Notes under the pieces: model-generated
Database searches by the model: none
What the model saw: only the letters and a program-made list of their open reading frames with translations
Told to the model about the DNA's origin: nothing
Translations under genes and position numbers: made by a program
Assembly (NCBI GenBank): GCA_036436775.1
Contig: GCA_036436775.1_3676.1
Length of the DNA: 64,000 nt
DNA from: a phage
Direction: 5' to 3' (one strand)
Shown here: piece by piece, positions 1 through 64,000 of the stretch
How positions within the stretch are numbered: position 1 is the first letter of the stretch
Layout of the letters: the number at the start of each line of letters is the position of its first letter

Positions 1-2316
1 TTGATCACCAAGGTAATTAAAAGCAACGGATGTGAAGTGGCATTCGATCCAGAACGTTTAAATAAGGCAGCTATTTTCGGTGACGACGGTAACGGCAATT
101 GGTCACACATTGCACTGGATGCATACAAACGACTGTATGATGGATGTACGACCAAAGAAGTTAACCAAGCTATCATAGACTCCTGTGTTAGCCGTAAAGA
201 CGAAGCACATTCCCGTATGGCTGGTCGTGTTCTTATTGGTCAGATTTATAAAGAGGCTTTTGGAGGGTTTACAAAGATCCCTTCATTACCATCATTTTAC
301 AATACCATGGTTGAGAAAGGGTATTGGGAGGATATGGGTTATAGCTTTACCGAGCTAAATACTTTAGGCGCTGTTATTGACCACAGTAAAGATCTCGGTT
401 ACGGCTATGCAGTCCTTAAACAGTTTCGCGACAAATACGGGATCAAGGATACTCTTAAAGACACCCTGTTTGAATCTCCCCAGATGATGTTTATGGGGAT
501 AGCAATGGCTGTCATGAAGAATATGCCGAAAGAACGTCGTATCAACGATGTTGTAAAATTATACAATTATCTGTCCGACTTAAAGATCAATGCTCCGACA
601 CCGTACTTAAACGGGCTGCGCACAGGTAAGACAGGGTATGCATCTTGTTGTGTAATAAAAGCTGACGATACAGCAAAATCTATTGGTGTGGCACGTGAAG
701 TTGCGTACACAATGACGGTTAACCAAGCAGGTATCGGCTACTATTTATCATCAAGATCTGCAGGCGATGGTGTTCGTGGTAACACTATTAAACACATGGG
801 TAAGATTCCATATTATCGAGGTATTGATGCTGGGGTTAAGGAGAACAGACAACAATCACGTGGCGGTTCTGCAACAGTATCATTCCTTGCACTAGACCCG
901 CAGATTGATGAGCTAATCCGTTTGAGAAACCCTATGACTGTTGCTTCAAAAAGAATCAACACCATGGATTACTCTATAGGTATTAATAGGTCGTTTATCA
1001 ACCGTGTGGCTAAGAATTTAGATTGGATGCTTGTTTCTTATAAGCACGCGCCTCAACTGCATGAAGGTATCTTCACCATGTCTATGGAGGAGTTTGATGC
1101 AGAGGTTGATCGTATCGCTAAAGATGACAGTATTCCTAAAACATGGATCCGAGCTAGAGATCTTGCTGTGGAGCTGATCACGCAGCGTACCGAGGTGGGG
1201 AGACTGTACGTATACTGGACAGATGAGATGAATAGACATACACCTTTTAAAGATGTGATCTACTCAAGTAACCTGTGTGCAGAAATAGCCCTCCCGACAA
1301 AAGGCTATTCAGATATGCGTAATATCTTCAAGTACGATGCTGATGATGGCGAGGTTGCATTGTGCTTCCTGTCATCTCTTGTAGCTGGAAGGGTTAACCC
1401 AGAGGAGTATGAGGATGTTGCATACTACACGGTGCTTATGATTGACAATGTTATGGAAATCATGACATATCCGTATGAAAATATGGAGAGCACTGTTAAA
1501 AAACGCAGATCCATCGGGGTTGGCCTTACCAACGTTGCACATTTTATTGCCAGCCACAAGGTTACTTACGGATCTCCTGAAAGTAAACAGCTTGTTCACG
1601 ATCTTGCAGAACTTCACAGCTACAGCTTGCATAAGGCAAGTTTACGGTTGGCAAAAGAGCGTGGTGTCTGCGAGTGGATGCATAAAACAAAATATCCAGA
1701 AGGTTGGTTACCAATCGACACCTATAACAAAGAGGTCGATAGCGTGGTGAAAGATCCTTCTCTTAAACAGGATTGGGAAGGGTTACGTAAAGAAATCATT
1801 GAAAATGGTGGGCTACGTAATAGCGTTCTTGAAGCATATATGCCTAATGAAAGCTCTTCGCTGGCAACAAACACCACTAACGGGGTTTATCCTGTCCGTG
1901 AGCACATTATCTTTAAAAAATCTCCACAAGGGCAGGTGCTGTTTATCGTTCCTGAATACGATGCGCTGAAAGAGTATTACACTTCGGCTTGGGACGTTGA
2001 TACTAACGACATGATCGATATGTATGCTGTGATTCAAAAATTCACAGGCCAGGCAATCAGCGCGGATTTATACATAGACTACACCAAGTTGAAAGATGGT
2101 AAAATTTCAATGAAGGAGCAGCTAGGGTACCTTATCCGTGCCACTAAATTCGGGATGAAGACATGGTATTATTTAAACTCCAGGGTTGGTGCTGGTGACT
2201 CCTTGGCAGAGGAACTTCATGCCAAGAAACAAGCTGAAGATGAAACCAGAAAGAACTATCCTTTGATTGCAGATAGTTCAGTTGAAGATCCGTATTGCGA
2301 AAGCTGTGCACTGTAA
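1..2316 (+). CDS. nrdA: Ribonucleotide reductase class Ia large subunit NrdA (start at or just beyond window edge)
   Basis: 771-aa ORF; ATP-cone-like N-terminus, active-site motif SNLCAEIALPT, C-terminal Cys pair (CESCAL). Confidence 0.93.
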   Translation: MITKVIKSNGCEVAFDPERLNKAAIFGDDGNGNWSHIALDAYKRLYDGCTTKEVNQAIIDSCVSRKDEAHSRMAGRVLIGQIYKEAFGGFTKIPSLPSFYNTMVEKGYWEDMGYSFTELNTLGAVIDHSKDLGYGYAVLKQFRDKYGIKDTLKDTLFESPQMMFMGIAMAVMKNMPKERRINDVVKLYNYLSDLKINAPTPYLNGLRTGKTGYASCCVIKADDTAKSIGVAREVAYTMTVNQAGIGYYLSSRSAGDGVRGNTIKHMGKIPYYRGIDAGVKENRQQSRGGSATVSFLALDPQIDELIRLRNPMTVASKRINTMDYSIGINRSFINRVAKNLDWMLVSYKHAPQLHEGIFTMSMEEFDAEVDRIAKDDSIPKTWIRARDLAVELITQRTEVGRLYVYWTDEMNRHTPFKDVIYSSNLCAEIALPTKGYSDMRNIFKYDADDGEVALCFLSSLVAGRVNPEEYEDVAYYTVLMIDNVMEIMTYPYENMESTVKKRRSIGVGLTNVAHFIASHKVTYGSPESKQLVHDLAELHSYSLHKASLRLAKERGVCEWMHKTKYPEGWLPIDTYNKEVDSVVKDPSLKQDWEGLRKEIIENGGLRNSVLEAYMPNESSSLATNTTNGVYPVREHIIFKKSPQGQVLFIVPEYDALKEYYTSAWDVDTNDMIDMYAVIQKFTGQAISADLYIDYTKLKDGKISMKEQLGYLIRATKFGMKTWYYLNSRVGAGDSLAEELHAKKQAEDETRKNYPLIADSSVEDPYCESCAL

Positions 2317-2322
2317 TTTTAA

Positions 2323-2345
2323 AGGGGCTTCGGCCCCTGTCTTAG
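2323..2345 (+). terminator. GC hairpin after nrdA (GGGGC-TTCG-GCCCC), weak U tract
   Basis: Inverted repeat read directly; only a short T-rich tail, so may be an attenuator or stability element rather than a full terminator. Confidence 0.3.
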
Positions 2346-2355
2346 AGGTAGAATA

Positions 2356-3444
2356 ATGGCTGTATTTAATGCTGAGAACACTGCTCATAAAACTGGTGAC
2401 TATCCGCTGTTTTTAGGACAGCAAATGGGTATGTACGACTCTATTAACAAAAAATATCCACAACTGTTCGAACTGTACAAAAAACAAAAAGAACAAGACT
2501 GGGCAGAGGATGAAGTGGATTTGTCGCAATCTATTTCAGATTTTGTAACATGCTCCAAGTCAACTTATGACGTGATGGTGCAGACCTTGATGTGGCAATG
2601 GGAGGCTGATAGCGTTGCGGCAAGATCGATCATCTGCCTCTTTTCACCATTCATCACTAATAGTGAGCTTTTCACTCTATTGATGAAACAGTCAGAGATT
2701 GAAGTTCTTCACGCACTAACCTACTCAGAGATTGTTAGACAATGCCTTCCTAATGCTCGGGAGATTATAGAAGAGATTCAGGAAAACCAGAACGTACTGA
2801 GCAGATCTGGAGTTATTGTCAAATACATGCAAGAGCTTGAGATTATTGGTGCAAAATATCGACTGGATCCTTCTAGTGTTGAAGAAGATACTGTGCGGAA
2901 ATGCATTCTTAGAGCGCTTTTTGCACTTTTAGCTCTAGAAAGTATTGAGTTTATTGCAAGTTTTGCATGCACTTTCGCAGTAGCTGAACAGGGTATTTTT
3001 GTTCAGGTGGCGCAGCTTGTTCAAAAAATCATGCTTGACGAAATGCTGCATTCGAAAGGTGATTTTGCCATCATTGATATCCTGCTTAATGATCCAGCAT
3101 GGGAGAAAAGCTTCCTTGAGATAAAGGGAGAGTTAAAAGAGATTCTTGATGAAGTACGAACCAAGGAGTACGGTTGGAGTGACTATATTTTCAGCGAAGG
3201 AAGAGCGATTATAGGTCTTAACTCACCGTTGCTTAAAGAATGGGTTGACTATAACTGCTCACCGATTTATGATTACTACGACATCGACAAAGATTTTGTG
3301 CCGCCAACAAAGGACCCGCTACCGTTTATGCAGGTGTGGATGAAACCTTCATTGCAACAGACGGCTAACCAGGAAATGTCGAACACCGACTACCGAGTCA
3401 ACACAACTGTTAACGACGCTGAAGAAGAAATTTGGGAGTTTTAA
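2356..3444 (+). CDS. nrdB: Ribonucleotide reductase class Ia small subunit NrdB
   Basis: 362-aa ORF; ferritin-like motifs (EFIASFACTF...DEMLH), acidic C-terminal tail EEEIWEF. Confidence 0.93.
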   Translation: MAVFNAENTAHKTGDYPLFLGQQMGMYDSINKKYPQLFELYKKQKEQDWAEDEVDLSQSISDFVTCSKSTYDVMVQTLMWQWEADSVAARSIICLFSPFITNSELFTLLMKQSEIEVLHALTYSEIVRQCLPNAREIIEEIQENQNVLSRSGVIVKYMQELEIIGAKYRLDPSSVEEDTVRKCILRALFALLALESIEFIASFACTFAVAEQGIFVQVAQLVQKIMLDEMLHSKGDFAIIDILLNDPAWEKSFLEIKGELKEILDEVRTKEYGWSDYIFSEGRAIIGLNSPLLKEWVDYNCSPIYDYYDIDKDFVPPTKDPLPFMQVWMKPSLQQTANQEMSNTDYRVNTTVNDAEEEIWEF

Positions 3445-3447
3445 TAT

Positions 3448-3726
3448 ATGAGCTGTGAAAAATCTTTTTTCTTTATTATTTACGGTAAAGATAACTGCCC
3501 ACATTGTGTAAGAGCAAAAGAATTTGCAGTCAGTAAAGGTCTGCCTTTTGTATATAAGACACTTGGAGAGGGATACACAAAAGAAGAGCTTATTGAGAAG
3601 TGTAGTCCAATCGTCCCAAGAACGTTACCGCAGATCTTCTTAGAAAGCGATCTTGATAGTGTCCATGTAGGTGGTGCCGACGATTTCATCTCTTTTGTTA
3701 AGAATGATTTTGGAGAGAAAAAGTGA
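3448..3726 (+). CDS. Glutaredoxin-like redoxin (T4 NrdC-like)
   Basis: 92-aa ORF with CPHC redox motif and C-terminal LPQIF...VGG.DD pattern typical of glutaredoxins. Confidence 0.75.
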   Translation: MSCEKSFFFIIYGKDNCPHCVRAKEFAVSKGLPFVYKTLGEGYTKEELIEKCSPIVPRTLPQIFLESDLDSVHVGGADDFISFVKNDFGEKK

Positions 3727-5846
3727 AAGTTGTAAAACGGGACGGTAGAGAAGAGGTCTATAACGGAATTAAGGTGATCAAGGCGGCAGAGTCCGCCTTA
3801 CTTGAGTCTGGGCATACTGAAGAAGAAGCTTACCGGATCGCCTGCGCGGTTAATGAAGTTGTTGCTAACAATCTACCAACCGACCAGTGCACGATCTCTG
3901 TAAAAAATATCCATATCCTTGTTGAAGACGCTCTTATGGATATGGGTTTAAAATGTGCAGCCAGAGAATACATCCAGTATAGGCAGACAAGAGATAATAA
4001 CAGAGAGGCAGGTGGAAAACTGCTTGCAGATATTAGTGGCTTCCTGGATCGCACTTGTGATGAATTTACAAAAGAAAACGCAAATAAGCCTACCAATCAT
4101 GTACACACTCATCGTGACCTGCTTGCAGGCATCCTTAGCAAACACCTTGCATCGACACAGATCCTGCCAGACCGTGTCTCCGAAGAGCACAATAAAGGCT
4201 TCATCCATGTGCATGACCTTGACTATTTGATCAGTCCGTTAACAAACTGTTGTTTAGTAAATTATCCAGATATGTTGGAAAACGGATTCAACATTGGTAA
4301 CGCCCATGTCAGTAAGCCGAAGTCAATAGGGGTTGCAACAACAATCCTTAGCCAAATCTCTAGTGCGGTAGCTAGTGCTCAATATGGTGGTCAGACTATG
4401 AGCCATATTGATCATTATCTGGCACAGTATGCTGAAGCAACCTATGAGAAGAACCTTAAATTTTGCCAGGAACATTGGTTGCCAGATGCTGAGACTGTTG
4501 CAATGCAAATGACAGATAAAGACGTGTTTGACAGCATGCAGACGTTGCTTTATCAAATCAATACGTTAACTTCTGTCAACGGGCAAACTCCATTCATCAC
4601 ATTAAGTTTAGGACTGGATACCTCGGTCTTTGGTAGAATGATTACCAAAAACTACTTGAAAGTCCACAAAATGGGTCTTGGTGAAGAACGTATTACACCT
4701 GTGTTCCCTAAAGTGCTGTTCTTCCTAGAAGAGGGTGTCAACATGAACCCTGGAGATCCTAACTATGATTTGAAACGATTAGCTCTGGAATGCTCTGCAG
4801 AGCGGATTTATCCTGACTTTGTTTCTGTTCCACTAAATCGTAAAGTGACAGGCTCGACAGATGGTAAAGTAACGAGCATGGGTTGCCGGAGTTTTCTTAG
4901 CAAATACAATGACTTGGAAACAGGTGAGGAGAAATACCTTGGCAGATTTAACTTAGGCGTTGTTAGCCTTAACCTGCCAATGATTGCGGCAAAAGCTAAG
5001 ACGGAAGGTGTTGATTTCTTTGCCGTTCTTGACGAGTATCTGGATTTGGCATATGAAGCTCACCTTGTAAGAGTTAACCGTCTAAAAGGAACAAAGGCAG
5101 GGCAGAACCCTATCATGTGGTGTGAAGGCGCTCTTGCTCGCCTGGATCCTGAAGAGAGTATTGATAAACTCTTCTATGACGGGTACGCTTCCATCAGTAT
5201 TGGGTATATTGGTGTGTATGAAACCTGTCAGATTTTGGGCAGAGAGGGTGACAAGGCTTTGGCTCTTGGAATACTTCAGCACATGAGAGATGCTTGTGAG
5301 CGATACAAGAAGGAAAGTAGACTAGCGTTTAGCTTGTACGGCACCCCTTCTGAGAGTCTATGCTATAAAGCTGCAACCTGTCTGGATCGTGAATATCCTG
5401 AAGTGTTGAAGCATGAGCATGAATATCTCACCAACAGTTTCCATCAGCCAGTATGGATAAATAGCTCTCCTTTTGATAAGTGGGAATATGAGGAAGGTTT
5501 TGCTATAATCTCCTCTGGTGGCAACATCGGATACGTAGAGACACCAAATCTGAAAAACAACTTAGATGCTTTAGAGGCTCTTGTTGACTTCGGGTATAAA
5601 CACATTATGTATTTTGGTATTAACCAGCCTGTGGATAAATGTCTTAAGTGCGGATTCTCTGGCGAGTTTAGCGCAACAGCTAAAGGATTTGTATGCCCAG
5701 AGTGTGGAAACCATGAAGAGGGAACGATCAGTGTAATCAGACGTGTATCCGGGTACCTGTCTAGTCCAAACTCTCGTCCTTACAATAAAGGTAAGCAAGC
5801 GGAAGTTATAGAACGGGTTAAGCACTACGGAAGTTGTGGTTGCTGA
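3723..5846 (+). CDS. nrdD: Anaerobic ribonucleoside-triphosphate reductase NrdD (class III)
   Basis: 707-aa ORF; N-terminal ATP cone, Zn-ribbon CxxC...CxxC, C-terminal glycyl-radical motif RRVSGYL; GTG start with GGAGAG RBS. Confidence 0.9.
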   Translation: MKVVKRDGREEVYNGIKVIKAAESALLESGHTEEEAYRIACAVNEVVANNLPTDQCTISVKNIHILVEDALMDMGLKCAAREYIQYRQTRDNNREAGGKLLADISGFLDRTCDEFTKENANKPTNHVHTHRDLLAGILSKHLASTQILPDRVSEEHNKGFIHVHDLDYLISPLTNCCLVNYPDMLENGFNIGNAHVSKPKSIGVATTILSQISSAVASAQYGGQTMSHIDHYLAQYAEATYEKNLKFCQEHWLPDAETVAMQMTDKDVFDSMQTLLYQINTLTSVNGQTPFITLSLGLDTSVFGRMITKNYLKVHKMGLGEERITPVFPKVLFFLEEGVNMNPGDPNYDLKRLALECSAERIYPDFVSVPLNRKVTGSTDGKVTSMGCRSFLSKYNDLETGEEKYLGRFNLGVVSLNLPMIAAKAKTEGVDFFAVLDEYLDLAYEAHLVRVNRLKGTKAGQNPIMWCEGALARLDPEESIDKLFYDGYASISIGYIGVYETCQILGREGDKALALGILQHMRDACERYKKESRLAFSLYGTPSESLCYKAATCLDREYPEVLKHEHEYLTNSFHQPVWINSSPFDKWEYEEGFAIISSGGNIGYVETPNLKNNLDALEALVDFGYKHIMYFGINQPVDKCLKCGFSGEFSATAKGFVCPECGNHEEGTISVIRRVSGYLSSPNSRPYNKGKQAEVIERVKHYGSCGC

Positions 5847-5847
5847 T

Positions 5848-5877
5848 ACTTGACAAAAGCCACAAGGATGTGGCATA
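5848..5877 (+). promoter_or_regulatory. Sigma70-like promoter (TTGACA-N18-CATATT) with embedded 16-bp palindrome GCCACAAGGATGTGGC
   Basis: Hexamers and palindrome read directly; palindrome centre about 40 nt upstream of the ATG at 5908. Confidence 0.5.
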
Positions 5878-5907
5878 TTGTTGGCACAGTGAGCTAGGAG
5901 GTACAGT

Positions 5908-6024
5908 ATGTCTACAGGTATTTATAAAATTTGCAAGTGCGGATGTCGTTGCAATCTTCGTTGGTGCAAGGCACTGGACGATTTTATTTGGCATTGCCCT
6001 GAATGCGATGCGGAGTATCTATGA
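5908..6024 (+). CDS. Small Cys-rich (Zn-ribbon-like) protein, 38 aa, translationally coupled to nrdG
   Basis: AGGAGG RBS 7 nt upstream; 8 Cys (KICKCGCRC...CPEC); stop TGA overlaps nrdG ATG (ATGA); below ORF-track size cutoff. Confidence 0.5.
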   Translation: MSTGIYKICKCGCRCNLRWCKALDDFIWHCPECDAEYL

Positions 6025-6494
6025 ACATTGTCGGATACACAGAAATATCTTACACCGAAGGGCCAGGTATTAGAACCGCCTTGTGGGTATCTGGGTGCCC
6101 ACACGCTTGCCCTGGTTGCTTTAATCAGGCATTTTGGTCAAAAGATAAGGGGAGAGAGTTCACTGAAGAAGATTTACAAAAAATCTTGTCAGATTTAGAT
6201 AACCCATCTGTGTGCGGTATCTCTCTGCTGGGGGGAGAACCATTAGCATACTATAATGAGCCAGATATTATTAGCCTGATGGAGAAAATTAAGGAAAAAT
6301 TTGGTGACAAGAAAACTATTCTTGTATATACTGGGTTCACATTTGACCATATCTCTAGTGATGTTCTTAAACTGGCTGATATCATCATTGACGGTAAGTA
6401 TGTAAAAGATTTACCAACCAAGAAACCGTTCCGAGGCAGTGATAACCAAAGAATGTTTAAAAAAGTATCAGGCGGTTGGGTTCAGGTAGACTAG
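6021..6494 (+). CDS. nrdG: Anaerobic RNR activating enzyme NrdG (radical SAM)
   Basis: Cys cluster CPHACPGC (radical-SAM CxxxCxxC variant) near N-terminus; start moved to ATG 6021 (GGAG RBS); follows nrdD. Confidence 0.85.
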   Translation: MNIVGYTEISYTEGPGIRTALWVSGCPHACPGCFNQAFWSKDKGREFTEEDLQKILSDLDNPSVCGISLLGGEPLAYYNEPDIISLMEKIKEKFGDKKTILVYTGFTFDHISSDVLKLADIIIDGKYVKDLPTKKPFRGSDNQRMFKKVSGGWVQVD

Positions 6495-6497
6495 TTG

Positions 6498-6527
6498 TTG
6501 ACAAAGTTTTGTTTAGATAGGTATAAT
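6498..6527 (+). promoter_or_regulatory. Sigma70-like promoter TTGACA-N18-TATAAT
   Basis: Consensus hexamers read directly, upstream of a small ORF with a GAGGAGG RBS. Confidence 0.6.
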
Positions 6528-6558
6528 TATCGTAAAATGAAAGCAGAGGAGGTGCCAA

Positions 6559-6672
6559 ATGGCTAAAAAAGCCTTGAAGAAGGCGTACAAAAAAGAAATT
6601 GCGCTTGAGCTTAAGAAAAAACATAAGCGTGAAAAGAAACATCATGAGGATGAAGAGGGGGTGCAACAGTGA
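6559..6672 (+). CDS. Small lysine-rich basic protein (37 aa)
   Basis: ATG with GAGGAGG RBS directly after a consensus promoter; MAKKALKKAYKK...; not in ORF track (<60 aa). Confidence 0.45.
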   Translation: MAKKALKKAYKKEIALELKKKHKREKKHHEDEEGVQQ

Positions 6673-7019
6673 CACAAGAACGTATCGATTTGGCTAATAA
6701 GTTTGTAGATCTCATTTTGCCACGGTTAGTTACTCAACATGCAGACGCTATTTCTACTAATCTTGATGGCTTACGTCTAATGCTGAATCGCACAGATGAC
6801 CCTCGTATTCGGGCTGATTTAGAAGCCTCTGCCAACAAACTGGAAAAGTTCTTGCAAGTAGACACGCAAGAAGCCTTACACAAAATTATGGTGGAAGGTT
6901 TCTCTAAAGAATTTACCATTAAAGAGCTTAAGGAGCTGATCCACCAAGAAGAGATGAATATCCGAGTTCAGGCTGTTGCAAGCAGCATGGAAGCGGCTAT
7001 TGAAAAACTGTTGCAGTAA
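6669..7019 (+). CDS. Hypothetical protein
   Basis: 116-aa ORF, GTG start overlapping upstream stop. Confidence 0.5.
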   Translation: MTQERIDLANKFVDLILPRLVTQHADAISTNLDGLRLMLNRTDDPRIRADLEASANKLEKFLQVDTQEALHKIMVEGFSKEFTIKELKELIHQEEMNIRVQAVASSMEAAIEKLLQ

Positions 7020-7057
7020 ACGTACTTGGCACATCTCAATCTGAAAGGAGTCCCAAC

Positions 7058-7846
7058 ATGGGTCGAGCTAAAGAAACAAAACGCATGCGTGATGAAGCTA
7101 GAGAGGCTCGCAAATCTGATCGCCTGCGTAAGGCTGCTGAGAAATTTGCTGACGAACGAGAGCACACCGCTCCAGCTCTCCGACCAATGAATAAGAAGCA
7201 GCAAAAGTATCTTGATTATCTAGGGTCACGTAAGATTATTATTGTAAACGGTGTGTTTGGATCCGGTAAGACATTCATGGCATCTGCATATGCAGGTGAT
7301 CTTCTGCGTAAGAACGAGATTGATAAGATCATTGTTGCACGTCCTTACGTTCAGACAGGAAAGACTTCAGGATTTAAACCCGGGAATGCAATGCAGAAAC
7401 TGTGGCCTTATCTTCGAAGCATGATGGACACTATTTGTCGTCGTGTTGGCAAAGGTGCTTTTGCCGCAATGCTGGGAGATGGTCAGAACAGCCGTATCGA
7501 GATTTGTGAAGTTGAAAGCATTCGTGGTCGTAGTTTCGATGAGCGATGCTTTGTCCTGATTGACGAGGCACAGCAAACTAACCCTGAAGAAATGTTGTCA
7601 ATTATCACAAGGATCTCTGATCAGGCCACCCTTGTAATCATGGGCGATAATAGCCAACGTGACATCCCTGGTAAATCTGGACTTGCATGGGTGACGGATT
7701 TCTTTACTCGTCATCCAGATCCTGAGGTTGGAATGATCAGCTTTGATAGTCCAGACGATGTCGTTCGTTCCGGATTGGGTCGTCAGATTGCACTCAATCT
7801 TATTGAGGATCGTGCAAATCATATTTGGACTCCTGTTTCCGAGTAA
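7058..7846 (+). CDS. phoH: PhoH-like ATPase
   Basis: 262-aa ORF; Walker A GVFGSGKTF and PhoH-family motifs (ARPYVQTGK...GF.PG). Confidence 0.85.
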   Translation: MGRAKETKRMRDEAREARKSDRLRKAAEKFADEREHTAPALRPMNKKQQKYLDYLGSRKIIIVNGVFGSGKTFMASAYAGDLLRKNEIDKIIVARPYVQTGKTSGFKPGNAMQKLWPYLRSMMDTICRRVGKGAFAAMLGDGQNSRIEICEVESIRGRSFDERCFVLIDEAQQTNPEEMLSIITRISDQATLVIMGDNSQRDIPGKSGLAWVTDFFTRHPDPEVGMISFDSPDDVVRSGLGRQIALNLIEDRANHIWTPVSE

Positions 7847-7890
7847 TGCAGAAGGGTGGTTATTCCACCCTTAAATATCTAAAACAGTTG

Positions 7891-7920
7891 TTGACAAACA
7901 GGTAAAGCTTTAGATATTAT
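7891..7920 (+). promoter_or_regulatory. Sigma70-like promoter (TTGACA, AT-rich -10)
   Basis: TTGACA at 7891 followed 17 nt later by ATATTAT; preceded by hairpin AAGGGTGG/CCACCCTT. Confidence 0.5.
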
Positions 7921-7947
7921 TATTATTGGACAAGAGAAGGAGATAGT

Positions 7948-8259
7948 ATGGCTACAATACAAGAGAGACTGAATAAAATATACTGCCTGTTTGTCTATAA
8001 CGGCGAGACAATTTTGGCAAATAAAGGATACAAGAATGTGTGGATCAAGGATAGTGGTGGTAATATAATCAACTTAGCGTTGCTACGTGAGCGCCGACAC
8101 AGATTCTTTATCGAGTCTCGGATTATTGAAAGCAGCACCTGCTACAGAACAGGTGATAAAGTAATTGTTGACAATGATACGTGGTATGTGGTAGACTGGC
8201 AATCACTGAGCTGTGATGCTTCTGACAATCGTAAGTACTCTATAGTGATTGCTAAATAA
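7948..8259 (+). CDS. Hypothetical protein
   Basis: 103-aa ORF downstream of promoter with GAGAAGGAG RBS. Confidence 0.6.
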   Translation: MATIQERLNKIYCLFVYNGETILANKGYKNVWIKDSGGNIINLALLRERRHRFFIESRIIESSTCYRTGDKVIVDNDTWYVVDWQSLSCDASDNRKYSIVIAK

Positions 8260-8319
8260 AGGTAAATGTGAATCAGGTTTAAATAAATAGCTTTCAACTT
8301 CCAATATTAAGGATTTCTC

Positions 8320-9369
8320 ATGAATTTAACACCTCGCAGCACCATGGTACACGGCATGAAAGAAAAACAGAACGGTTTCGAACCTATGAGTAATAAAATG
8401 TTCGGTATGCCGGGTGGTATTATGGAAACATACAGCTACCCAACACCAGTTGTTGACCACGTTCTTTATATTGACGATTTGGAAGACTTACAAGATCATA
8501 TGTCTCGTCTGCAGACGATCCGTATGGCTCAGCCGGAAGAAAGCATTCGGGTGATCATCAATAGCCCTGGAGGTTGCGTGCACATTGCAATGGCTTATCT
8601 GCAGGCATTCCGCGAGTCTCAGGCAAGCGTTGTTGCACATGCTGAAGGGATGTGCTGCTCTGCTGGAACAATCTTATGGCTTGGTTGCAAAGAACGTACT
8701 GTGGCTCCGGACACAGAATTTATGTTCCACTACTATCAAGGTGGCACTTATGGTAACGGTGTGAACATGAATACTCAGGTCAGCTACTGGAAAAAACGTT
8801 TTGAACGCCTGATCGAAAAATACTACGGTGGGGTGCTGACAGAAGATGAGATCGCATCCATCACAGCTGGCGGTGAAGTGTGGTTAGATGGAGAAGAGCT
8901 GGCATCTAGAACTGGTGCTATCATTCTGGACGATGAAAACATTCAGCGCATTCAGAATGGACAGAAACCGAAAAAGCTTTTGGCAAAAAGTGATGAAGAA
9001 GGTGTGCTAGGCGAAGCAGGCCTGCCAGAGATTCACCAATGCACATCTCTGGACGAGCTGGTTCATGCTGTTGAGTCTGCAAAAGCAAATGGTATGAAAG
9101 ACGATGTTCACACTGTGTTCCTGAATCTGCAGATGGAAAGTGGTGAGACCGTCCGGATCGCCCTGGATGAAATTACTTCAGAAGATCTGCAGCGATTCTC
9201 TGTCGTCGAACTTCAGGATATTCTGTCTCAATTGAAGACTACTCTGAACGGCGGTGAAGAGGTTAAGGTGAAAGACAAGACCCGCAAGCGTCTGATGGAC
9301 AATATCATTAAAACAGCAAAAGAGCTCAATGAAAAAATCCTGGGTGCAGGAATTGTCGAAGAAGCTTAA
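8320..9369 (+). CDS. ClpP-family serine peptidase-like protein with ~150-aa C-terminal extension
   Basis: 349-aa ORF; INSPGG motif, catalytic-Ser context MCCSAGT, His context MFHYY, matching ClpP/S14 fold order. Confidence 0.7.
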   Translation: MNLTPRSTMVHGMKEKQNGFEPMSNKMFGMPGGIMETYSYPTPVVDHVLYIDDLEDLQDHMSRLQTIRMAQPEESIRVIINSPGGCVHIAMAYLQAFRESQASVVAHAEGMCCSAGTILWLGCKERTVAPDTEFMFHYYQGGTYGNGVNMNTQVSYWKKRFERLIEKYYGGVLTEDEIASITAGGEVWLDGEELASRTGAIILDDENIQRIQNGQKPKKLLAKSDEEGVLGEAGLPEIHQCTSLDELVHAVESAKANGMKDDVHTVFLNLQMESGETVRIALDEITSEDLQRFSVVELQDILSQLKTTLNGGEEVKVKDKTRKRLMDNIIKTAKELNEKILGAGIVEEA

Positions 9370-9381
9370 ACATTAATTCTA

Positions 9382-9406
9382 AAGCCCTCTTCGGAGGGCT
9401 TTTATG
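9382..9406 (+). terminator. Rho-independent terminator
   Basis: AGCCCTC-TTCG-GAGGGCT hairpin followed by TTTTAT. Confidence 0.7.
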
Positions 9407-9420
9407 ATCTGGAGATTTGC

Positions 9421-9954
9421 ATGACTTGTGCTAGAAAACCTGATGAACAACGTAACGCATACGATGAGTATGTGACACCGGAGTGGTGTGCAGAAGGACT
9501 GTATGACCTTATTCCGTTCCCAGAGGACTGGACCTACTTAGAGCCTTGCAGGAATAGTGCCTCAGGTGTGTTCTACTCCCGTATGCCGTTAGGATCTGCA
9601 TGGGGAGAAATCCAAGAAGGTGTTGACTATCTGAATACAGAATACAACCATGTTGACTGTATTATCACCAACCCACCATACAGTCTGGCCCGTGAGTTCG
9701 TAGACAAGGCGTTGAAAGATGCTGACGTAGTTATTATGCTTTTACGTCTTAATTTTCTGGAAAGCAAAGCCAGATTTGAATGGTGGCTTGATAATGCACC
9801 CACTACTGTGATCACAATATCTAAGCGTCCATCATTTCAATCAAATGGCAGAACTGACGGGCAAGCATATGCATATTTTGTGTGGGATAAGAAAAACCGT
9901 TTAGACTTGCCGCCGTTTATGTGGTTGGCACCTCCAGAGGTAGACCTGAAATGA
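9421..9954 (+). CDS. Small phage-type DNA N6-adenine methyltransferase
   Basis: 177-aa ORF with catalytic motif ITNPPYS (NPPY). Confidence 0.65.
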   Translation: MTCARKPDEQRNAYDEYVTPEWCAEGLYDLIPFPEDWTYLEPCRNSASGVFYSRMPLGSAWGEIQEGVDYLNTEYNHVDCIITNPPYSLAREFVDKALKDADVVIMLLRLNFLESKARFEWWLDNAPTTVITISKRPSFQSNGRTDGQAYAYFVWDKKNRLDLPPFMWLAPPEVDLK

Positions 9955-10235
9955 AAATGAGTGCTAAGGACAAATTACACCAGTTAGCGCTAAAACGTCC
10001 TGTAACGCTTCCTGACGAGCTTAACTCCATTTATGATGCGATTGTAGGGGAGATACAAAATAAAGCGTTAGCAGGCTTTCTGGGATGCGGATTTTCGATA
10101 AATCTACCCTCGCATCTCTCAGATTACTTCCCGCATATTGTTGGGGATTTGAGGGCAGGAGGTCTGCAGGTAGATGTTGTTGGCATCTCTCCAGAGAAAA
10201 ATAATACGGTTGCCTACTTGACAGTAACCTGGTAG
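9951..10235 (+). CDS. Hypothetical protein
   Basis: ORF; start moved to ATG 9951 overlapping upstream stop (TGAAATG), GAGGT RBS. Confidence 0.55.
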   Translation: MKMSAKDKLHQLALKRPVTLPDELNSIYDAIVGEIQNKALAGFLGCGFSINLPSHLSDYFPHIVGDLRAGGLQVDVVGISPEKNNTVAYLTVTW

Positions 10236-10269
10236 TTGTGTATTGTTGTTCTCAACAAGGGGGTCATTT

Positions 10270-10509
10270 ATGTACAAGTCATTTTCAATTTACTCAAGGC
10301 AGGCGAAACACTACACAGAGATCCTGATTACTCAGAAAAAATCTGTAGAAGGTGAGTGGGAATATCACCATAAAATGTTACGTCCAGATTGGGTTTTTGA
10401 TAGACTTATTGCCATGATTCCTCTTGGGGAAGTATACCCTCTGACAGGCGGGAGGGATGCTTGGGATTTAATTGATTACATAGATTCATTTAAGGAGCCC
10501 AGTGTATGA
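10270..10509 (+). CDS. Hypothetical protein
   Basis: ORF; start moved to ATG 10270 with AAGGGGG RBS. Confidence 0.55.
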   Translation: MYKSFSIYSRQAKHYTEILITQKKSVEGEWEYHHKMLRPDWVFDRLIAMIPLGEVYPLTGGRDAWDLIDYIDSFKEPSV

Positions 10510-10904
10510 AGATTGAGATCACTAAAGAAGGTAAGAAAGTGTCTGGAGACTATGCAACAGTAATTCGAGATTTAATGTTTGAAACCACCAAGTTCGGCAC
10601 ATCTAAAGTTGGTCAAACTGTTAGTGTGCAAGGCAATATCACCACAGGGGAGAAGATAATCATTGTAATCAAGGGGCAGGATCCTGTGGAAGGAACAGTG
10701 GGCCGAGGAGGATACCTGTGCATTTCTGAAGAGCCACGTATGCTGGTGGCTGACCACACTACAGGTGGGAAACGTGTGTGCGAGGCGGATGAGGTAATGA
10801 TTATTAAACCTGTTGATCCAGATGATCCAGCAACTTGGGTGGTAGGAAATGAAATCTTCTCCTTAGAAGAGTTATCCTTCCCAGCCCCACGCTCTGTTCA
10901 GTAA
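10506..10904 (+). CDS. Hypothetical protein
   Basis: 132-aa ORF, ATGA overlap with upstream gene. Confidence 0.6.
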   Translation: MKIEITKEGKKVSGDYATVIRDLMFETTKFGTSKVGQTVSVQGNITTGEKIIIVIKGQDPVEGTVGRGGYLCISEEPRMLVADHTTGGKRVCEADEVMIIKPVDPDDPATWVVGNEIFSLEELSFPAPRSVQ

Positions 10905-10943
10905 TAATTTATCTTGCCAGGGACGGTAGAAGCAGGAGGTAGC

Positions 10944-11177
10944 ATGAAAGTTAAATTTCTTACAGATTTAGGGTACCCTTCCTTGGTTGACTGCGTTGGT
11001 AAAATTGTGGAAGCAAAACGGCTATCTGCAAACGAGAATGTTGTCCTGGTTAAGGGAAAGGATTTACTAGCTGCAGGTGCAGAGTCTGGCAGGATCTCTC
11101 CTGACTATACATATTACCTATCTTTAAGTAATCTGCCAGAACGAGGCGGCAAAGGCCTTGAAGTTGTGGAGGAGTGA
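10944..11177 (+). CDS. Hypothetical small acidic protein (paralog family, ...LLAAGA...VEVVEE)
   Basis: ORF; start at ATG 10944 with GGAGGT RBS; shares motif with ORFs at 14607, 14821, 16697, 16965. Confidence 0.6.
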   Translation: MKVKFLTDLGYPSLVDCVGKIVEAKRLSANENVVLVKGKDLLAAGAESGRISPDYTYYLSLSNLPERGGKGLEVVEE

Positions 11178-11182
11178 CAGGT

Positions 11183-11707
11183 ATGCTTCTTATTAACTGG
11201 GAAGACCTCTATGGGGACAAAGACCCTGTTGCGTTTGTTGATCGTAGATGGAGATATACTGAAGAACAACTGGCTGCAAAAAATTTAACTGCGAAACGCA
11301 GAAAGATTATCCAGTGCAAGTACAAATACGCACAGTTTGCTGCAAAAGTGTCTCCACAAATCGAGAGCTTTGTACTTAAATTGTATGACGAGTATCTCAA
11401 ATTCAAATTGGATTTTGTGCAGGTATACCGTGCACAGGTACGCCCAGATACCAGCATTTGCAGATGGAAGGTTGTTTGTGACGGTAAAGCTTTGCCGATC
11501 AGCTTGACAATTGAGCAGCGTTGGGGGTATCATGAGTGTGGTCTGTATGAGACTTGGGATGTCATTGTAGATCCTGCTAAGTACCTGAACACAGAGGAGC
11601 TGGAATATATCAATAAGGTTATTCTAGATATGTTTTTCAACTACACCCGTGAAAACTCCGAGAAAGAACGAGATAATTTTCTTGACACCATCAGCAACCA
11701 TCTGTAG
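11183..11707 (+). CDS. Hypothetical protein
   Basis: ORF; start moved to ATG 11183 with GTGGAGGAG RBS. Confidence 0.6.
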   Translation: MLLINWEDLYGDKDPVAFVDRRWRYTEEQLAAKNLTAKRRKIIQCKYKYAQFAAKVSPQIESFVLKLYDEYLKFKLDFVQVYRAQVRPDTSICRWKVVCDGKALPISLTIEQRWGYHECGLYETWDVIVDPAKYLNTEELEYINKVILDMFFNYTRENSEKERDNFLDTISNHL

Positions 11708-11737
11708 TATATAATTTAACCTACAAAGGGAGGACTA

Positions 11738-11974
11738 ATGAGTATAGATGTTGCGCTAATAGGTTACCTGGTAATAGCCGTTATAACGGCAGTATTCTTG
11801 ACAGGTGTATGCATCGTGTCCACACGAAGGGTGAAGTTTGATGATTTTATCACTATCATCACTGCTGCACCTTTTTGGCCTGTTGTTATCTTCATCGTGA
11901 TAATGTGCCTGGTGGATTACTACAAGAATACCCGTAAGGAGAAAAAGGAGAGCAGGAATGGAGACTGCACCTAA
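11738..11974 (+). CDS. Small membrane protein
   Basis: 78-aa ORF with two hydrophobic segments; AGGGAGGA RBS. Confidence 0.6.
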   Translation: MSIDVALIGYLVIAVITAVFLTGVCIVSTRRVKFDDFITIITAAPFWPVVIFIVIMCLVDYYKNTRKEKKESRNGDCT

Positions 11975-12193
11975 AACTGTTTATACTGTTCTTAAAGAGA
12001 TTGCGTTCTACGCAGATCTTAGCCAGGCACCTTTATGGGAAAAGAGCATGTATTTAAAATGGTGCATTAATTTAGGGAGATCTTCCGGTGTTTCAAGCCA
12101 TGTTTATTGAAATGCTATCTGGGGTATTGTTACTGGTAACCATCTTAGGTGGTGCAGTTCTGATGTATAACTATCTTGAAAAAGGAGACAGCA

Positions 12194-12379
12194 ATGGTAA
12201 AAAATAAATCTTTAGAGCAGGCTGAAAACCTTCTCCACGAGCTGGTAAAGGAGTGGAAAGTTGAATACTCAGATTTTAATGCACGAGAGGGTGAAGATTA
12301 TTGGCCTACGGAGCGCTCAGAGGGTGAATGGTATCAAGATTTTATAGAGTGGTTATATCAGACGTGCGATGAGGGGTGA
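12194..12379 (+). CDS. Hypothetical protein
   Basis: ORF; ATG 12194 with AAGGAGA RBS. Confidence 0.55.
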   Translation: MVKNKSLEQAENLLHELVKEWKVEYSDFNAREGEDYWPTERSEGEWYQDFIEWLYQTCDEG

Positions 12380-12381
12380 CG

Positions 12382-12837
12382 ATGTTTGTTAAATATGTAA
12401 AAACGTGCCTCAATAGCCTTGGCAGAGAGCATTGGTATACCTTGCTTGAAAAAGGAGAAATTTTAACAAAATCTGGAAAGATAACTTTGGTGCCTCTTGA
12501 CAGTAAAGACCCGTCACTACTTGTTATAGATGATTACGTTACAGGTGTGACGTTCGAGGTATCTGTGGAGAGGTTAATACGCAGAGCTGGCGGCCCTTAT
12601 GACCGAAGAGAGTATGTTTTCGATTCCGTTACAGAGAGGGAGCATCCGTCTTTAATGTTCAGGATGGTAATCAGAGATATGAGGTCATCTATAGATAGGA
12701 TCGTAAAGGACATTAAGGAACCTTTTAGGGTAAAAGTTAAGAAGTTTTTTGATTCTAAGATTAACATACTTGCCGTTGTGCTGGGTGTAATTCAACTTCT
12801 GTTAATTTTGCACTATCTTGAACTGTTGTTTAAGTAG
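12382..12837 (+). CDS. Hypothetical protein with C-terminal hydrophobic segment
   Basis: ORF; ATG 12382 with GAGGGG RBS. Confidence 0.55.
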   Translation: MFVKYVKTCLNSLGREHWYTLLEKGEILTKSGKITLVPLDSKDPSLLVIDDYVTGVTFEVSVERLIRRAGGPYDRREYVFDSVTEREHPSLMFRMVIRDMRSSIDRIVKDIKEPFRVKVKKFFDSKINILAVVLGVIQLLLILHYLELLFK

Positions 12838-12847
12838 TGTACAATAA

Positions 12848-12864
12848 GGCACAAAGGATGTGCC
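12848..12864 (+). promoter_or_regulatory. Palindromic operator-like site GGCACAAAGGATGTGCC
   Basis: Second copy of the CACA-N4/5-TGTG palindrome seen at 5857-5872, same ~40-nt distance from the downstream ATG. Confidence 0.45.
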
Positions 12865-12897
12865 ATAACTAAATAAACTAAGAAAGAGGTAGAGAGA

Positions 12898-13245
12898 ATG
12901 CCAAAGATTAAATCGATATTAATGTGGGTAGCTGTTGTGGCTTTTATAGGGTACTGGGTTTGGGAAACTGAATTAAAAGATATCGGATATACCAGTCTTG
13001 AGAGCAAGGCGTGTATTGGCATAACCGATGCGTTCAGGCAAAACGCTATGGATCACGAATGTGTTGATGCAGATATAGATGAGAAACTGTCTAAGGACAA
13101 AGATTTTTACCATGGGCGTGCTTTGCTTGATAGTGGTGACACTGTAGAGTTCTGGTCGTGGTTCCGTGAAGATGGAACAATAAAAACAGCAGTAAAGATC
13201 TCTAACAAAGAGTTAATGCTGTTACAGCAGAAGGAGGCTCAATGA
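12898..13245 (+). CDS. Membrane-anchored hypothetical protein
   Basis: 115-aa ORF, N-terminal TM segment, AGAGGTAGAGAG RBS. Confidence 0.6.
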   Translation: MPKIKSILMWVAVVAFIGYWVWETELKDIGYTSLESKACIGITDAFRQNAMDHECVDADIDEKLSKDKDFYHGRALLDSGDTVEFWSWFREDGTIKTAVKISNKELMLLQQKEAQ

Positions 13246-13529
13246 TCTGGATATCCTATACTGATGGCACCATGCTGTATACTGCAGGTACCAGATATGA
13301 GGTTCAGGAGGACGATAAAAAATTTATCGTAAAAACATTTGACAAGGACGACAACCTTTTGCTAGAATTGGCTTACAAAGTGGGAGAGGTATCCAATATC
13401 CAATTGGATTGTGGTCATAAAGATAATCCACTCAAAAAACCTGGAATAGGAAAGGCTTCAGAAGAACGTTTGTCTCGTATTGCAGAAAGCGTTTCTCCCC
13501 AAAAATCTAAGAAGAGGATTAGAAAATGA
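13242..13529 (+). CDS. Hypothetical protein
   Basis: 95-aa ORF, ATGA overlap. Confidence 0.55.
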   Translation: MIWISYTDGTMLYTAGTRYEVQEDDKKFIVKTFDKDDNLLLELAYKVGEVSNIQLDCGHKDNPLKKPGIGKASEERLSRIAESVSPQKSKKRIRK

Positions 13530-13726
13530 GTGACAAAATTCTTAAATTTAATACCTACTATGAGAATGATTTGAACGATCTGTATTATATAGTGCGTAGC
13601 GAAAACCCAAATGTAGTACTGTTTTGCCGAGAACCTTTCAAAAAAGAGGAGATTGAATCTACCATGAATGTGGATCAGATTTCACACCTACTGCTCCTTG
13701 GATCATTAAAAGAGGCAGTATTCTAA
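13526..13726 (+). CDS. Hypothetical protein
   Basis: 66-aa ORF, ATGA overlap. Confidence 0.5.
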   Translation: MSDKILKFNTYYENDLNDLYYIVRSENPNVVLFCREPFKKEEIESTMNVDQISHLLLLGSLKEAVF

Positions 13727-13745
13727 ACCAAGGTAGAGGGTTTTT

Positions 13746-13931
13746 ATGAAGCACTATTGTCTATCTGGTAGAATGGGTGCAGATTGCGATTGGGTTTTCT
13801 TAAAACTTGTCAGCATTCGAGAGTGCATTCCAGAGGAAGAGCAAGAAAGCGAGCTGATGTCATGGATCAACCATTACGGTAACACTTTTCGGCATGTTAA
13901 GGTAGAAGAGTTGCCAAGCGAGGCTGATTGA
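13746..13931 (+). CDS. Hypothetical protein
   Basis: 61-aa ORF with GGTAGAGGG RBS. Confidence 0.5.
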   Translation: MKHYCLSGRMGADCDWVFLKLVSIRECIPEEEQESELMSWINHYGNTFRHVKVEELPSEAD

Positions 13932-13933
13932 CT

Positions 13934-14023
13934 ATGATTGCATCAATATTAACGTTTATGGGTGGCGTGGCATTCGGATTCATTGTTTGCCTGTTTATAG
14001 TGATTATGTCTATGCGAGGCTGA
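13934..14023 (+). CDS. Small hydrophobic peptide (29 aa)
   Basis: ATG with GAGG RBS; single predicted TM helix; fills gap between flanking genes; not in ORF track. Confidence 0.4.
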   Translation: MIASILTFMGGVAFGFIVCLFIVIMSMRG

Positions 14024-14026
14024 ATT

Positions 14027-14323
14027 ATGAAACTTTTTGAGTGGTTTAAAAAGTTTAAATATAAAGCTGTAGCCATCGTGCCGTGGTCCATTCAGTGGGT
14101 TGATGAAGGTGGTCTACCAATACCTGGTGACAAAGATACTGGGTACTGGATTATGATGGAGAACGGGTTTGGAAAGCGAAAGTATACGTGCACAAACTCT
14201 ACTCGATCTGCACTTAATAGAGTGCCTGGTTACAAACTTATGGTTGTGTGGAAAATGTCAGGTGTTCCTCCAGCTAATGCTCAATTTCTTACTGACAATC
14301 CGACCACGGTGGAGGGAGATTGA
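14027..14323 (+). CDS. Hypothetical protein
   Basis: 98-aa ORF. Confidence 0.55.
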   Translation: MKLFEWFKKFKYKAVAIVPWSIQWVDEGGLPIPGDKDTGYWIMMENGFGKRKYTCTNSTRSALNRVPGYKLMVVWKMSGVPPANAQFLTDNPTTVEGD

Positions 14324-14325
14324 TA

Positions 14326-14607
14326 ATGAAAAAGATTAACAGTGGTGAAGTCGAGTTTAAACTTGTCGGGAAAGGCACTTACTGGGAAGTTCGTCAAAAG
14401 GTATATTTGTTCGGTCTTATTCCCTATTGGTCTAAATTCTACTGGGGAGCTAACGAGTTGGGAAGATACGCCACCAAATCAATGGCACTTATTGGTATAG
14501 CAGAGTACATTGCAGCTAGAGATAGGGTTGGAGACACTTATTACTATACTGCGGACGATATTCGTAACAGTGTTTACGTCCCACAACCACCTGATGGAGA
14601 CCGTTGA
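14326..14607 (+). CDS. Hypothetical protein
   Basis: ORF; ATG 14326 with GGAGGGAG RBS. Confidence 0.55.
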   Translation: MKKINSGEVEFKLVGKGTYWEVRQKVYLFGLIPYWSKFYWGANELGRYATKSMALIGIAEYIAARDRVGDTYYYTADDIRNSVYVPQPPDGDR

Positions 14608-14831
14608 TGAAAGTTAGAGTTTTAGATTCAAGCTTCTATATTGGTCAGGAGCCTTTAGTAGGGAAAGTGTTTACTGCTGTCCCTAACGAAGATTACCCTG
14701 ACCTTTTAAAAATAAAAGGGGCAGATCTTATTGCCGCTGGTGCATCTCAGGAATGCTTTGACAGTCAGTGGACCTACAACTTTGCCCTAGGGGAGGATGT
14801 GGAGGTAGTGGAGGACGATCATGAAAGTTAA
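14607..14831 (+). CDS. Small acidic protein (paralog family A)
   Basis: MKVRVLD...GADLIAAGA...VEVVED; paralogous to 14821, 10944, 16697, 16965. Confidence 0.6.
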   Translation: MKVRVLDSSFYIGQEPLVGKVFTAVPNEDYPDLLKIKGADLIAAGASQECFDSQWTYNFALGEDVEVVEDDHES

Positions 14832-15075
14832 AATTCTTGACTCTAACGTCTACTTGGGACAATCCTTCCTGAAGGGAAAGGTCGTACCTGCTGTATACTT
14901 CGAAGAGTTGCCGTGGGATGATCCTGTGCGGCAAAATCACAGCTATGTAGGCCACAATGTGGTTTTCATCTTGGGATCAGACCTAATAGCGGCTGGTGCC
15001 CCGGAATATTATTTCGGAGAGGACTCGTATTATGCCTTTGGGGTAGGGTCAGATGCAGATATTTTAGAGCTGTGA
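14821..15075 (+). CDS. Small acidic protein (paralog family A)
   Basis: MKVKILD...GSDLIAAGA...; paralog of adjacent gene. Confidence 0.6.
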   Translation: MKVKILDSNVYLGQSFLKGKVVPAVYFEELPWDDPVRQNHSYVGHNVVFILGSDLIAAGAPEYYFGEDSYYAFGVGSDADILEL

Positions 15076-15485
15076 TGGGGACTGTTGTGAAAAATAAACT
15101 GTTCAAAGTTACAATGAAAATTCGCGGAGCTTGGAGCGTAAAGCAAGGGCGTATCCCGGAATTTGAGAAAGACTTCTACGTAGTCTCCACCTCTGAAGAG
15201 GCTGCATGCTGGCAGGCTGGCTATGCCTATGCAAGAACTTGGTACGAAGGATACCAGACTGGGGGCTATGACGGAGAAATTATCAGCAAGGGTGTAGAAG
15301 AAATTAATGTGTTGACAAGTGAAAAAGTTTTTGTTATAGTGCATCCAGATTCCAGAGTGAAGCATTATTGGAATGCCAGAACAAAAACTTGGACACCGTT
15401 TGCAGATTCTGCTACACCACTTTTAAACCAAAAAGCTCTTGACTCTGCCCCGAGCTATGGGGTTGTTGAAGAAAAGCTAAACTGA
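15075..15485 (+). CDS. Hypothetical protein (paralog family B)
   Basis: Shares HP.S...YW...TWTP...TPLL segment with ORF 17297-17692. Confidence 0.6.
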   Translation: MGTVVKNKLFKVTMKIRGAWSVKQGRIPEFEKDFYVVSTSEEAACWQAGYAYARTWYEGYQTGGYDGEIISKGVEEINVLTSEKVFVIVHPDSRVKHYWNARTKTWTPFADSATPLLNQKALDSAPSYGVVEEKLN

Positions 15486-15502
15486 AACAGTGAGGTGCCA
15501 CT

Positions 15503-15793
15503 ATGATGGATTTAGTTCTGAATATTGATAACGCAGGAGAGGTTAAAGACGATGGTGTAACAAGCATGGACCAACCATGCCCTGCAAAGATTGACTCAAA
15601 ATGGACATATAAGTTTGACGGAGAGATCTCTGCAAATGATGAAAAGGTTGTAGATGCTGCAGCCATTTTGAACGCTCTAGGGTACGACCCTGTGAATTCT
15701 TTGATCAAGGATCCTGTTGAGTTTGCAGAGTATGTTCGAAAAATGGCAGATCTTGCTGTAGATATTTTAAATACTATCGACAACAATCTGTAA
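15503..15793 (+). CDS. Hypothetical acidic protein
   Basis: 96-aa ORF with GAGGTG RBS. Confidence 0.6.
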   Translation: MMDLVLNIDNAGEVKDDGVTSMDQPCPAKIDSKWTYKFDGEISANDEKVVDAAAILNALGYDPVNSLIKDPVEFAEYVRKMADLAVDILNTIDNNL

Positions 15794-15799
15794 AAACTG

Positions 15800-15828
15800 T
15801 TGACACAACGCTTCAGCTATAGTATTAT
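15800..15828 (+). promoter_or_regulatory. Sigma70-like promoter TTGACA-N17-TATTAT upstream of HPF homolog
   Basis: Hexamers read directly. Confidence 0.55.
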
Positions 15829-15877
15829 TGTTTTCAAAGAGAGAGCTATATTCCCTCTTCTTTAAAAGGAACACGTT

Positions 15878-16195
15878 ATGCAAATTGAGATCACTGGCAA
15901 CGTAGAAATCACCGAAGGTATGGTGTCTTTCATTTCCCACAAAATGTCAAAACTGGAGCGTCTACATCCTTCTGTAAATCATGCACGTGTAAGTGTAAAA
16001 GTTGAAAATGATCACCAGGAAGTTATGGCGTTCATTTTTGACACTTCTGGAAAAGAAGTTATTGCCAAAGCTAAAGGCAGTGATGCTTACGAGGCAACTG
16101 ACCGTATGGTAGATGTTGCAGCACGTCAGCTGGCTAAATGCGGTGGAAAGAAAGGTAAAGGGAAAGGAAAAGTAAAGATTGACTTTGGAGAATGA
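15878..16195 (+). CDS. hpf: Ribosome hibernation promoting factor / RaiA (YfiA-HPF family) homolog with Lys/Gly-rich tail
   Basis: 105-aa ORF; MQIEITGNVEITE...KLE...VKVE...ARQL pattern matches bacterial HPF from memory. Confidence 0.7.
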   Translation: MQIEITGNVEITEGMVSFISHKMSKLERLHPSVNHARVSVKVENDHQEVMAFIFDTSGKEVIAKAKGSDAYEATDRMVDVAARQLAKCGGKKGKGKGKVKIDFGE

Positions 16196-16204
16196 GGTGC
16201 TACA

Positions 16205-16306
16205 ATGGGCGTGATTAAGAAATTAGTCCCAAGTGTAGAGATTGCATGCTTTGAAATTATGTTTGCAATCGCAGTTGTAGTTAATGTGTTAGGTTACGGC
16301 TATTAA
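16205..16306 (+). CDS. Small hydrophobic peptide (33 aa)
   Basis: ATG with GAGGTG RBS right after HPF stop; hydrophobic C-terminus; not in ORF track. Confidence 0.4.
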   Translation: MGVIKKLVPSVEIACFEIMFAIAVVVNVLGYGY

Positions 16307-16332
16307 TATCAAATAATTGAGGAGACCTCTAA

Positions 16333-16602
16333 ATGAAAATTAAATTATTCAAAACCGAGCTGGCAGACAAAAACTGTGGACTGGTTGAAGGCATGATCGT
16401 TGAAGCACAACCAGTAGACTACATGAAGGTAGTTCGTGATGCCTTGGGTGAAGGTTTTGATCTGATGGAACCAGCTCTGCGAGAAGATGTTATCGAGATG
16501 GCTAAAAAGCACACACCTGAAGGCATGGTGGTGTTTGTTGCACCGGGTAACGGAGAAGAGTTGATTGTAACCCCTGATGTGTATGAGATTGTAGAAGAAT
16601 AA
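16333..16602 (+). CDS. Small acidic protein
   Basis: 89-aa ORF with GAGGAG RBS; ends ...EIVEE. Confidence 0.6.
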   Translation: MKIKLFKTELADKNCGLVEGMIVEAQPVDYMKVVRDALGEGFDLMEPALREDVIEMAKKHTPEGMVVFVAPGNGEELIVTPDVYEIVEE

Positions 16603-16696
16603 TCCTGCTTGGATTGGCATGCTTCCTCAATAAAAAGAGAAGTTTGTAATTATTTGTGGGAAAGGAATCCCAATCTCTTACCAGAGGTGATACTAT

Positions 16697-16960
16697 ATGA
16701 TTGTTTATTTTAAAACTTCAGGTGGATACCCTGATTCTCAAAGCTTGATCGGAAAAACGTGCACAGCATACTCACCTCTTGATGAAGAGGTAGGTGATAT
16801 TCTACGAAATATGTATCGGATTGACCCCCAAGAAGCTTTTGATCAAAACCTTGTATTTGTCAAGGGCTCAGACATGAAGTCTTTGGGAGCATTCCCTGAA
16901 GCAGATGATGATGCCGTTTATTCGTTCATGACCCCTTTTGAAGCTATGGTTGTTGGGTGA
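16697..16960 (+). CDS. Small acidic protein (paralog family A)
   Basis: ...VKGSDMKSLGAFPE... resembles 14607/14821 products. Confidence 0.55.
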   Translation: MIVYFKTSGGYPDSQSLIGKTCTAYSPLDEEVGDILRNMYRIDPQEAFDQNLVFVKGSDMKSLGAFPEADDDAVYSFMTPFEAMVVG

Positions 16961-16964
16961 TAAT

Positions 16965-17297
16965 ATGAAAGTACGCTTTATTGGTGAAACAATTCCTGTG
17001 CATCTCCGGTCGCCTGAAGATTCTGCAGATCTTGCATCTCAGAAGGCGAGAGGTTATGATAAGAAAGTAATCTCAACCGATGTAGAACTTGAGGCCACTA
17101 GTCTACCTGACCCCGCTGCATTCTTTAATCATTATGGATACTATTTCAGCAATCTGATGAATATCGGTGAGCTTGTGTTTATTAATGGTGGAGAAATTGT
17201 TAGCAAGCTTGGCGGCGATCCGGATGTCTTTCATGAAACCTGTCCTTTTGCATTTGTTGTTGGTTCAGATGTGGAAGTTATTGAGGAGGTGCGGTAA
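16965..17297 (+). CDS. Small acidic protein (paralog family A)
   Basis: ATG 16965 with GGGTGA RBS; ends ...GSDVEVIEEVR. Confidence 0.55.
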   Translation: MKVRFIGETIPVHLRSPEDSADLASQKARGYDKKVISTDVELEATSLPDPAAFFNHYGYYFSNLMNIGELVFINGGEIVSKLGGDPDVFHETCPFAFVVGSDVEVIEEVR

Positions 17298-17692
17298 TGA
17301 TAAGCCTATACCGTGTCGAGTATAGCTCAGATACTGTATACAACGTAAGAAGCAAAGATCGCAGCGACAGAGTGCAAGAAATGTATGTTCTTGCCGACAG
17401 TCCTTTATCTGCAGCGTTCAAGGCAGGGGCTCTTGCATCTCGTTGGAAATTTGAAGGCGGATCTTTCTATGAAGAAACCCTTGAAGATTCTGTTGTTATT
17501 TCTTCTGTAGGGGTTTCAGATGATTACGAAGGGAAAAAGTTCGTAATGCGGCACCCACACAGCAACATTGCGTACTACTGGGATGTTCTGAACAACGAGT
17601 GGACCCCAGATCTTCAGAAGGCTACTGTGCTAACACCGTTTTTGGCAGATAAGTTCCCACCAGAAGGTAATTTATCCGCACTGTTTCAGTAA
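17297..17692 (+). CDS. Hypothetical protein (paralog family B)
   Basis: Paralog of 15075-15485 (RHPHSNIAYYW...EWTPDL...VLTPFL). Confidence 0.6.
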   Translation: MISLYRVEYSSDTVYNVRSKDRSDRVQEMYVLADSPLSAAFKAGALASRWKFEGGSFYEETLEDSVVISSVGVSDDYEGKKFVMRHPHSNIAYYWDVLNNEWTPDLQKATVLTPFLADKFPPEGNLSALFQ

Positions 17693-17710
17693 TTTTCTTG
17701 CACACAGGTG

Positions 17711-17739
17711 TTGACAACACCAACCCTGTGTGAAATAAT
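17711..17739 (+). promoter_or_regulatory. Sigma70-like promoter TTGACA-N17-AATAAT
   Basis: Hexamers read directly. Confidence 0.5.
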
Positions 17740-17771
17740 ACCTTCATCTTAACAAGACAGGAGACTGATTG

Positions 17772-18029
17772 ATGAAGATTAAACTGAAAAACCTTGAAAT
17801 GGCAGAGATTCAGGATGGTGTTGATTTCCGCTCTAAAGATGGTGACATCTTAGAGGTAAATCTTCCAACCTACAAGCTGATTAAAGGTTTTGGCAACGTT
17901 CCGGAAGAGGATATTCCAGAAATTCTTATGATGTTGATTCTTGACGGAACTGTGTTTGTAGGTGAAGGTGAGAACGCTATTGCAATCCCAGGCCATTTTT
18001 ATGAAGTAGTTGACGAAGAGGTGCTGTAA
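17772..18029 (+). CDS. Small acidic protein
   Basis: ORF; ATG 17772 with AGGAG RBS. Confidence 0.6.
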   Translation: MKIKLKNLEMAEIQDGVDFRSKDGDILEVNLPTYKLIKGFGNVPEEDIPEILMMLILDGTVFVGEGENAIAIPGHFYEVVDEEVL

Positions 18030-18380
18030 ATGAAAGTAGAAATTACTGGTTTTGATGTTAATGTGGTTCCGGAAGATATTTTAGCTAATCTTCCGGAAGG
18101 TTTTGGTAACGGTGTTGTGGTGGATGCTGTTCCTCCTACCAAAGACATTCTGCTGCAGTACGGTGTAGCAGAGGAAGATGTCGATAAAGTTCTTACAATG
18201 ATGGCAATCGATCGTGTTGTCGTTGTTAAAGGTCTTGATAATTTTGAGAGTGATCCCCTGATTATTCGTGGAGATGACTACCGAATCATTGATAATGAAG
18301 GCCAAGAGTTCTATGAACCTTGTGCAGAAGATATTCTTAACTTATTACTGGAAGCAGGCACCGAAGAGGAGGACGAATAA
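18030..18380 (+). CDS. Small acidic protein
   Basis: 116-aa ORF immediately after upstream stop. Confidence 0.6.
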   Translation: MKVEITGFDVNVVPEDILANLPEGFGNGVVVDAVPPTKDILLQYGVAEEDVDKVLTMMAIDRVVVVKGLDNFESDPLIIRGDDYRIIDNEGQEFYEPCAEDILNLLLEAGTEEEDE

Positions 18381-18709
18381 TGAAGATTGACCAGTTACTG
18401 AAAGCTCGTGCAGAAAAAGCGTACACCATTAAGCTGACCAACCTGGTTCCTACTTGTCATCCGGATGTAGGTTGGCCCGAAGGTCTGGTAGAGGGAACTG
18501 TAACAGCTGCATACCTTCCTAACATCAAGTATCTTATGGAGATCTTAGAGATGGATGAGGAAACTGCAGAACAGTTCCAGTTAGATATGAAACAGAGTGG
18601 GACTTTGGTTATTCACGGGTGGTATAATACTAAAGATGCAGAAGACCCTCTGGTAACTTCTAATCTGGCATATGAAATCTTAGGGCCTTTGAACCTGGAG
18701 GAAGCCTAA
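18380..18709 (+). CDS. Hypothetical protein
   Basis: 109-aa ORF, TAATG overlap. Confidence 0.6.
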   Translation: MKIDQLLKARAEKAYTIKLTNLVPTCHPDVGWPEGLVEGTVTAAYLPNIKYLMEILEMDEETAEQFQLDMKQSGTLVIHGWYNTKDAEDPLVTSNLAYEILGPLNLEEA

Positions 18710-18996
18710 TGAAAGATCTGGTTAAGATTAAGATTAAAGATACCAATGGAGAACTCAGCCATTTTGGAATTAATGATGGTGACGAGCTGATCGCACACCT
18801 GCCTACTAAGGAGGTTGTAAGCAAAGCAGTTGCCGGAGAAGAAGCTGCAATGCAGGCTGCAGGTGTGGATGAAAACTATGTAGCTATGTGCATGTGCCGA
18901 GATCAGGTTGTTCTGTATAAAGCGTATCGACCAAACGGATCCACGGAGTGGCTTGTATTCCGACCCGAAGGATATGAAATCTTAGAGGCACTATGA
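18709..18996 (+). CDS. Hypothetical protein
   Basis: 95-aa ORF, TAATG overlap. Confidence 0.6.
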   Translation: MKDLVKIKIKDTNGELSHFGINDGDELIAHLPTKEVVSKAVAGEEAAMQAAGVDENYVAMCMCRDQVVLYKAYRPNGSTEWLVFRPEGYEILEAL

Positions 18997-19085
18997 TAAA
19001 TCTTGCCAAGGTTGCAACGGCACTGTTAATTATTTGCTGGTCTGTAACCTTAACACTGTGTCTTGTATTTCAGTGAGGTGCTTGT

Positions 19086-19349
19086 ATGAACATCCTGATG
19101 TGGGTTATAGCAGTGGCGTTTGTTGCATGTTTTTGCTGCTGGGTTGCGGTGAGGATTTCTGTAGCTACCCTTCGGAAGTTGGGGTTCTCAGAATGGGATA
19201 TTAATATCCTTTCTTTTCGCAATGAAACAATCTCAGCCGCCCTGCTTTGTAAGAAATTCAAGTGGGAACCTTGTGAGGTCATGAGCTATCTAAGAACAGG
19301 TGATATCCCTGAAAGATTTAAAAAAGTTCTTGACGGCAAGGATAAATGA
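19086..19349 (+). CDS. Membrane-anchored hypothetical protein
   Basis: 87-aa ORF with N-terminal TM (MNILMWVIAVAFVACF...); GAGGTG RBS. Confidence 0.55.
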   Translation: MNILMWVIAVAFVACFCCWVAVRISVATLRKLGFSEWDINILSFRNETISAALLCKKFKWEPCEVMSYLRTGDIPERFKKVLDGKDK

Positions 19350-19504
19350 CAGTATAGTGACTAACAAGAGGTGAGGAGTGACTGATTTTACTGAAGCTTT
19401 AATGATGGCCTTGTCTGTTTTAGCGCTATCGGTGTGTTTTGGGGCGTTATTCACATCTCTGGTTAAAGTTTTACATACAGTATTAATACCCAAGGGGCGC
19501 AGTA

Positions 19505-19756
19505 ATGACGAAGATTGACTTGAATGCTGGCGATCATGTTGTTGTCAAATGCATTGGAGATTATCTTGGATTCACAATCGGCAATACTTACGAGGCGGTA
19601 GTGGCGAAGGTTTATCATGATAAAGTCCTCAGTCTTGTATTTGACTGCGATGATGATGGGGATGACCGATACGTCTGTGAGGTGCTGGCACGAGACGATA
19701 GTGAAGACCAGAAATTTCTGGTTATTGAACTGAACGGTATTTTTGTAGAACGTTAA
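19505..19756 (+). CDS. Hypothetical protein
   Basis: 83-aa ORF. Confidence 0.55.
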   Translation: MTKIDLNAGDHVVVKCIGDYLGFTIGNTYEAVVAKVYHDKVLSLVFDCDDDGDDRYVCEVLARDDSEDQKFLVIELNGIFVER

Positions 19757-19783
19757 TTTAAAACAACTAAGGAGACTCTTACT

Positions 19784-20089
19784 ATGGCTAAATCTAAAGT
19801 TGAACTGTTTACCTCTCTTCCTTCTGACACTGCAGAGCGTGATCGCCTTCGCAAAACAATCGAAGAACTGGTGGAACTCCAACTCCAGATTAAAGATCTG
19901 AAAGATGCCATTAAGGATATCATTCTCGTTGAGAAGCAGGATCATCTGTATTCTCCTAAATTCATCAAATCTCTGGTGGCTACCGAGTTCGATATTCGCT
20001 ATGAGGCTGAAAAACGTCGAGCTAAAATCGAAGAAGAGGTTGAGCACATGTCTGAGGCAGACATTCTGTTCAAACGCTCTGCAGAATAA
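19784..20089 (+). CDS. Hypothetical protein (coiled-coil-like)
   Basis: 101-aa ORF with AAGGAGA RBS. Confidence 0.6.
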   Translation: MAKSKVELFTSLPSDTAERDRLRKTIEELVELQLQIKDLKDAIKDIILVEKQDHLYSPKFIKSLVATEFDIRYEAEKRRAKIEEEVEHMSEADILFKRSAE

Positions 20090-20095
20090 TGACAA

Positions 20096-20119
20096 AGAGG
20101 GGCTTGGGCCCCTCTTTTT
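20096..20119 (+). terminator. Rho-independent terminator
   Basis: GAGGGGC-TTGG-GCCCCTC hairpin followed by TTTTT. Confidence 0.7.
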
Positions 20120-20142
20120 ACTATCTATGAAGGAGATTTGAG

Positions 20143-20475
20143 ATGGGTATGCCGATCACTGTAAAAGAATTGAATGAACGTGATGCAGGTGGTCTATGGC
20201 CTGCACGAAAAATCCGCTGCATCCGTATGAAAGAGAACCTTGAGCATCTTGAGCAACAGAAACGGATTGAGGTTGGTGATATTTTCGAAGTATTTTATTC
20301 TGATCGCCGTAACTGGGAAACCATTCAACCTTCCGGTTTTGTTCTTGCTAAGCTTGACACTGGAGAAGTGATTATCCCAGGGTTGGATATTATCTTCGAA
20401 ATTATCCAGGAGTGGGATCCGGACAAGATTAGATACGAAGAGTTATTCGGTGAAGGTATTATCAAACCTGTGTGA
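20143..20475 (+). CDS. Hypothetical protein
   Basis: 110-aa ORF with GAAGGAG RBS. Confidence 0.6.
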   Translation: MGMPITVKELNERDAGGLWPARKIRCIRMKENLEHLEQQKRIEVGDIFEVFYSDRRNWETIQPSGFVLAKLDTGEVIIPGLDIIFEIIQEWDPDKIRYEELFGEGIIKPV

Positions 20476-20483
20476 GGTGGATT

Positions 20484-20783
20484 ATGTCTACAAAGGCGGC
20501 TAAATACTCCTACATGCCATCAACCTCTGCAGAAACAAACTTCAGTTTCGATGTGTTTCCACTGTTTGAGGTGGTTCTGGCATACCCAACAATACTATCT
20601 ACTCCCGAATCACTTGTGCCTGTTAAGTTGCAGAACGCTATGCATTCTATGCACTACAACAATAAATGTAGGCACAGATGGTGTCAGGACGAGGAAAAAG
20701 ATCTGGATAGTTTGAGAGATTTTGACAATCACCTTTTGACACCTTTCCGCTACTCCAACCTTGATAAGCCCTCATGGGTATAG
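20484..20783 (+). CDS. Hypothetical protein
   Basis: ORF; ATG 20484 with GAGGTGG RBS. Confidence 0.5.
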   Translation: MSTKAAKYSYMPSTSAETNFSFDVFPLFEVVLAYPTILSTPESLVPVKLQNAMHSMHYNNKCRHRWCQDEEKDLDSLRDFDNHLLTPFRYSNLDKPSWV

Positions 20784-20807
20784 CAAAATATCAAATTTAA
20801 GACACCT

Positions 20808-20838
20808 AGGACGCTCTGTGGCGTCCTTTTCTTTATTT
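20808..20838 (+). terminator. Rho-independent terminator
   Basis: AGGACGC-TCTGTG-GCGTCCT hairpin followed by TTTTCTTTATTT. Confidence 0.7.
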
Positions 20839-20996
20839 AGTGCACGATTGCATACCTTGGACAGATAATCTCATTACAGAGCGTTTAAGAGCTTCCTACA
20901 AACAACTCCATATTTCGAGCGTAGCGAGAACGCACGCCCGTTTTGACCCAAATCACCATACGCTCGGATTTTAACCAAACCCTCGCGGCGTTTCTG

Positions 20997-21025
20997 TTGA
21001 CACATTACCGCTCCAGTGATAGTAT
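20997..21025 (+). promoter_or_regulatory. Sigma70-like promoter TTGACA-N17-TAGTAT
   Basis: Hexamers read directly. Confidence 0.5.
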
Positions 21026-21477
21026 CCACACATAGTCTGAAGAATATGGAGTGCACAATGAGAACATTGTCAGAGGTTTTTGTGGTGATCCTGATGATCA
21101 TTACGTCCATAGCGGCTGTTGCAGGAATACTCACGGGTGGAACATGATAAACACACATGCATCTGAAGAGACATCCAAAGGAGTGACTATATGTCCCTTG
21201 ACTGAGCCAGTGAAAGAGGAAAACTTCGATTCTGAAGACTCTCCATCTTCGCTCCAGGTAGATCCTGAGGCTGATGACCTGACGTGGGAGGACATTGTAG
21301 ATATCTGGTTCTCTATTATGCCTGAGCACGAAGAGTTCAGGGGTGGTAGACTATGAAGCACCGAGCCCACACAGGTTCCTCATGCTAAAGCATGGCCTGA
21401 AGAGGCAAACGTGCATAATTCCTGTGCATTGGGACATATAAAACCCTGTTCACACTCTCATTTACAGAGGAGATTTC

Positions 21478-21693
21478 ATGAAGATAGAAATATTTGGTGG
21501 AGCTGACAACACTCGTGGCCTGATTTACCTTGAATTCGATGAATCATACCTGCCAGAGGTGTTAAATATGGACTCTGTTGCTGATGCTTTGGGAGTAAGT
21601 CCTAAAGATCTCTACTCTGGTGCCGAGATTGATGGTTGGGAGGAGACCATGAACATTGATTTCAATGAAGTAGAGGATGAACCGCTGGACTGA
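21478..21693 (+). CDS. Small acidic protein
   Basis: 71-aa ORF with AGAGGAG RBS. Confidence 0.6.
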   Translation: MKIEIFGGADNTRGLIYLEFDESYLPEVLNMDSVADALGVSPKDLYSGAEIDGWEETMNIDFNEVEDEPLD

Positions 21694-21869
21694 CACACAA
21701 TTAGCTGCCCGGCTAAAGTGCTGGAAGCACCTATAACACATCTTTCAACTAAATTTCCCACCACCACAATCACTTACCTCCCACACATGACTGTTTGCTT
21801 GTTTAGTGAGCAGTCATGCCTTGACATTCTTGCCTATCCTGATAAAATTAAGTTCTTCTCTTTTCTTTT

Positions 21870-21895
21870 ACCGAGTAATTCGGGTTTTCTGTTCT
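21870..21895 (+). terminator. Candidate terminator ending the + strand block
   Basis: CCGAG-TAA-TTCGG hairpin followed by GTTTTCTGTTCTCTT. Confidence 0.4.
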
Positions 21896-23189
21896 CTTCG
21901 GTTTGAAGGGGTATGGAGATACACCTGAGTGAACAGGGTGAACAACCGAACCATTGGCTATGGCATTAGCATGGCGAAGCGGACGGGTGACGAAAGAGGG
22001 GCCGGAGGACACCAGTCACTGCCATATGATATATGGGTGATAACCTGAAGAGTCTGAATAAGTGTTTAAGTACCAGTCAGAGGAAAAGGTGAATGGTAGC
22101 CGAAGGGGGAGGGGGGGTTACCTGCTTCTGTAAACATGCATCTGAAATACTACTTTAGATAACCTGAACCTGCCTTTCTGACAAATATTCCCTATTAAAC
22201 TTGAATTATTTATAGAAAATACCACAACACCACTTAAGTCTTTGATTTTACACACAAATCCTACAGATATTCACCTTCCATATTTAACATACTTGTAACA
22301 TATCTATACCTAACCTGTCCGATCAACTCCCCCACCCACATCCTCCATATTTTCCCTGTCTGTACCACCCCTGCCCCGCCGGGAGTCCCGTCATATCTGG
22401 CTTTCCAGCAAATATCACACCCACAAATATCATTGCCTGAAGAGGGTTTCATCCCATAATACATGCCTTACCTGAAGAGCGCTTCATATACCCAGTAAAT
22501 TTTTTAATTGACCCCCCTCCCAGCCGCCGGAGGGGTTGGCTTTTCCCACACAGACCTGAAGAGTCAGCCAGAAATATCTGAAGAGGTCCAGTTATGCCAC
22601 GATTTTGTGCTTGTCCTACAGGAGTGCTTCCCTGTCAGGAGCCGGTAGCGACTGGAGTGCTGCCAGGCGGACGAAATGGGAATCATTCTCATTCTTATAA
22701 CAATTCTCAAATATCGAGGCAGTGAGGCAAATTAATAGGTGAGGCCGTTCACACAGTGGCACAACATTTGCAACCTATCTTTTATGGGTGAATGAGAATA
22801 CCTATCATTGTGAGAATAGTTATCATTACGGGCAATTTAACATAATACCCATTATGCGCACCACTGGCGATACATACAGGGATTGATAACATGAGTTACT
22901 GTTTACACACATAACAATTATATTTCTTACTATTTGTGTGGGATATAGTTAGCAGCCGATAGATTAGATATTGACCTGCAGGCTTCCAACCGTCCAGACG
23001 TCTAAACGCCCACACAACAAGGATTATACATACAACACTGAATGTAAACAGGGCCGCAAAAATGCTACCATACAAGCTTGTAAATTTTTCATGCAGCACT
23101 TGACAAAGAGGAGAAAAACTTGTCTGACACAATATGACTTAATTGCCACAACATGACACTTTTGCACACCTGATTGTTTGCATGTCTAA

Positions 23190-23554
23190 TAGTTTACATA
23201 GATAACTGTTCACATACTTATCATTTACATGATTGACTGTTTACACAAAGATGATAAGCCATGCCATTCGTTTGCATGACAATAATTAACTGGTTTGCAA
23301 TTAACAAGTTAATAATCTTTCACTGGCTATGCCAGGTGACCTTTGGTCACACCTTCGGGTGTTTCTATGACATAATATAAAAGCAGGGCAACTATTAGCA
23401 GATATATAGTTGCCTTGCTTGTTATGTCATGATTAACTAAATACAAGGCAACTATGATCTGGTTAATAGTTTGCAGACAAACTATCACGGGGGTGATGGT
23501 TACTGCTTTTATATTATGTCGCGACTCCGTCGCGCCATGCCATTCGTTTGCATA
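23190..23554. repeat. Iteron/palindrome cluster (candidate origin or regulatory region)
   Basis: TGTTTACA-type iterons 23193-23250; 20-bp direct repeat GCCATGCCATTCGTTTGCAT at 23258 and 23535; 18-bp perfect inverted repeat at 23369-23386 / 23504-23521; GGCAACTAT palindromes between. Confidence 0.6.
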
Positions 23555-24172
23555 GTTGCCTTATTGTTACATATAAAATAATTGTATTGTTAATTATTTC
23601 TTATCTTTCTCTTAGTCATCTAATGATTCCAGTCAGTATAGTAATGTACAGTAAACATTAGACGACTAAAGATTTATATGCTTATAATAACTTACAGTGA
23701 CAATTTCGGACTGTTTACGAAAAATGTTGACACCTGAGCTGATTTATGTTATGCAGTTTACACGAATAATTATTTTATGCAGGTATTGACTATTCCGTTA
23801 TTCTATGGTCGGAATAAATACTTAGCAGACTATAGAATGGTGACGCTACGTGAATTCTGGAATTTAGTGGCTATAGTTATACCCGATTTTTCACGTAGAA
23901 CACGCTTTTGTGGTTATGTAAGTGTATGACTTATAAAGATTTTTAGTTGTTGACAAGACACTGAAGATATGCATCAGGTTAAATTTTGTGCAATAGCGGC
24001 ATTACGTGCAATTTTGGAAGGAAAAACGTGTAAAAATGGCCCTGCTACCACACAATGAAAGATTATGCAATAGCTATTTTACATGTATATTTGTACAGTG
24101 TGTGGGATTGATGGCTAGTCAATTATTCCACTTGCAGGCTGGGCCGTTTGTGGTAGGAGAAATACAGACAAA

Positions 24173-24207
24173 AAGAAAGGGGCCTTTTAAAGCCCCTGAT
24201 AGTTTAG
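24173..24207 (-). terminator. Rho-independent terminator ending the - strand small-gene island
   Basis: On - strand AGGGGC-TTTAAAA-GGCCCCT followed by TTCTTTTTGTCTG. Confidence 0.65.
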
Positions 24208-24215
24208 TTAAGAAA

Positions 24216-24635
24216 TTATAATGATTCGTATATTTGATAGATTCGATTTGCCAGGTCATTACGATAGCGGAATTTTTCATCACGCTTGATCATCAGATCT
24301 TTGAAGCCATATTCTTTAAGCACTTCATTAACTTTATAGCGGCATACCTTCATATTATCTTGCGCGTCACCGATAAATTTGTTGCTATGATGCATGGCTT
24401 TGATCTCTTCCTCCAGAGCCAGGGCAACTACGCGGACCGGATCAAGCTGATATGCGGTAACATCAATGCGGCATTGTAAACGGCTTTTAACGTCTGCCAC
24501 CGGATATACTGCAACCTCTTCCCCGTCAACATTCACAATAACCAGTTTACCATCAATTTCAAAACCTTTTGCGGCTGGGCCGTGACAAAAAGCGTTATCA
24601 AAGCTGTATGCGGGATTGTTAGATTTAATATTCAT
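24216..24635 (-). CDS. Hypothetical protein
   Basis: 139-aa ORF; upstream promoter and AGAGG RBS. Confidence 0.65.
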   Translation of the reverse strand: MNIKSNNPAYSFDNAFCHGPAAKGFEIDGKLVIVNVDGEEVAVYPVADVKSRLQCRIDVTAYQLDPVRVVALALEEEIKAMHHSNKFIGDAQDNMKVCRYKVNEVLKEYGFKDLMIKRDEKFRYRNDLANRIYQIYESL

Positions 24636-24682
24636 GGTGTTTACCTCTTAGATAATTTTCTTACAACTTCCTTCTGAAAAAG

Positions 24683-24711
24683 AATATAGCAAAACTGCCG
24701 ATCCTTGTCAA
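24683..24711 (-). promoter_or_regulatory. Sigma70-like promoter TTGACA-N17-TATATT (- strand)
   Basis: Hexamers read on reverse complement. Confidence 0.55.
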
Positions 24712-24773
24712 TAAGGATAGCATTATTTTTCAGAATCAAGGGGCTTTCGCCCCTGGTTGTATGGCTTGCTGTA

Positions 24774-25037
24774 TTACTTGTTATTCATCCAGTATTCCCA
24801 ACTTGCCTGATATTCTGCTTCATCACGGCGGATCTCTTCTTGCTCGGCAAGGCGGATCTCTTCTTCCAGGTATCCCAAGATATCGCCCTTTTTAGTCTGG
24901 CGTAACATCCAGTCGTCCTTTTTGCGGGTGAAAATTTTGTAAGCTTTTTCACAAACTTCTTTTTTGCTGCCTTTTTGAACTTCAAGGATACGGTAAGCCA
25001 TATGTTGAACTACTTTAAGCTGATCGATGCGTTTCAT
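24774..25037 (-). CDS. Hypothetical protein
   Basis: 87-aa ORF; RBS AGAGAGGAAAACATT. Confidence 0.6.
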   Translation of the reverse strand: MKRIDQLKVVQHMAYRILEVQKGSKKEVCEKAYKIFTRKKDDWMLRQTKKGDILGYLEEEIRLAEQEEIRRDEAEYQASWEYWMNNK

Positions 25038-25097
25038 AATGTTTTCCTCTCTATGTGGTCTTGATTAGTGGGCCTTTCGGCCCGTGTCATTATCTTA

Positions 25098-25370
25098 TTA
25101 CTTACGGCGGCAGAATTCAAGCGTTTTTAATTGATAATCTTCTTCGGCCTGGAGAACAACCGCCTCGATCATTTGGTTGGCGTTATCGAATCCGTATCCT
25201 CTGGCGAACTCATCAGCACCGCCTTTATGGTTGTATTCTGCGTTCATCGCTTCCACAAAATGGAATTCAAGATTATTGAGGTAAGGGCTTGATGTTCCGT
25301 CCTCTTTTTCGATGAGATCCCAAATAGCATTAAAACGTGATTCGACTTCTTGATTAATCCAGCTTGACAT
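25098..25370 (-). CDS. Hypothetical acidic protein
   Basis: 90-aa ORF; RBS AGAGAGGAAAACATC. Confidence 0.6.
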   Translation of the reverse strand: MSSWINQEVESRFNAIWDLIEKEDGTSSPYLNNLEFHFVEAMNAEYNHKGGADEFARGYGFDNANQMIEAVVLQAEEDYQLKTLEFCRRK

Positions 25371-25589
25371 GATGTTTTCCTCTCTTCTGGTTGTTGTGTT
25401 GGCACTTTTGCCCCTTCAAGATAATGTTACCCCACCCCCCTGGCAGATGTCAACGGTTTTTATAGTTCCTATATGACAGGCAGGTCCGGTGGTTGTCTCC
25501 CCCTGTTCCCAAGTGCCGCCCGTTTAATAAGAATAGCAAAAGGGGCCGAACAAGTCAACCCCCAAAATAAGTACCAAAACACTTTTTAT

Positions 25590-25901
25590 TTATACGGTCC
25601 GATCATTGGCCTTTGTCCAGGACCTGGCGATCCGTTTCCCGGTCACCTGGAACGGAGACTGCATTGTGTGTAAGGAGTCCAGCGTAAGGGAGGACCGTTT
25701 ACGGCGTATCTTCAGGATCGCTAACGTATTGTCCATCTCACGGCCAGGCCCTAGGCGGTATGGTGTGCCTCCAGCGTTAAGGTTGATGATCTCATGTATT
25801 GAGATCCGGCGTTGTTTTGCTTCCGCATCTTTGAAGATAGCCAGCGGGGGAGCTATGCGTTGCCGATACCAATCTAAAACGGTTGGCGTAATAGCGATCA
25901 T
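25590..25901 (-). CDS. Hypothetical protein
   Basis: 103-aa ORF with AGGGGG RBS; C-terminal extent uncertain. Confidence 0.4.
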   Translation of the reverse strand: MIAITPTVLDWYRQRIAPPLAIFKDAEAKQRRISIHEIINLNAGGTPYRLGPGREMDNTLAILKIRRKRSSLTLDSLHTMQSPFQVTGKRIARSWTKANDRTV

Positions 25902-26089
25902 ATTTTACCCCCTATGTAGTCAGGTCGGTTTTTCTCTGTCATGCGCTTAAGCAATTCTTGCATATGGCTGATAGCTTGTAGCGTGTCTTCTTCCAGGCTT
26001 GAATCTACATAATCAGGATCGTCTATGACCTTTCTATGATTATGATAACGCAGTACCGCCAATACCTTTCTAACTTGTTCAGTATTCAT
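25898..26089 (-). CDS. Hypothetical protein
   Basis: 63-aa ORF with AAGGGAGATG RBS. Confidence 0.55.
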   Translation of the reverse strand: MNTEQVRKVLAVLRYHNHRKVIDDPDYVDSSLEEDTLQAISHMQELLKRMTEKNRPDYIGGKI

Positions 26090-26105
26090 TTTACATCTCC
26101 CTTAC

Positions 26106-26396
26106 TTATTGTTGGCGGTTTACGTAAGCTTTACCGTTTACCGTCATCGGCAAATCTTCCAGGTCTGGATCTTCCTTAAGGTCGCGAGCAAGTTCACCGC
26201 ACCGGATACCCTCGAATCCGTAGTACTCTGTTGTGCCGTCCTTAAAAGTTTTAGCGGCAAGGCATAAGCGATAAGTAACCCCGATTCGATTGACGGCATG
26301 AATATCCGTTAGATTAACCTCTTTTGCCAGCTCTTTAGCCATTACAGGCGCATTAAGTCCAACAACCAGGGCAACTACTGCGATCATCTTTTTCAT
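26106..26396 (-). CDS. Secreted/periplasmic small protein (signal peptide)
   Basis: 96-aa ORF; N-terminus MKKMIAVVALVVGLNAPVMA resembles a Sec signal peptide. Confidence 0.6.
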   Translation of the reverse strand: MKKMIAVVALVVGLNAPVMAKELAKEVNLTDIHAVNRIGVTYRLCLAAKTFKDGTTEYYGFEGIRCGELARDLKEDPDLEDLPMTVNGKAYVNRQQ

Positions 26397-26487
26397 TGTG
26401 TCTAGCCTCTTTCTGCTACGTTTAAGGCGGCGGTAACCGCCTGTTTATGCTTTGTTGGTTAATTTTCGGGTATCGGTATAAATTAAA

Positions 26488-26703
26488 CTATGCTGTACGC
26501 TCAACTATAACAACGGTTTGAGGAATCTCACCTTCCACCACTAGCAAGGCCTTTTTCTGCGTGATGGATATCTTTACCCGTTGTAGCGTGGCGGTGAAGT
26601 CTTTCATTTCGTCACGTGGTGTTTTAGTGCAATGCCAGATCTCAGGCTTACCTATTTGCAAGCCGCGTAAAAATTCTGTTTTCCCTGTTTTGTTAGTGAT
26701 CAT
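26488..26703 (-). CDS. Hypothetical protein
   Basis: ORF; start moved to ATG with AAGGTGGAG RBS. Confidence 0.5.
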   Translation of the reverse strand: MITNKTGKTEFLRGLQIGKPEIWHCTKTPRDEMKDFTATLQRVKISITQKKALLVVEGEIPQTVVIVERTA

Positions 26704-26713
26704 TTGCTCCACC

Positions 26714-26818
26714 TTAACCGATACCGTTGGAAGATAGGATCATGTTAGCCAGAGTCGCAACCACTCCAACCGATAACACCAGGCCCACTATTACAACCGT
26801 GAAAATTTTCTCTAACAT
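26714..26818 (-). CDS. Small hydrophobic peptide (34 aa)
   Basis: ATG with GAGGGT RBS; single TM helix; not in ORF track. Confidence 0.4.
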   Translation of the reverse strand: MLEKIFTVVIVGLVLSVGVVATLANMILSSNGIG

Positions 26819-26860
26819 GATTCTACCCTCATTGATGGGCGTTACTGCCCCGCTTATGGT

Positions 26861-27097
26861 TTATTGATTGATGTTATAATGAAAGTTATTTTCTTCAGTA
26901 GCTTTTAAAATAAAAGCCGTGATCGCTTTCGTGTCTACTTGTTCGAACGTATCAGAATAGCACCAATAATAATCATCCCCTACTTTCGGCGGGTAAACCT
27001 GGACAAGGAGATCGCCACTTGGTTGATCTATAATCTCAACATGCAAGCCGGATGATTCAGCGGTTTTAACGGCGGTTAATACTGTTGCAATACTCAT
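26861..27097 (-). CDS. Hypothetical protein
   Basis: 78-aa ORF with AAAGGAAAAG RBS. Confidence 0.55.
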   Translation of the reverse strand: MSIATVLTAVKTAESSGLHVEIIDQPSGDLLVQVYPPKVGDDYYWCYSDTFEQVDTKAITAFILKATEENNFHYNINQ

Positions 27098-27177
27098 AAT
27101 CTTTTCCTTTCCGATGTGGGGGCGTTGCCTTATTGCCCCGCCCTACGAAATACATTCTATCAGATAACAAATTATCG

Positions 27178-27324
27178 TTAAGATTTATTTTTTACTTCCC
27201 AAACGGAAAATTCACTACCTATCGGGAGCATTCTTTTAATCTTGTTTGCTGCCGCTACCAGATCCACGGCTTGCACTGTAATAATATAGCCAATTGTCGA
27301 GGCTGTTGCGTTGAAAGTTTTCAT
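27178..27324 (-). CDS. Hypothetical small protein (48 aa)
   Basis: Start moved to ATG with AGAGGATAAT RBS; promoter TTGACA-N17-TAAGAT at 27362-27390. Confidence 0.5.
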   Translation of the reverse strand: MKTFNATASTIGYIITVQAVDLVAAANKIKRMLPIGSEFSVWEVKNKS

Positions 27325-27396
27325 TATATTATCCTCTAATCTAGGCCGCCCTACGTGATACATCTTACACTATTTGAAAATGTTGTCAAACTATTT

Positions 27397-27576
27397 TAAC
27401 GATAATCATCATATGCTTTATTTACCTGGCGAATATAACATTCAAAAGCCAGATCAATAGATTCATATTCACGGATATATTCACCATAGGAAACCACGTA
27501 CATCTTTATAGCTTCCTCATATGCTAGGAGAATAGAATCTAACCCTACGATCTCAGTCTTTGCAATAATAGCCATG
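27397..27576 (-). CDS. Hypothetical small protein (59 aa)
   Basis: ATG with AAGAGGATAAAAATC RBS; not in ORF track. Confidence 0.5.
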
Positions 27577-27650
27577 ATTTTTATCCTCTTTGTGGTTGGT
27601 GGGGCTTGTTGCCCCCTTTGATTTATATATTACAGTCTTATATGGTCATG

Positions 27651-27884
27651 TCAACTATTTTCAAAAAATTTTTCTGCTGTGATATTCTTCCCGGTGGGGT
27701 TAGCTACTTTTAAAATTTTATCATGCACTGGACGCCCAAAAGAATAAGATCCGTATGCAGTAAACCAATAATCGCCGTCAGGTTGTACTATTACCGCCGC
27801 ATATGGTACGCCTTTTTCGTTTTTGCTGACAAAATAGATCACATTGCCATTAATAGCCTCAGCGCGTTTAATTTGTTCCATCAT
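27651..27884 (-). CDS. Hypothetical protein
   Basis: 77-aa ORF with AGAGAGG RBS; GC hairpin in 5'UTR. Confidence 0.6.
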   Translation of the reverse strand: MMEQIKRAEAINGNVIYFVSKNEKGVPYAAVIVQPDGDYWFTAYGSYSFGRPVHDKILKVANPTGKNITAEKFFENS

Positions 27885-27938
27885 GATGATTTACCTCTCT
27901 TTATTTTCATAATTGGGGCCTTTTCGGCCCCGCCAGGT

Positions 27939-28223
27939 TTATTTATTGATAGCGTGCAGCGGGAAAGGTACGCCAGGTTGATAAATAACTTTTACAACCT
28001 CATCCGGGCAAAAGTAGTTGCAGAATTCACCCTGGTAGGCTTCTTCTTCTTTCAATTCGTCATCAACATACTCAAAAAAGTAGTCAACACTTGGATAATC
28101 TTGACCGGAGTTATAATCAACCATAGTGAGGACCAGTTCAAGATCATTGCGGATGATATGCATACCAGCTTTTAAATACTTCGCTTCCATTTTTACTACA
28201 TCGCCAGCGGTAACAATAGCCAT
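27939..28223 (-). CDS. Hypothetical acidic protein
   Basis: 94-aa ORF with TAGGAG RBS. Confidence 0.6.
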   Translation of the reverse strand: MAIVTAGDVVKMEAKYLKAGMHIIRNDLELVLTMVDYNSGQDYPSVDYFFEYVDDELKEEEAYQGEFCNYFCPDEVVKVIYQPGVPFPLHAINK

Positions 28224-28351
28224 GATTTTAACTCCTATCTATCTGGTTAATGATTGGGGGCCTCCCCCTCGACAACTCTTATTATCCATATTGTCGGGAA
28301 TGATGCAAGTACTTCTTTAAAAATTTTTTAAGCGCCCCGTATGCCGTTGTA

Positions 28352-28390
28352 ACGCCAAAATAATAAAGGCCATGCAACCGCATGGCCTTT
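28352..28390 (-). terminator. Rho-independent terminator (- strand)
   Basis: On - strand GGCCATGC-GGTT-GCATGGCC followed by TTTATTATTTTGG. Confidence 0.6.
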
Positions 28391-28448
28391 ATGTGATTAT
28401 ATTGCTGCAGGCCCTGCTAGGGGCCTTATTTTGCACCATTTGCCGGAA

Positions 28449-28757
28449 TTATTCAGAGAAAACATCGTTCACAATAGCGATCACAATGCCGCCCACCTTG
28501 TCACGGTCAACAATGCACAAATCACCATAAATCATGTGGTAGTCTGGATGATCTTTCACGGAATAGTCAATGAGTGTTTTCTTATCGTCCAGCTTCGTAA
28601 CTTCCATTCTCATAACGATATGAGAATCATCAAAGGCATTATTCCGAAAAGTCATAGCCTGACCGCCAGGGCACCCGGTGATCTCCACTTCCACACCATC
28701 TACAATCTGACCATCAAAGAAATAAAGATTATTAGCCTGGATAAACATGTCTATCAC
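28449..28757 (-). CDS. Hypothetical protein
   Basis: 102-aa ORF with AAGGAG RBS. Confidence 0.6.
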   Translation of the reverse strand: MIDMFIQANNLYFFDGQIVDGVEVEITGCPGGQAMTFRNNAFDDSHIVMRMEVTKLDDKKTLIDYSVKDHPDYHMIYGDLCIVDRDKVGGIVIAIVNDVFSE

Positions 28758-28794
28758 TCCTTGTTAACTGCGTGGTATTTTAACAGGGTTTAAA

Positions 28795-28839
28795 TTTACT
28801 TTATTGATGGCCCTGGAGTCAAGGCCATCTAAAAATAAA
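28795..28839. repeat. 45-bp exact repeat, copy 1 (TTTACTTTATTGATGGCCCTGGAGTCAAGGCCATCTAAAAATAAA)
   Basis: Identical to copies at 32521 and 33141; starts 2 nt after a - strand stop codon; contains palindrome GATGGCC...GGCCATC with TTGACT in the loop. Confidence 0.9.
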
Positions 28840-28841
28840 TT

Positions 28842-29042
28842 TTACAGGCCTACAATCTCTTTGATTCGTTTAACCGCTGCCTCAGCGCCTTGGGGGTAAA
28901 AATTATGGTAACCAATCACGCGAGTGATACTAATCGCCGTTTGATGATCTTCATAATCGCCCTTGAAGATTTCTTGACCATCGACCAGAACAGCCAGTTT
29001 TTCATCTTTTTTAAAATTGATAACGCGAATATTCTTGCTCAT
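28842..29042 (-). CDS. Hypothetical protein
   Basis: 66-aa ORF with GAAGAGGAGAAAG RBS. Confidence 0.6.
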   Translation of the reverse strand: MSKNIRVINFKKDEKLAVLVDGQEIFKGDYEDHQTAISITRVIGYHNFYPQGAEAAVKRIKEIVGL

Positions 29043-29144
29043 TTTCTTTCTCCTCTTCAGGCTTTTGTTTGTGTGGTGGGGATGTTTCCCCGTTGATTGT
29101 TATTATCCATATTGCGGACCAGATTGCAACACCCTGGAAGAAAA

Positions 29145-29180
29145 ATTTTTTGAAAAAGATAAGCCCCCATGATTGGGGGC
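29145..29180 (-). terminator. Rho-independent terminator (- strand)
   Basis: On - strand GCCCCCA-ATCA-TGGGGGC followed by TTATCTTTTTC. Confidence 0.55.
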
Positions 29181-29185
29181 CGTTC

Positions 29186-29305
29186 TTAGTTACTTACAGC
29201 GATAAAGTACATCCCTACGCCTAACAATATTTCAAGGGCGATGATCTCCAGCCATACCATAACCCGGCGCACCTTATCGGTGCTGGGCTTATCCTTGGTT
29301 GTCAT
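29186..29305 (-). CDS. Small membrane peptide (39 aa)
   Basis: ATG with GGGGAGACG RBS; TM helix; not in ORF track. Confidence 0.4.
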   Translation of the reverse strand: MTTKDKPSTDKVRRVMVWLEIIALEILLGVGMYFIAVSN

Positions 29306-29341
29306 CGTCTCCCCCTTTCCTTCTGGTAGTAGTGACGTGGT

Positions 29342-29548
29342 TTACAATGGCCCCCCAGGAGTACCATCACCACGCACATCACAAGAAAAATTATCTCTGT
29401 CGTTGTTCGATCCATTGTTATAAAATTCCTCAAGATCAGGCCTGAAAATAAAGCGTTCGTTATTGAATCCGTCACGCCAAGCGGCTGGCTTCAAATCTTC
29501 ACTAAAGGGATTAATTAACGTGGCATTATTTAAACGGTTGGCCCACAT
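29342..29548 (-). CDS. Hypothetical protein
   Basis: Start moved to ATG with GAGAGGAA RBS. Confidence 0.45.
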   Translation of the reverse strand: MWANRLNNATLINPFSEDLKPAAWRDGFNNERFIFRPDLEEFYNNGSNNDRDNFSCDVRGDGTPGGPL

Positions 29549-29900
29549 ATTTTCTATTCCTCTCAAATAAGCGATCCGCCTCAGTTAAACATATCTCATG
29601 GGCTTGATCTCTGGTTTTAGCTTCATCAAAAACTTGTTGCGCCAGGCTGCAGCGCAAGGAGACCGGAAGATCACTATAATAGGCGTTAACAAAAGTTTGA
29701 GCGTCATACAGGTCGGAAAATACTTTACCCTTATTATTATTATTATCCTTGTCAACAATTGCAAGGATAACTAGTACAATGGTTGCAACCACTCCCAGGA
29801 AAATAGATATAACAAACCATAGAAAAGCGGATCTACCTATTTTGCCAGCTATCCAGGCGTTGAACAAGGCAACTACTACAGCCAAAATAATAAATTCCAT
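29526..29900 (-). CDS. Membrane protein (2 predicted TM helices)
   Basis: Start moved to ATG with AAAGAGGTACATAGA RBS. Confidence 0.6.
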   Translation of the reverse strand: MEFIILAVVVALFNAWIAGKIGRSAFLWFVISIFLGVVATIVLVILAIVDKDNNNNKGKVFSDLYDAQTFVNAYYSDLPVSLRCSLAQQVFDEAKTRDQAHEICLTEADRLFERNRKYVGQPFK

Positions 29901-29964
29901 TCTATGTACCTCTTTTGCAGTTCTGTTTAACAATAAGGCGGCAAATATGCCGCCTGTTACCTGA

Positions 29965-30345
29965 TTAAAAATTATCGCCGTAAATCTTTCCGCTTTCTGC
30001 CCACACTACCACGCGGGGCATGTTATCCCATACATCTTGTTTTAGATTTAACGCGTGCAATTCTTCGGTGGTGCTCATACCAGGCACGGGCTGATTGTAT
30101 ACTGCAAAACGACCACCTGCATAATCATAGGCCAGAGTTAAATCACACTGGATCATCTTTTTGATCATGGCGTTGAGCATAGCGTTAGCCGCATACTGGT
30201 CACGTTTTAAAGGCAACTCTTTGATTAGTTTGCGATAGTTTTCAATGTGATCACACACTGTTTCACGTGGAAGATCTTTCATATCCTCGCGAAAGGTAAC
30301 CAGGTTAAACATAACGGTGTCAATAGCTTTAGTAGTGTTTTTCAT
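29965..30345 (-). CDS. Hypothetical protein
   Basis: Start moved to ATG with AAAGAGGAAAACATC RBS; promoter TTGCAA-N16-TATATT and hairpin in UTR. Confidence 0.6.
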   Translation of the reverse strand: MKNTTKAIDTVMFNLVTFREDMKDLPRETVCDHIENYRKLIKELPLKRDQYAANAMLNAMIKKMIQCDLTLAYDYAGGRFAVYNQPVPGMSTTEELHALNLKQDVWDNMPRVVVWAESGKIYGDNF

Positions 30346-30435
30346 GATGTTTTCCTCTTTGTTTTGTGTGGGGGGCAAACGTCTTGCCCCTTGAGTTTTA
30401 ATATAGCAGGTTTTTAGGTTATTGCAACACTTTAT

Positions 30436-31059
30436 TTATGAAAAAGTCATCTCACCATATTCATCGACATCAAACCGCCAATCATTGGCCTCGATAAGGC
30501 CGATCAAGTTTTCAGATGTGAATTGCTCCAAATAGGCCGCTTCCAAGTCTACGTAAACCTTGCGAGATAGTTCACGTACAGTCTCGGTGATCAGCTCTTC
30601 CAGATCTTCCACTTTGTTTTCTTGCTTGGTGGTCAGGTCCAGCCATGTAGTATCGATGTATCCGTTTACAGTGTTTTCGTGACTATATCGGCTGTATGTG
30701 TCACGTTCAACACTTGCGGATAGCTCGCCATCGTGCATTGTGCCGAACAAGTGACGAATTGAGCGGAATTTAGTCAGAGACTTGACTTTACGCAAGAATT
30801 TTTCTAAATCCACGTTTTCAGCACTGATTGACGCGCCGTCACCCTGGCACCAAAAGCCGGACCAATGTACATCTGTATCTTCAAGCCCGTACTCTGGAAA
30901 AACATATTCTTTATAGTATTCAATTACACTTTCTGCGAAAAAGTTATCGCCGCTGTTTTCTTCTCTTTCGCGGACCATTTCAACGGCTTTTTCTTTTTGT
31001 TCATCAGTCAGCACGTCGAAAGATAAATTGTAACCTGCGGTAATGTTAACGGTAGTCAT
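30436..31059 (-). CDS. Hypothetical protein (207 aa)
   Basis: ORF with AGGAGAAAATATC RBS; own promoter and 5'UTR hairpin GGCGGGAA-AAA-TTCCCGCC. Confidence 0.65.
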   Translation of the reverse strand: MTTVNITAGYNLSFDVLTDEQKEKAVEMVREREENSGDNFFAESVIEYYKEYVFPEYGLEDTDVHWSGFWCQGDGASISAENVDLEKFLRKVKSLTKFRSIRHLFGTMHDGELSASVERDTYSRYSHENTVNGYIDTTWLDLTTKQENKVEDLEELITETVRELSRKVYVDLEAAYLEQFTSENLIGLIEANDWRFDVDEYGEMTFS

Positions 31060-31116
31060 GATATTTTCTCCTATTTTCTTCGGTGGTGGCGGGAATTTTT
31101 CCCGCCTATGTGGTTA

Positions 31117-31144
31117 AGTATACTTGTCTAATCTTACTTGTCAA
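31117..31144 (-). promoter_or_regulatory. Sigma70-like promoter TTGACA-N16-TATACT (- strand)
   Basis: Hexamers read on reverse complement. Confidence 0.55.
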
Positions 31145-31394
31145 CACTATTTTTTAAATTGTTGTAGCGTAAAACGTTCAAGATATCTTTGATATCATCA
31201 GCACGGCGGCAATTTTTAAACGCTACCAATTGCCCCAGGATTTTAATCACCGGGCGGCCTTGCCAGTGCCCTTGAAGAAAGCGCGCCTTAACCTTATCGG
31301 TGGAACTATCACGCCACCAAACGGCTTTATTATTGCAGTAGTAAAAATTATTTAGGACAACATCGACTTTATCAAAATTTTTCAATTTACGCAT
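31134..31394 (-). CDS. Hypothetical basic protein
   Basis: 86-aa ORF with AAGGGG RBS; promoter TTGACA-N18-TATACT at 31430-31459. Confidence 0.55.
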   Translation of the reverse strand: MRKLKNFDKVDVVLNNFYYCNNKAVWWRDSSTDKVKARFLQGHWQGRPVIKILGQLVAFKNCRRADDIKDILNVLRYNNLKNSVDK

Positions 31395-31616
31395 GGCGTT
31401 TACCCCTTACTTCTCGCTTTGATGTGATTAGTATATCTAGAGTATTTTTAGATGTCAACAATATTTTTAACGCTTTAAAACAGCCTTTGACGATGTTTTC
31501 AGGTTAAGAAAGGGGATTGCATGGGTAGGGGGCCTTTAGGGCGTTGTGGGGCCAACCAGGGGCGCTATTCGTAGGATAGAAATAAAAAGCCCCGCACGAT
31601 GGCGGGGCGTTGGTTG

Positions 31617-31814
31617 TTAGTTGCCTTTGTGGCGGTATCGTTCCGCCTGCCGTTCACGTTCCAAAAGGAGGCCCGGCAATTTACGATCATAATGATTCCG
31701 CCAGATCTTCCCAAATCTTTTTGGCTTATTCAGTTTATTGTTACGCTGGCGGCGTTCCGGCAGCTCTTCGGAATCATGAGATCGCTTTACAATCTTCTCA
31801 AAATTAATCTTCAT
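31617..31814 (-). CDS. Hypothetical basic protein
   Basis: Start moved to ATG with AAGGGGGGAATAT RBS. Confidence 0.5.
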   Translation of the reverse strand: MKINFEKIVKRSHDSEELPERRQRNNKLNKPKRFGKIWRNHYDRKLPGLLLERERQAERYRHKGN

Positions 31815-32157
31815 ATATTCCCCCCTTGCTAACTTCAATATTGGCCTGAATAGCCCTGATACGTCGCTTTATAGCTTCCTGATTTGTGTGATCGTATCCC
31901 CAAAAGTCTACAATTTTTGCGCCACCAGCCTCCAGGCGGTATAGTGTTTCCTGCATCTTGTAAGCTGGGATCGGTCGCGGTGTTACTTGGTCACCTTCTT
32001 TATTTTTATACTTTACAATATAATCTTCGTTATCGTTGAATATCCAAAATGGATATTCTGCAAGGGCGGTACTTCCTCTTTCCTTTTTATCCTGGATCTT
32101 GTTTACAATTAAAGCCGTAGCAATAGCGCCAATAATAAAACTAGCCCCGCTGATCAT
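31804..32157 (-). CDS. Membrane-anchored hypothetical protein
   Basis: Start moved to ATG with AAAGGAGAAAG RBS; N-terminal TM helix. Confidence 0.55.
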   Translation of the reverse strand: MISGASFIIGAIATALIVNKIQDKKERGSTALAEYPFWIFNDNEDYIVKYKNKEGDQVTPRPIPAYKMQETLYRLEAGGAKIVDFWGYDHTNQEAIKRRIRAIQANIEVSKGGIYED

Positions 32158-32234
32158 GTTACTTTCTCCTTTCATGGTGTTAGTAAATTATCTTTACAGA
32201 TGTGGCCCTGCAGCCAGGACCACCGAAAAAATAA

Positions 32235-32480
32235 CTATTTCACAATGCCTACAAAACAGATCCCGCCTTCACCTATATAAGCAATGTCGGTAATTTTATA
32301 ATTTGTTAAGATCCGCGTATTCAGCTCGTTAATAAAATCGGTCATCGCGTTGGTGTAGTTGTCTTCCATGTCTAGGGAATAATCCCAGGTGTAAACCTTT
32401 TTACGTCCGAAGCCTTTTACCATGATCCGGGCGCTTTTGGTGTTGGTGGGCGCATAGTATTTGGTAATTAGTGCTGCCAT
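32235..32480 (-). CDS. Hypothetical protein
   Basis: 81-aa ORF with TGAGGAG RBS. Confidence 0.6.
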   Translation of the reverse strand: MAALITKYYAPTNTKSARIMVKGFGRKKVYTWDYSLDMEDNYTNAMTDFINELNTRILTNYKITDIAYIGEGGICFVGIVK

Positions 32481-32520
32481 GGTTTTAACTCCTCATTAGT
32501 TCAGTGTTAACAGTGTAAAG

Positions 32521-32565
32521 TTTACTTTATTGATGGCCCTGGAGTCAAGGCCATCTAAAAATAAA
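32521..32565. repeat. 45-bp exact repeat, copy 2
   Basis: Identical to 28795-28839; starts 2 nt after the stop of the 32567-32908 gene. Confidence 0.9.
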
Positions 32566-32566
32566 T

Positions 32567-32908
32567 TTATTCGTTTTCTTCCAGTTCTGAAAGCTCTTCT
32601 TTCACTTCCTCAAGCTCTGTCTGCAATTCCTGGTATTCTTCATCGTCCTCAATATCCAGGCTGTCGATGTAGTCGCTAAATCCGCAGCGGTAAGCGATAG
32701 GATCTAGCTCCTTGAGGATACGCGACGGAAGAAAAGAAATGTTTCCGATCATAATTTCGCCGTAGATCTCGTCTAACCATTCATCATAGTTTTCGTCGTA
32801 CTTGTCCTCGTCGATTTCAAAGTTATCGATCTTATTCTCAAGGTCTGCGATCTGTTTTTTCAGCGCGGCGATCTGCATGGCTTTTTCTGCGGCGGTCATA
32901 GTAGTCAT
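32567..32908 (-). CDS. Highly acidic coiled-coil-like protein
   Basis: 113-aa ORF, strongly D/E-rich, AAAGGAGAAAACAC RBS. Confidence 0.6.
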   Translation of the reverse strand: MTTMTAAEKAMQIAALKKQIADLENKIDNFEIDEDKYDENYDEWLDEIYGEIMIGNISFLPSRILKELDPIAYRCGFSDYIDSLDIEDDEEYQELQTELEEVKEELSELEENE

Positions 32909-32957
32909 GGTGTTTTCTCCTTTTGTGTGTTCTGGGAAGTTTTCCCGTTGATGTGCT

Positions 32958-32986
32958 TAGTATATCGATCTAAGTTAGCTTGTCAA
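32958..32986 (-). promoter_or_regulatory. Sigma70-like promoter TTGACA-N17-TATACT (- strand)
   Basis: Hexamers read on reverse complement; followed by hairpin CGGGAA-AACT-TCCCAG. Confidence 0.55.
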
Positions 32987-33106
32987 TTAAAAATTTAAGA
33001 AAAATTTTGCAAAACTGTTAGCGCTACTCATCAACATTTGCGCCAGGATGTACCCAATGATGCAAACGATGATGGTTACCTTTGTGTGCTGGCGTGTAGT
33101 GCTCAT
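32987..33106 (-). CDS. Small membrane peptide (39 aa)
   Basis: ATG with AAAAAGGAGG RBS; TM helix; not in ORF track. Confidence 0.45.
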   Translation of the reverse strand: MSTTRQHTKVTIIVCIIGYILAQMLMSSANSFAKFFLNF

Positions 33107-33140
33107 CTTCAAGCCTCCTTTTTAGCTTAACTGGGATTAG

Positions 33141-33185
33141 TTTACTTTATTGATGGCCCTGGAGTCAAGGCCATCTAAAAATAAA
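33141..33185. repeat. 45-bp exact repeat, copy 3
   Basis: Identical to 28795-28839; starts 2 nt after the stop of the 33187-33582 gene. Confidence 0.9.
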
Positions 33186-33186
33186 C

Positions 33187-33582
33187 TTAGTAAGTTTTCA
33201 GTACTTTCCCGTCCAGTCTGTCAAGCTGGATCTCGATAGCTGCAGAAAACCTATTATAAACCACATCGCCCATGGAGTCCAGCCAATCTATGACGTTATA
33301 CACCTGCTCTTTGTTCTTGCAAGTCCGGATCCGTTTCATTACGTAAGACGGATCAATATTAGTGCTCTCGTTGTTGTGGTCATGCGCCTGGCCTGCTGCA
33401 TTAGTTATAGATTTTACAACCACCTGAAAGGGCTTTAAGGTGCCTTTTGCGTTCATCTCACGCGCTTTTGCGGCGCGGTTGTTATATGTTACACAACGGC
33501 GGCAAATGTTGACTAAATGCATATCAATAATTTTTTCATCGTTTGCCAGTTCGTTCATGATGCGGCGTACGTTCTTATTCAT
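33187..33582 (-). CDS. Hypothetical protein
   Basis: 131-aa ORF with AAAGGAAAAAGATC RBS; 5'UTR hairpin GGCGGGAA-TGT-TTCCCGCC. Confidence 0.6.
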   Translation of the reverse strand: MNKNVRRIMNELANDEKIIDMHLVNICRRCVTYNNRAAKAREMNAKGTLKPFQVVVKSITNAAGQAHDHNNESTNIDPSYVMKRIRTCKNKEQVYNVIDWLDSMGDVVYNRFSAAIEIQLDRLDGKVLKTY

Positions 33583-33630
33583 GATCTTTTTCCTTTGTGT
33601 TGGCGGGAAACATTCCCGCCTTTTGTGCCT

Positions 33631-33659
33631 AGTTTACTTTAATTTTGCAGCGTGTCAAT
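33631..33659 (-). promoter_or_regulatory. Sigma70-like promoter TTGACA-N17-TAAACT (- strand)
   Basis: Hexamers read on reverse complement. Confidence 0.5.
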
Positions 33660-33668
33660 AATTTTTTT

Positions 33669-34067
33669 TTATTCGTGGGCGCATGTCACAATGTGCTTTT
33701 TATACCCCAGGTGGGCAGCAAGTGCTGACAAAAACTCATCCTCATAGATCCAGCCGTTGGCAGTGATCCCCATAGCATTTAACGCGCTTTCAAGTGCTGC
33801 ATTGGCCTTATCATAACCGTGACCGCTCGCCTTGCCACCAGTATAACCGTACTTGTTGTTCTTGCTGTCGTGCATCCAAAAGACGCAATAATGAGTGTTA
33901 CCGCTGGAGGCGGCATAATACCGGATCTCGGCTACTTCGTGTAAATTATTATCATCGTCTAGGCCAACCAGATTATAAGCCTTGTAGAATCCCCGCTCAC
34001 GGCGGCAGTTCTTAACATCAGAAAAAGAGAAGTCAGCATTATCAAAATTAAAGGTTGTAGTTTTCAT
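33669..34067 (-). CDS. Hypothetical protein
   Basis: 132-aa ORF with AAGAGGATAAAATC RBS. Confidence 0.6.
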   Translation of the reverse strand: MKTTTFNFDNADFSFSDVKNCRRERGFYKAYNLVGLDDDNNLHEVAEIRYYAASSGNTHYCVFWMHDSKNNKYGYTGGKASGHGYDKANAALESALNAMGITANGWIYEDEFLSALAAHLGYKKHIVTCAHE

Positions 34068-34131
34068 GATTTTATCCTCTTAGTGTCTTTTGTGATTTAA
34101 GTATATTTTGTGTCAGACTACATGTCAATAT

Positions 34132-34329
34132 TTATTTTTTATTAAACCAGTGGTTGATCTGACCTTTTGTCAGGGCGCAACGGTTAAGCTGTTGCAGGGT
34201 ATAGCTATGACCGCGACGAAATTTATAAAGGCCTTGCCCGTTGTTGATGGTTACATCCACCAGGCAAACCACTTGATCGGTGACCACCTGGCGAGTGTTG
34301 CGACGTACTTTGATTCCGTATGCGTTCAT
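34132..34329 (-). CDS. Hypothetical basic protein
   Basis: 65-aa ORF with AAAGAGGATAAAAAATC RBS; promoter TTGACA-N16-TATTCT at 34382-34409. Confidence 0.55.
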   Translation of the reverse strand: MNAYGIKVRRNTRQVVTDQVVCLVDVTINNGQGLYKFRRGHSYTLQQLNRCALTKGQINHWFNKK

Positions 34330-34412
34330 GATTTTTTATCCTCTTTACTAGTTAGTGTGGTGTTGTTCACCTTGTAGGATAAGAATAGCAGGACTCCCCC
34401 GGTTGTCAACAA

Positions 34413-34591
34413 TTATTTTAAATTATTTTTATGATAGAATCCACCTGCCGCCGCCCCTACCAGGTTAACCATCATTTTTTCGTACTCTTCTTTATGTTCC
34501 AACGCTCCCGCCATAGCCTTTTCAACCAGGGCGATAGCCTCAGCGTCATTAATAGCTACATTTTCCAGGGGGGATCATATTACCTTTCATT
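34413..34591 (-). pseudogene. Small gene interrupted by frameshift at a C6/G6 homopolymer
   Basis: Strong RBS GAAGAGGAGG + ATG; frame breaks after 13 codons at CCCCCC; a 1-nt change would give a continuous ~59-aa ORF. Confidence 0.35.
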
Positions 34592-34748
34592 TTTGTACCT
34601 CCTCTTCAATTGTTACCTATCCTACAGTATAGGCCCACCAGGTTTACAAGCCTTCATTCTCTCCTACCTGGTCAGTTAGGTCCTGCCAGGCTGGCCCACC
34701 AGGTTGCAGCGGTTAGTGCATCAGGTTAGAAAAATTTTTTGAAAAGTG

Positions 34749-35010
34749 TTGACAGCGGCCCCGCCAGGTGGCACAATATACCTATCGAAAGGACGGAAGG
34801 CACCGGTGACGGGGGAGACAACCACCGGGGATGGGCGCTGCATAAAATGAGAACGGTTATCATTATCATTTAAAAGTTTATGCAAAAAATCCTTGCTCTC
34901 TTTGTCCTGTGTGATACTATAATAACAAGCCGGGGCAACAGGGGCCGGGAGACAACCACCGGGCCTGCCCGTTATTCTGCAAACGAGAATGATTATCATT
35001 CAAAATTCTA
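34749..35010 (+). ncRNA. Two tandem promoter-associated structured units (candidate small RNAs)
   Basis: Each unit has GC stem-loop with identical 17-nt core GGGAGACAACCACCGGG (34813-34829, 34946-34962) and downstream GAGAAYGRTTATCATT palindrome; first preceded by TTGACA and AT-rich UP-like stretch. Confidence 0.35.
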
Positions 35011-35079
35011 AATGAGAACTCCTCGCATTTAATAAATTTAATTAGCATGCTAATTACCCTCCGTAACAATTTCCTATAA

Positions 35080-35560
35080 AACAATACACCATAAAATTTC
35101 CATATAGAAATTTTAAAAATCCATTTCTGAAAACGAAAAATCGATTTCGTCCCAAAAAATTTCAGGCCGAGAGCCGGAACGATTCCCAGAAAATCCGATT
35201 CAGAAAACGAAAAACAGATCGAGTACTGAGAAATTTATCGAGAAAAGTTTTCAGAAAATCAGAGCCCTGAAATGAAAAGTAGATCGAGTACCTGGAAATC
35301 CGCACCGTGACTTCAAGATAGTGGTTAGATTGTTACCATAGAAGGTCAAGGGTAAGTGGAGGAAGTTCTAGTAGAGGGATGTTAGCATGTGCGAGAAATC
35401 TGTAATGGTGGCCTGGAATATGGTGCAAACGATAGGATGGGTGATTCAGCTTGTCGCGCCCACTCTGAAAAAAATCCATTTTAGTTTTCGATCTATTTTC
35501 TGATTTTCTAAGAATTTTAAAATATCTGGCCCGGTGAAATATCAAAAGGAGGAAATCCAT
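35080..35560. repeat. AT-rich tandem/inverted repeat region
   Basis: About 40-45-bp units around CAGAAAAYGAAAAA...GATCGAGTAC repeated 3x at 35100-35300; AAATCCATTTT at 35100, 35467, 35549. Confidence 0.6.
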
Positions 35561-35605
35561 TTTAGAAATCCCCCTTACACTTGATATGCCAGGAATTTTC
35601 AAGTA

Positions 35606-35935
35606 TCAGCTGTCTTTGTTTTTAGGTTTGTACATGCGCAGAGGTATGGTCTTTGTAACATTCCATTTCCTCAATCCTTCCCAGCTCCAGTTGTGGGCGT
35701 GGTATCCGGTTATGCATGCACTACTGGAGTGATCGTAAGCATAAGAGAACGCTAAGCGCACTAGGTGAGGCCAGTCCTTCCACGGTTGTGGTCCGTAAGC
35801 TTTTCTCCAACACCGACACAAACTAAATGTCTCAAGAATAGGCAGGATAACAAATCCATACACCGCCACCAGAATAGCCAGCGCAATGATTGTCAGGAAT
35901 ACATACCCTGCAGTTGAAACGATGATCTCCGTCAT
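35606..35935 (-). CDS. Membrane-anchored hypothetical protein
   Basis: 109-aa ORF, N-terminal TM, AAGGGG RBS, ATGA overlap with upstream gene. Confidence 0.6.
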   Translation of the reverse strand: MTEIIVSTAGYVFLTIIALAILVAVYGFVILPILETFSLCRCWRKAYGPQPWKDWPHLVRLAFSYAYDHSSSACITGYHAHNWSWEGLRKWNVTKTIPLRMYKPKNKDS

Positions 35936-36129
35936 TTGTCATCCCCTTTCTTATGAATATAGATGTGTGAGCCTGCCTGTATATAAATTTCTCGACCATC
36001 TTCTGAAAAGATGTGGAATACACGGTCACCTTCATACTCGATACGAGATATCTTCATAATAGTTTTTCCACCTGGAATACGGATCTCGTCACCTACAGCA
36101 ATGTTCCATGCGGATTTAAGCTTAAACAT
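35932..36129 (-). CDS. Hypothetical protein
   Basis: Start moved to ATG with AAAGGAGGGTG RBS. Confidence 0.55.
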   Translation of the reverse strand: MFKLKSAWNIAVGDEIRIPGGKTIMKISRIEYEGDRVFHIFSEDGREIYIQAGSHIYIHKKGDDK

Positions 36130-36367
36130 CAGCACCCTCCTTTGGGAACTTAAACTCTGGCATAGCCATATACGCCACAACAGGGTTGTGATCAAAGTAG
36201 AACTGACCGTTAATTATCCCGGTTTTACTCACATAGTTACCAGATCCTGCAAGAACAACCTCGCAAGCTCCGAAATCTACATTGCCATCCTCATCAGCCA
36301 TGGCTACGATATACTTTCCAAGAGGCATGTTTTTAACGCCGTCTACAAATGTCCACTCTGTGTTCAT
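36122..36367 (-). CDS. Hypothetical protein
   Basis: 81-aa ORF. Confidence 0.55.
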   Translation of the reverse strand: MNTEWTFVDGVKNMPLGKYIVAMADEDGNVDFGACEVVLAGSGNYVSKTGIINGQFYFDHNPVVAYMAMPEFKFPKEGADV

Positions 36368-36376
36368 ACTTTACCC

Positions 36377-36709
36377 TTAAGGTAGCCAGTAAACAATCTC
36401 GCCTTTCAGCTTCATGTCGTTTCCAACATAAATTTCCCAGCCATCCATCTTAGCAACTGTAGGCCCAAAGTCATCAGCACCCCTTACCTCTTTCCAGGCT
36501 CCGTAGTCAGGTTGCCAGATATAGAATCCACCTTCTTTGTCCCATGCTCCGTACACTACGTTTAACAGGTTTCCCATTGCAACAATGGTGGGCCGTGGGA
36601 ATAATACATCTACAGATGCGCCACAATTTCGGGTATCTTTTAAGTTGCAATCCCAAAAGATATCTGCCAGTGTGGCGGCGATAGCTTTACGTCTTTCTAA
36701 TGTTACCAT
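36377..36709 (-). CDS. Hypothetical protein
   Basis: 110-aa ORF. Confidence 0.6.
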   Translation of the reverse strand: MVTLERRKAIAATLADIFWDCNLKDTRNCGASVDVLFPRPTIVAMGNLLNVVYGAWDKEGGFYIWQPDYGAWKEVRGADDFGPTVAKMDGWEIYVGNDMKLKGEIVYWLP

Positions 36710-36718
36710 ATATCATAC

Positions 36719-36910
36719 TCACTTGTTGTTAATAAGTTCTAAAACTTTCTGTCTTACTTTGTCAAGGTCTGTTGATTCAAAAACTGTGCGATATCCCCAA
36801 CTTTGCCCATAGGAGTGACTGCAATCTCCGTAACACCATTGCTCAATTTGATAGTATTCAAGGAACGGGTGCTGCCTGACTATGATACCGTCTCGATTAA
36901 AAATTACCAT
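36719..36910 (-). CDS. Hypothetical protein
   Basis: 63-aa ORF with GAGAGGGATAT RBS. Confidence 0.55.
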   Translation of the reverse strand: MVIFNRDGIIVRQHPFLEYYQIEQWCYGDCSHSYGQSWGYRTVFESTDLDKVRQKVLELINNK

Positions 36911-36941
36911 AATATATCCCTCTCTGCTAGTTTATGTTTGT

Positions 36942-36970
36942 ATTATACACCGCAGTTTTCAGATGTCAAC
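36942..36970 (-). promoter_or_regulatory. Sigma70 consensus-like promoter TTGACA-N17-TATAAT (- strand)
   Basis: Both hexamers perfect on reverse complement. Confidence 0.6.
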
Positions 36971-36973
36971 CTC

Positions 36974-37168
36974 TTACAGATTGCTCCAGTACAATCGGCA
37001 TTTACATTTTGGGCAATGAGGTTCTTTTATGTAATAACCGTCAGTCTTTGGAACACTTTTTGGTGCAGTTTTAACATTGTACCTGGTAAAACATCGGAAG
37101 CAGGTTACCTCTCCGATCTGTTGATCGTTGATCCACTCGCCAGAGTAAAGCTCTTTCTTGTTTCTCAT
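36974..37168 (-). CDS. Small Zn-ribbon-like protein
   Basis: Start moved to ATG with GGGAGAGAATT RBS; CFRC...CPKC Cys pairs. Confidence 0.5.
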   Translation of the reverse strand: MRNKKELYSGEWINDQQIGEVTCFRCFTRYNVKTAPKSVPKTDGYYIKEPHCPKCKCRLYWSNL

Positions 37169-37419
37169 AATTCTCTCCCAAATCCTCTGCAATCTTATAC
37201 CAAAATCTCCAGCCAGAAAGCACACGGGAACACTTTGAGGATTGAATCTTTACTTGGCTCGGAAGTTCTTTTTCCGTATGGCAGGTAGAAATACCCTCCT
37301 GCAGATTCGAATATAGCTCCTTCGGTTGTATCTACCACAGCAAGAATTAAGATTTTAGTCTCCACAGTGCTCTCCTCTCTCAGTTGTTGTGGAAACTATA
37401 TCACCTCAGAAGATGGTCG

Positions 37420-37959
37420 TCAACACTTTTTGTACCCCACCACGATCACATCAATGTCTGTGGTGGCAAGATTAATGACGTCTTCCACGTGTTCCCACTT
37501 TAGACCACCAATACCGCATCCGATTTTAGGAATGTAGAACGGTAATGACATACCTTTGAATACCTCGTTGACTCGCTCAAAGCCTTTCATGATTGAGAAG
37601 TATTCAGCATTTGGCCCTGGGTAGAACTGGGTATACAGGTTGATTCCATATACGACCCTGTTCTTGGCAAAATGCTCCCAACAAGAAAACATGCCCAGCT
37701 TGTCTAGATTACCATAAGCAGTCTCTTTGTCGGCTGCCAGTGCTTGAGGGAACTCACGGGCAATATCTTTCGCTATACCTGCACCCATTGTGTGAAAGCA
37801 GTTACAACCGTGGATCATGTGGCCTGACCCTTTCTTGAAAATGGAGATTAGATCTCCACCTATAGTATCAATAATCACGGTATGCCAGCTCCTCTTCCGC
37901 AATTTCAAAAAACTCAGTCCAGCACTGTGGCATATTGGAGTTACCGAAGTGGCTTTCAT
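37420..37959 (-). CDS. Macro-domain protein (ADP-ribose binding/hydrolase fold)
   Basis: GDL...HGCNCFHTMGAGIAKDIAR and IPKIGCGIGG resemble macro-domain Gly-rich motifs; start uncertain, overlaps upstream gene. Confidence 0.55.
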   Translation of the reverse strand: MKATSVTPICHSAGLSFLKLRKRSWHTVIIDTIGGDLISIFKKGSGHMIHGCNCFHTMGAGIAKDIAREFPQALAADKETAYGNLDKLGMFSCWEHFAKNRVVYGINLYTQFYPGPNAEYFSIMKGFERVNEVFKGMSLPFYIPKIGCGIGGLKWEHVEDVINLATTDIDVIVVGYKKC

Positions 37960-38293
37960 AGTAAAGGTTCTCACCACTCGGAAGATAGAAATCTGTTACC
38001 TCGTAGAATCCACAATCGTCGCACTCACCTTCTTCAAACTTGGCCTCAACCTTAATACCGAGGAAGGTGAAAAGTTTATGGATATCTTCAGTTTCGAACT
38101 CCCAGTGAATGTTGTTTTCCGCATCGGTGTAGAACTGGATCAGCAGACCATTGTCCAGTTTACCAAAATACTCTGTGAAGTAACTTCCTTCCCAGAAATC
38201 TTTATGACAAATAATATCCATGCGTTTGCCCATAATAATGGTGTGAGCGTTTTGGGCATCGTCACGAATCAGTTTTGGCATTTCATAGATCAT
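37868..38293 (-). CDS. Hypothetical acidic protein
   Basis: 141-aa ORF; 3' end overlaps macro-domain ORF by ~90 nt. Confidence 0.55.
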   Translation of the reverse strand: MIYEMPKLIRDDAQNAHTIIMGKRMDIICHKDFWEGSYFTEYFGKLDNGLLIQFYTDAENNIHWEFETEDIHKLFTFLGIKVEAKFEEGECDDCGFYEVTDFYLPSGENLYYESHFGNSNMPQCWTEFFEIAEEELAYRDY

Positions 38294-38361
38294 CTTAGTT
38301 CTCCGGGTTCAACAGGTGGTGGTGCTACAGGAAGATCATAAAACATGGCTATCACAGTCTC

Positions 38362-38559
38362 TTACACAGGAATTGCTTCAAATAGACCGTTATCTATACC
38401 GTCCTTCAGATAGAGATTATATTCTATGTCGGTATCTGTATAAAGGGCAGCATCCAGCATTCTATCTGTGAGTCCATCCATCGGGTGGAGAAACCACCAC
38501 CCACGCCAGTCAAAGTAACAGCCTGGTGCATCTTCTCTTACACGGATTCGATAAATCAT
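38362..38559 (-). CDS. Hypothetical protein
   Basis: 65-aa ORF with AGGAGG RBS. Confidence 0.55.
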   Translation of the reverse strand: MIYRIRVREDAPGCYFDWRGWWFLHPMDGLTDRMLDAALYTDTDIEYNLYLKDGIDNGLFEAIPV

Positions 38560-38655
38560 GGGCAGTGGCCTCCTGTTAGCTATACATCCCAGTTTTCTTC
38601 GTTCATCGCGTCCTCCCGTTATATGAAGTTATAATTGCACACCTTTCAACCTGTG

Positions 38656-39072
38656 TCAACAGAAAACTTCAACAAATTCTTCCACAGTTTTAATGTCGTG
38701 GGAAAAAGGTTTACGGCTATAACGGGCAATAGCACTATCAACCACCGCCCGGTACTCAAGATCTTCAGAGTATTTCATGAAGCATTGTAGTGTTTCTGGA
38801 CAGATAGCCAGATAGCTCCACCACCCTTCATCAGATTGATAGTCAAATCCCATACTCTCCAACCATGAAGCATATACTCCAGCACCCTCAAGCCAGTGAG
38901 TATTTTCATCCAGAAACTTGTTAACAGACATGTGAGCTTCTAAGCACTTGTCCAGCTCTTTTCCGTTAACCAGCCACGCACTAACTGTGGCGCATCCAAG
39001 GTCTACAGATTGAGTTGACAGGTTGTATTGGTCATAGTTCTCAGGTTTAACAATGATATCTTCTAATGTCAT
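38656..39072 (-). CDS. Hypothetical protein
   Basis: 138-aa ORF with AAGGAGATCTG RBS. Confidence 0.6.
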   Translation of the reverse strand: MTLEDIIVKPENYDQYNLSTQSVDLGCATVSAWLVNGKELDKCLEAHMSVNKFLDENTHWLEGAGVYASWLESMGFDYQSDEGWWSYLAICPETLQCFMKYSEDLEYRAVVDSAIARYSRKPFSHDIKTVEEFVEVFC

Positions 39073-39134
39073 TTTTCAGATCTCCTTATGCAAAAATGCC
39101 CCACCCTTTCGGGCAGGGCTATGTTAACTAATTG

Positions 39135-40361
39135 TTAAAAAGGGATGTCATCATCAAAGGAGTACTGTGCTGGATTCTGATCCATTGGGTCATCTTCCTC
39201 ATCATTTACAGGAGGAGCGTCTACAGTGTTTTGCTGTGGAGCTGCTTCCTGTTTGGCAGCCTGAGGTTCTTGATGGTCAGTTGACCCAGCACCGTTCTTG
39301 ATCCAATCGTACAACGGCTCAGCCAGATTAGTCAAGACATCTTTTGCTTCTGCAGTAATTGCCGCTGCAAAATCATCAACTTTCGTTTTCTTGTCAATAC
39401 GGCGACAAGCGTTCAACACCGCATTACCGACACTGGCACCTACTTCATCTTCAGTTCGGTTGGTGGCTTGAGCATACTCTTTCTTAAGCTCAATGGTGAC
39501 TACGTGCAGTGTTTTAGCCACGCCTAGTGGGTCGTCTACCTTAAACCCGCGATCCAGGATGATCTGCAACGCATTGATGCTATGCCCCGTCTCCACACCA
39601 ATAGGGTCGTAAGAGGATTTACGCTTGCCACCAGAACCTTGGGTGCCGTTCTCTGCCTTAGGTGGATAGGCTTTGAAACCACTGATAATGTTTCCGGTGT
39701 CTTTGTCAACAATGGCTGCAACACGACCACCTACCACCAGGTCTTTAAGCTGCTCATCCGTGACAACCATAGCACCTTCGCCGATCTTGTGGTCATTAAC
39801 AGTAACCACGTTGCCAACAATCTGAGTCACATCGCCATAGATGCGTAAAACGTCCTGATTGGCATTCTGCTGAGGTTTCTGCTTCTGACCTTGTGATTGT
39901 GCACCTTGTTGCTGTTTTTGCTGCTGAGTCGCTGCTGGAGCCTCTCCTGCACCCAGTTTGACCATCTTAGCCAGTGAGCCTTTGTAATAGGTCTTACCGT
40001 TATGCTCGTTTGCCTTCAAAGGAATATTTACGATCCATCCTGGCGTTACGGTTTCCCACTTGTCATCAATCTTAACAGAGACAGAGTCTTGATGACCAGG
40101 TTTAAGCAGCTTATCACCCATGCTGATCCAGACTTCTTCACCGCCTTGAAGCAGGTTATCAGAGGAATCCAGTTCAGAAATCAGTAAAGAGATGGTGTGG
40201 CTGGATTCAATTTTCTTACCTTGCCACACAGTGGTTTTAATACCTGTTGCAGGATCAGCCCCTTTAATAGGTTTGATGCTAACACGCTTGATCATACCGT
40301 GAGCCAGTAAAACAGTTTCACGCGGATTCATCGGGTTAGCGAATTGTTGAATAACGCTCAT
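39135..40361 (-). CDS. Putative ssDNA-binding protein with SSB-type acidic C-terminal tip
   Basis: 408-aa ORF; Q/G-rich linker and terminal DDDIPF identical to bacterial SSB C-terminal motif; AAGGAGACAAATA RBS. Confidence 0.5.
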   Translation of the reverse strand: MSVIQQFANPMNPRETVLLAHGMIKRVSIKPIKGADPATGIKTTVWQGKKIESSHTISLLISELDSSDNLLQGGEEVWISMGDKLLKPGHQDSVSVKIDDKWETVTPGWIVNIPLKANEHNGKTYYKGSLAKMVKLGAGEAPAATQQQKQQQGAQSQGQKQKPQQNANQDVLRIYGDVTQIVGNVVTVNDHKIGEGAMVVTDEQLKDLVVGGRVAAIVDKDTGNIISGFKAYPPKAENGTQGSGGKRKSSYDPIGVETGHSINALQIILDRGFKVDDPLGVAKTLHVVTIELKKEYAQATNRTEDEVGASVGNAVLNACRRIDKKTKVDDFAAAITAEAKDVLTNLAEPLYDWIKNGAGSTDHQEPQAAKQEAAPQQNTVDAPPVNDEEDDPMDQNPAQYSFDDDIPF

Positions 40362-40726
40362 TATTTGTCTCCTTGTTCTTCGTTAGTGTTTGCCGTGTGT
40401 GCAAACCCTGCTTGAATTAATTTGTCCTGAACTTGAGCCAACAGGCCCATTGCAAAACTTGTGGTCCCAGAGAGGGCCATCAACATATCTCGTTGTTGAG
40501 CTACCCAACCTAAGGCATAGTCCAAACGACGATATTTTTCTTCTTCACGCAGAGCCTGAAATAATTGTTCAGCCTCCGGTTGTTGTGTGAGCTCCTGAAG
40601 TCTTCCCATGAAAGAAGAAAGCACTAGCAAAAGAGACACTTGATCTTTACTTAACCCTAAGAAAAATTCTTGAGGTTGTTCTTGCTCGTTCATCGCAACC
40701 GACTCTTGATCGTTCATTTGTTCCAT
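40361..40726 (-). CDS. Hypothetical protein
   Basis: 121-aa ORF, ATGA overlap with SSB-like gene. Confidence 0.6.
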   Translation of the reverse strand: MEQMNDQESVAMNEQEQPQEFFLGLSKDQVSLLLVLSSFMGRLQELTQQPEAEQLFQALREEEKYRRLDYALGWVAQQRDMLMALSGTTSFAMGLLAQVQDKLIQAGFAHTANTNEEQGDK

Positions 40727-40809
40727 TATGGAATCTCCGATTTTATTTGAACAACATAGAAGGAGACACTATTTTAGCATCCCCTTCTGTAAATTACAAT
40801 AGGTATTTG

Positions 40810-41055
40810 TTAGCCAATCACTTCGAAAGTTCCCCAATTCCCGTCCAGCAGGCAGGTGATCGGATCCCCATCGTCGTCAAAGATTTCAAAGTTTTCAGCA
40901 TCCAGGATGTGGCCCTCGAACACAATACTTTCGTCGCCACCACCAGAGATAACAGCGTATTCCTTACCTTGAGTCAAGTTTTGACACCCTTTGCCACCAA
41001 AACCTACTTCAACACAACGTACTTTCTGTCCTGCGCGAGCAACTGCTTCAGCCAT
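40810..41055 (-). CDS. Hypothetical protein
   Basis: 81-aa ORF with AGGAGACC RBS. Confidence 0.55.
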   Translation of the reverse strand: MAEAVARAGQKVRCVEVGFGGKGCQNLTQGKEYAVISGGGDESIVFEGHILDAENFEIFDDDGDPITCLLDGNWGTFEVIG

Positions 41056-41072
41056 CTTAAGGTCTCCTGATA

Positions 41073-41393
41073 TTAATCGTTAAGTTCAAAATAGATTTTA
41101 ACAGCTTCATCGAAGATTGGAATCCCGATGTTGTTGATAAGCTGCCAAACTACCATATCTTTACCTGGATCTGGGAGAATGTCAACCTTTCTCCATGCGC
41201 TGTATACCCAGTTCGGACCGCCTTCTGCACTAACTGGCAGATTTTCACCAGCTTCCTGTAGATACTTATGCAGCAAAAGATATTCTGGATACTCTAGAAC
41301 ACTGTCCTCTGTAGTATATAGCAGTTCACGGTATACTTTTAAGAACCCTGCTGGGGTAATGTTTTCAGTCTTCATTTGCCGCTTCTCCTGCAT
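41073..41393 (-). CDS. Hypothetical protein
   Basis: 106-aa ORF with AGGAGAAG RBS. Confidence 0.55.
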   Translation of the reverse strand: MQEKRQMKTENITPAGFLKVYRELLYTTEDSVLEYPEYLLLHKYLQEAGENLPVSAEGGPNWVYSAWRKVDILPDPGKDMVVWQLINNIGIPIFDEAVKIYFELND

Positions 41394-41757
41394 TCATCAG
41401 ATCTGCCATAGCGTCACCAACGAAGAGGACAACCACATCGTTGACAGCGTCAGCATCATCTTTGTTGACGTTGCTGAATTTAGGACACACAGCAATGATC
41501 ATGTAAACACCATTACCAACCTGAACTGTCCGTGTGGTGCACATCATGGCGGTATTTGTACCTTCTTTGAAAGCGAAGCCTTGAAGACGCTCCTCCAAAG
41601 TGTTACCGGTAGATTTCAGAAGCGCCAGCTCGTCCAGGGCATAGATGATATCTCCGGAAGTTAGTGTTGCCTTGCCATCAGACACCATAATCACTCCATC
41701 AGCGCCATCAAGCTTAGAGGCTTCAAAGATATCAATATCCCAAATATTTTTCATCAC
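41365..41757 (-). CDS. Hypothetical protein
   Basis: 130-aa ORF. Confidence 0.55.
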   Translation of the reverse strand: MMKNIWDIDIFEASKLDGADGVIMVSDGKATLTSGDIIYALDELALLKSTGNTLEERLQGFAFKEGTNTAMMCTTRTVQVGNGVYMIIAVCPKFSNVNKDDADAVNDVVVLFVGDAMADLMNAGEAANED

Positions 41758-42026
41758 GCTTCCTCATCATCTAAGTAATCATCAAGAGAGGTGAAGATTT
41801 CACCGAAGTATTCTAAGATTTCTAGCTCACGTGTGGTGCAGCAAACATAATCGCCTTGGTCGTCCTTAATAGTGGCCTCTTTACCCAGAATATCTACTTC
41901 AAGTTCATCGTTCAACAGGACGGCCCCTGTGTAAACTTTGTCAGCTGTGCAGTCACGAAAAGCAGAGTCCTTCTCCAGATAGCCTGGCTTAACCTTGGCT
42001 TTAATTCGTTGGTATTGTTTGGTCAT
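41754..42026 (-). CDS. Hypothetical protein (paralog of 42091-42345)
   Basis: Shares D.AFRDCT...KDD.GD.V.CT segments with neighbour. Confidence 0.55.
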   Translation of the reverse strand: MTKQYQRIKAKVKPGYLEKDSAFRDCTADKVYTGAVLLNDELEVDILGKEATIKDDQGDYVCCTTRELEILEYFGEIFTSLDDYLDDEEA

Positions 42027-42090
42027 TGCTGTGGTCCCCCTTTCGTTTTGATAGGGCCATTATATTAGGCCATATCACTGTTGTCAAGTA

Positions 42091-42345
42091 TTAATGTTCA
42101 GTTTTTACAAAAACTACTTCGTTAACAGTGCACCAGACAGAGTCTCCTTCATCATCTTTAAAGGTAAGGCACTGTGCTGAGTTTTCCAGCTCATCAAGCT
42201 CTTCTTGTGATAGAGGGGCCCCTTCTTCCAAAAGGGCTTTTACCAAAGGGTTATCACAAAACTCTGCTTCATAAATAGCGCCAAGTGTGCAATCTTTAAA
42301 AGCTCGGTCGTTTGCAACGCATTCTGGTTTCAACATGATTTTCAT
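42091..42345 (-). CDS. Hypothetical protein (paralog of 41754-42026)
   Basis: 84-aa ORF with AAGGAGACC RBS. Confidence 0.55.
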   Translation of the reverse strand: MKIMLKPECVANDRAFKDCTLGAIYEAEFCDNPLVKALLEEGAPLSQEELDELENSAQCLTFKDDEGDSVWCTVNEVVFVKTEH

Positions 42346-42421
42346 CTTGGAGGTCTCCTTAATTATTTAACAATCAATGCTCTGTTTGTGGGAAGTATCT
42401 TACATCTAACCTTACTTCTTG

Positions 42422-42793
42422 TCAACGACTATTTTCAATCATCCACCAAGGATCAAGGTAGGTTTGTTGACTTTTTGCCCACTGGCAAACATCTTCGTAC
42501 ATCTGAACTTCGTTTTCAGTCAGTTCGCGAATAGGCTCATCTATACCCTCATTTTTGTGGTAATCCCAGCTGGCATCGATTTCCCATAGCCACGGTTTGT
42601 TATTTCCACGTTTACGCACACAGAAGTCACCAGGACGGCCTGCCAATGCATTTAAGAACTCGTTCTCCGCTCGCTCCTGAAGAATACTAAGGAGCAAAAC
42701 GTTGGAGCATGACCGTAAAATATGCTTCAGCTCGCAGTCATCAATCTCAACTTCAATACGTTGTTTGACTGTGTGGGTACCTTTTACTAACAT
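42422..42793 (-). CDS. Hypothetical protein
   Basis: Start moved to ATG with GAGGAGG RBS. Confidence 0.55.
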   Translation of the reverse strand: MLVKGTHTVKQRIEVEIDDCELKHILRSCSNVLLLSILQERAENEFLNALAGRPGDFCVRKRGNNKPWLWEIDASWDYHKNEGIDEPIRELTENEVQMYEDVCQWAKSQQTYLDPWWMIENSR

Positions 42794-42803
42794 CCTACCT
42801 CCT

Positions 42804-42998
42804 CTAAACGAACTCTGCAAGAGTTGTGTTGTTCACTGCACCGCAGTAAATGGAGTATCCCAGCCCATTAGAGTGCAGAAACCACGGCGTGCCGAAATTA
42901 TCTTTCACGTAGACATCGCCGTTGTTTGTAAAGGGCCAATATTCTTCACCAAGGGTAAAATACCTATTCATACCTTCAGCAAGATACTTTACTTTCAT
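42804..42998 (-). CDS. Hypothetical protein
   Basis: 64-aa ORF. Confidence 0.5.
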   Translation of the reverse strand: MKVKYLAEGMNRYFTLGEEYWPFTNNGDVYVKDNFGTPWFLHSNGLGYSIYCGAVNNTTLAEFV

Positions 42999-43222
42999 AG
43001 GTCCTCTTCAACAACTACAAACTTGGCAAGCAAAGTGGTTCCGTAGATATGATACTCACCGTTTGCCAGGTGAGAGATATACCAGGCAACCCCTTCCTCG
43101 TCTTTAATCATTTTGTTTGCACGAGCTTTATCGTAATAAACCTCGTAGGTCTTTCCTTCTTTAAAGAATGACAGGTCTGTCATCTTTTCTTCTACAAAGG
43201 TAGCTTTAACCAAAGTCGTCAT
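42995..43222 (-). CDS. Hypothetical protein
   Basis: 75-aa ORF. Confidence 0.5.
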   Translation of the reverse strand: MTTLVKATFVEEKMTDLSFFKEGKTYEVYYDKARANKMIKDEEGVAWYISHLANGEYHIYGTTLLAKFVVVEEDL

Positions 43223-43503
43223 TGATCGGTCTCCCTCTTGTTAAGTCTGAATACTGCAATAATAGCATTCCCAAGGTGCAGTGTCAAGTCATTTCCAAGA
43301 TACCACAGCATCCCACGGTCATCTTTAATGAAAGGGTAACAATCTGGTGCCTTCCAGACATTGTACACTTTCCCAACCTGAAAGAAATCAGGCCCTGTTG
43401 GGATTTTGGTACCAGGCCACACTTGAGATACCTGAACACACTCCACCTGCATAATAACAGGAATAGTCATGGATGTAAATGTTTTTGTTGGTTCTACTAC
43501 CAT
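43219..43503 (-). CDS. Hypothetical protein
   Basis: Start moved to ATG with AAAGAGGAAACTTTT RBS. Confidence 0.5.
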   Translation of the reverse strand: MVVEPTKTFTSMTIPVIMQVECVQVSQVWPGTKIPTGPDFFQVGKVYNVWKAPDCYPFIKDDRGMLWYLGNDLTLHLGNAIIAVFRLNKRETDQ

Positions 43504-43552
43504 AAAAGTTTCCTCTTTGCTTAACAGCACCTCCCTGTGCTGATAGTTTACA

Positions 43553-43906
43553 TTAGTGACAATCACCCCAGTTACGACCACACAAGTATTCACCTGTGAT
43601 CTGGAACGGGACTCCCATCATTTTAGAAGCTTGCCAGAAGCAATGCACCACCATTTCACCTACAGGGCTCCAGATAAGTTCAAGCTTTCCGTCATCGTTC
43701 AGGATAGGATCGTACACCGTGTTTCCGTCTCTGTCAACCACTTCGTTTCCGTCCTCATCCTTGCGTGCTTTTTTGTACTTATGACCGTCGAACACATGAA
43801 GTTTGGCCTCCTGCTCTGCCTTAAATGCTTCCAGTTCTTCAATTGTGTCGAAGGTGTACACAGTCTTATACTTCGGTGTGTCAGGGACTTGAAGTTGGTA
43901 CTCATC
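43553..43906 (-). CDS. Family-A DNA polymerase, C-terminal segment (candidate exon 2, motif C onward)
   Basis: Frame begins DEYQLQV...; ends GRNWGDCH, matching the G.NW..H terminus of Pol I/T7 gp5 as recalled; no ATG or RBS of its own. Confidence 0.7.
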   Translation of the reverse strand, partial: DEYQLQVPDTPKYKTVYTFDTIEELEAFKAEQEAKLHVFDGHKYKKARKDEDGNEVVDRDGNTVYDPILNDDGKLELIWSPVGEMVVHCFWQASKMMGVPFQITGEYLCGRNWGDCH

Positions 43907-44182
43907 CAATAGTTCAGGTAGGTCGTTAAGCTACCCCGCACCATTACGTGCATAGCCATACGTTTTCACGTAGGATCGGACCATCTCATATTCCTATGAT
44001 AAGCAACCACAGGAATCCTCCCATTTCGACCGCACTTGCTGGTCTACTTCCTTTCGGAATGGCCTCTGAGCGTTCGCTCTTTTGAGCGCTTCGTTGCGGA
44101 TTACCTTGCCATAAGGTTTAGGCTTCCCGCAGTTAAAGAGGTTATTCGACATAGATTACTCTATGAAGCCACAATGTTATTT
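43907..44182 (-). ncRNA. Candidate 276-nt group I intron splitting the DNA polymerase at motif C
   Basis: Upstream exon ends in U (codon CAT=His); intervening sequence ends in G before GAT GAG; joining gives YHDEYQLQV; internal GACCA/UGGUC pairing; contains stop codons. Confidence 0.5.
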
Positions 44183-46606
44183 ATGGTAATAAATAATACG
44201 GCGAACACCTTCATCGTACCACCCACGCTTCACCATTTGGTGGTGCATGAGTATCCCAACTAAGTCACACAGCGATGCACCACCATTCTGTTGGTATGCA
44301 TTAAGTAAAGAGTGTTTAGATCGGGTCCAGATAGCATGACCATCAAAAGAGTAGATAAACTTCTTACCAGTTGCTTCCCAGAATTTCTCCAGATCCTCTT
44401 TGCGCCCCTTAAGACCGGGGTTGGCATCCCAAAGCGCATCGATTACCCTTTGTCCCAACTCTGGAGAGATGTCCAGCATATCTGCAACTTTATCTTTTTG
44501 TGCCCCGTACATAACCCCATACGTGATAGGTTTACCGTCGTTACGGGACACCTCTCTACCTGCTACTTTCGTATATGCCTCAGCATTGTTTTGGTGTGCA
44601 TCTCCGTTACTTACAACATCGTAATACAGGCCGTTGTCGAACTCAAAGGCACCCCAAGCCCCGATAAGCTGCTCTAAGTTGGACCCGTCAATACCGATCT
44701 CAAAGTATCCTGGAGGAACACCCCACAAGCTACGCATCTCTTTACCCATAACCACTTTAGGAGATGGTTTAGGCATGTTTGCACAAATACTGTGTTTCTG
44801 TCTGGAAGTGTTTGTCAGCCCAGAACTTTTAGCAGGAAGCTTATGGTCAATCTTCAAACGTGGGTGATTAAGAAGACCAGTATCAACCTTATCCTCCTTG
44901 ATTGGATCAAGGACCGATCTGCGGTTTCGCAATGATAACCACAAGACGATATCTTTAGCCATCTCTCCGTTCAATTTTTCAAGATTCGGACACAGGTGTC
45001 CAAACGTATCTTTCAGTTGCGGAGAAGTAATAAGTGCTCTGGCTTTTCTACGTATTTTCCCGAATACTTCCTTTTTAATCCTTTCAGAGTTAGGAAAGCT
45101 TCGGAACTTGTGCACAGTTGTCTGGAACTTGGCATCAGTTTTGTTCCAGAAGTTGATAATCAGGTCACAATACTCTGACTCTAAAAGCTCGTCCATATAT
45201 GCATATACTCGTGCATCAACATCCGCATCAGGTAGAGCTTTCTTCTTGCTATCTTTAGTTACATCTTTAGTTCTCCACATTGTCGGTAGCCAGCCAGCAC
45301 TGATCAGATACCGCTTAATGTCGTCCTGATTGCTGATTTTCATAGGTATCTTGCAGTCCGGCATTCGCTTCTGCTGTAGATCACTTATTGCCTGATCCAT
45401 CAGCTCTTTAGGCAAAGGGTGGGGTGTGGAAGTGCCCTTAATATAGCCTCTCAAGAAATCAGCCATCTTATCGGGGTCTTTGCAGCCCATCTCTTCACAC
45501 CATTTTATCCCTATCTTGCTGACATCCCCTGTAGAGGTAAATGCTCGCTTAGGCGGGGCTTTGAACTCTAAAGCGCTCATGTCTACAGGATAGCCAAGCT
45601 TATCTTTTAACCATTTCCAACCATTATTAGAGATTGTCCCGTCTTGGTTAAACGGCTTTTCAGGGAACTTGGGCCGCTGAGACATTGACAGCTCTTTTAA
45701 AGGCAGCTGTGGTTCAACACGATCAGCGATTTCTTTCATCCACGCATCGCAACGGTCACGTAAAGCAATAGCTCCATCTATGTCGAAGTATACACCCTGA
45801 CGGGCCTGCAGCTCCATCAGGAAGTGCTGCAGCATGCCTCGACGTAGTGCGTTCTTCCAGGTGATCTTCTTGAACCCTTTCGGCTTCTCTTTGGCTGGAT
45901 CGTACATAAAGTTCTGCATGTCAGATTTGCCGTAGAATACACCTTTTGATTCCGCTACCAGCTCTTTCCAGAGCAGCTCCTGGATGATAACGTCCTCGAA
46001 TACACGATCCACATACTTCCACAACGGAAGATCGCGCCAGTCATCAATTTGAACTTTCTGGTTACCAAGGGCGTAGCCCCATGCCATAAGGCCGTGAGGA
46101 CCAACGGGCTGCATTTTCTTAGTAACCGGGTTGAATACAGAATCCGGACAACCTTTTGGTAAAGGGCGATCAGGCCACAAGATTCGGCTCATCGCCAACG
46201 TATCAAACAGATTAACCTGGTGGTCGTTGATAGTCCCCATACACTTAGGGTCACGGAACATATCAAAATGAATACCGGATAATCTTTCCATCAGCATAAA
46301 GTCATAACTGTAGCAGTTATGGCAGTTCAAAGCTGTTGGTGACCAGTCAGAATTTCCTGTAAGCCAACCTTCCAACTCCGAAAAATCTGCTATGCGAACT
46401 TCAAAATCTTTATAAAGAGTTTTCTTTGCCAGAATAAAGTTCTTAGCCTTCTCTATATCCTCTTCAGAGTAGTGTGTGCGGTCATTTAGAGGAAGGAACA
46501 GCATAAAACGGTTCTTATTCAGCTCTTTAAACAAGCCGCAGTGATAATAAAGATCTAGGTCTTCTAGTAAACCAGAGGCCTCAAGGTCGAAAGACCACAT
46601 ACTCAT
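44183..46606 (-). CDS. Family-A DNA polymerase, N-terminal segment (3'-5' exo domain, palm/fingers, motif B)
   Basis: FDLEASGL exo motif; Pol-A motif B KPITYGVMYGAQ; ORF runs into stop 8 codons past the point where motif C is expected; AAGGAGAACTGTAT RBS. Confidence 0.85.
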
Positions 46607-46664
46607 ATACAGTTCTCCTTAAAGGGGAGGCGGTTGTACTACCCCTCCCACTCTTGGTTAAACA

Positions 46665-48743
46665 TTAAAAAGGTGTTTCATCGTCTTCAAAACCTGGAAC
46701 AGGGTCAGAGGACGGATCATCATACGGAAGGTCTTCCTGTGTGTCAACAGGGTTAACAGTAGGAGTTACAACCTTATCAGCCACAACCCTACCTACAGGT
46801 GTTTCTACAACTGCGTGCTCTTGATCCTCGAACATAGCTTGAGGTCTCCAAACAACCTCCCCACCTTCGCCGTCTGTGAACATCTGCATTTCTTTGTCCC
46901 AGTACCAGTTGCTGGCATCGTGGAACTTACCTGTGTGGGGATCCATAACTAAGGTATCCGCAATGCCTAACGTTTTTGCTGGGCGGTTTTTAAGACCTAC
47001 CAGTCGGACACGTCCACGGGAACGATCCACCATCTCTTCTGCCTCCACCCCAACAACTACCCAGCTAAGTTGCTCCAATCCGGCACTACCCCGAAGGTTC
47101 TCTTTTCGTACAGGATACCAGAAAGGTAACGGATTCCCATCCTTGTCCTTTGGAGGCACAATCTCTGTGCGTTTCAGGTGAGCGATCACCAAGATAAATA
47201 CATTAAACTGCTTACAGAACGCGGCTAGTTGCGTCATAGCCATGTCAAGTTCTTTGCGCTCATCCTTAACATTAAGCCCTGAAATTACCATGGACAGGTG
47301 ATCCAGCACAATGTAACGGCAGTGATACAGACACACCATTTGTTTAAGCTTAGTGATCAACTCATCTACAGGAATAGACCCAAAATGCTTGAACACTTTG
47401 ATTTTTCCCGCCTTGGCCCAAGATTGGTGAATCTCGGCATGCTCCTGATCAGTCAGGAACTGACTAGGGTCTTCAACAAACTCTTTAACATCAAACCCCA
47501 ACTGGTTGGCGTATAGAGAGTTAATTGCTTCCTCAGGGTCCTCTTCAAGGTGAATCAGACACAGGCGATCATCCTCTTCATAATCATCGGCTTTAGGGCA
47601 TGTCGGATCCATCAAGTATTTTGCAATGCAATGTTCTAGTTTCTTGGCTACAGTTGTTTTACCACCGCCAGATGGGCCTGTCAGCATCATCAAGGTGCCT
47701 TTGTGGAGTCCTTTCAGCATCTTCTGCAATTTAGGGAACTCCGCGCTGATATCTACGCCATTAGAAGTCTTCTTACGAAGAGATTCAATGGAGAAGTCTT
47801 CTAAATCAGATACAGCATCGGGCACATATTTGACTGGGTGACGGAACATGTTGACAATATCTTCCAGCTTTTTAGCCTTCAGCATGTCACGGATATCTTT
47901 TACACCGTCAGGGTCGTTTACCTCACTGGGGTATTCCACGTGGTAAACGTTATCAGCCATCAAAAATGCCGCGATATTATGTGTGGCTTCAACACCTTTG
48001 ATAACGTGTTTTTGCTTCTCTACCTCGTTAGCTGCATCGTTGTCCATTGCAAGGACCACTGTTCCGTAGCTACGGATAAATTTCTCATTGTTTGCAAAAG
48101 TATCTACTGCGTTTGCACATCCACAGTTAATTCCAACAAAAGGTAGACAGGGTTTTCCTGCCAGATCACCTCCGTTGATAACTGCATCGATCCCGTCCTG
48201 GACCTCTTTAGCCCACTGCTTAACCTTTGCTGGGGCCTTGGCATTAGTGAGAATCCCTTTTACTTGTATCTGATATGCAGCCTGCCACGCTGCAATAACA
48301 TCACCTTCCCCCTCACAAACGTTAATTTGCTTACGGTTGTTGGAAGATGCACACAGCTTTTGACCAAACATCTGGGAGTTAGCCTTCACGATCCCAACCG
48401 TCGTAAAGTGCCCACGTTGCTCTTTAGGAATCGTCCAGTCACGCTTTTTGAAACCGGATAGATTTCCGTAGCGGTCGTAATATGGGAAATATGTTGCAGT
48501 GACTGTCACACCGTCTTCTTGGGACAATGCTGATCGCACACCAAAATATTGTGCAGCCATCAGACCGATGTTTTGTTGCGGGACAGGGACAATTTTAGTA
48601 TTTTCTAAAACAGTCTCTACAGTTTCAACTTCTTTTTCATCACGATAGTCTCGTTTCACACTTCCCCCACTTTTATACTTAGTTGCTTTCGGGTTTGGCT
48701 CACCGAAACGGTTGTATGCAGATGCCATAAATTTACTTCCCAT
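46665..48743 (-). CDS. DNA primase-helicase (TOPRIM primase + DnaB-like helicase)
   Basis: 692-aa ORF; TOPRIM acidic motifs (VCEGEGD, LAMDNDAAN), Walker A GPSGGGKTT, Walker B VLDHLS. Confidence 0.75.
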   Translation of the reverse strand: MGSKFMASAYNRFGEPNPKATKYKSGGSVKRDYRDEKEVETVETVLENTKIVPVPQQNIGLMAAQYFGVRSALSQEDGVTVTATYFPYYDRYGNLSGFKKRDWTIPKEQRGHFTTVGIVKANSQMFGQKLCASSNNRKQINVCEGEGDVIAAWQAAYQIQVKGILTNAKAPAKVKQWAKEVQDGIDAVINGGDLAGKPCLPFVGINCGCANAVDTFANNEKFIRSYGTVVLAMDNDAANEVEKQKHVIKGVEATHNIAAFLMADNVYHVEYPSEVNDPDGVKDIRDMLKAKKLEDIVNMFRHPVKYVPDAVSDLEDFSIESLRKKTSNGVDISAEFPKLQKMLKGLHKGTLMMLTGPSGGGKTTVAKKLEHCIAKYLMDPTCPKADDYEEDDRLCLIHLEEDPEEAINSLYANQLGFDVKEFVEDPSQFLTDQEHAEIHQSWAKAGKIKVFKHFGSIPVDELITKLKQMVCLYHCRYIVLDHLSMVISGLNVKDERKELDMAMTQLAAFCKQFNVFILVIAHLKRTEIVPPKDKDGNPLPFWYPVRKENLRGSAGLEQLSWVVVGVEAEEMVDRSRGRVRLVGLKNRPAKTLGIADTLVMDPHTGKFHDASNWYWDKEMQMFTDGEGGEVVWRPQAMFEDQEHAVVETPVGRVVADKVVTPTVNPVDTQEDLPYDDPSSDPVPGFEDDETPF

Positions 48744-49527
48744 TAATTCTGCTCCTTACTACAGGCTCGTTTGCTAAGAATACGGCTTTTGCCCAGCCAC
48801 GGGGTGTGAGGCTTCGGATCATCTTCGTCCTTGCACTTTTTCCACCTAGCTTAGCGTGTTGCATGGAATAACCGCTAACCACATCAACTATTTGCGGGAC
48901 AGGTTTTGTGGCCGGGATTATAAATCCATTACCTATCCATCCGCAAGTTATTTTTGGATAGGCATCGCGTGGAGCTATAAATTCAGGAAACCATGGGTTT
49001 ACATCATCTTCCGGTAAATACCCGCCATAATCAGAAGGGTGAAAACGGTAGTCAGGTTTGCGCCACAATGTGGACATAACTCCAACAGGGTTCTCTACAT
49101 GCCACGGGCAATCGTAAATCTCTCCCAACTCTTCTGCAACCCGAGCATCCTTTACAGCATTAATTTGGATCAGCGGATCCTTAGCCAGTTTCTTCTTAAA
49201 GTGTGCAGCACCGGACACCGCTAAGTGAGTGCACGGAGGAAATGCAAGAACAAAGTCCGGAGCTGGGTACATGCAGAAAGTTTCCTGAGGAAACCATGGA
49301 TCAATCCAATAATCTACATAGTGAATATTTGGATGATCGGTTATCACCTCTGCATAACTGCCGTGGTCAGCACCTTCTGCGTTAAAGCACAGGCACAGAT
49401 ACCCAGCTTTTGCCCAGTCAATGACTGCACCTCCAGACCCGTCAAATAGACTCCACACAACACCTTTGTGGTAGTGCTCTTTATAGATAAATTTCAATTT
49501 GCTGTCTCCTAATGCAAAAAGCCCCAC
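48733..49527 (-). CDS. DNA cytosine-C5 methyltransferase-like protein (atypical)
   Basis: Motif I-like SLFDGSGG, motif IV-like PPCTH (not canonical PCQ), motif VI-like HVENPVG; short at 264 aa. Confidence 0.45.
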   Translation of the reverse strand: MGLFALGDSKLKFIYKEHYHKGVVWSLFDGSGGAVIDWAKAGYLCLCFNAEGADHGSYAEVITDHPNIHYVDYWIDPWFPQETFCMYPAPDFVLAFPPCTHLAVSGAAHFKKKLAKDPLIQINAVKDARVAEELGEIYDCPWHVENPVGVMSTLWRKPDYRFHPSDYGGYLPEDDVNPWFPEFIAPRDAYPKITCGWIGNGFIIPATKPVPQIVDVVSGYSMQHAKLGGKSARTKMIRSLTPRGWAKAVFLANEPVVRSRINGK

Positions 49528-49548
49528 CCTTTCGGGCAGGGCCTAGTG

Positions 49549-50031
49549 TTAAACCCGGATACCTATTGTATACTCGGTGGATACCAATGTCAAATCTAAA
49601 TTTAAAATTTCTTGCATCTCATAATATGCGTCCAGGGTTAGATACATTTCCCCATCCTTTTCTACATACTTGTCCAAGTGCTTGAGGCATTTCGGATAAC
49701 TATCAAGTGCAGCTTTCAGGCACTCAAACTCTGTGCTGTTGATGAATCCTTCCATCTTGGCTACCCGTTCTGGGGTAATGATAGCACTGTAGTGAGATTT
49801 AGCTTCCTGAATGCAATGGGTCCAAGCATCAACCTTCTCTTCGAAAAGTCCAAAGAACTTCTTTTTGGTGAGCTTCAGATTCTTTAAGTGCTTAAGCACT
49901 CGGTTGCCGATTACAGCCACATCACGAAACTTAAGAATCACTTTGTCGATATCTTCGCGACCTATTTTCACAAAACAGGCCTTACACATTTCAGGGGAGG
50001 AATAACCAACTTTCCACATAAAATCTGACAT
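49549..50031 (-). CDS. Hypothetical protein
   Basis: 160-aa ORF with GGAGAAGG RBS. Confidence 0.6.
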   Translation of the reverse strand: MSDFMWKVGYSSPEMCKACFVKIGREDIDKVILKFRDVAVIGNRVLKHLKNLKLTKKKFFGLFEEKVDAWTHCIQEAKSHYSAIITPERVAKMEGFINSTEFECLKAALDSYPKCLKHLDKYVEKDGEMYLTLDAYYEMQEILNLDLTLVSTEYTIGIRV

Positions 50032-50043
50032 ACTACCTTCTCC

Positions 50044-50439
50044 TTATTCCTGAAAAGCAACGATATCATATGAACTTGCAGACGATCCTAGTGAAGAATG
50101 ACTCCAGTCTAGGTTATCAGAGTAGTCAGCGTACTGTGCACCACTACGTAGTTTATATTTTACCCACTTACCTGGTGCAGGGTTTTCACCACCTTCCCAT
50201 ACTTCCCAGTCTTCTGGCAGGCCGTCCTGAGGGTAGTCATCCACCTCACTAATAATCTTAGGGTTTGGCACCAAGACCCATGCAGGCTCTTCCTTCCGGG
50301 TAAGTGTCCACACAGCGTAGGTATCTGAGCAGGCGCATGATAGCAAAGTATATCCACTATTCAGAACTTCTGCAAGCTCTTTTTCAGCATCTTCCAATTT
50401 GGTTAAGTGGTATTGGATAATCTTCACACCTGTAATCAT
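50044..50439 (-). CDS. Hypothetical protein
   Basis: 131-aa ORF with GGAGG RBS. Confidence 0.6.
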   Translation of the reverse strand: MITGVKIIQYHLTKLEDAEKELAEVLNSGYTLLSCACSDTYAVWTLTRKEEPAWVLVPNPKIISEVDDYPQDGLPEDWEVWEGGENPAPGKWVKYKLRSGAQYADYSDNLDWSHSSLGSSASSYDIVAFQE

Positions 50440-50741
50440 CAGAAACCTCCAACTTCTTCAGCAAATGCAGCTGCTGTCGTCGCTGCATCCAGATAGGACT
50501 CTAGTTCACGGGCTGCACGTTTGTAAATTGAGTGGCGCATATCGTTTGGTAGTTGGTGGAAGTCCACCTCTTCACCGTTGTGGTAAACACGCACATCGGT
50601 AATTTGTCTAAATCCGTAATAGTCAACATCAGAGTCACGGCACTCCGAGTCTGGCAACTGGACAACTGCTTGAGCTTCCACAGTAAACATATCGTCAAGT
50701 TCGAAATCGATTTCAAAAGTGTATGGTTTATAACGTTTCAT
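50439..50741 (-). CDS. Hypothetical protein
   Basis: 100-aa ORF with AAGGAAGCAC RBS. Confidence 0.6.
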   Translation of the reverse strand: MKRYKPYTFEIDFELDDMFTVEAQAVVQLPDSECRDSDVDYYGFRQITDVRVYHNGEEVDFHQLPNDMRHSIYKRAARELESYLDAATTAAAFAEEVGGF

Positions 50742-50801
50742 CGTTTAGTGCTTCCTTAGTTTTTGTGGGGAGGAGTGCCTCCCCTTTAGACTAACATCTT
50801 A

Positions 50802-51143
50802 CTACTGAAGGTCTTCAGAGTCAAGCTCAAAAAGAATCAAACTGTGCATGCTTGCAGAGAGATCAACGCACCCTGCAATAATAAGGGTCTGATAGTAAGG
50901 TTCAGCACCCTCAATGTCTTCGTTAAAATCTACAACAAGATAGTCACCTTTGTTAAAGGTGTATTTGTCCGATGTAAACGCAAAACCTGCCCAGTCCCCT
51001 ACTGCAGGATCTTTATCAGTCACCTTTGTTAGCAGTAGGTCTTTTTCACGAGATCTTTTAGTAAAATCGTGAATCACAACATCCTTCTCTTCAGGAGTTG
51101 GACTACCACACACGTAGTTAACTATATTTCTCCACAAACTCAT
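50802..51143 (-). CDS. Hypothetical protein
   Basis: 113-aa ORF overlapping helicase stop. Confidence 0.6.
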   Translation of the reverse strand: MSLWRNIVNYVCGSPTPEEKDVVIHDFTKRSREKDLLLTKVTDKDPAVGDWAGFAFTSDKYTFNKGDYLVVDFNEDIEGAEPYYQTLIIAGCVDLSASMHSLILFELDSEDLQ

Positions 51144-52510
51144 ACGTCCCCCTCTTCTGCTCTGGTTTCAAAATCTTTCCTGACAATTTTGTCTAAGTCA
51201 GGGAATGTTGTATTGTAAAACTCTACGACTCGCGGGTCAACAATAATATCAACTTCTCTTAGTGGACGCAACAAGTTTATCCCTTGTATTGTCTTAACTC
51301 GACTCAAAGCAACATACGTCATCCCAGGAGAGAAAGCTCCGTTCTTTCCAAGGTCTAGGTTGTAACAATCTAGCGTAAGTCCTTGACTTTTATGAGATGT
51401 TACGGCGTACCCAGATTTTAGAGGAAGTTGCTTGTATGACCCAATCACCACCCTCTCTATAAACTTCTCCATCTTCCTTTCTGCAATGTTGTATCTTTGA
51501 GATGGCTTATACTCGTTATTCTCCCACAACCTTTGCTCTATGTCAACCTGTGTTCCATCTTCAAGCTCCACCACCACCGCCTTGTTCTTAAATTTAACAA
51601 TTGTGGCACGTGTTCCGTTAACATAATAAGGTACTTTGTGCGTCGGGTCAACATCGTTGGCGGTTATCATAACCTTCATGCCAATTTTCAACTTCATCTC
51701 CTGCTCAACTGGCAGGGTGGAGGGAAACTTACCTTTCATTTCACCAGTGTATACCTTTTCTGGGGCGTTGATGGCATCATAGAACCTTCTGTTCACTTCC
51801 TCCGCTTGTTTGTTGGTGGCGCAAATTGTGAGAGCGTCTGTTGGTACACCGCCTTTGTAACAACGAGCATTAAGTTCTGCTACAACCTCTTTTATGCGAC
51901 GACCCTCACGAACACAGTTGAGCATTGTGGCAAATCGAATAGACTCCTGTCGGAACTGATCTACTAGGGCTATGTTGTGGAGGTCAAGCTCTTTCCAAGA
52001 TTCGGTATAGCAACACAGGTCCGTATGGTAGAAGTTGAAGTAGGCTTCCTTCTCCATAGAAGAGACAACAGGAGGTGCTTGGTAAAAATCGCCAAACAAT
52101 ATGACCTGTATGCCTCCGAAAGGTTTGTCATTTTTTCGAAGGAAGCGGAGTTTCCTATCCATCTCTATAAACTTATCAGCACGAATCATAGAGATTTCAT
52201 CGATAATTAGGATGGTAAATGCCTTGCTTTTCAAAGGCTTTGCTGTTTTTGCCCTTATTGCAGTCCAGTCTGACTCCATGCTCACACCTGCTGCAAGATC
52301 GAATGTTCGGTGTGCTGTTGCTCCATTAACGTTTAATGCGGCTACCCCTGTCGGGGCAACCGTTATGCAAGAGTCTCCATACATGGACTGGATCATGTTG
52401 ATGAGATACGTCTTCCCACAACCTGCGGGTCCTGAAACGAAGACATTCTCACCGCTCATGATTGCAATGAGGGCAGCATCTGTGCCTACGTCATACTGCC
52501 CTTTTTCCAT
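51140..52510 (-). CDS. SF1 DNA helicase (Dda/RecD-like)
   Basis: 456-aa ORF; Walker A SGPAGCGKTY, Walker B ILIIDEISM, C-terminal TSHKSQGLTLD motif. Confidence 0.65.
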   Translation of the reverse strand: MEKGQYDVGTDAALIAIMSGENVFVSGPAGCGKTYLINMIQSMYGDSCITVAPTGVAALNVNGATAHRTFDLAAGVSMESDWTAIRAKTAKPLKSKAFTILIIDEISMIRADKFIEMDRKLRFLRKNDKPFGGIQVILFGDFYQAPPVVSSMEKEAYFNFYHTDLCCYTESWKELDLHNIALVDQFRQESIRFATMLNCVREGRRIKEVVAELNARCYKGGVPTDALTICATNKQAEEVNRRFYDAINAPEKVYTGEMKGKFPSTLPVEQEMKLKIGMKVMITANDVDPTHKVPYYVNGTRATIVKFKNKAVVVELEDGTQVDIEQRLWENNEYKPSQRYNIAERKMEKFIERVVIGSYKQLPLKSGYAVTSHKSQGLTLDCYNLDLGKNGAFSPGMTYVALSRVKTIQGINLLRPLREVDIIVDPRVVEFYNTTFPDLDKIVRKDFETRAEEGDV

Positions 52511-53715
52511 TACGCCTCCTCGTAGATAATGTCGATGATGTTACCATCACGGTCAACTACGTATTCAATCGGATCGCCATCTTTGCGTGATTCCGGTGCT
52601 GCTACGATTTCGTAGCGGCATGCACGGCACTTAGCACTGTTGTGTTGGTATGGCACACTAACCACATCCGCAGGGTCAACCATAACCATCATTACGGTGC
52701 CATAGCCAGCTGCATACTCTTTGCTGGCGCAGTGCAGGCCATAAGAACACGCAGCTTCCGGATCATCTTCTACAAAGTTACGAGGCATGGATACAAAAGC
52801 ACCCTGGTATTGTGGAACTTTACCGCTGTGCCAATCCACCCACTTGCCTCCGTTAAACTGAACCCCTTTATAGCAAATGATTCGACCATCTTCTGCAACC
52901 TGGATGTCATTAGCCTGCATGAAATCGTAGAGCATGTTCACAGATTTTGCAGACGGGTTGCGTAGCAGACGGACAAGGAATTTAACATATCGGTCGTCCA
53001 GTGTTCCATCTACATAATCTTCCTCAATTTTCTTTGCAATGGTAGATTGCATCTCTACACCGTAGTAATAGAGCTTACCATCTTTCATAATCAGGTTGTC
53101 TGCAAGTGTAGTGAACTCATTCTTGCGTTCCAACCAGACAAGGATTTCACCAATTGCCTCGTCATATTTCTGAACAGAGATATGGTCGAAGACTTTCTGG
53201 TAAACTTCCTCACTTTCACTGCGGCGAATTTCAAAAATACCTTCGTTGCAGGTGATCTGGAGAAGTTCTCCACAAATAACTACTAAAGGCTCTATGCTTC
53301 GAGTCTGTTGTTGAGACACACTGCTTACCACCTCCAGCACCGGATCTTTGACTTCTACTGAAGGTTCTTCTGACTTGATTGCTACTCCAGTGAACCCCAC
53401 ACCGTGAACAACGCACAGTGGGTATACCACACTCCAACGTTTAACGGAACCTTCTCCTGAATCTAAGATCATGGCGTACTTACCGTTGTCTTCCAGTCCG
53501 TAGCGGAATAAACGGGCCTCTTCGCGGGTTTCAAAATCCTCACGGGTATAGCAGACACTATCTCGGTCAGGATCAAACAGCTCTGGGGCACCCACTGCCA
53601 GTGTCCATGTTGTAGTACCTTTCTCAATAGCACATGTGAAACCCTTCTTCTCAAGTTCTGCACGGCGGTCGCGTGCTTCTTTACGAGTTTTGAAATGTTC
53701 GTAGATGAAAATCAT
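52510..53715 (-). CDS. rIIB-like protein (tentative, by adjacency to rIIA-like gene)
   Basis: 401-aa ORF immediately downstream of GHKL-ATPase gene; no diagnostic motif recognised. Confidence 0.35.
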   Translation of the reverse strand: MIFIYEHFKTRKEARDRRAELEKKGFTCAIEKGTTTWTLAVGAPELFDPDRDSVCYTREDFETREEARLFRYGLEDNGKYAMILDSGEGSVKRWSVVYPLCVVHGVGFTGVAIKSEEPSVEVKDPVLEVVSSVSQQQTRSIEPLVVICGELLQITCNEGIFEIRRSESEEVYQKVFDHISVQKYDEAIGEILVWLERKNEFTTLADNLIMKDGKLYYYGVEMQSTIAKKIEEDYVDGTLDDRYVKFLVRLLRNPSAKSVNMLYDFMQANDIQVAEDGRIICYKGVQFNGGKWVDWHSGKVPQYQGAFVSMPRNFVEDDPEAACSYGLHCASKEYAAGYGTVMMVMVDPADVVSVPYQHNSAKCRACRYEIVAAPESRKDGDPIEYVVDRDGNIIDIIYEEA

Positions 53716-53725
53716 AGCTGTCTCC

Positions 53726-55708
53726 TTATTTGGTGTTATTCTTTGCGTCGATCAGTTCACGGTATTCAATCATAGCAGGAGTGTCCCAATATTTCAAGCC
53801 TGCATGCTTCAAAAGTGGATATTTCTTTTCCAATCTTGCAATATAGGCCTTCCCGCACTTGACTCGGTTGGCGATTAAGATTTTGGCACGATGATTTAGC
53901 TCACTGTGCTTCCACGTGGTGTTACCTTCCCACTTGTGGAAATGTGGCCGATAATTTCCAAAATCTTGCATGGGAATAATTTTCCCTAATTGTCTATACA
54001 GGCTGTCATAAGAAGTCTCATTTGCTGCACGGGTCAGTAAGAATTTCCAAGCATCCTCTTTCAACAGGTGCTCCACATTCTTCTCTGTAACATACTGGCA
54101 ATCAGGATCAGTCCAAAGCAGACGAGATTCAGATACCAGATACAGATCTTCACCTTCAGGAATCTGAAGTGCCGCACGCACACGGTCATAATCTTGCTGG
54201 TAGATGTTACTCATCTGCCCCAGCCAACAACTTCCACGTTGGATATCACCCTCATAAGGGATGCAGTGTTTAATCTTCCGGAACTCTGCCTTAGTAATAC
54301 GCTCACGGCGGAAGTAACCATCCTTTTCAAGTTTTTTAACCCAATAACCTGGCTCATAACGAGTTTTTGTTTCACCTTTCTTGACAGGTCGGCGAGGGAG
54401 CTCTGATAACAATTTGACCGTATCTGCAAAGAACGGGTGGTGTGCCGCTTCTTTAAACTCTTCCACCAGATCCGTGTTCCGGCAATAGAAAACGTTGCGT
54501 CCGGTGATCTCGCTTAAATAGTTGCACTTATTTCGGTTATATTTGCCGTCTCCGTCGTTAAATACTAAATAGACTCCCCGTAAGAACTCTGACTTTCCGT
54601 AACGAGCATAGCCTATGCGGCCCTTATTTAAGCCGCCAGCGAAAATTTCACAATCGCCTAAGTCACCAAGCCCTGTTTCTTCCCAACGGTTCCACATAAA
54701 GTTTTTGCCGAAGATGTGTCCGAACACACCACTATTCTTCATCATTTCACGTGCTTCTGCGGAGGTTTTTGCCGTCTCCAGTTCTGCAACAACTTCTGCC
54801 CCGCGAAGACGTATACCTTCTTTGACAAAGGCCTCCAGGCGATCCTGGAATCCACCGTCGTCATGGCCCTCTATGGTCCATTCGCGCCCAGGGTTAATAT
54901 TGCAATCCCCGATAGGGATCTCTACACAGATTGCAGGGTAGTCTGTCAATGTTTCCAGAAACTTAGAGCGGTAAGGTTGGTGTCCCATCACCACACGGCT
55001 CTCATCAGAGCTGGTATAACCTTTCAGGATAGTCATTTTCCAACCATCTTTCTCGTAGCGATACTGCGCCTCAACCTTGTCACCTTCCAGCATCTTACTG
55101 GTCATAGGGTCGGTAACGGTAAACGGAAACTTTGCATAGCGTAGGCATGACGCAATAGCAGTGCGATATTTCAGAACATGCTCTTTCTTAACATGGAACT
55201 GAACTTTTACCCCGTTGTGCTCTTCAGTCTTCCGCTCGCGGATCTTGGTAACGTTTGGGATACCCTGATCCAAGAACAACAGATATGTGCTTTCAACACC
55301 GTTGTGCACACTGATCACATCGAAAGTGTCCACCATGCTGAACGGGGCCTTTGAACCTACACCTTTATTACCTACCAGAGCGTTGCTGTTGCGCTTGGTT
55401 GACTCCCCGAGGTTCATGAAAGTGTTGCGGACCATCTCTTCTGACATGCCCAATCCAACATCCTGCACAAAGAAGTATGGTTCAAGGTCTGTAGGAGAGT
55501 GAATGATGATCGGTACATCACCCCGTCCAGACTCAACATGGGAGTCCACAGCATTGAAGATTGGTTCACGGCAGCTTGCCAGCACCTTATCTTCGTAAAT
55601 CCCTTTAATGATTAGCCCAAAAGTCTCTTTGTTCAGAGAAATTGAGCCCCTGGTGACCTCCATATTTCCGGTCAGTACTGCTTTAGTTTCATTACTGTTT
55701 ACAATCAT
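53726..55708 (-). CDS. rIIA-like protein with N-terminal GHKL (Bergerat-fold) ATPase domain
   Basis: 660-aa ORF; N-box EPIFNAVDSH, G1 box VQDVGLGMS, G2 box GNKGVGSKAPF. Confidence 0.55.
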   Translation of the reverse strand: MIVNSNETKAVLTGNMEVTRGSISLNKETFGLIIKGIYEDKVLASCREPIFNAVDSHVESGRGDVPIIIHSPTDLEPYFFVQDVGLGMSEEMVRNTFMNLGESTKRNSNALVGNKGVGSKAPFSMVDTFDVISVHNGVESTYLLFLDQGIPNVTKIRERKTEEHNGVKVQFHVKKEHVLKYRTAIASCLRYAKFPFTVTDPMTSKMLEGDKVEAQYRYEKDGWKMTILKGYTSSDESRVVMGHQPYRSKFLETLTDYPAICVEIPIGDCNINPGREWTIEGHDDGGFQDRLEAFVKEGIRLRGAEVVAELETAKTSAEAREMMKNSGVFGHIFGKNFMWNRWEETGLGDLGDCEIFAGGLNKGRIGYARYGKSEFLRGVYLVFNDGDGKYNRNKCNYLSEITGRNVFYCRNTDLVEEFKEAAHHPFFADTVKLLSELPRRPVKKGETKTRYEPGYWVKKLEKDGYFRRERITKAEFRKIKHCIPYEGDIQRGSCWLGQMSNIYQQDYDRVRAALQIPEGEDLYLVSESRLLWTDPDCQYVTEKNVEHLLKEDAWKFLLTRAANETSYDSLYRQLGKIIPMQDFGNYRPHFHKWEGNTTWKHSELNHRAKILIANRVKCGKAYIARLEKKYPLLKHAGLKYWDTPAMIEYRELIDAKNNTK

Positions 55709-56205
55709 TTATTGCGCTCCTTGTAGTAGATATGGCTCCCGAATTGAGCTGTCCTCTGCATCTTTTTTGCCCATTTCGGTCGTACTTTGGTTGTATGGTA
55801 GTGTGTTGCTCCACATGTTATATCCATAGCCATGTATGCAACATGGTTGTTATTATAGACCTTTAGAAGCATCTTTGCAAGACTTTTAGCGTGATCCCAT
55901 GAATCTTTTTCTGTCACCTTAAAAGTTTTGCCGTAGTTTGTCCACGAAAACTGATTAGGTTGGTAGACAATCTTTCTTATAGTGTCTGGGTATTTGGGAT
56001 GAGATTTCCTGTTTAGGGTGGCAAACCCAGATGCCAGCATACCCATCGTGCCATCCCCTCTAGCTTCCCTGTAGATATTGCATGCTAGAATGTTTTCCTT
56101 AGTATCTGATGGCTTGCAAGTATGGTATACTTTTTGTTTTGGTGCTGCAACAACAGGCAGCGATAAAAATGCGCTCAAAATAATAGCAAAGATCTTAATT
56201 TTCAC
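55705..56205 (-). CDS. Secreted cell-wall hydrolase (SleB/CwlJ-like) with signal peptide
   Basis: 166-aa ORF; N-terminal signal peptide MKIKIFAIILSAFLSLPVVAAP; motif IYREARGDG...ATLNR...YPDTIRKIVYQPNQFSW. Confidence 0.6.
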   Translation of the reverse strand: MKIKIFAIILSAFLSLPVVAAPKQKVYHTCKPSDTKENILACNIYREARGDGTMGMLASGFATLNRKSHPKYPDTIRKIVYQPNQFSWTNYGKTFKVTEKDSWDHAKSLAKMLLKVYNNNHVAYMAMDITCGATHYHTTKVRPKWAKKMQRTAQFGSHIYYKERNK

Positions 56206-56253
56206 AATAACTCCAAATAGAAAATCCCCGCCGAAGCGGGGTGGTCTTAGAAA

Positions 56254-56634
56254 TTAATCGTAGTGTGCCAAAATCTCTCCGTCGTTGCAAGTTCCCTCTA
56301 CAAAGTTATGAAGATTCATGCACTCATCTTGATAGAAGAATTTACCGCTTTTCAGCCGTAAGCCAAACAACTCCGCATCTCCACGATGGCAAGCCTCTAC
56401 AAGTTCATAGATTTCATACGGCAACTCTCCGTCGTCATGGAAGAACCCAGCCTTATCGTTGACATAGATGAAGAAATAATCACTGCTATCGCAAGCGTCC
56501 AATATTTTAAACCAGATTTCATCTACATCTTTTTCTCGGATATCGATCACGCAAGTGGAGCTGCATTCGTACTCCTTCTCCGGCTCCTCGGTCAATACCA
56601 CCAGGTAGTTTCCCCGCTTACCTACTTTAGCCAT
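56254..56634 (-). CDS. Hypothetical Cys-rich acidic protein
   Basis: 126-aa ORF with GGAGG RBS. Confidence 0.6.
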   Translation of the reverse strand: MAKVGKRGNYLVVLTEEPEKEYECSSTCVIDIREKDVDEIWFKILDACDSSDYFFIYVNDKAGFFHDDGELPYEIYELVEACHRGDAELFGLRLKSGKFFYQDECMNLHNFVEGTCNDGEILAHYD

Positions 56635-56643
56635 ACAACCTCC

Positions 56644-57828
56644 TTAAGCTTTAGCCAAAATGGCGCTAAACTCTTCACCAAACTCTTTTACAATCTTCAT
56701 CAGGTTTGGGTATGCTTTGATCAGCTGAGCAACAATCTTGTCACGACCTTTACCGATAAGCAAGGCATTTCCTAAGGCATTAGGTTTCATCATCGCCATA
56801 AAGACTGAGAATACAAAATCTCGGTTCTCGTCCTTGAAGTTTTCCCAAAGGAAATCGAGGAAGTTTGCCACGCAGCTGACAAGATCTTCGTCTGAGATAC
56901 TTGCATTTTCCATCATATTACGAATAGCGATACAACCTTCAGATCCAAGAATCCACAAGATGTCTGGCTGTTTAGGACCTACGTATTCTTTGCAACCTCC
57001 TGCCATAATCCGACCGATTTCCGGTAAGTTGCGTTTCTTGGTGTGGTAAGTCCAGATCTCTACCGCTGCAGTGTGACCAATAGCGCCTTGCAGAAGAACA
57101 CGGGCCATAGCGTCAGAAATAATACCACTGTCAAAATCGTGCAAAATATCAGATGCAGCAACCCAAGATCGCGGTGTGGCAAAAGATGGACAATTAATCT
57201 CAGCCATGGCCTCATAATTATCGATAGCTGATGGAACTCTTTTCAGATATCCAATTACAGAGGAGTGCACCCCATTAAGGAATGCGTAGTCCTCAATAAA
57301 CACCTCTGCATTGCTTGTAACTTCTACAATGATAAAACGGTTAGCCAGAGGGGCTTCGAGCGCCGAAAGAACCGCACCATCTGTAGAACGGTTACCAGCA
57401 GCCACAAAAACAGAGCCTTTAGGGAATGCATAGGTGCCGCACTTGTGGTCGAGCATAATTTGCATTGCAACCTTTTGCAGGTAGTTATCTGCATGAGTGA
57501 GCTCATCAAGAAAGATAATTCCGCTCCAGTCAGGATCCGCAGGCCAAAATTCTGGAATTGCAAACACTGTACGTGTAGTTCCATCCGCTTCTACAGGGAT
57601 AGGTAGCCCAGATAAGTCGGCAGGATCTTTATCTGACAGCCGCACGTCAACTAGGTTGTCATCTCGCTCACCGAACATATTGTCGGCGATCTGCTTCATC
57701 ACCTGGCTCTTTCCCACGCCCATTGGTCCTAAAATCAGGACAGATCGGTTATGACGCTGGGCAAACTGAATGATAGCTGGCAACTCACGGACAGTGATTT
57801 GACCACTTTCAAATACGTTTCTTGACAT
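56644..57828 (-). CDS. MoxR-type AAA+ ATPase
   Basis: 394-aa ORF; Walker A LILGPMGVGKSQ, Walker B IIFLDELTHAD. Confidence 0.7.
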   Translation of the reverse strand: MSRNVFESGQITVRELPAIIQFAQRHNRSVLILGPMGVGKSQVMKQIADNMFGERDDNLVDVRLSDKDPADLSGLPIPVEADGTTRTVFAIPEFWPADPDWSGIIFLDELTHADNYLQKVAMQIMLDHKCGTYAFPKGSVFVAAGNRSTDGAVLSALEAPLANRFIIVEVTSNAEVFIEDYAFLNGVHSSVIGYLKRVPSAIDNYEAMAEINCPSFATPRSWVAASDILHDFDSGIISDAMARVLLQGAIGHTAAVEIWTYHTKKRNLPEIGRIMAGGCKEYVGPKQPDILWILGSEGCIAIRNMMENASISDEDLVSCVANFLDFLWENFKDENRDFVFSVFMAMMKPNALGNALLIGKGRDKIVAQLIKAYPNLMKIVKEFGEEFSAILAKA

Positions 57829-58097
57829 TAGTAAAAGTCCTCTACTTGTGTGTAAGTGTTTTCAAAGTTTTCCAAAACAGATATCACATCGGATATGTCA
57901 ATATCATACGTGACTCTCCAGTTGTACGCAACCCTTTCTGCTGTTGCCTCTTCTGGCGCTAGTCGTCTGCTGGCATAAAAGAGTGTTGGAGTACACTTTC
58001 TTGCTTGCCCTCTAACTTTCCCATAATAATATCTGTGAATATCTTTGTCAAAATTTAACTCTTTTTCTGCACGAAGTTCATATTGCTGGTATAACAT
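57828..58097 (-). CDS. Hypothetical protein
   Basis: 89-aa ORF, TAATG overlap, GGAGTAGTAGAG RBS. Confidence 0.55.
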   Translation of the reverse strand: MLYQQYELRAEKELNFDKDIHRYYYGKVRGQARKCTPTLFYASRRLAPEEATAERVAYNWRVTYDIDISDVISVLENFENTYTQVEDFY

Positions 58098-58141
58098 CTC
58101 TACTACTCCTTAAGCAGCATCCTTGCCGCCATTCCTGCCCA

Positions 58142-58522
58142 CTAAAATGCAGTCCGAATCCAGACAAGGTTCTTATCTGCCCAATCATAGAGGCAAGTCA
58201 TTGCACTATTGAATTGCTCACACGGAGGATAATCTTCTTCCATCTGGCGCATAGCAGAGCCTTGTGGGTAAAGCTCCCGTGCTGCAAACCACGCGTCGTA
58301 GTCATCAACGGTGTCGAAGTAGTATACAACATCCTCCAACTCAGGATCGAACTTTGAACTATCAGGATCCAGTTGTTCAGGGAACTTGGAGCGTAACTTA
58401 CCAGCCACAATACTTGCCAACTCGCTAACATGCTTATTGTCCCACTCCACTAGCTTCCCGTCTTCAGTGATGCGTCCTAACCACTGATCATGAAGGTCAA
58501 CTGTTGTCTTCCACTGAGCCAT
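58142..58522 (-). CDS. Hypothetical protein
   Basis: 126-aa ORF with GAGGTGGACTGATA RBS. Confidence 0.6.
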   Translation of the reverse strand: MAQWKTTVDLHDQWLGRITEDGKLVEWDNKHVSELASIVAGKLRSKFPEQLDPDSSKFDPELEDVVYYFDTVDDYDAWFAARELYPQGSAMRQMEEDYPPCEQFNSAMTCLYDWADKNLVWIRTAF

Positions 58523-58524
58523 TA

Positions 58525-58782
58525 TCAGTCCACCTCTTCTTCTCGTTGTAGTTCAAGGTACCCGTAGGTCTGGACATCTTGAAGGGTGTGGAACTCCCCA
58601 TCTGCCGCTAAGGCACGAACAACTTGGCACAAAACCTTATGAGGAACTTCATCCAGACCCAGATTCAGTGCAGGGAACACCTTATCTAAGTCAACAAAAT
58701 AAACGAACTGTAGCTCACCAGCTTCAAAAGGTGTATCTTCAATAAACATCTTCTCGGCATTAGTCAAGATCTGCACTTTCAT
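58525..58782 (-). CDS. Hypothetical protein
   Basis: 85-aa ORF with GAGGAGGTAGA RBS. Confidence 0.6.
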   Translation of the reverse strand: MKVQILTNAEKMFIEDTPFEAGELQFVYFVDLDKVFPALNLGLDEVPHKVLCQVVRALAADGEFHTLQDVQTYGYLELQREEEVD

Positions 58783-59138
58783 TATTCTACCTCCTCTTCT
58801 TTTTCTTCGGCATTAGTTTCATGGCTACCCCACTCTGGAGTTTCCACCTCGATAGTAAACTCACGCACTACACGGTAATTGCCCATGAAGCGCTCCACTT
58901 CGTCAAGGCTTACGGAGAAGCCATTGGCAACCAGGTCTGCAGCACCCTCTTCTACCAGGTAGTCCAGATTGGCTTCCAAAGCTTCAGGCTCAAACCCTGT
59001 TAATGCAATCAGATAACCTTCCCCTTCATCAGGGAGGACAATACATCCCAACTGATTTTCTTTGAAAAGGCAGTGACCATCATTGTTGATTGGGTGTTCA
59101 TTGCAGTAAATAGCTGCACGATAAGTAACTTTAGACAT
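58782..59138 (-). CDS. Hypothetical acidic protein beginning MSKVTYRA
   Basis: Start set at ATG with AAGGAGACC RBS; first 8 codons lie in a 27-bp inverted repeat shared with the + strand gene at 60979. Confidence 0.55.
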   Translation of the reverse strand: MSKVTYRAAIYCNEHPINNDGHCLFKENQLGCIVLPDEGEGYLIALTGFEPEALEANLDYLVEEGAADLVANGFSVSLDEVERFMGNYRVVREFTIEVETPEWGSHETNAEEKEEEVE

Positions 59139-59141
59139 CGG
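59115..59141 (-). repeat. 27-bp perfect inverted repeat, copy A (CCGATGTCTAAAGTTACTTATCGTGCA on - strand)
   Basis: Reverse complement of + 59115-59141 is identical to + 60979-61005; covers a start codon and first 8 codons. Confidence 0.9.
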
Positions 59142-59151
59142 CAAGGTCTCC

Positions 59152-59430
59152 TTAGGCAATTGTCATTTTACATTCTTGAAATTTTAGCACAAGACGGTGA
59201 TTGTGTCTAGTGTCTAAAAAGGTTTTTTCAACCATCAGGCACACGGTATAACCGTCCATCTTGTTGACAACAAAATCTCCAGGGTGAGGGAGGATGTCCC
59301 CCGGATTGGGGAAACATAGTCCACTCAGAAAGGCATCGTCAGTGGTGGACTTAATAGATTTCCACACATTGTCTGCCTGAACATGTTCACCGACGTAATA
59401 TACATTACCACATGCCTTCATCATAGTCAA
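59152..59430 (-). CDS. Hypothetical protein
   Basis: 92-aa ORF, ATGA overlap with upstream gene. Confidence 0.55.
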   Translation of the reverse strand: MTMMKACGNVYYVGEHVQADNVWKSIKSTTDDAFLSGLCFPNPGDILPHPGDFVVNKMDGYTVCLMVEKTFLDTRHNHRLVLKFQECKMTIA

Positions 59431-60326
59431 ACCCTCGCATAAATTAAACTTGTATCAGTATACTTCTTTAATGGACAGATATCCGGCCCGTAGATGTAGT
59501 CATTGAACACCTCATCTATCCAAAGACTGCTCTTATACCCCATCATCTCCAAGACATCCATCTCTTCTTTAGTGAATTTATCACCGCTCTTGCAAGATGT
59601 CAATACCTCATTCTGTACTCTTGCTACCTCGAAGCGGTTATTGGCAATATCACTATTGGCGATCAAATACTCACCCAAAGGGTGTGCAGCATCAAAGATG
59701 CACAAAGGTCGGTTGACGTAATAGTCCCCGGGTGTGTAGAAATTATTCAGGTCCTTCACCAGAACATTCTTATCCGTCACCTCATTTATAACATCATGCA
59801 TACCGCACATCTTTATATGCTTGAGGATTCCATCTCCCATCACAAAATAAAAACTTGCTGAGATACCCTCGACATAGATCTTACTAGATCCGTTGTAGTT
59901 GTATTTTACGCGAATACTCACGGGGGTTTTTCCTGTCGCGTTAGCCATCATCCAAAGAAATGGCAGCTCATACTTCTCCTCTGAGGAAACAAAAGGTGAA
60001 GTTGCCAGAGATCGAAAACCTCCAGAGAAGTTGAAAGTTACAGAACCGCTCCGGCGGTATGATACTGCGTATTCTACTTTTATATCAACATATCCGTTGG
60101 AGTAAGTATGCCCTCCATTATCAAGGTATGTCCACTTATCAGACCCGGATACCAATCTACGCTCAATAACCTTCATCACTACAGGAATTAGCGGGTTGGT
60201 ACAAACCGCTTTTGAAGTAGCTTTAGCATCTAAAGCCTCGTAAATTGCAGAAAGGATGTCCCCAGCTGAAAGATTTGTTGTTATGTCCTGTTTCCACCGC
60301 GTACTAAAACTGTTAAGATTTGCCAT
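59427..60326 (-). CDS. Hypothetical protein (299 aa)
   Basis: ORF with AGGAGCACCCCC RBS; first gene of the - strand block, divergent from promoter at 60409. Confidence 0.6.
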   Translation of the reverse strand: MANLNSFSTRWKQDITTNLSAGDILSAIYEALDAKATSKAVCTNPLIPVVMKVIERRLVSGSDKWTYLDNGGHTYSNGYVDIKVEYAVSYRRSGSVTFNFSGGFRSLATSPFVSSEEKYELPFLWMMANATGKTPVSIRVKYNYNGSSKIYVEGISASFYFVMGDGILKHIKMCGMHDVINEVTDKNVLVKDLNNFYTPGDYYVNRPLCIFDAAHPLGEYLIANSDIANNRFEVARVQNEVLTSCKSGDKFTKEEMDVLEMMGYKSSLWIDEVFNDYIYGPDICPLKKYTDTSLIYARV

Positions 60327-60408
60327 GAGGGGGTGCTCCTATGTTAGTTTTATTTCTAATGGGTGCACTATATCGGAGATTCAGAGTAAAGTCAACACGT
60401 TTTTGATG

Positions 60409-60437
60409 TTGACATCTATTGAAACAATTGATACGAT
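60409..60437 (+). promoter_or_regulatory. Sigma70-like promoter TTGACA-N17-TACGAT
   Basis: Hexamers read directly; 30 nt upstream of ATG 60469. Confidence 0.55.
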
Positions 60438-60468
60438 TTCTTCACTTACAGAGCACGAGAGACAACTC

Positions 60469-61446
60469 ATGAATCTTGAAAAATATTATACACCAGAAGA
60501 GTTAGAGCGCCTGCTCAAAAAATATAGACGCAAACAGAATAATGCACGGAAACGAGATATAGAGTTCGACCTGTCATGGGAAGAATACCTCCTATTTGGT
60601 AAAAAACTTTTAGGAGATGGAGTATGCGACTATACCCTTATACCTTTTGACATGCACACAGATGAAAACGGGCTGGGAAATCCTTTCTACCCATCTCTGG
60701 AGCGGATAGATGATGAAGGTCCTTATGCGGTTGATAACTGTTGTGTGGTGGGATTGAGATGCAACTCTCTAAAGGACTGTCTGGTAGATAAAAAGACTGC
60801 AGTCTCGATTAAAGACGAAACTGATCGAAAAATTGTCCAGCAGATGATGCTCCACCTGAGCGAAGAGCGTATGGAGAAATTGAAAGGTGATTATACTTTT
60901 GAAGATTTCATCTTGCAATATGGAACGGAAGAGGATAAACTAGCACTCTTTGACGAAGAAGAGGAGGAAGATATGCTACCGATGTCTAAAGTTACTTATC
61001 GTGCACCCAAGAAGCACATTTCCGACATTGTAAACGAGCCTATCACAGAAGAGATTGAAGAAATGACGCAACAGGTGCATGAAGAGGAAAAAGAGACTCA
61101 GTGGGTCGAAGAGGAGCTTACAGAAGAGGTTCCTGCACTACCTGATGATGTTGAGATTGCCAAAGCTTACACTTTCTATTGTCAAGCGTTCTACGATGTA
61201 GGTATGAAAGTTGATCTGTCGTTCAGCCAATTTAAGAGTTCGTATATTCGCAAATGCTGTGCTTTAACTGGTGAACGTCTTGGAGCTGGACTTAAACCCC
61301 TGTTGGTGACCGACTGGAATAAAGGTTTCACTAAAGGAAACTTTATGGTAGTATCTCCAATTATGGAGAAAGCTATGACAGATCTCATGAAGACCACCCG
61401 CATGACAATGACCGAGTTGGCAGGTATTTTCAAACACGTTAAATAA
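60469..61446 (+). CDS. Hypothetical protein, possibly two in-frame cistrons (second start near 60975-60987)
   Basis: Continuous ORF from ATG 60469; internal strong GAGGAGG RBS + ATG at 60975 followed by MSKVTYRA inside the 27-bp repeat. Confidence 0.55.
   Translation: MNLEKYYTPEELERLLKKYRRKQNNARKRDIEFDLSWEEYLLFGKKLLGDGVCDYTLIPFDMHTDENGLGNPFYPSLERIDDEGPYAVDNCCVVGLRCNSLKDCLVDKKTAVSIKDETDRKIVQQMMLHLSEERMEKLKGDYTFEDFILQYGTEEDKLALFDEEEEEDMLPMSKVTYRAPKKHISDIVNEPITEEIEEMTQQVHEEEKETQWVEEELTEEVPALPDDVEIAKAYTFYCQAFYDVGMKVDLSFSQFKSSYIRKCCALTGERLGAGLKPLLVTDWNKGFTKGNFMVVSPIMEKAMTDLMKTTRMTMTELAGIFKHVK
60979..61005 (+). repeat. 27-bp perfect inverted repeat, copy B
   Basis: Identical to the reverse complement of 59115-59141. 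Confidence 0.9.
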
Positions 61447-61479
61447 TGACAGGGGCCAATGGCCCCTTCTGGAGTTTTA

Positions 61480-62940
61480 ATGGATAGCAGAAGTTCAGAA
61501 ATCATTGCCTCACAGAAAGATGATGCCTTGAGAATGTTGCAGGCTGCACGTATGTATCTCCTTGAAAAGCTGCCGTTTTATGGCACACTACTGTCAGGGT
61601 TGCAGTTCGTAGAAAACCACACATGGTGCTCCACCATGGCAACCGACCATAAACGCATCTATTACAGTCCTGAGTTCATTATGGGATTGGCTGATGAACG
61701 CAAGGCTATTCTTAAGGCTTCTCTGACTGACGAGCAGTTTGAGATGGCTGAAGTTTTCTATTCCCCAAAATCTGTGAAAGAGGTGGCCTTCCTTCTGTCA
61801 CATGAGGTGGGGCATATTATCTGTGATCACCTAGTCCGTGGTAAAAGCTTTGAGCCGGAACTGTTCAATATTGCTTGTGATCACGTTATCAACACAGGTC
61901 TTGTGGTTGACTTTAGCAAGCCTCCTTGTGTTTTCTTCCCGAAGGGGAAAAGCACTACGTTCGTGAAAGGTAAACCTTTTGGCTTCTTAGCCAGCTGCTA
62001 CTGCGATATGAAGTTTCATGGATGGATTGCTGAGAACGTTTATGCAGTTCTTGATAAGCAAAGAGATCAGAATAACGGTAAAAGTAAGAACGGTAAAGGT
62101 GAGAACTCTCAAGGGGATAAGCGACAAACAGATGATCACATGAGTGGGAACGGTGGCACCAGTGATGATCTTGGAAAAGCTATGGGGTATGATCAGCCAC
62201 AACCTGTAATCAGCCAATCTGATAAAGATCAGGCCATGCAGGACTCTGGTGATATGCTGGAGGCAGCAATGCAAGCGTCCGGAGGCCGTTGCCCTGAGGC
62301 GGTGCGTGAGTTTGTCAAGAACAGAGGTAAGCCTGTAATCAACTATATAGACATCATTAAGCAACGCATGTTGTCTAAACGAAAGGCTGAACTGACCTAC
62401 AGAAAACCTGGTCGCCGATCTGGGTCTTTGACCAGCACAATGCGAAAAGTTGGGGCTATAAACAAGAACCAGCACGTTATTGTTCCTGGTCGTAATCCGG
62501 AAAACACTATAGATATTGTGGTGGCTTTAGACGTTTCTGGCTCGATCTCTCAAAGAACTTTAAAGAAAATGTTCAATGAAATCACCGGATTGTGCAATCT
62601 GTATAAAGAGTTTAAGGTTACAATGTTCTGTTGGTCAACTGAGGTTGGAGAGGTTAAAGTATACACTCGCGGCAACATAGACGAGATGATTAACTATGAG
62701 GTCCACTCAACATGGGGCACAACAGCTGCTTGCGTGTTCGAGTATCTGGATGCCAACATACCGAATGCAAAAGATGTCATCGTCCTGACCGACCTATACT
62801 TTGAGCATAACTTTGAACAAAAGGCTGTTGACAACAAGTGGAAAAAGTACGATACTTTATGGGTTCTCACTGAAGGGTATAATAAAAATTATATCCCGAG
62901 CTTTGGGAAAACTGTGGAATTAATCGAGTACGCTAAGTAA
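61480..62940 (+). CDS. HExxH metallopeptidase-like N-domain fused to vWA (MIDAS) domain protein
   Basis: N-terminal SHEVGHIICDH (HExxH) and C-terminal VVALDVSGSIS (DxSxS) vWA motif; start set at ATG 61480 (first ATG lies in a hairpin). Confidence 0.65.
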   Translation: MDSRSSEIIASQKDDALRMLQAARMYLLEKLPFYGTLLSGLQFVENHTWCSTMATDHKRIYYSPEFIMGLADERKAILKASLTDEQFEMAEVFYSPKSVKEVAFLLSHEVGHIICDHLVRGKSFEPELFNIACDHVINTGLVVDFSKPPCVFFPKGKSTTFVKGKPFGFLASCYCDMKFHGWIAENVYAVLDKQRDQNNGKSKNGKGENSQGDKRQTDDHMSGNGGTSDDLGKAMGYDQPQPVISQSDKDQAMQDSGDMLEAAMQASGGRCPEAVREFVKNRGKPVINYIDIIKQRMLSKRKAELTYRKPGRRSGSLTSTMRKVGAINKNQHVIVPGRNPENTIDIVVALDVSGSISQRTLKKMFNEITGLCNLYKEFKVTMFCWSTEVGEVKVYTRGNIDEMINYEVHSTWGTTAACVFEYLDANIPNAKDVIVLTDLYFEHNFEQKAVDNKWKKYDTLWVLTEGYNKNYIPSFGKTVELIEYAK

Positions 62941-62955
62941 GAGAGGAGGTTATTT

Positions 62956-63219
62956 ATGGCAACAGAGTTAAAATTTGCATCAAACCGTAAAACTAAGAAG
63001 TATCTGTCCTCAGTGGCTCCAGGCACTGTGGTGATGTTTATTGATGAACTTGGGGATGTGAATACAGCACTTGTTGTAAAATCACATCCTGCAAACATAT
63101 ATGTTGGGGTATTTGACCTGTTCAGAAAGGTGTTTGTAGAACTACCTCACAGTTTGGTTGTTACAGAAATGGATGCCTGCATAGAAATTCTTGGCGAAGT
63201 TATGGTGGAGGAACAATAA
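62956..63219 (+). CDS. Small protein, tandem paralog 1 of 4
   Basis: 87-aa ORF with AGAGGAGG RBS; pattern ...GTVV...V.E...ILGE shared with next three ORFs. Confidence 0.6.
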   Translation: MATELKFASNRKTKKYLSSVAPGTVVMFIDELGDVNTALVVKSHPANIYVGVFDLFRKVFVELPHSLVVTEMDACIEILGEVMVEEQ

Positions 63220-63482
63220 TGGCTACTAGCATTGTATTCAATTCTAAGGTGAAGAACAAAAAGCGTGCAGACAGTTTTCCGTGTGGGACCGTGGTAAGTT
63301 GCGACGGAGACGGCATTCAAAACATAGTTATGATTGTCAAAACAGGAGAACATTGTGTGTGGGGGTTCGATTTAGAAAATAATGAGTTGTACGATCTGCC
63401 GCCAAACATGAAAGTTACAGAGCTTGACACCAAAATTACCATCCTTGGAGAGACAAGCTATTCAAAAGAAGGAGGAGAATAA
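63219..63482 (+). CDS. Small protein, tandem paralog 2 of 4
   Basis: 87-aa ORF, TAATG overlap. Confidence 0.6.
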   Translation: MATSIVFNSKVKNKKRADSFPCGTVVSCDGDGIQNIVMIVKTGEHCVWGFDLENNELYDLPPNMKVTELDTKITILGETSYSKEGGE

Positions 63483-63745
63483 TGACCACAAAAATCACTA
63501 TCGCAGAGCCGAAAGCTAACACTCAGCCTATCGAAAAGTTTAAGTGCGGTGAGGTGGTAACATTCACACCAGATAATGAAGATGCTAAGATTTTCGCAAT
63601 GGTCACAGCTGAGTGGATGTGTGACAACACCACACAAGTACTACGTTTCGATACCTACCTCACAGATGAGATCCGAAACGATAAGATCGTGACAGGTGTG
63701 GACACTGAAATTATTTTCTACAAGAGCTTTTTAGAGGGTTTCTGA
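63482..63745 (+). CDS. Small protein, tandem paralog 3 of 4
   Basis: 87-aa ORF, TAATG overlap. Confidence 0.6.
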   Translation: MTTKITIAEPKANTQPIEKFKCGEVVTFTPDNEDAKIFAMVTAEWMCDNTTQVLRFDTYLTDEIRNDKIVTGVDTEIIFYKSFLEGF

Positions 63746-63746
63746 T

Positions 63747-63980
63747 ATGGCAAAAATTCGTAAATTATCCAGCAATCAGGTTGTGAAAGACTTTGAATCT
63801 GGAGAGATTCTGTATGTTCGTGATGCAGATGACGAAGGTGAAGATCTTGTTATGTTGGTGGGGCACGCTGAGGACGGATGCATCCAAGCTGTTTTTCTTG
63901 AAACAGCTATGGTGCACTGGATAGAGCTGGACTTGAAAGCACGAAAACCTAAAGCAGAAATCCTGATCTACGAAGACTAG
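63747..63980 (+). CDS. Small protein, tandem paralog 4 of 4
   Basis: 77-aa ORF. Confidence 0.55.
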   Translation: MAKIRKLSSNQVVKDFESGEILYVRDADDEGEDLVMLVGHAEDGCIQAVFLETAMVHWIELDLKARKPKAEILIYED

Positions 63981-64000
63981 TAACTAAAGGAGAGAGCCGT

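Follow-up and report, generated by a model that had tools for sequence, protein, structure and literature searches.

A strongly conserved cysteine-rich mini-gene between nrdD and nrdG of an rV5-like phage encodes a candidate zinc-ribbon protein that is probably not a dedicated ribonucleotide reductase partner

Between nrdD and nrdG, encoding the large subunit and the activase of the class III (anaerobic) ribonucleotide reductase (RNR), the phage DNA analyzed here carries an open reading frame of 38 codons that is rich in cysteine codons and overlaps the start of nrdG. We asked whether this small ORF is a gene, and whether its product belongs to the anaerobic RNR system, of which the first-pass annotation had suggested it could be a metal-binding partner or regulator. 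The DNA (referred to as the window, i.e., the whole stretch of 64,000 nucleotides that was analyzed) was found to be a segment of an rV5-like (Vequintavirus) phage. Positions 5600 to 6600 were 94–97% identical to JES2013, Pr121LW, rV5 derivatives and about 120 other records.

The small ORF, its signals and its neighbors

The small ORF encodes the peptide MSTGIYKICKCGCRCNLRWCKALDDFIWHCPECDAEYL (38 aa). The peptide contains seven cysteines (C9, C11, C13, C15, C20, C30, and C33), not eight as counted at first, and these have the spacing CxCxCxC-x4-C-x9-CPxC. His29 is an eighth possible ligand and is replaced by Tyr in several homologues. The perfect AGGAGG ahead of the start codon and the ATGA overlap with nrdG were found as first described, the latter being an arrangement typical of translational coupling (Table 1). 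There are 206 ORFs of 30–60 aa that begin with ATG in the six frames of the window. Three of these have seven cysteines and three are preceded by a perfect AGGAGG, and the small ORF is the only one to have both, a combination that exceeds chance.

Table 1. Position of the small ORF, its putative expression signals and the neighboring genes in the window
Feature	Position	Strand	Remarks
Glutaredoxin-like gene (grx)	3448–3726		4-nt overlap with nrdD, at the GTG start of the latter
nrdD, class III RNR large subunit	3723–5846	+	ATP-cone, NRDD and glycyl-radical domains; own CxxC...CPEC zinc ribbon; C-terminal SCGC tail
Sigma-70-like promoter match, TTGACA-18-CATATT	5850–5879	+	10/12, TG before the -10; in the gap between nrdD and the small ORF; consensus match only
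6-bp hairpin, GCCACA-AGGA-TGTGGC	5859–5874		Just 3' of nrdD; weak terminator-like shape
Shine-Dalgarno AGGAGG of the small ORF	5896–5901	+	6 nt before the ATG
Small ORF	5908–6024	+	38 codons; ATG at 5908, TGA at 6022–6024; read from the letters and the ORF listing
GGAG in the last codons of the small ORF (A-E-Y-L)	6012–6015	+	5 nt before the nrdG ATG
ATGA start/stop overlap, small ORF/nrdG	6021–6024	+	nrdG ATG at 6021–6023
nrdG, class III RNR activase (radical SAM), 157 aa	6021–6494	+	TIGR02491; start as in annotated relatives
Promoter match TTGACA-18-TATAAT	6498–6527		Perfect match; precedes the second mini-ORF
Second mini-ORF, 37 aa	6559–6672		Lys-rich; phrog_7670; perfect AGGAGG
Next gene	6669–7019		GTG start overlaps the stop of the second mini-ORF (GTGA)

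An AGGAG-type site was present upstream of the small ORF in most relatives, even where the upstream DNA is unrelated, with the variants TGAGG on contig L019 and GAGGA, 9 nt upstream, in podoviruses. The GGAG inside the 3' end of the small ORF is likely to be the ribosome-binding site of nrdG. It was unchanged in all 14 alleles that we collected (see below), including the podovirus copies that lie ahead of a DNA ligase gene. An alternative in-frame ATG of nrdG at position 6003 is without a ribosome-binding site. The promoter match located between nrdD and the small ORF may drive a transcript of the small ORF and nrdG. NrdG scored 149.5 bits against TIGR02491, for which the cutoff is 126.1, and matched Fer4_12 and Radical_SAM as well.

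The genes nrdB, grx, nrdD, the small ORF and nrdG form a chain of tightly packed or overlapping genes in this order. The C-terminus of NrdD past the residues RVKH (encoded at 5826–5846 of the window, and compared with loci L005, L006, L010, L011, and L016) was hypervariable among rV5-like phages. A Cys pair is frequent in this tail (YGSCGC in the window; YGSCSC, NNGDCCSIY, and GNVDCCPLSK in others) and is missing where the protein ends in HV or HFH, and the variable tail is reminiscent of redox-active tails in RNRs of other classes. The product of the second mini-ORF, downstream of nrdG, is hypothetical in relatives.

Conservation of the reading frame and breadth of the family

The small ORF had been described as unannotated, which is true only of the ORF track used for that description. 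Many related records, including those of JES2013 (gp108, YP_008530353.1, "ribonucleotide reductase"), Pr121LW, and rV5 (hypothetical protein), annotate this 38-aa CDS, and some omit it. The product matched phrog_20137 (PHROGs v4) with an E-value of 2.3e-31 and 108.6 bits, residues 1–38 aligning to profile positions 1–38 of 38. It does not differ from JES2013 gp108 in size (38 aa), position or nrdG overlap and is a member of that family. Although phrog_20137 is labeled "ribonucleotide reductase," Pfam and NCBIfam scans of the peptide gave no match at E up to 1, RNR-related families included, and literature searches found no study of the gene or of any phrog_20137 member. The label appears to derive from the position of the gene. 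Our analysis found no evidence for the RefSeq/PHROG label, and it should not be propagated.

The small ORF was found in 122 phage records. Besides Vequintavirus-type phages, a few SP6-like podoviruses carry it. Among 5.8 billion proteins, searched with an alignment query led by a 41-aa allele, the family made up 14 clusters, and a profile run against 1.84 billion representatives retrieved nothing but this family and one spurious repeat protein (P0015). Three loci were found in IMG/VR and five real loci in the metagenome collection, the latter on rV5-like contigs. One further candidate (L020), on a high-GC bacterial contig, was a chance off-frame match and was rejected. No homologue was found in the 185,579 bacterial and archaeal genomes searched, E. 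coli phages and phage-like contigs being the only sources of homologues. This family is already catalogued but uncharacterised and has a very narrow range. Eighteen unannotated "Campylobacter phage" records (MG065647–MG065690), with Campylobacter jejuni given as host, shared about 97% identity with rV5-like phages of E. coli at this locus, and their host label looks doubtful.

We gathered 14 distinct alleles of the small ORF from phage records, IMG/VR, metagenomes, and Logan assemblies. The alleles vary mainly at the N-terminus, which contains CKCGC in the 36-aa and 38-aa forms, CKHCGC in the 41-aa form, and CKDCGC preceded by a Lys/Glu-rich extension in the 53–54-aa forms. Within the shared core of 32 codons the variable sites were distributed 9:4:22 over codon positions 1, 2, and 3, and each of the seven Cys codons alternated between TGC and TGT while always specifying Cys. 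Comparison of the small ORF with the most divergent alleles gave pS values of 0.76–0.98 and pN values of 0.04–0.10 (Nei-Gojobori proportions), and over the pairwise comparisons pS reached 0.98 with pN at most 0.12. Together the site distribution, the Cys codons and the pS and pN values indicate that the small ORF is a real coding gene under very strong purifying selection. For the same pairs of lineages pN was 0.09–0.17 for the glycyl-radical domain of NrdD and 0.32–0.36 for NrdG. Constraint on the mini-protein therefore exceeds that on either flanking enzyme.

Conservation of the frame between nrdD and nrdG in related phages, put forward in the first-pass annotation as a check on the ORF, was observed in the 120 Vequintavirus-type records recovered with the junction. 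Damaged copies were rare, and comprised a C-terminal frameshift in phage Alma (P0003) and a fusion with a downstream ORF by deletion (P0014). In the latter, which is metagenomic, an in-frame deletion has left residues 1–20 of the Cys-rich ORF fused to the C-terminal portion of a 78-aa ORF of the type described below for phage A51.2.

Genomic contexts and the link to ribonucleotide reductase

The small ORF was found in three genomic contexts. Most Vequintavirus genomes have the small ORF after nrdD and before nrdG, which it overlaps by ATGA, and in all Vequintavirus records seen the small ORF lies between nrdD and nrdG. In rV5-like genomes of the A51.2 type the small ORF ends with TAA and is followed by a gap of 150 nt and an ORF of 78 aa, and there it is the 78-aa ORF, not the small ORF, that is coupled to a different nrdG allele. 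The third context is that of the SP6-like podovirus ACG-C91 (Vectrevirus) and contig L007, in which a 36-aa allele is located between a gp1.7-like nucleotide kinase gene (DUF3310) and the gene for an ATP-dependent DNA ligase. The ACG-C91 allele is 77% identical to the window protein at the amino acid level, and its stop overlaps the start of the ligase gene as ATGA. At the nucleotide level the homology of the window with ACG-C91 extends from the start codon to ATGAAYAT, and the flanks are unrelated. Metagenomic podovirus contigs also carry the small ORF before DNA ligase, again with the ATGA overlap. NrdB, NrdD, NrdG, and glutaredoxin (Grx) were not found in ACG-C91 by annotation or by tblastn, and no radical-SAM gene accompanies the podovirus copies of ACG-C91 and L007. 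The small ORF is thus not confined to phages with nrdD and nrdG.

The 78-aa ORF of A51.2 (L011 3268–3504) is annotated as "putative minor capsid protein." The copy of the small ORF in ACG-C91 is unannotated in both the GenBank and the RefSeq record. In relatives, nrdD and the gap between nrdD and nrdG were heavily invaded by genes of homing-endonuclease type (GIY-YIG, HNH/NUMOD4, T5orf172-like, and DUF723+HNH; L004 279–1439, L005 1–541, 1806–2600, and 3279–3971, L006 3467–4261, and L011 2015–2947), and nrdD was broken into two or three called pieces. Such genes sometimes lie upstream of the small ORF, as with GIY-YIG in SophiaRose and HNH in L005. The insertions in the gap were always upstream of the small ORF, and none was found between the small ORF and nrdG.

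In Vectrevirus the slot between kinase and ligase holds at least three unrelated mini-ORFs (L003 3998–4108 in ACG-C91, L013 773–889 in K1E, and L014 773–946 in vB_EcoP_B), which share the ATG start and the ATGA overlap with the ligase gene and have nearly identical flanks. This suggests cassette-like allelic replacement. The K1E ORF (38 aa, MTCPNCGSEETEHVVMSDTYHFYFCHSCDTTIEEEEAV) starts at the same place after the nucleotide kinase gene and is, like the small ORF, a candidate zinc ribbon with two knuckles (CxxC...CxxC), but it has four Cys and an unrelated sequence. The two were aligned by hhalign over only 8 columns at the CPxC knuckle, which shows no real relation. The vB_EcoP_B ORF agrees in start and ligase overlap but has 57 aa, no Cys and again an unrelated sequence.

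A NrdG homologue was found in 2142 phage records as against the 122 with the small ORF, which is missing from about 94% of the records encoding NrdG. In the phi92-like phage ECGD1 no ORF intervenes, and nrdD itself overlaps nrdG. The NrdG of rV5-like phages exists in at least three alleles that are 52–56% identical, whereas the core of the small ORF is 86–100% identical, and the ATGA overlap with nrdG is kept for two different nrdG alleles.

Because the small ORF also occurs in phages without RNR, its product is probably not a dedicated RNR partner. The part of the initial proposal that concerns metal binding is plausible. The part that concerns RNR is weakened, although not disproved, by the RNR-less podoviruses, the uncoupling in A51.2, the divergence of NrdG, and the difference between 122 and 2142 records. 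As an accessory of class III RNR the product would be a Cys-rich metal or redox mini-protein that aids reduction or assembly of the NrdG cluster, or that protects NrdD or shuttles electrons to it. It might also act on the NrdDG of the host, which would explain its presence in podoviruses without RNR. We consider such a role possible but doubtful. It is favored by the position between nrdD and nrdG, fixed in roughly 120 Vequintavirus-type records, by the overlap that persists across two nrdG alleles, and by the podovirus copy coming after the nucleotide kinase gene, another gene of dNTP supply. A precedent is the Cys-rich C-terminal domain of class II RNR, sometimes encoded by a separate gene (NrdJb), which binds Zn and shuttles reducing equivalents; this domain has 150–220 aa and six conserved Cys, which exceeds the number required for Zn, the additional pair being redox-active (PMC5704485). 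The small ORF is like this domain as a Cys-rich Zn module tied to RNR with surplus Cys, but the analogy is functional only, since the class II enzymes depend on a thiol reductant and a sequence relation to the small ORF was not found. Against an RNR role, the small ORF is equally conserved in ACG-C91, its A51.2-type copy is uncoupled from nrdG, its core is near-invariant next to a diverging NrdG, most phages with NrdG do without it, and it matches no RNR-related Pfam or NCBIfam family. Furthermore, the NrdD of the window is, by its length and family match, of the E. coli/T4 type, an enzyme that uses formate and does without a thiol shuttle.

Predicted fold and candidate functions

An AF2 model of the product, built on an alignment of 13 sequences, had three strands (residues 16–20, 25–30, and 35–37) at a mean pLDDT of 69.9, i.e., moderate confidence. 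The top Foldseek matches in the PDB were zinc ribbons (the Rpb9 N-terminal ribbon, the NUDIX ribbon 3cng, and ZifS), with TMq 0.68–0.75 and rmsd 1.1–1.4 Å over 32–34 residues; the E-values (≥0.78) are not significant because the protein is so short. In BFVD its own family came first, followed by generic viral zinc-ribbon ORFans. A sequence search of solved structures gave generic knuckle matches only (E ≥0.6), and hhalign found no real relation to the C-terminal zinc ribbon of NrdD (probability 7%). The C30-P-x-C33 knuckle was invariant, and the N-terminal pair was CxC in the 36–38-aa alleles and CxxC in the 41–54-aa alleles. The model suggests, with moderate confidence, a three-stranded zinc-ribbon mini-protein, and the model, the structural matches and the invariant cysteines agree with the Zn-ribbon-like character first noted and make the product a probable metal binder.

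C9/C11 and C30/C33 are the predicted Zn ligands. As is predicted for the small ORF product, classical Cys4 zinc ribbons (Rpb9 N-terminal, NUDIX 3cng, Thermus thermophilus ZifS 8yoz, and ribosomal protein L40E) have two knuckles, the C-terminal one being CPxC, that flank a three-stranded sheet. They differ in that their sequence similarity to the small ORF is not significant and in that the first knuckle of the small ORF is CxC. The three additional Cys of the small ORF (CxCxCxC-x4-C) have no counterpart in classical Cys4 ribbons. No exchange was seen at these residues (C13, C15, and C20), which may provide a second site for metal binding or redox chemistry. A rubredoxin was considered and rejected, as there was no Pfam match and the knuckles are 18 residues apart compared with about 29 in rubredoxin (CxxCG...CPxCG). 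Moreover, no rubredoxin was among the sequence matches to solved structures, and among the Foldseek matches the CBS-rubredoxin-like protein TA0289 was the sole rubredoxin-like one and scored weakly (TMq about 0.5).

A zinc ribbon could also be a regulator that binds DNA, RNA or RNA polymerase in the manner of Rpb9/TFIIS-type ribbons and tunes phage or host expression. The best structural matches are indeed ribbons associated with RNA polymerase, and the conserved basic residues K7, K10, R18, and K21, together with the Lys/Glu-rich N-terminal extension of some alleles, would suit such a role. However, these similarities are common to the fold in general and lack statistical significance, no operator-like repeats in the DNA were linked to the small ORF, and the core has a modest net charge. 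We find this explanation unlikely.

The reading that we favor, with about as much confidence as reservation, is that the small ORF encodes a free-standing, metal-stabilised mini-protein of zinc-ribbon type, which is an autonomous accessory gene product of E. coli phages likely to dock on a host protein, and that the overlap with nrdG is an arrangement for expression. The two knuckles C9/C11 and C30/C33 would hold one Zn, and C13, C15, and C20 would make the second metal or redox site. The protein would dock on something common to E. coli infections, most likely a conserved host protein, and the phage's own NrdG would not be its target. The protein is near-invariant in the company of divergent NrdG alleles and in two phage families that are unrelated and have only the host in common, which points to a target from E. 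coli, or else to a generic ligand, and it is only from this invariance across divergent phage backgrounds that we infer a host target. For nrdG the requirement would be an upstream ORF from which its translation can be coupled, a part played by nrdD in phi92-like phages, by the small ORF here and by the 78-aa ORF in A51.2. Because nrdG is coupled to whichever ORF lies upstream, the overlap would reflect expression logistics and not partnership. The mini-gene itself would supply a ready-made ribosome-binding site and start overlap and so leave the gene behind it undisturbed. The fixed nrdD-nrdG position in Vequintavirus and the kinase neighbor in podoviruses tell somewhat against this reading, as they leave room for a role in DNA-precursor metabolism, of which action on the host NrdDG could be part. 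The neighbors of the small ORF in both phage families belong to DNA-precursor or DNA metabolism, which hints weakly at a role in that area.

A more specific form of the host-target reading, which we regard as speculative and improbable as a whole, is that of a self-contained and horizontally exchanged cassette. Its own ribosome-binding site at the 5' end, and the ribosome-binding site and ATGA that it donates at the 3' end, would spare an essential gene (nrdG or DNA ligase) from polar damage. Its product would be a two-site protein (Zn2Cys7-like, or Zn plus redox) that neutralises or redirects a conserved E. coli factor in DNA-precursor supply, e.g., a nucleotide-depleting defence or the host anaerobic RNR machinery.

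It is very improbable that the small ORF is only a leader, the translation of which delivers ribosomes to nrdG while the peptide has no function. The ATGA overlap, the nrdG Shine-Dalgarno sequence embedded in the small ORF, and a predicted hairpin that partly covers the GGAG are in line with a leader. However, purifying selection at the amino acid level exceeds that on NrdG, stand-alone copies that end with TAA keep the same protein, and RNA structure near the nrdG ribosome-binding site was no more stable than in shuffled sequences (z -0.39 and -1.5). Scarcely credible, and rejected, is a RiPP precursor of the SCIFF/ranthipeptide or sactipeptide kind that the product of the adjacent radical-SAM gene would modify: a 38-residue peptide with seven Cys, encoded just upstream of such a gene and overlapping it, would fit, but that neighbor is a plain 157-aa NrdG equivalog beside nrdD with SPASM and peptide-maturase models far below their cutoffs, the ACG-C91 peptide has no radical-SAM gene, the A51.2 copy is separate from nrdG, and neither a leader/core architecture nor a nearby protease or exporter gene was found. 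A fusion of the small ORF to NrdG by -1 frameshifting was also rejected, as a slippery site is missing and the small ORF is also found ahead of a ligase gene or on its own.

Altogether, functional work on the small ORF is more promising than on most phage ORFans, given its tighter constraint than that of the neighboring enzymes, its restriction to E. coli phages, and its occurrence as a cassette of exactly the ORF in two phage families that are unrelated. Provided that the peptide is produced and binds metal, it would join the poorly charted phage proteins of less than 50 aa that are often missed by gene callers.

Follow-up and report, generated by a model that had tools for sequence, protein, structure and literature searches.

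The open reading frame at 8320..9369 on the + strand of the 64,000-nt phage DNA analysed here (the window) begins with ATG and encodes a protein of 349 residues followed by a stop codon. On balance we read this protein as a serine peptidase with the ClpP fold, made early, independent of an ATPase and distinct from the protease of capsid maturation, with a family-specific C-terminal targeting module. It is a variant which differs in tested features from both ClpP and the ClpP-like prohead proteases. Public annotation and PHROGs already list the gene, but it is uncharacterized in the literature that was searched; searches on phage ClpP, on Vequintavirus and Clp, and on ICP1 and Clp found no functional study of the peptidase or of a close homolog.

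A Shine-Dalgarno sequence, AAGGA, can be read at 8309..8313 on the + strand, 6 nt 5' of the ATG. A megablast search with the region 7000-11000 matched 123 phage records, with identities of 90-99%, and almost all of these are Vequintavirus (rV5-like) E. coli myophages; the genome of Escherichia phage AlexBoehm (MZ501048) is collinear with the window in reverse-complementary orientation. The window holds the nucleotide-metabolism genes (NrdAB, glutaredoxin, NrdDG and PhoH) as one block, many small ORFs in a row, and the replication and rII genes, and nothing in it is unexpected for a Vequintavirus. The peptidase is the ortholog of rV5 gp122 and of BASEL bas56_0173, with 95-99.7% identity to the gp122 orthologs, the upper value being that to the copy in phage vB_EcoM-Pr121LW (tblastn). 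The rV5 ortholog, ORF122, is labelled 'ClpP ATP-dependent protease subunit' (DQ832317) and bas56_0173 is labelled 'ClpP-like protease', as the gene already is in more than 100 public Vequintavirus genomes.

The earlier note on this DNA had recognized a ClpP-fold peptidase with a long C-terminal extension, and both parts are borne out. The Pfam family CLP_protease matches residues 59-168 well above its cutoff (E 2e-12, 47.8 bits against 20.2), the core of the AlphaFold model has pLDDT values above 90, and the best sequence matches in the PDB are all ClpP. Peptidase_S49 of Pfam, the other family that had been considered, found no match in the protein at E values up to 0.1, while the SppA_dom model TIGR00706 scores 14.2 bits against a cutoff of 155; in contrast to S49 enzymes of the SppA or lambda gpC type, which use a Ser-Lys dyad, the peptidase conserves His137, as in S14. 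PHROG 5410, named 'ATP-dependent protease', covers almost the whole protein (E 6.3e-155; positions 4-322 of the 323 in the profile align with residues 24-345), and there are further matches to PHROG 1827 (E 1.7e-40) and the 'head maturation protease' PHROGs 1684 (5.5e-23), 94, 2976 and 133. The nearest curated family is that of the ClpP-related head maturation proteases, NCBIfam NF045542 (Clp_rel_HeadMat; 60.3 bits, E 2e-16), of whose cutoff of 120 bits the peptidase reaches half. Its scores against bacterial ClpP models lie far below their cutoffs, with 33.2 bits against 308.6 for the equivalog TIGR00493, 38.3 against 249 for PRK00277 and 39.2 against 228 for PRK12553.

The ClpP-fold core, delimited by Pfam, alignment and AlphaFold, spans residues 45-215 (8452..8964, + strand). 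Within it the nucleophile Ser114 (codon 8659-8661, + strand) and His137 (8728-8730, + strand) align with Ser97 and His122 of ClpP. These two residues, the oxyanion glycines Gly84-Gly85 and the substrate-strand motif H-x-x-Q-G-G are invariant among 21 family members with identities down to 40%, and the equivalents of S114, H137 and G84-G85 are also invariant in the homologs from ICP1, PAK_P4, nt-1, CR8 and T5-like phages. This invariance makes it very probable that the protein is an active serine peptidase. HMMER alignments to ClpP structures and the alignment of the local motif place Glu186 (8875-8877, + strand) opposite Asp171 of ClpP; the equivalent position carries Asp or Glu in most of the distant non-structural phage homologs and Gln in the 4MG/Hena1 branch. 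These two approaches were used for the third triad position because MAFFT misplaced the C-terminal segment of E. coli ClpP, and the MAFFT-derived mapping of R170, D171, L189 and R192 was discarded.

The boundaries of the remaining segments were drawn from the same 21-homolog alignment (down to 40% identity) together with the AlphaFold model. An N-terminal tail, residues 1-44 (8320..8451, + strand), is predicted to be disordered, with pLDDT below 50, and is unlike the axial loop of ClpP in sequence while keeping the motifs F28-G29-x-P31 (FG-x-PG) and Y40-P41. The core ends near residue 200-215, which leaves a C-terminal extension of about 135-150 residues, conserved across the family and close to the roughly 150 residues given in the earlier note. 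Its first part is a variable linker modelled at low confidence, residues 216-261 (8965..9102, + strand), which holds a Vequintavirus-specific inserted helix at residues 244-256 and shows a synonymous divergence 3-4 times that of its flanks, suggesting a recombination patch. The linker is followed by a C-terminal module of about 80 residues, 262-343 by alignment and model and 262-349 up to the end of the protein (9103..9366, + strand). Modelled alone (pLDDT 82.8, pTM 0.71), it folds into a beta-hairpin followed by one short helix and a long helical hairpin, and F293, E297 and R322 in it are invariant. In comparisons of the window with AlexBoehm and rV5, every segment of the peptidase is under purifying selection, with dN/dS no higher than 0.09 (summarized as 0.04-0.09; individually 0.00-0.05 for the N-terminal tail, 0.03-0.07 for the core and 0.08-0.09 for the C-terminal extension), which argues that the extension is a functional part of the protein. 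Foldseek against BFVD matched the module to a same-family member only, a profile run against 1.84 billion representatives matched five proteins, all of the same family, and Pfam gave only sub-threshold hints of SAP and HeH. The full architecture is found only in homologs from large rV5-like myoviruses, namely Vequintavirus, 4MG, SalP219, Erwinia phage Hena1, Klebsiella phages and metagenomic contigs.

The earlier note had placed the gene between phoH and a Dam-type methyltransferase among early genes. Its placement in this block stands, but a 103-aa ORF (7948..8259, + strand), the counterpart of rV5 gp121 and a member of PHROG 5456 (1.8e-38), separates the peptidase from the PhoH-like ATPase (7058..7846, + strand; Pfam PhoH, 3.6e-47). 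Similarly, the downstream gene (9421..9954, + strand) is N6-adenine methyltransferase-like, with a match to PHROG 799 (8e-67) and an NPPY motif, but the Pfam families Dam and EcoRI_methylase fall below cutoff on it. The 103-aa ORF has no match in Pfam, NCBIfam or PADLOC; 4MG and Hena1 have weak homologs of it 5' of their peptidase gene, and it aligns with L005_5201_5509 at 30% identity (E 1e-6). A scan located a sigma-70-type promoter at 7891..7920 on the + strand (TTGACA, 18 nt, TATTAT; 11/12 match), which corresponds to P121 of rV5, listed in Table S4 of the rV5 paper and annotated as a regulatory feature in DQ832317. An intrinsic terminator at 9385..9406 on the + strand (GCCCTC-TTCG-GAGGGC followed by TTTTAT) corresponds to t122 of rV5 in the same table. 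The 103-aa ORF and the peptidase gene thus form a two-gene unit as predicted from this promoter and terminator, and these signals suggest that it is probably read early by unmodified host RNA polymerase. The putative late-promoter motifs of rV5 are all upstream of genes 30-64 (PMC3606486). Upstream of the peptidase, the best likeness to the rV5 motif TggTAaAAtA is 6/10 at 8260-8269, which is unconvincing as a late promoter.

In 4MG, Hena1, a metagenomic relative, Certrevirus CR8 and Vibrio phage ICP1 the peptidase gene likewise lies 3' of the ribonucleotide reductase genes, glutaredoxin and PhoH, and the linkage of PhoH with the ClpP-like gene is kept in 4MG, Hena1, CR8 and ICP1. A functional partner could not be picked out from this neighbourhood, as the block is collinear in all relatives, which points to shared ancestry rather than to a specific coupling. 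The idea of a two-component protease formed by PhoH and the ClpP-like protein was set aside because PhoH does not belong to the unfoldase type of ATPases. PADLOC gave no match that would annotate the peptidase locus as defence or anti-defence.

As the window holds no structural genes, the question of whether the peptidase is the prohead protease was addressed in near-identical relatives. The head module of AlexBoehm runs in the order terminase, portal (Portal_Mu), a 139-aa protein, scaffold, decoration protein and major capsid protein (Phage_cap_E), and the 139-aa protein between portal and scaffold is a Peptidase_S78_2 (PF14550, XkdF-type; E 8.7e-18, 65 bits against a cutoff of 24; phrog_1530/3017), a prohead protease separate from the ClpP-like one. 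Both proteins are phage products annotated as serine proteases, but the XkdF-type family is unrelated to CLP_protease, its gene belongs to the head module and its product is detected in virions, which makes it the maturation protease with which the ClpP-like gene might be confused. The phrog_1530 ortholog was found in virions of W70 (Vequintavirinae) as 'capsid maturation protease' and the virions of CB7 include the head-module 'prohead core protein protease' CB7_5 (PMC11370258 and PMC7344957). The ClpP-like protein is absent from the listed virion proteins of rV5, W70 and CB7 (PMC3606486, PMC11370258, PMC7344957), and a protein with the molecular weight of gp122, 38,541, is missing from the 19-protein virion table of rV5 (PMC3606486, Table S5). 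Taken alone, this absence counts for little: prohead proteases frequently exit the capsid, and the rV5 table is short, with 19 proteins. The absence agrees with the gene placement, the expression signals and the separate XkdF-type protease.

The suggestion in the earlier note that the peptidase has a non-structural role is accordingly supported by the XkdF-type protease in the head module of relatives, found in W70 and CB7 virions, and by the early-type promoter and the terminator. Its premise of a usual position beside capsid genes for the ClpP-like genes of phages is only half true: among the 945 phage records that carry a homolog of the peptidase, replication or early genes surround all the non-structural examples inspected (ICP1, KVP40-like nt-1, PAK_P4, a T5-like Klebsiella phage and Certrevirus CR8). 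In the window, and likewise in 4MG, Hena1, CR8 and ICP1, the gene is found in the RNR block between PhoH and a methyltransferase, outside the head module, which lies elsewhere and has a protease of its own.

It could still be argued that the peptidase is a head-assembly protein encoded away from the head module, either a second maturation protease or a protease-scaffold fusion. The argument would draw on NF045542 as the nearest curated family (E 2e-16), on the matches to the four 'head maturation protease' PHROGs and on the long C-terminal extensions that ClpP-like prohead proteases also carry, as in Gordonia phage Azula gp4 with its 428 aa. The major capsid protein, moreover, is lambda gpE-like (Phage_cap_E), and lambda uses a ClpP-fold protease. 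Against this, the NF045542 score is only half the cutoff, the head module already holds portal, scaffold, decoration and capsid genes together with an XkdF-type protease, which is the one seen in virions, and the peptidase gene lies in the nucleotide-metabolism block in every relative examined, with a separate terminator and a promoter of early type. Core-only homologs are found, in addition, in KVP40-like and T5-like phages, lineages with prohead proteases of their own, presumably gp21 and pb11. We therefore regard a role in head assembly as unlikely. Comparison of the peptidase with the ClpP-related head maturation proteases (NF045542; PHROGs 1684 and 94; Azula gp4) shows a common architecture of an N-terminal ClpP-like core and a long C-terminal extension, with the same deletion in helix B and polar substitutions in the ATPase-docking pocket, but the peptidase scores below the family cutoff, is encoded in the early block, is not detected in virions and has a C-terminal module unrelated to scaffold domains.

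The pocket is also where the proposal of the earlier note that the peptidase hijacks host Clp ATPases finds no support. ClpA and ClpX dock by IGL/IGF loops inserted in a hydrophobic pocket of ClpP, which is lined by L48, F49, A52 and F82 of one subunit and L23, Y60, Y62, I90, M92, F112, L114 and L189 of the next, and of which the C-terminal strand of ClpP forms part (bioRxiv 10.1101/820209). Alignment of the family profile with E. coli ClpP, mostly gap-free in this region, allowed ten of the twelve residues to be mapped, L23 and L189 not being alignable. Half of the ten are replaced by polar or charged residues that are invariant in the phage family, Y60 by R77, F82 by E99, I90 by H107, M92 by E109 and F112 by T127. 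Small residues take the place of L114 (A/S129) and L48 (A70), while F49 and A52 fall inside a 5-residue deletion of helix B. This leaves Y62, replaced by I/V79, as the sole mapped position that stays hydrophobic. The same loss, as read from the sequence alignment, is found in the homologs from ICP1, PAK_P4, nt-1, CR8 and T5-like phages and also in Azula gp4, a genuine ClpP-like prohead protease encoded between portal and scaffold genes. The pocket loss in common with Azula gp4, taken together with the NCBIfam scores, indicates that by sequence the peptidase gene was not captured from a host clpP but falls in a branch of the ClpP fold that is specific to phages and independent of an ATPase.

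For a peptidase ring that docks on host ClpX or ClpA through IGF/IGL pockets, redirecting ATP-dependent unfolding to substrates chosen by the phage, one can point to the ClpP fold, the intact Ser-His site and a ClpP-like handle sequence (MFHYYQGGTYGNG vs MIHQPLGGYQGQA), as well as to the database name 'ATP-dependent Clp protease subunit', although this label reflects homology transfer only. Conversely, of the ten mapped pocket residues only Y62 stays hydrophobic, a pattern shared with an ATPase-independent prohead protease, the score of 33 bits compares with a ClpP equivalog cutoff of 308.6, and the N-terminal axial-loop sequence is unrelated to that of ClpP. Such redirection of host ATPases is thus very unlikely. 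As far as the alignment can tell, canonical docking by ClpX or ClpA is unlikely, while a non-canonical contact of the peptidase with a host or phage ATPase is possible. Bacterial ClpP (S14; E. coli, PDB 1TYF) and the peptidase thus have in common the fold, the Ser and His motifs, the oxyanion Gly-Gly and a similar handle and substrate strand, but the peptidase is far below the equivalog cutoff, has a helix B shorter by 5 residues, a polar patch in place of the pocket, Glu or Gln in place of Asp171, an unrelated axial-loop sequence and an additional C-terminal extension of 135-150 aa.

We consider it very unlikely as well that the peptidase acts as a ClpP 'half-barrel' devoid of a docking face, either chimeric with a heptamer of host ClpP or ATP-independent and capped on the former ATPase face by seven tethered C-terminal modules; if true, this would give the phage early control over regulated proteolysis, for example over the turnover of antitoxins or defence proteins. 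Slightly more doubtful is a phage heptamer that stacks by its handle region on a host ClpP heptamer and so poisons or retargets host ClpXP or ClpAP. The handle region and the active-site strand are the parts closest to ClpP, and the loss of the ATPase pocket would fit a non-docking ring; in mycobacteria ClpP1 stacks with ClpP2 and only one ring binds the ATPase. However, the residue before the catalytic Asp, which we take to be the ring-ring 'sensor' Arg170 in ClpP, aligns with the invariant Gly185 in HMMER alignments, and the phages that carry homologs infect widely differing hosts (Vibrio, Pseudomonas, Rheinheimera), with low identity of the homologs to any host ClpP. An effect of such stacking could be, for example, the blunting of defences that rely on antitoxin proteolysis. 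Finally, a catalytically irrelevant pseudo-protease serving as a structural decoy or binding protein is most improbable, for despite the variation of the third triad residue (Glu, Gln, Asp) the invariance of Ser114, His137, the oxyanion glycines and the substrate-strand motif extends to distant phage relatives, and the core evolves at a dN/dS of 0.03-0.07.

Under the reading that we favour, an early, ATPase-independent peptidase with a C-terminal targeting module, host RNA polymerase would transcribe the two-gene unit early from the near-consensus sigma-70 promoter. By alignment, the core of the product keeps the nucleophile, general base and oxyanion hole of ClpP, with Glu at the third triad position. 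Alignment also shows that the face corresponding to the docking face of ClpP bears a conserved polar patch, R77/E99/H107/E109/T127, in place of the IGF-loop pocket, from which we infer a self-contained, ATP-independent peptidase ring. As the C-terminal strand of ClpP forms part of the docking pocket, the conserved helix at residues 203-217 and the tethered module should sit on the former docking face. On its flexible linker of roughly 50 residues the module would most likely recruit or gate substrates. This is the least secure step and is drawn by analogy with ClpP-like prohead proteases, whose C-terminal extensions target them to capsid interiors; fold searches for the module gave no informative match. 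A phage ClpP-like protease has likely been redeployed to an early, cytoplasmic job, and candidates for this job are that it processes or removes particular proteins of host or phage, or that it clears peptides and unfolded proteins.

Among known phage genes, close counterparts of the peptidase gene are the core-only, non-structural 'ATP-dependent protease' genes of PHROG 1827, which include ORF211 of ICP1, ORF271 of KVP40/nt-1, gp168 of PAK_P4 and genes of T5-like Klebsiella phages. They share with the peptidase the clade as judged by PHROG score, the Ser, His and acidic residues, the loss of the pocket and the location among replication or early genes, but differ from it in that the C-terminal extension is absent or of another kind, the 80-residue module being confined to rV5-like phages. 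The literature searched holds no functional characterization of these genes.

Hundreds of large lytic phages, among them rV5-like, ICP1, KVP40-like, Pakpunavirus and T5-like phages, carry a ClpP-like gene outside the head module. Since this non-structural clade is without the ATPase-docking pocket and resembles the ATPase-independent phage proteases, our comparison suggests that the database label 'ATP-dependent Clp protease subunit' is mechanistically wrong for it. Members of the clade occur in therapy-relevant phages and in the model system ICP1, and if these are peptidases that act early and on their own, each lineage with its own targeting module, phages would possess a so far unexplored class of tools to remodel their own or the host's proteome.

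The order in which PhoH is followed by one to three small genes and then a ClpP-like gene is kept in the Certrevirus Cronobacter phage CR8 (1829-4876 of its stretch L013) and in Vibrio phage ICP1 (NC_015157; 2214-4912 of its stretch L010), which belongs to a different genus and yet retains the arrangement. The ICP1 protein, ORF211 (326 aa), carries its own C-terminal extension, which is unrelated to that of the ClpP-like protein in the window. In the window, the small genes that precede PhoH lie 3' of a sigma-70 promoter of perfect consensus (TTGACA, 18 nt, TATAAT; 12/12) at 6498-6527, the counterpart of rV5 P118. Immediately 3' of the PhoH stop codon, at 7847-7880 and ahead of the P121 promoter, is a 7-bp hairpin (AGGGTGG-TTATT-CCACCCT) without a T-run, which might act as a weak terminator or mark a site of RNA processing.

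The 103-aa ORF at 7948-8259 (PHROG 5456), predicted to be co-transcribed with the peptidase gene, had no match in Pfam, NCBIfam or PADLOC. Weak homologues of it are located upstream of the peptidase gene in the rV5-like phages 4MG and Hena1, and the ORF may encode a partner or a regulator. Within the peptidase gene itself, synonymous divergence of the window from AlexBoehm and rV5 reaches approximately 0.81 at 8965-9102 (codons 216-261, the variable linker), against 0.18-0.27 in the flanking parts, and across this stretch AlexBoehm and rV5 are identical to each other. The segment looks like a short recombination patch derived from a more distant lineage and confined to the linker.

Elsewhere in the window, the plus- and minus-strand gene blocks converge at 21,700-24,200, a region of approximately 2.5 kb in which the longest ORF is at most 78 aa and which corresponds to the stretch boxed as 'non-coding' in the rV5 paper (PMC3606486). 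Searches of this region for tRNAs and against Rfam returned none and no match respectively. Inside it, a dense repeat cluster at 23,200-23,600 contains two identical 20-nt copies of GCCATGCCATTCGTTTGCAT in direct orientation (23258 and 23534), an 18-nt inverted repeat whose arms match perfectly (23369-23386/23503-23520) and four copies of the motif CAAGGCAACTAT in both orientations; the region with its cluster may serve as an origin or in regulation.

In the AlexBoehm annotation NrdD and DNA polymerase are both joined (split) genes, the latter with an inserted homing endonuclease, whereas NrdD in the window is a single uninterrupted ORF of 707 aa. The genes compared are NrdD (AlexBoehm stretch L001, 16678-18845; window 3723-5846) and DNA polymerase (AlexBoehm stretch L003, 17352-20971; window 44177-46606). 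Intron and homing-endonuclease content seems to differ between the two near-identical phages.

Follow-up and report, generated by a model that had tools for sequence, protein, structure and literature searches.

Paralogous families of small, predicted SH3-like proteins in an rV5-like phage and a candidate role for gene triads in host-specific growth

A block of short genes in the genome of a Vequintavirus (rV5-like) phage of E. coli, analysed here as a window of 64,000 nt (the whole stretch of DNA studied), raises the question of whether its members are copies of one another and, if so, what the copies might be for. Seven ORFs are at issue, all on the + strand, matching rV5 gp122, gp135, gp136, gp137, gp142, gp143 and gp144, each annotated as 'hypothetical protein'. 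Five of them form a family that we call Fam1: the solitary copy A (10944..11177, 77 aa, ortholog of gp122), B (14607..14831, 74 aa, gp135), C (14821..15075, 84 aa, gp136, overlapping B by 11 nt), D (16697..16960, 87 aa, gp142) and E (16965..17297, 110 aa, gp143). The other two, X (15075..15485, gp137) and Y (17297..17692, 131 aa, gp144), are paralogs of each other; X has 136 aa counted from the ATG at 15075, although its start is ambiguous and is placed at 15087 in the rV5 annotation and at 15114 in that of Bas54.

Two paralogous families in parallel triads

A preliminary description had assigned the five Fam1 ORFs a common pattern, MKV...L(I/L)AAGA...VEV(V/I)EE. The literal motif is entire only in A and B (C is without VEV, D reads MIV/MKSLGA/AMVVG, and E has KLGG), but the five are true homologs, matched by an end-to-end profile of the form MKVK-L...Y...GKVV-A...[insert]...V-I-G-x-(D/E)-L-I-x-x-G-A...Y-x-F...E-(V/I)-(V/I)-E. 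When each member in turn was left out of the HMM, it was recovered as the best non-seed match among the 457 ORFs of the window (E = 1.2e-6 for A, 5.1e-16 for B, 5.5e-15 for C, 2.5e-6 for D and 2.1e-5 for E), the next unrelated ORFs having E values of at least 0.27. Smith-Waterman scores, compared with those of 500 composition-preserving shuffles, gave z = 23.2 for B-C (38.6% identity, 83 aa), 15.3 for A-B, and 5.4-7.8 for A-C, A-D, B-D, B-E (7.8), C-D and C-E (7.7). A whole-window all-versus-all search also backs homology. The second proposed family held up as well: X and Y are 28% identical over 119 aa (z = 17.7), and both match the 131-position phrog_7379 profile over its full length (E = 4.9e-74 and 5.5e-65, respectively).

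Two Fam1 pairs, A-E (z = 0.8) and D-E (z = 2.8), were not significant on their own against the 500 shuffles; their relatedness is linked through B and C, and for E membership of the family depends on the in-window profile and on these two members alone. Such pairs are what speaks for a composition artefact, in which short, acidic, AT-rich ORFs would resemble one another with no true family behind them. We give this reading almost no credence, since the remaining eight of ten Fam1 pairs, and X-Y, beat all or nearly all of the 500 shuffles while cross-family control pairs stayed at background, leave-one-out E values were as low as 5e-16, searching 1.84 billion proteins with a profile returned 44 clusters, most of them with a common end-to-end pattern, and a confident common fold is predicted. 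It is refuted by the leave-one-out HMMs, the large profile search and the shuffle tests, and the pairwise alignments that had been suggested as a check show similarity exceeding composition bias. The label 'acidic' fits B-E (pI 4.1-4.6) and Y (4.8), applies weakly to A (5.4) and fails for X (7.8). 'Early' is a putative label that would follow from the sigma-70 promoters annotated in rV5.

The genes are arranged as two triads, B-C-X and D-E-Y, with the order Fam1-Fam1-XY in both. That both XY genes should lie behind two Fam1 genes has P = 3.1e-4 (200,000 permutations, 27 genes), and both junctions are one-base stop/start overlaps (TGATG at C/X, TAATG at E/Y), which suggests translational coupling. 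This parallel order and the matching junctions uphold the earlier view that 14607-15485 is mirrored at 16697-17692. A sigma-70-type promoter, TTGACA-17-TATTAT (15800..15828, + strand, 11/12 matches in our scan), occupies the position homologous to that of the annotated rV5 P144 and, as predicted from its sequence, probably drives HPF, gp140, F (see below), D, E and Y. Another, TTGACA-17-AATAAT with a TG extension (17711..17739, + strand, likewise 11/12), lies between Y and the next gene, G, and equals rV5 P150.

Predicted folds and wider relatives

Structure prediction, also suggested earlier as a check, points to a small SH3-like beta-barrel for Fam1 (AF2 model of B, pLDDT 90). The modelled barrel is five-stranded and partly open and superposes on SH3, KOW or PsaE structures. 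The most conserved element of the family is the G-x-D/E-L-I-x-x-G-A helix following strand 3, and three members carry a variable insert between strands 2 and 3 (beta2-beta3), which is hypervariable in C, 24 aa long in D and longest in E. On these models, Fam1 would be a family lacking curation, made up of mostly acidic SH3-like barrels of roughly 65-110 aa. Its likeness to known SH3-like domains (Spt5/NusG KOW, PsaE, eukaryotic SH3) is one of fold only: sequence identity is 4-24%, the Fam1 proteins are free-standing, with lengths of 65-116 aa, and they have their own post-strand-3 helix (G-x-DLI-x-AGA) and a lineage-variable strand 2-3 insert. Searches against Pfam gave the Fam1 members no match at E < 1, whether to KOW (PF00467), SH3 or another family, and 36 diverse relatives had none at E < 0.1.

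A second five-gene paralog family, Fam2, was absent from the preliminary description. It comprises F (16333..16602, + strand, 89 aa, gp141), immediately 5' of triad 2, and the tandem genes G, H, I and J (17772-18029, 18030-18380, 18380-18709 and 18709-18996, + strand, gp145-gp148). F was recovered in the leave-one-out search with E = 5.7e-4 among the 457 ORFs and scores z = 5.3 against G; G-J are acidic throughout (pI 4.0-4.8). The model of G is also SH3-like, with a helical insert predicted at the Fam1 insert site. Both models are SH3-like with an insert between strands 2 and 3, and the two families begin (MK(V/I)K) and end ((V/Y)E(V/I)(V/I)EE) alike, features that might fit a common superfamily; at sequence level the profile-profile comparison was not significant (hhalign probability 0.7-6%, with E = 0.003-0.08 as a single comparison) and Fam1-Fam2 Smith-Waterman scores were at background.

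In PHROGs, the end-to-end match of A, B and C is to phrog_5009 (E = 1e-32 to 1e-37; 8.5e-36 for A), to which D is a weak hit (1.2e-4); D and E have PHROGs of their own (phrog_13920 for D; phrog_13661 is also Fam1), so that both are split from phrog_5009. The paralogy of A, B and C, and that of X and Y, is therefore already implicit in their shared membership of phrog_5009 and phrog_7379, although all four PHROGs are labelled 'unknown function', with no fold or context given. We found no paper describing either family, and both 'paralog' and 'duplicat' are absent from the rV5 genome paper; the nine proteins compared with PADLOC-DB models had no match at E < 1. The 44 Fam1 clusters are mostly 63-87 aa long, the exceptions being some longer proteins with several domains, fragments, and two repetitive matches that are spurious; in other phages two or three Fam1 domains are fused in a single polypeptide (P0052, P0053, P0078).

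Of 5426 complete E. coli genomes, only 13 carry a Fam1 homolog. Lambdoid prophages and mEp021 have a single Fam1 gene between Q and the holin gene, and other temperate phages have one between the recombination genes and integrase (mEp021_40 and P0031 are examples from these accessory slots). The Q-to-lysis and recombination-integrase slots of lambdoid phages typically hold host-interaction and counter-defence genes. Unlike the genes of the lytic phage, the temperate-phage copy is solitary, without an X/Y or Fam2 partner, and its expression would be expected from a late or early-left operon and not from a sigma-70 block. The member nearest these homologs is A, at 41-49% identity to the mEp021_40 and mEp554 genes. 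For X/Y no relatives were found outside the rV5-like lineage. Of 119 phage records, 116 have X at 95% identity or more; the divergent relative L011 lacks X and keeps B and C, so Fam1 pairs do not depend strictly on an X/Y partner. Synteny of A-E, Y and F-J extends to a relative with only 29-75% protein identity, and the V18 record has frameshifts in D and E.

Duplication history and selection

The preliminary description took the triads for the product of a segmental duplication followed by divergence. Paralogy, the parallel triads and the like junctions agree with this, and block duplication is a plausible origin, but the pairing that it predicts (B with D, C with E) was not recovered. B is nearest to C (52 bits) and then to A (34 bits), and in a neighbour-joining tree the deep groupings had bootstraps of at most 14% (B+D 1%, C+E 11%, B+C 13%, D+E 14%); A grouped with the lambdoid-prophage homologs (74%) and not with B-E. 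At the DNA level, nothing beyond matches of 15-34 nt links the triads. B::C hybrid genes in other phages (P0015, P0019) indicate that recombination between neighbours can blur this history.

Diversifying selection, the other part of that proposal, was not seen among orthologs. Pooled over seven vequintaviruses, dN/dS was 0.03-0.15, as under purifying selection: 0.055-0.148 for Fam1 (C 0.148, D 0.088, E 0.055) and 0.03-0.08 for X/Y (X 0.082, Y 0.030), with neighbouring genes in the same range (HPF 0.048). The only visibly hypervariable part is the beta2-beta3 insert of C, a protein that falls into 10 clusters at 90% identity and whose variation, including a 4-aa indel, is concentrated in that insert.

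A host-dependent requirement for one triad

To what end these genes are kept is suggested by transposon-insertion data for the related phage Bas54 on K-12 and on the uropathogenic clinical isolate CFE311 (Extended Data Table 8 of preprint 10.1101/2025.11.20.689424); we verified orthology at 96-100% identity. Insertions in the ortholog of D (bas54_0152, 98.9% identical) had a mean count of 142 on K-12 and 0.0 on CFE311 (log2FC -7.16, adjusted p 0), and those in E (bas54_0151, 96.4% identical; log2FC -6.17, adjusted p 0) likewise gave zero reads on CFE311, D and E being empty there at 14 and 21 TA sites, respectively (10.1101/2025.11.20.689424). Y (bas54_0150, 97.7% identical) was occupied at 25 of 25 TA sites on K-12 and at none on CFE311 (log2FC -6.77, adjusted p 0); on K-12 it was called non-essential, and D and E 'Intermediate', with insertions tolerated (10.1101/2025.11.20.689424). 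X (bas54_0157) was partly required on CFE311 (log2FC -2.14, adjusted p 0), whereas A (bas54_0166) was called non-essential and gave +0.72 (n.s.) on CFE311, and the orthologs of B, C and G-J were unchanged; F (bas54_0153) was 'Intermediate' on K-12 and -2.78 n.s. on CFE311, and neither HPF (-0.53) nor gp140 (+0.26) was depleted (10.1101/2025.11.20.689424). D, E and Y are thus conditionally essential, dispensable on the permissive host and needed on another, as counter-defence genes are, and the host-dependent role envisaged earlier gains support from these published data. The requirement is that of one host in one experiment, the sheet labelled CFE303 being a duplicate of the CFE311 run (10.1101/2025.11.20.689424).

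The same screen yielded bas54_0063 (a MoxR ATPase) and bas54_0140, from the same phage genus, which are also dispensable on K-12 and have CFE311 log2FC values (-7.23 and -5.48) like those of D, E and Y. The likeness is one of screen phenotype: these two are the only genes validated by the preprint authors, by knockouts against cloned DS-28, whereas D-E-Y is known from the screen, the preprint reporting for it neither a knockout nor a pairing with a defence system (10.1101/2025.11.20.689424).

Given the value for F, which lies directly upstream, the depletion may in part be a local or polar effect near triad 2. Y alone, and X in part, would then matter on CFE311, with D and E depleted through polarity or position and Fam1 a set of functionally unrelated neighbours kept by shared ancestry alone. 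D, E and Y adjoin one another, probably on one transcript, E and Y overlap at TAATG, in triad 1 depletion is confined to X, and L011 retains B and C in the absence of X; all of this would fit. We nevertheless consider it unlikely. HPF and gp140, farther upstream in the putative unit, are undepleted, and insertions in B and C leave no X-like phenotype, which argues against general polarity of the transposon; the depletion of D and E is also as complete as that of Y, and both genes are among the best conserved of the region (dN/dS 0.088 and 0.055). About equally improbable is a role in host takeover, in which SH3/KOW-like barrels would bind RNA polymerase, NusG/Rho partners or the ribosome and the need on CFE311 would reflect host physiology. 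The genes do sit in a small-gene block read by host RNA polymerase, as takeover genes would, and D-E-Y is probably co-transcribed with a phage ribosome hibernation factor; but the KOW profile of Pfam was not matched at E < 1, HPF insertions were neutral in both hosts, and the core machinery is near-identical in K-12 and clinical E. coli, so that complete dispensability on K-12 (all 25 TA sites of Y hit) with an absolute need on CFE311 fits a variable host factor better.

Non-immune host differences could also lie behind the CFE311 requirement; the proteins might, for instance, be needed to deal with the capsule or envelope of this isolate, its stress responses or superinfection exclusion encoded by its prophages. 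Conditional essentiality on CFE311 was also seen for several tail-fibre and baseplate genes of Bas54, so the screen detects more than immunity (10.1101/2025.11.20.689424). The triad proteins, on the other hand, are small, soluble and acidic, match no transmembrane- or secretion-related Pfam profile and have no virion association in the annotations seen, and prophage-encoded exclusion is itself a defence; we rate this explanation slightly below the previous two.

On balance we lean toward an expansion of small accessory proteins specific to the rV5-like lineage, with the triads as strain-specific host-factor binders: most likely host-specific accessory modules, and probably counter-defence binders. 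The three proteins of each triad would be co-produced and work jointly, perhaps in a complex, as stoichiometric binders neutralising a host factor specific to the strain, which would most likely be a defence system against phages. The paralogs, like the SH3-like Fam2 genes beside them, may have specialised on differing host targets or variants, and the triads may descend from an ancient duplication whose traces were blurred afterwards by divergence and by recombination between adjacent copies. More tentatively, [SH3-like]-[SH3-like]-[X/Y] might be an undescribed three-protein counter-defence module, present as two diverged copies with some six further SH3-like binders, each directed against an immune system of its own among those that vary between E. 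coli strains, and D-E-Y against a defence of CFE311. What is new here for these phages is the predicted SH3-like fold of Fam1, a second family, Fam2, with a like predicted fold, and the occurrence of Fam1 in the accessory regions of lambdoid prophages.

Small-protein families of the window

Over positions 10500-19000, most of 122 phage records match the window at 90-97% identity; nearly all are Escherichia phages of the genus Vequintavirus (rV5-like myoviruses), and vB_EcoM-Pr121LW is the top match (97.3%). The same search returned 18 GenBank MG0656xx records titled 'Campylobacter phage' (host C. jejuni) that match E. coli vequintaviruses at 94-96% identity across 8.5 kb and are probably mislabelled or contaminant assemblies. 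The seven ORFs singled out in the preliminary description map one-to-one onto rV5 genes annotated throughout as 'hypothetical protein': the five members of a family we call Fam1 (A, 10944-11177, gp122; B, 14607-14831, gp135; C, 14821-15075, gp136; D, 16697-16960, gp142; and E, 16965-17297, gp143) and a separate pair, X (15075-15485, gp137) and Y (17297-17692, gp144). A further family, Fam2, which that description did not pick out, comprises F (16333-16602, gp141) and the tandem genes G, H, I and J (17772-18996, gp145-148). The rV5 genome paper (PMC3606486) makes no mention of paralogs or duplications, and neither it nor the Aionostat Bas54 evolution preprint contains anything on the region A-J.

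The proposed similarity of the MKV-motif ORFs is real and extends beyond composition. When profiles built from four Fam1 members were searched against the full set of 457 ORFs of 40 aa or more in the window, the left-out member was the best non-seed match each time (A, 1.2e-6; B, 5.1e-16; C, 5.5e-15; D, 2.5e-6; E, 2.1e-5), and the next unrelated ORFs appeared at E values of at least 0.27. Against 500 composition-preserving shuffles, z was 23.2 for B-C, 15.3 for A-B and 5.4-7.8 for A-C, A-D, B-D, B-E, C-D and C-E; the sole pairs failing alone, A-E (0.8) and D-E (2.8), are linked transitively. X and Y, proposed as a second family, are likewise real paralogs (z = 17.7), and all-against-all BLASTP within the window linked B-C, X-Y and A-B at E ≤ 4e-6. 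PHROGs agrees independently: A, B, C and, as a weak match, D belong to phrog_5009, and phrog_7379 contains both X and Y. The literal motif MKV...L(I/L)AAGA...VEV(V/I)EE, said to be shared by all five ORFs, is complete in A and B and incomplete in C, D and E, and the true Fam1 signature is broader. Fam2 members recover one another in leave-one-out searches (E 5e-6 to 1.5e-3; z = 7.3 for G-H), and every database relative of Fam2 is a vequintavirus ortholog. No Fam1, Fam2 or X/Y member had a match in Pfam, NCBIfam, PADLOC or PDB sequence searches, and hhalign gave no significant homology of Fam1 to either Fam2 or X/Y.

The fold of Fam1 was predicted by running AlphaFold2 on B with a 35-sequence family alignment. 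The model is confident (pLDDT 90.2, pTM 0.78) and SH3-like, with five strands, the third of them followed by a short helix, and the inserts of C, D and E all fall at one shared position. A Foldseek search of the model against BFVD matched uncharacterised small phage proteins only. A common origin of Fam1 and Fam2 is plausible. All three groups are uncharacterised, yet they fall into a familiar class, that of lineage-specific families of accessory genes in large lytic phages.

Three other pairs of adjacent small paralogous ORFs lie elsewhere in the window, at 62956-63219 and 63219-63482 on the plus strand (39% identity, E 7.5e-10), and on the minus strand at 42091-42345 and 41754-42026 (34%, 1.7e-7) and at 42995-43222 and 43219-43593 (31%, 1.5e-4). 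Several of their proteins have the same 'MK.K...acidic tail' look, and this phage genome seems prone in general to duplicating its small genes in tandem.

Two parallel triads and their history

A tandem Fam1 pair directly precedes both X and Y, forming the triads B-C-X and D-E-Y, an arrangement with a chance probability among 27 genes of 3.1e-4. The junctions also correspond: in the first triad B and C overlap by 11 nt and C and X overlap in TGATG, and in the second D and E are separated by 4 nt and E and Y overlap in TAATG, with a Shine-Dalgarno sequence at every start in both. Between the triads lies a homolog of HPF/RaiA, a phage-encoded ribosome hibernation factor (15878-16195, rV5 gp139), which probably shares a transcript with F, D, E and Y; we found no vequintavirus transcriptome in the literature.

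These parallel modules bear out one part of the earlier proposal, that the blocks mirror each other; the proposed segmental duplication is unproven in its order. A DNA repeat search between the triads gave matches of 15-34 nt only. B is nearest to C and then to A, whereas a simple block duplication would predict that B pairs with D and C with E, and a neighbour-joining tree (300 bootstraps) could not resolve the order, all deep groupings being at or below 14%; ortholog pairs with a divergent relative, the 128-kb metagenomic contig L011 (29-95% protein identity to the window), were well supported. An ancient duplication of the triad, or of a Fam1-X/Y pair, is the simplest explanation, although its exact order is not recoverable.

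In L011 the genes A, B, C, D, E, Y and F-J are all syntenic, and the paralogs are therefore older than its split from the window. It is without X, and the X slot (L011 8692-8982) holds a 96-aa ORF with no match among the window proteins at E ≤ 1e-3; between Y and G it carries an inserted gene with Pfam PF27050 (Phage_P22_Y8K6; L011 11092-11388).

Other vequintaviruses carry B::C hybrid genes (P0015 and P0019, 70 aa, on 133-kb contigs) whose junction, at DLIAAGA, falls in the sole conserved 22-nt stretch between B and C (14722-14743 and 14978-14999, 82% identity). This indicates that the hybrids arose by unequal crossing-over with the loss of 256 bp, and recombination between neighbours is therefore ongoing; it may be the cause of the closeness of B and C.

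Gene content also varies nearby. Relative to the window, Bas54 naturally lacks gp128-gp133 and Escherichia phage V18 (NC_041937) lacks gp123-126 and gp131, and ECP26, SYGMH1 and BP9 have very divergent alleles (~70% nucleotide identity) of gp131, gp133 and gp134; window 11183-14323 is thus a hotspot for gene loss and allele replacement. In V18 (5630-6228), D and E each have one frameshift, reflecting either real pseudogenisation or sequencing error, and are annotated as fragments of 59 and 46 aa.

Selection and distribution

The paralog array had been read as the product of host-driven diversifying selection. Nei-Gojobori counts pooled across seven vequintavirus genomes gave dN/dS values of 0.115 (A), 0.127 (B), 0.148 (C), 0.088 (D), 0.055 (E), 0.082 (X) and 0.030 (Y), alongside 0.033-0.175 for the Fam2 genes, 0.048 for HPF and roughly 0-0.36 for other neighbour genes. 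Each paralog is under purifying selection, and diversifying selection is therefore unsupported for present-day orthologs, to which these values apply; paralog-versus-paralog divergence is too old for dS-based tests. The insert of C is an exception in kind, with variation and one indel concentrated there. The intuitive equation of a paralog array with diversifying selection finds no support here: every copy is conserved.

Outside the window, the Fam1 profile picked out 38 clusters in a word-indexed search of 5.8 billion proteins, most from vequintavirus-like contigs of 120-140 kb, and 44 clusters at E ≤ 1e-3 when 1.84 billion representatives were scanned in full with HMMER. The latter are proteins of 63-87 aa with a common end-to-end pattern (MKVKLLNDGGY..G...VGKVV.A...I.G.ELI.AGA...F...Y.F..G.E.EVVEE in the representatives), save for some fragments, a few multi-domain proteins and two repetitive-sequence artefacts ruled out as relatives (P0046, 5191 aa; P0062, 765 aa). 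P0052, P0053 and P0078 carry two or three Fam1 domains per chain; in P0078 (219 aa) two such domains are followed by a tail of ~60 aa, the order of the triads, and a search for an X/Y-like domain fused to Fam1 gave this tail a weak match to the X/Y profile (E 0.08 among 9 sequences). We found no X/Y relatives beyond the vequintavirus lineage.

Solitary homologs of A (41-49% identity; for example mEp021_40) occur in lambdoid phages and prophages, among the small ORFs between antiterminator Q and holin; of 5426 complete E. coli genomes, only 13 carry one. A locus search with a narrow alignment found one Fam1 copy in each of four other temperate-phage contigs, between recombination genes and integrase. 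The prophage Q-to-lysis regions have only Fam1 and one unrelated methyltransferase-like gene in common with the window. The latter, a 264-aa ORF at 48733-49527 on the minus strand, is 53-58% identical to mEp021_33 ('putative DNA cytosine methyltransferase'), also present in Fam1-bearing lambdoid prophages, and is a second gene common to this lytic phage and temperate phages.

Host dependence of the D-E-Y triad

HIDEN-SEQ transposon sequencing has been reported for Bas54 (Escherichia phage MaxBurger, MZ501093; bioRxiv 10.1101/2025.11.20.689424), whose genes we assigned to window ORFs by BLASTP: D is bas54_0152 (98.9%), E bas54_0151 (96.4%), Y bas54_0150 (97.7%), X bas54_0157 (100%), C bas54_0158, B bas54_0159 and A bas54_0166, and F, G, H, I and J correspond to bas54_0153, 0149, 0148, 0147 and 0146. 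On K-12 the orthologs of A-J, X and Y all accept insertions, Y at 25/25 TA sites, with D, E and F classed as 'Intermediate' (saturation ~0.7; 10.1101/2025.11.20.689424).

When the library was resampled between K-12 and the uropathogenic isolate CFE311 (10.1101/2025.11.20.689424), mean counts fell to 0.0 on CFE311 for D (from 142; log2FC -7.16), E (from 71; -6.17) and Y (from 108; -6.77), and from 256 to 57 for X (-2.14), each with an adjusted p of 0. F (142 to 19.8; -2.78) and A, B, C and G-J (-0.30 to +0.98) did not change significantly. Simple polarity is unlikely, because on CFE311 there is no depletion of insertions in HPF or gp140, which lie upstream in the putative D-E-Y unit, or in B and C, even though X is depleted; HPF is non-essential on both hosts (10.1101/2025.11.20.689424). 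The sheet S6 of Extended Data Table 8, 'resampling_K-12_vs_CFE303', in fact holds the results for CFE311 (the 311 file is named in its console line, and every value checked equals that in S7), so one clinical host only is documented and the CFE303 results are absent from the supplement. In these Bas54 ortholog data, D, E and Y make up a host-specific infection module, dispensable on a laboratory strain and indispensable on one clinical isolate. On host dependence, then, the earlier proposal was right.

A counter-defence role, in which D, E and Y would act by binding proteins, fits several observations: the proteins are small and acidic and have a binder-like predicted fold, E/Y and C/X are joined by one-base stop/start overlaps, other phages have tandem fusions of Fam1 domains, and the solitary homologs occupy accessory-gene slots of temperate phages. 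Rival accounts of the host dependence are a takeover of core host machinery, non-immune differences between the hosts, and a function of Y only, with local insertion effects. Specialisation on other targets is possible for B-C-X and the remaining SH3-like paralogs. The orthologs of D, E, Y and X go unmentioned in the transposon study, where validation covered bas54_0063 and bas54_0140 alone, against the DS-28 system (10.1101/2025.11.20.689424).

The conditional essentiality of D, E and Y is so far unexploited. rV5-like phages are in wide use against pathogenic E. coli, and about two thirds of their genes are without a function. Here, a block of 12 'hypothetical' genes is resolved into two defined families; a fold can be predicted for them, a module of three genes recurs, and there is a concrete phenotype. 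That phenotype offers a directly testable way in to what would be a new determinant of host range or counter-defence, and perhaps also to the host system that it defeats, with relevance for the choice or engineering of therapeutic phages.

Follow-up and report, generated by a model that had tools for sequence, protein, structure and literature searches.

The locus described here raises the question of why a phage would carry a gene for a ribosome hibernation factor, and of what the product would do to the ribosomes of its host. It lies in a stretch of phage DNA of 64,000 nucleotides (the window), in which a preliminary description, made from the letters alone, had picked out a 105-residue protein resembling HPF and RaiA along its length, with a Lys/Gly-rich tail and a promoter of its own, and had proposed that it could silence or protect host ribosomes during takeover. 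The coordinates, reading frame and protein sequence given there are accurate. The product reads MQIEITGNVEITEGMVSF...ARQLAKCGGKKGKGKGKVKIDFGE, and its gene has the following parts.

15878..16195, + strand: coding sequence of the phage HPF homologue, with an ATG start and 105 codons plus a stop codon; orthologue of rV5 ORF144 / ABI79209
15866..15870, + strand: Shine-Dalgarno-like AAGGA, 7 nt before the ATG of 15878..16195, as read from the sequence
15878..16141, + strand: S30AE core, residues 1-88 of the phage HPF homologue, defined by profile match and AlphaFold2 model

That the gene is phage-encoded, as had been claimed, is confirmed by the 95-98% identity of this region to the genomes of about 119 rV5-like phages of the genus Vequintavirus. 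At its start the window has the genes of these phages for ribonucleotide reductase and for ClpP-like and PhoH-like proteins, and it belongs to an rV5-like Vequintavirus. Eighteen records labelled Campylobacter jejuni (MG065635-MG065690, 'Campylobacter phage ...') are likewise 95-98% identical across the region, hpf included; their match to E. coli rV5-like sequence suggests a wrong host label or assembly contamination.

The gene itself has been annotated in rV5 since 2006 (GenBank DQ832317), as ORF144, 'sigma 54 modulation factor', with a 'Sigma70-type promoter; P144', and other GenBank records name it hpf, ribosome hibernation factor or RaiA. We reject sigma-54 modulation as its function: this is a legacy name from bacterial hpf, which sits beside rpoN (a layout also seen in this analysis), and that context is missing in the phage. 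In five further records (OR062525, OR062528, OR062530, MT884008 and MT884011) the orthologue carries the name 'ATP-dependent protease La Type I', an annotation error for a 105-residue S30AE protein. Mizuno et al. (2019; PMC6375957) listed rV5 ABI79209 as a phage HPF and weighed its possible roles, and Mathieu et al. (2020; PMC6969025) noted hpf, 'as already described', in five newly isolated rV5 phages; we found no later functional or transcriptomic work on rV5 HPF in the literature. GenBank and the literature thus already contain the gene and its promoter, the assignment to a family and the hypothesis attached to it, and our scan adds no new object. What the present analysis contributes is a residue-level list of departures from enterobacterial HPF, the observation that the tail is conserved in character and not in sequence, and evidence pointing to an old, vertically inherited and strongly constrained gene.

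We used curated profile models and structure prediction to assess family membership. Against Pfam PF02482 (Ribosomal_S30AE) the protein scores 50.2 bits (E = 4.4e-13) where the gathering score is 23.7, with the match spanning residues 3-88 of the protein and positions 1-83 of the 88 in the profile; against the HPF/YfiA family model TIGR00741 it scores 50.0 bits, above the curated cut-off of 40.9. Consistent with this, the best sequence matches in the PDB are chains of E. coli HPF (2rql, 4v8h and 6h4n; E = 1.5e-12 to 3.7e-12, over residues 1-89). The AlphaFold2 model has a mean pLDDT of 81.4, with blocks within residues 1-80 at 86-92, and its predicted elements follow the order expected for the family: beta1 (2-7), alpha1 (13-29), beta2 (33-43), beta3 (46-55), beta4 (60-67) and alpha2 (70-89). 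When this model was compared with the PDB by Foldseek, the first 36 matches were all HPF, RaiA or pY chains, the best being V. cholerae HPF (4hei; TM 0.94, rmsd 0.9 A), and the E. coli HPF within the 100S ribosome (6h4n) matched with TM 0.90 and rmsd 1.1 A. The homology along the length proposed earlier was therefore borne out, and both the HMM search and the structure prediction suggested as checks came out in its favour. Given the curated HMM cut-offs and the predicted fold, we conclude that the protein genuinely belongs to the S30AE / HPF-YfiA family.

Placing the protein within the family is less straightforward. It shares 40% identity with E. coli HPF and 22% with E. coli RaiA, and it scores 57.5 bits against the short-HPF equivalog model (NF007780 / PRK10470; cut-off 125) and 20.3 bits against the RaiA/YfiA equivalog model (NF007654 / PRK10324; cut-off 158). 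By identity and HMM score it is thus nearer to short HPF than to RaiA; on the same scores the RefSeq name 'RaiA' is unsupported, and the status of an enterobacterial-HPF equivalog is likewise not reached. A second domain is absent from the 105-residue protein, which sets it apart from the long HPFs of Gram-positive bacteria, with their C-terminal dimerisation domain and about 180-190 residues. In the PHROG classification it belongs to a family of its own, phrog_12469 (230.7 bits), and matches phrog_8990 weakly (30.1 bits).

A simple reading of this kinship would be that the protein is a classical short HPF, which together with host RMF turns 70S ribosomes into 100S dimers and so shuts down host translation during takeover, as in the silencing part of the earlier proposal. 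The equivalog scores (57.5 bits for short HPF, 20.3 for RaiA) lean that way, as do the top fold matches, which are short HPFs, among them the one from the E. coli 100S ribosome, and the best cellular sequence relatives, which are short HPFs of enterobacterial type. However, factors of the HPF type bind only vacant ribosomes and would be a poor tool against ongoing host translation. RMF, moreover, is scarce in growing E. coli cells, as follows from the regulation of rmf, and this too counts against a dimer-forming role. Half of the basic patch on alpha2 has been lost (K80, K89 and K93), and expression of the rV5 protein had no discernible effect on 100S ribosomes (Mizuno et al., PMC6375957). 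We regard this reading as quite unlikely.

The residues themselves show both what has been kept and what has changed. Conservation was judged across 42 family sequences, and every family position conserved at 90% or more is retained in the phage protein (G7, T12, K22, D69, Y71, D75 and Q84), as are 22 of 33 consensus positions. To these we added the ribosome-contact residues of enterobacterial HPF, taken from a preprint (10.1101/2025.10.07.680626) and mapped via the alignment. The contact positions K25 (E. coli K26), D75, R83, K87 and K91 are kept, while six are replaced in the window protein: Y30 by L, R33 by S, T53 by F, K80 by V, K89 by G and K93 by G. The same positions are replaced in both phage lineages that we compared, the second being a divergent one described below, with Y30 becoming L, R33 S or T, T53 F or R, K80 V or T, K89 G or S, and K93 G or I. 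Viewed by surface, the alpha2 basic patch (80, 83, 87, 89, 91 and 93) together with the stacking residue 30 keeps R83, K87 and K91 and has lost K80, K89, K93 and Y30. There are also new lysines, two on beta4 (K64 and K66) and six in the tail, and the extra lysines at 92, 94, 96, 98 and 100 could compensate for the basic residues lost from alpha2. Together with the score below the HPF equivalog cut-off (57.5 against 125 bits), the contact replacements count against a conservative reading of the protein as an ordinary HPF.

The tail that follows alpha2 is the other departure from HPF, and is as described in the preliminary account.

16142..16192, + strand: basic Lys/Gly-rich tail, residues 89-105, GGKKGKGKGKVKIDFGE, predicted disordered

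Residues 91-105 have pLDDT below 50 in the AlphaFold2 model. The net charge of the tail is +4 over 17 residues, compared with +2 over 7 in E. coli HPF and -3 over 25 in RaiA; the phage tail is shorter than that of RaiA, opposite in charge and unrelated in sequence. In the divergent phage lineage the tail reads YSKSKGIDKRTAKWDY, with a charge of +3; length and charge are similar, and the sequence is different. For the RaiA tail, a role in blocking RMF and the formation of 100S ribosomes is presumed (PMC10502375), and in cryo-EM maps this tail points to the RMF site (preprint 10.1101/2025.10.07.680626).

By analogy with RaiA, the phage protein might be an anti-hibernation competitor, which takes or contests the HPF/RaiA site while its basic tail blocks RMF. 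Ribosomes would then not be converted to 100S, or the 100S ribosomes of a dormant host would be dismantled, leaving ribosomes free for phage mRNAs. This idea was put forward by Mizuno et al. (PMC6375957), who saw no increase in 100S upon expression, and it draws on the presumed role of the RaiA tail (PMC10502375) and its course toward the RMF site (10.1101/2025.10.07.680626). The disordered tail makes the phage protein 10 residues longer than E. coli HPF, and the phage brings no RMF dimerisation partner: a tblastn search with E. coli RMF (E up to 1) gave no RMF homologue in 50,697 phage records. Against it, the tail resembles that of RaiA neither in sequence nor in net charge (+4 versus -3), and the RaiA equivalog model returns 20.3 bits where 158 are needed. 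An occupant of the A and P sites would itself block translation of phage mRNAs, and no decrease in 100S was reported either (PMC6375957). We therefore hold competition with host hibernation to be improbable, if still worth keeping in view.

Cellular hibernation factors are also stripped from ribosomes by stringent salt washes, and this bears on how the published experiment with the phage protein is read. Mizuno et al. expressed rV5 HPF from an arabinose-driven construct in E. coli NM522 and detected the protein in the cell extract, and they found zero rV5 HPF peptides in high-salt-washed 70S and 100S ribosomes and no visible change in 100S formation upon expression (PMC6375957). An unchanged ribosome profile on expression, one half of the outcome that the preliminary description had named as refuting its proposal, is thus what this paper reported. 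The cells were growing exponentially and the salt washes were stringent, and the authors regard the negative as not decisive, attributing it to growth phase, to the washes or to a genuine loss of binding (PMC6375957). The published negative result lowers our confidence that the protein binds ribosomes, without being decisive.

Genuine loss of binding would mean that the fold has been neofunctionalised and no longer engages ribosomes. The absence of an expressed protein from purified ribosomes (PMC6375957) fits this, as do the substitutions of Y30, R33, T53, K80 and K89 in both lineages, the new lysines K64 and K66, and the new tail. With E. coli HPF the protein shares only 40% identity, and among 1.84 billion representatives 48.5 bits is the highest score of any cellular protein. 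However, the family positions conserved at 90% or more are all kept, with K22, D75, R83-Q84 and K87 present, and no data suggest an alternative target. In addition, the experiment was done on exponential cells with stringent salt washes, and its authors call it non-decisive (PMC6375957). A protein that has left the ribosome altogether is, in our judgement, a doubtful proposition.

The promoter of the gene lies directly upstream.

15800..15828, + strand: sigma70-type promoter, equivalent to rV5 P144, with -35 TTGACA (15800-15805), a 17-nt spacer and -10 TATTAT (15823-15828)

The site matches TTGACA/TATAAT at 11 of 12 positions, lies with its -10 hexamer 49 nt from the ATG, and has the features of E. 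coli sigma70 promoters (both hexamers, a spacer within 16-18 nt, an upstream position and co-orientation with the gene). In 100 first-order Markov simulations, sites that agree with the consensus at 11 or more of the 12 positions number 1.3 +/- 1.2; the window has 19 of them, all co-oriented with the local genes (+ strand for roughly the first 24 kb, - strand beyond). This enrichment and the 19/19 co-orientation argue that the class of sites is real. Together with the annotation of P144 in DQ832317, they uphold the earlier claim that the gene has its own TTGACA-N17-TATTAT promoter. The -10 hexamer is TATTAT in the window and TATCAT in rV5, and the position of the TTGACA -35 is shared by rV5 and the divergent lineage (contigs L002-L005); in the latter it is followed by an extended -10, TGcAATTAT. 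We rejected a candidate hairpin in the 5' UTR (15837-15859), since its stability does not exceed that of shuffled sequence (z = 0.25 for the window and -0.89 for rV5) and the divergent lineage lacks it. Another promoter-like site (16179..16206, + strand) reads TTGACT-N16-TACAAT and has an upstream TG; it agrees with the consensus at 10 of 12 positions and overlaps both the stop codon of hpf and the beginning of a 33-codon hydrophobic ORF (16205..16306, rV5 ORF145). Were this site active, it would drive the gene at 16333 and not ORF145.

The gene sits among small genes, and these form paralogous families: the products of 14604..14831 and 14821..15075 are 39% identical (E = 5e-16), and those of 15072..15485 and 17297..17692 are 28% identical (E = 8e-10) and have the motif HP.S...YW......WTP in common. 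Since our literature search found no transcriptome or proteome time course for any rV5-like phage, we infer early expression of hpf from gene layout and promoter type alone.

Elsewhere in the window, the junction of the + and - strand gene blocks is occupied by an ORF-poor stretch of roughly 2.3 kb (about 21900..24200). Its clustered repeats include a perfect 18-nt inverted repeat (23369-23386 / 23503-23520), inverted repeats containing GCAACTAT (23381-23471) and an exact direct repeat of 20 nt (23258 / 23534); Rfam gave no match in it at the gathering threshold. By coordinate offset, a region of rV5 without observable ORFs, labelled 'non-coding' in the rV5 paper (rV5 104013-106618), falls on this stretch; the stretch may serve as an origin, in regulation or as a source of non-coding RNA. 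On the - strand, the 3' end of an 809-residue family-A DNA polymerase ORF (44177..46606) is the site of a group I intron (43957..44192), which matches the full length of Rfam model RF00028 with 64.7 bits (gathering score 50); RefSeq rV5 has the polymerase annotated as two CDS, which fits an intron-split polA. There are no tRNA genes within the window.

We then asked how long phages have held the gene and under what constraint. Relative to rV5, dN/dS is 0.012/0.243, or about 0.05, and 119 phage records have the ORF intact, with identities of 90-100%. The divergent lineage has a homologue of 103 residues (P0004), 64% identical to the window protein, on uncultivated contigs of 44-137 kb, where it occupies the same position between collinear orthologues of the window genes (29-95% identity). 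In that comparison pN is 0.24 and synonymous sites are saturated (pS 0.82). These values point to strong purifying selection on phage hpf.

Such constraint bears on the most deflationary account, that the ORF is decaying or meaningless and its annotation a functionless relic. There are damaged copies: that of phage inoa lacks residues ITGNVE through an in-frame deletion, and in Murica a 1-bp deletion leaves a shortened tail, GGKKGKGKAK. If they do not reflect errors of sequencing, these copies indicate that the gene is dispensable for laboratory propagation. A third variant, found in V18-type copies, has GNNVE as in E. coli HPF and 106 residues. However, the dN/dS value and the 119 intact copies, the orthologue at the same position in the divergent lineage, and the peptides detected when the gene is expressed (PMC6375957) speak against decay; the selection and conservation data effectively refute it, and we give it a negligible probability.

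The same comparisons indicate the age of the gene. As its position and the TTGACA promoter are shared by both lineages, gene and promoter predate the split from the divergent contigs. When the window protein was the tblastn query against 50,697 phage records, only rV5-like records matched, with the exception of AGRM01000002.1, a record labelled 'Salmonella'. This is a misfiled 691-kb contig of Salmonella enterica subsp. houtenae and the match is the bacterium's own hpf, 94.7% identical to the E. coli HPF query. In a HMMER scan of 1.84 billion representatives only 41 proteins reached E up to 1e-3, and the best cellular match, a short HPF of enterobacterial type, scored 48.5 bits at 44% identity; the second-best entry (P0006; 1160 residues, nine matched stretches) is a false positive, a repetitive unrelated protein. 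The GC content of the phage gene is 0.41 (0.32 at third positions), like its phage neighbours, compared with 0.45 and 0.49 for E. coli hpf, and this phage-like base composition argues that the capture is old. The 'relatively recent' horizontal transfer suggested by Mizuno et al. (PMC6375957) is therefore unsupported: the best cellular match is distant, the composition is that of the phage, and the gene predates the split from a lineage at saturated synonymous divergence. Going by these sequence comparisons, the gene would have been captured from a host long ago and inherited vertically since.

What, then, would such a gene do? With moderate confidence, we favour a factor of the HPF type, made from a host-type promoter, that occupies the decoding channel of vacant host ribosomes, which thereby stay inert and protected during infection, with the tail as an additional rRNA anchor. 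Host RNA polymerase would most likely transcribe phage hpf from its own near-consensus sigma70 promoter, among small and presumably early genes. The product would bind vacant 30S or 70S ribosomes in the A/P-site channel, and idle host ribosomes would thereby be held inactive but protected while host mRNA vanishes or the infected cell starves. In cells, HPF shields ribosomes against nucleases (PMC8406268); the benefit to the phage is inferred. The longer, strongly basic and disordered tail would provide an extra anchor on rRNA, and may reach toward the RMF site, as the tail of RaiA is thought to do.

A bolder version of this proposal, which we put forward as a tentative and on the whole unlikely one, is that the protein, instead of simply copying HPF, is a re-tooled early takeover factor, RaiA-like but mechanistically distinct. 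Its basic surface would have been rebuilt, with K64, K66 and the six-lysine tail in place of K80, K89 and K93, and vacant ribosomes would be parked as protected 70S monomers from which RMF, and perhaps ribosome-targeting defence nucleases too, are excluded. If this were true, it would allow rV5-like phages to infect starved or stationary gut E. coli productively. Phage genes that act on ribosomes are of general interest.

Set beside known systems, the closest counterpart of the window gene is rV5 ORF144 (gp144, ABI79209), which is the same gene, with 97% protein identity, the same neighbours and the same promoter P144; gp144 differs from the window protein by only three residues (V33A, H35Y and T56N), and the proteins of DrSchubert, BP9 and Mangalyan are 100% identical to the window protein. 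Among cellular proteins, E. coli short HPF (YhbH, 95 residues; 2rql, 6h4n) shares the fold and aligns from M1 through alpha2, with K22, K25, E43, G58, A63, D69, Y71, D75, R83, Q84 and K87 in common. The phage protein differs from it in its 10 additional residues and Lys/Gly tail, in having DAY for the DMY motif and in its pI (8.7 compared with 6.5), and its gene has a constitutive-looking sigma70 promoter whereas E. coli hpf belongs to the rpoN operon. E. coli RaiA (YfiA, protein Y; 113 residues) has the same fold and, like the phage protein, a C-terminal extension past alpha2, but its 25-residue tail is acidic at the end (-3) where the 17-residue phage tail is basic (+4). Finally, the HPF of Cronobacter phage GAP32 and phrog_8990 are likewise phage-borne and of the same Pfam family, and represent a lineage separate from that of the window protein.
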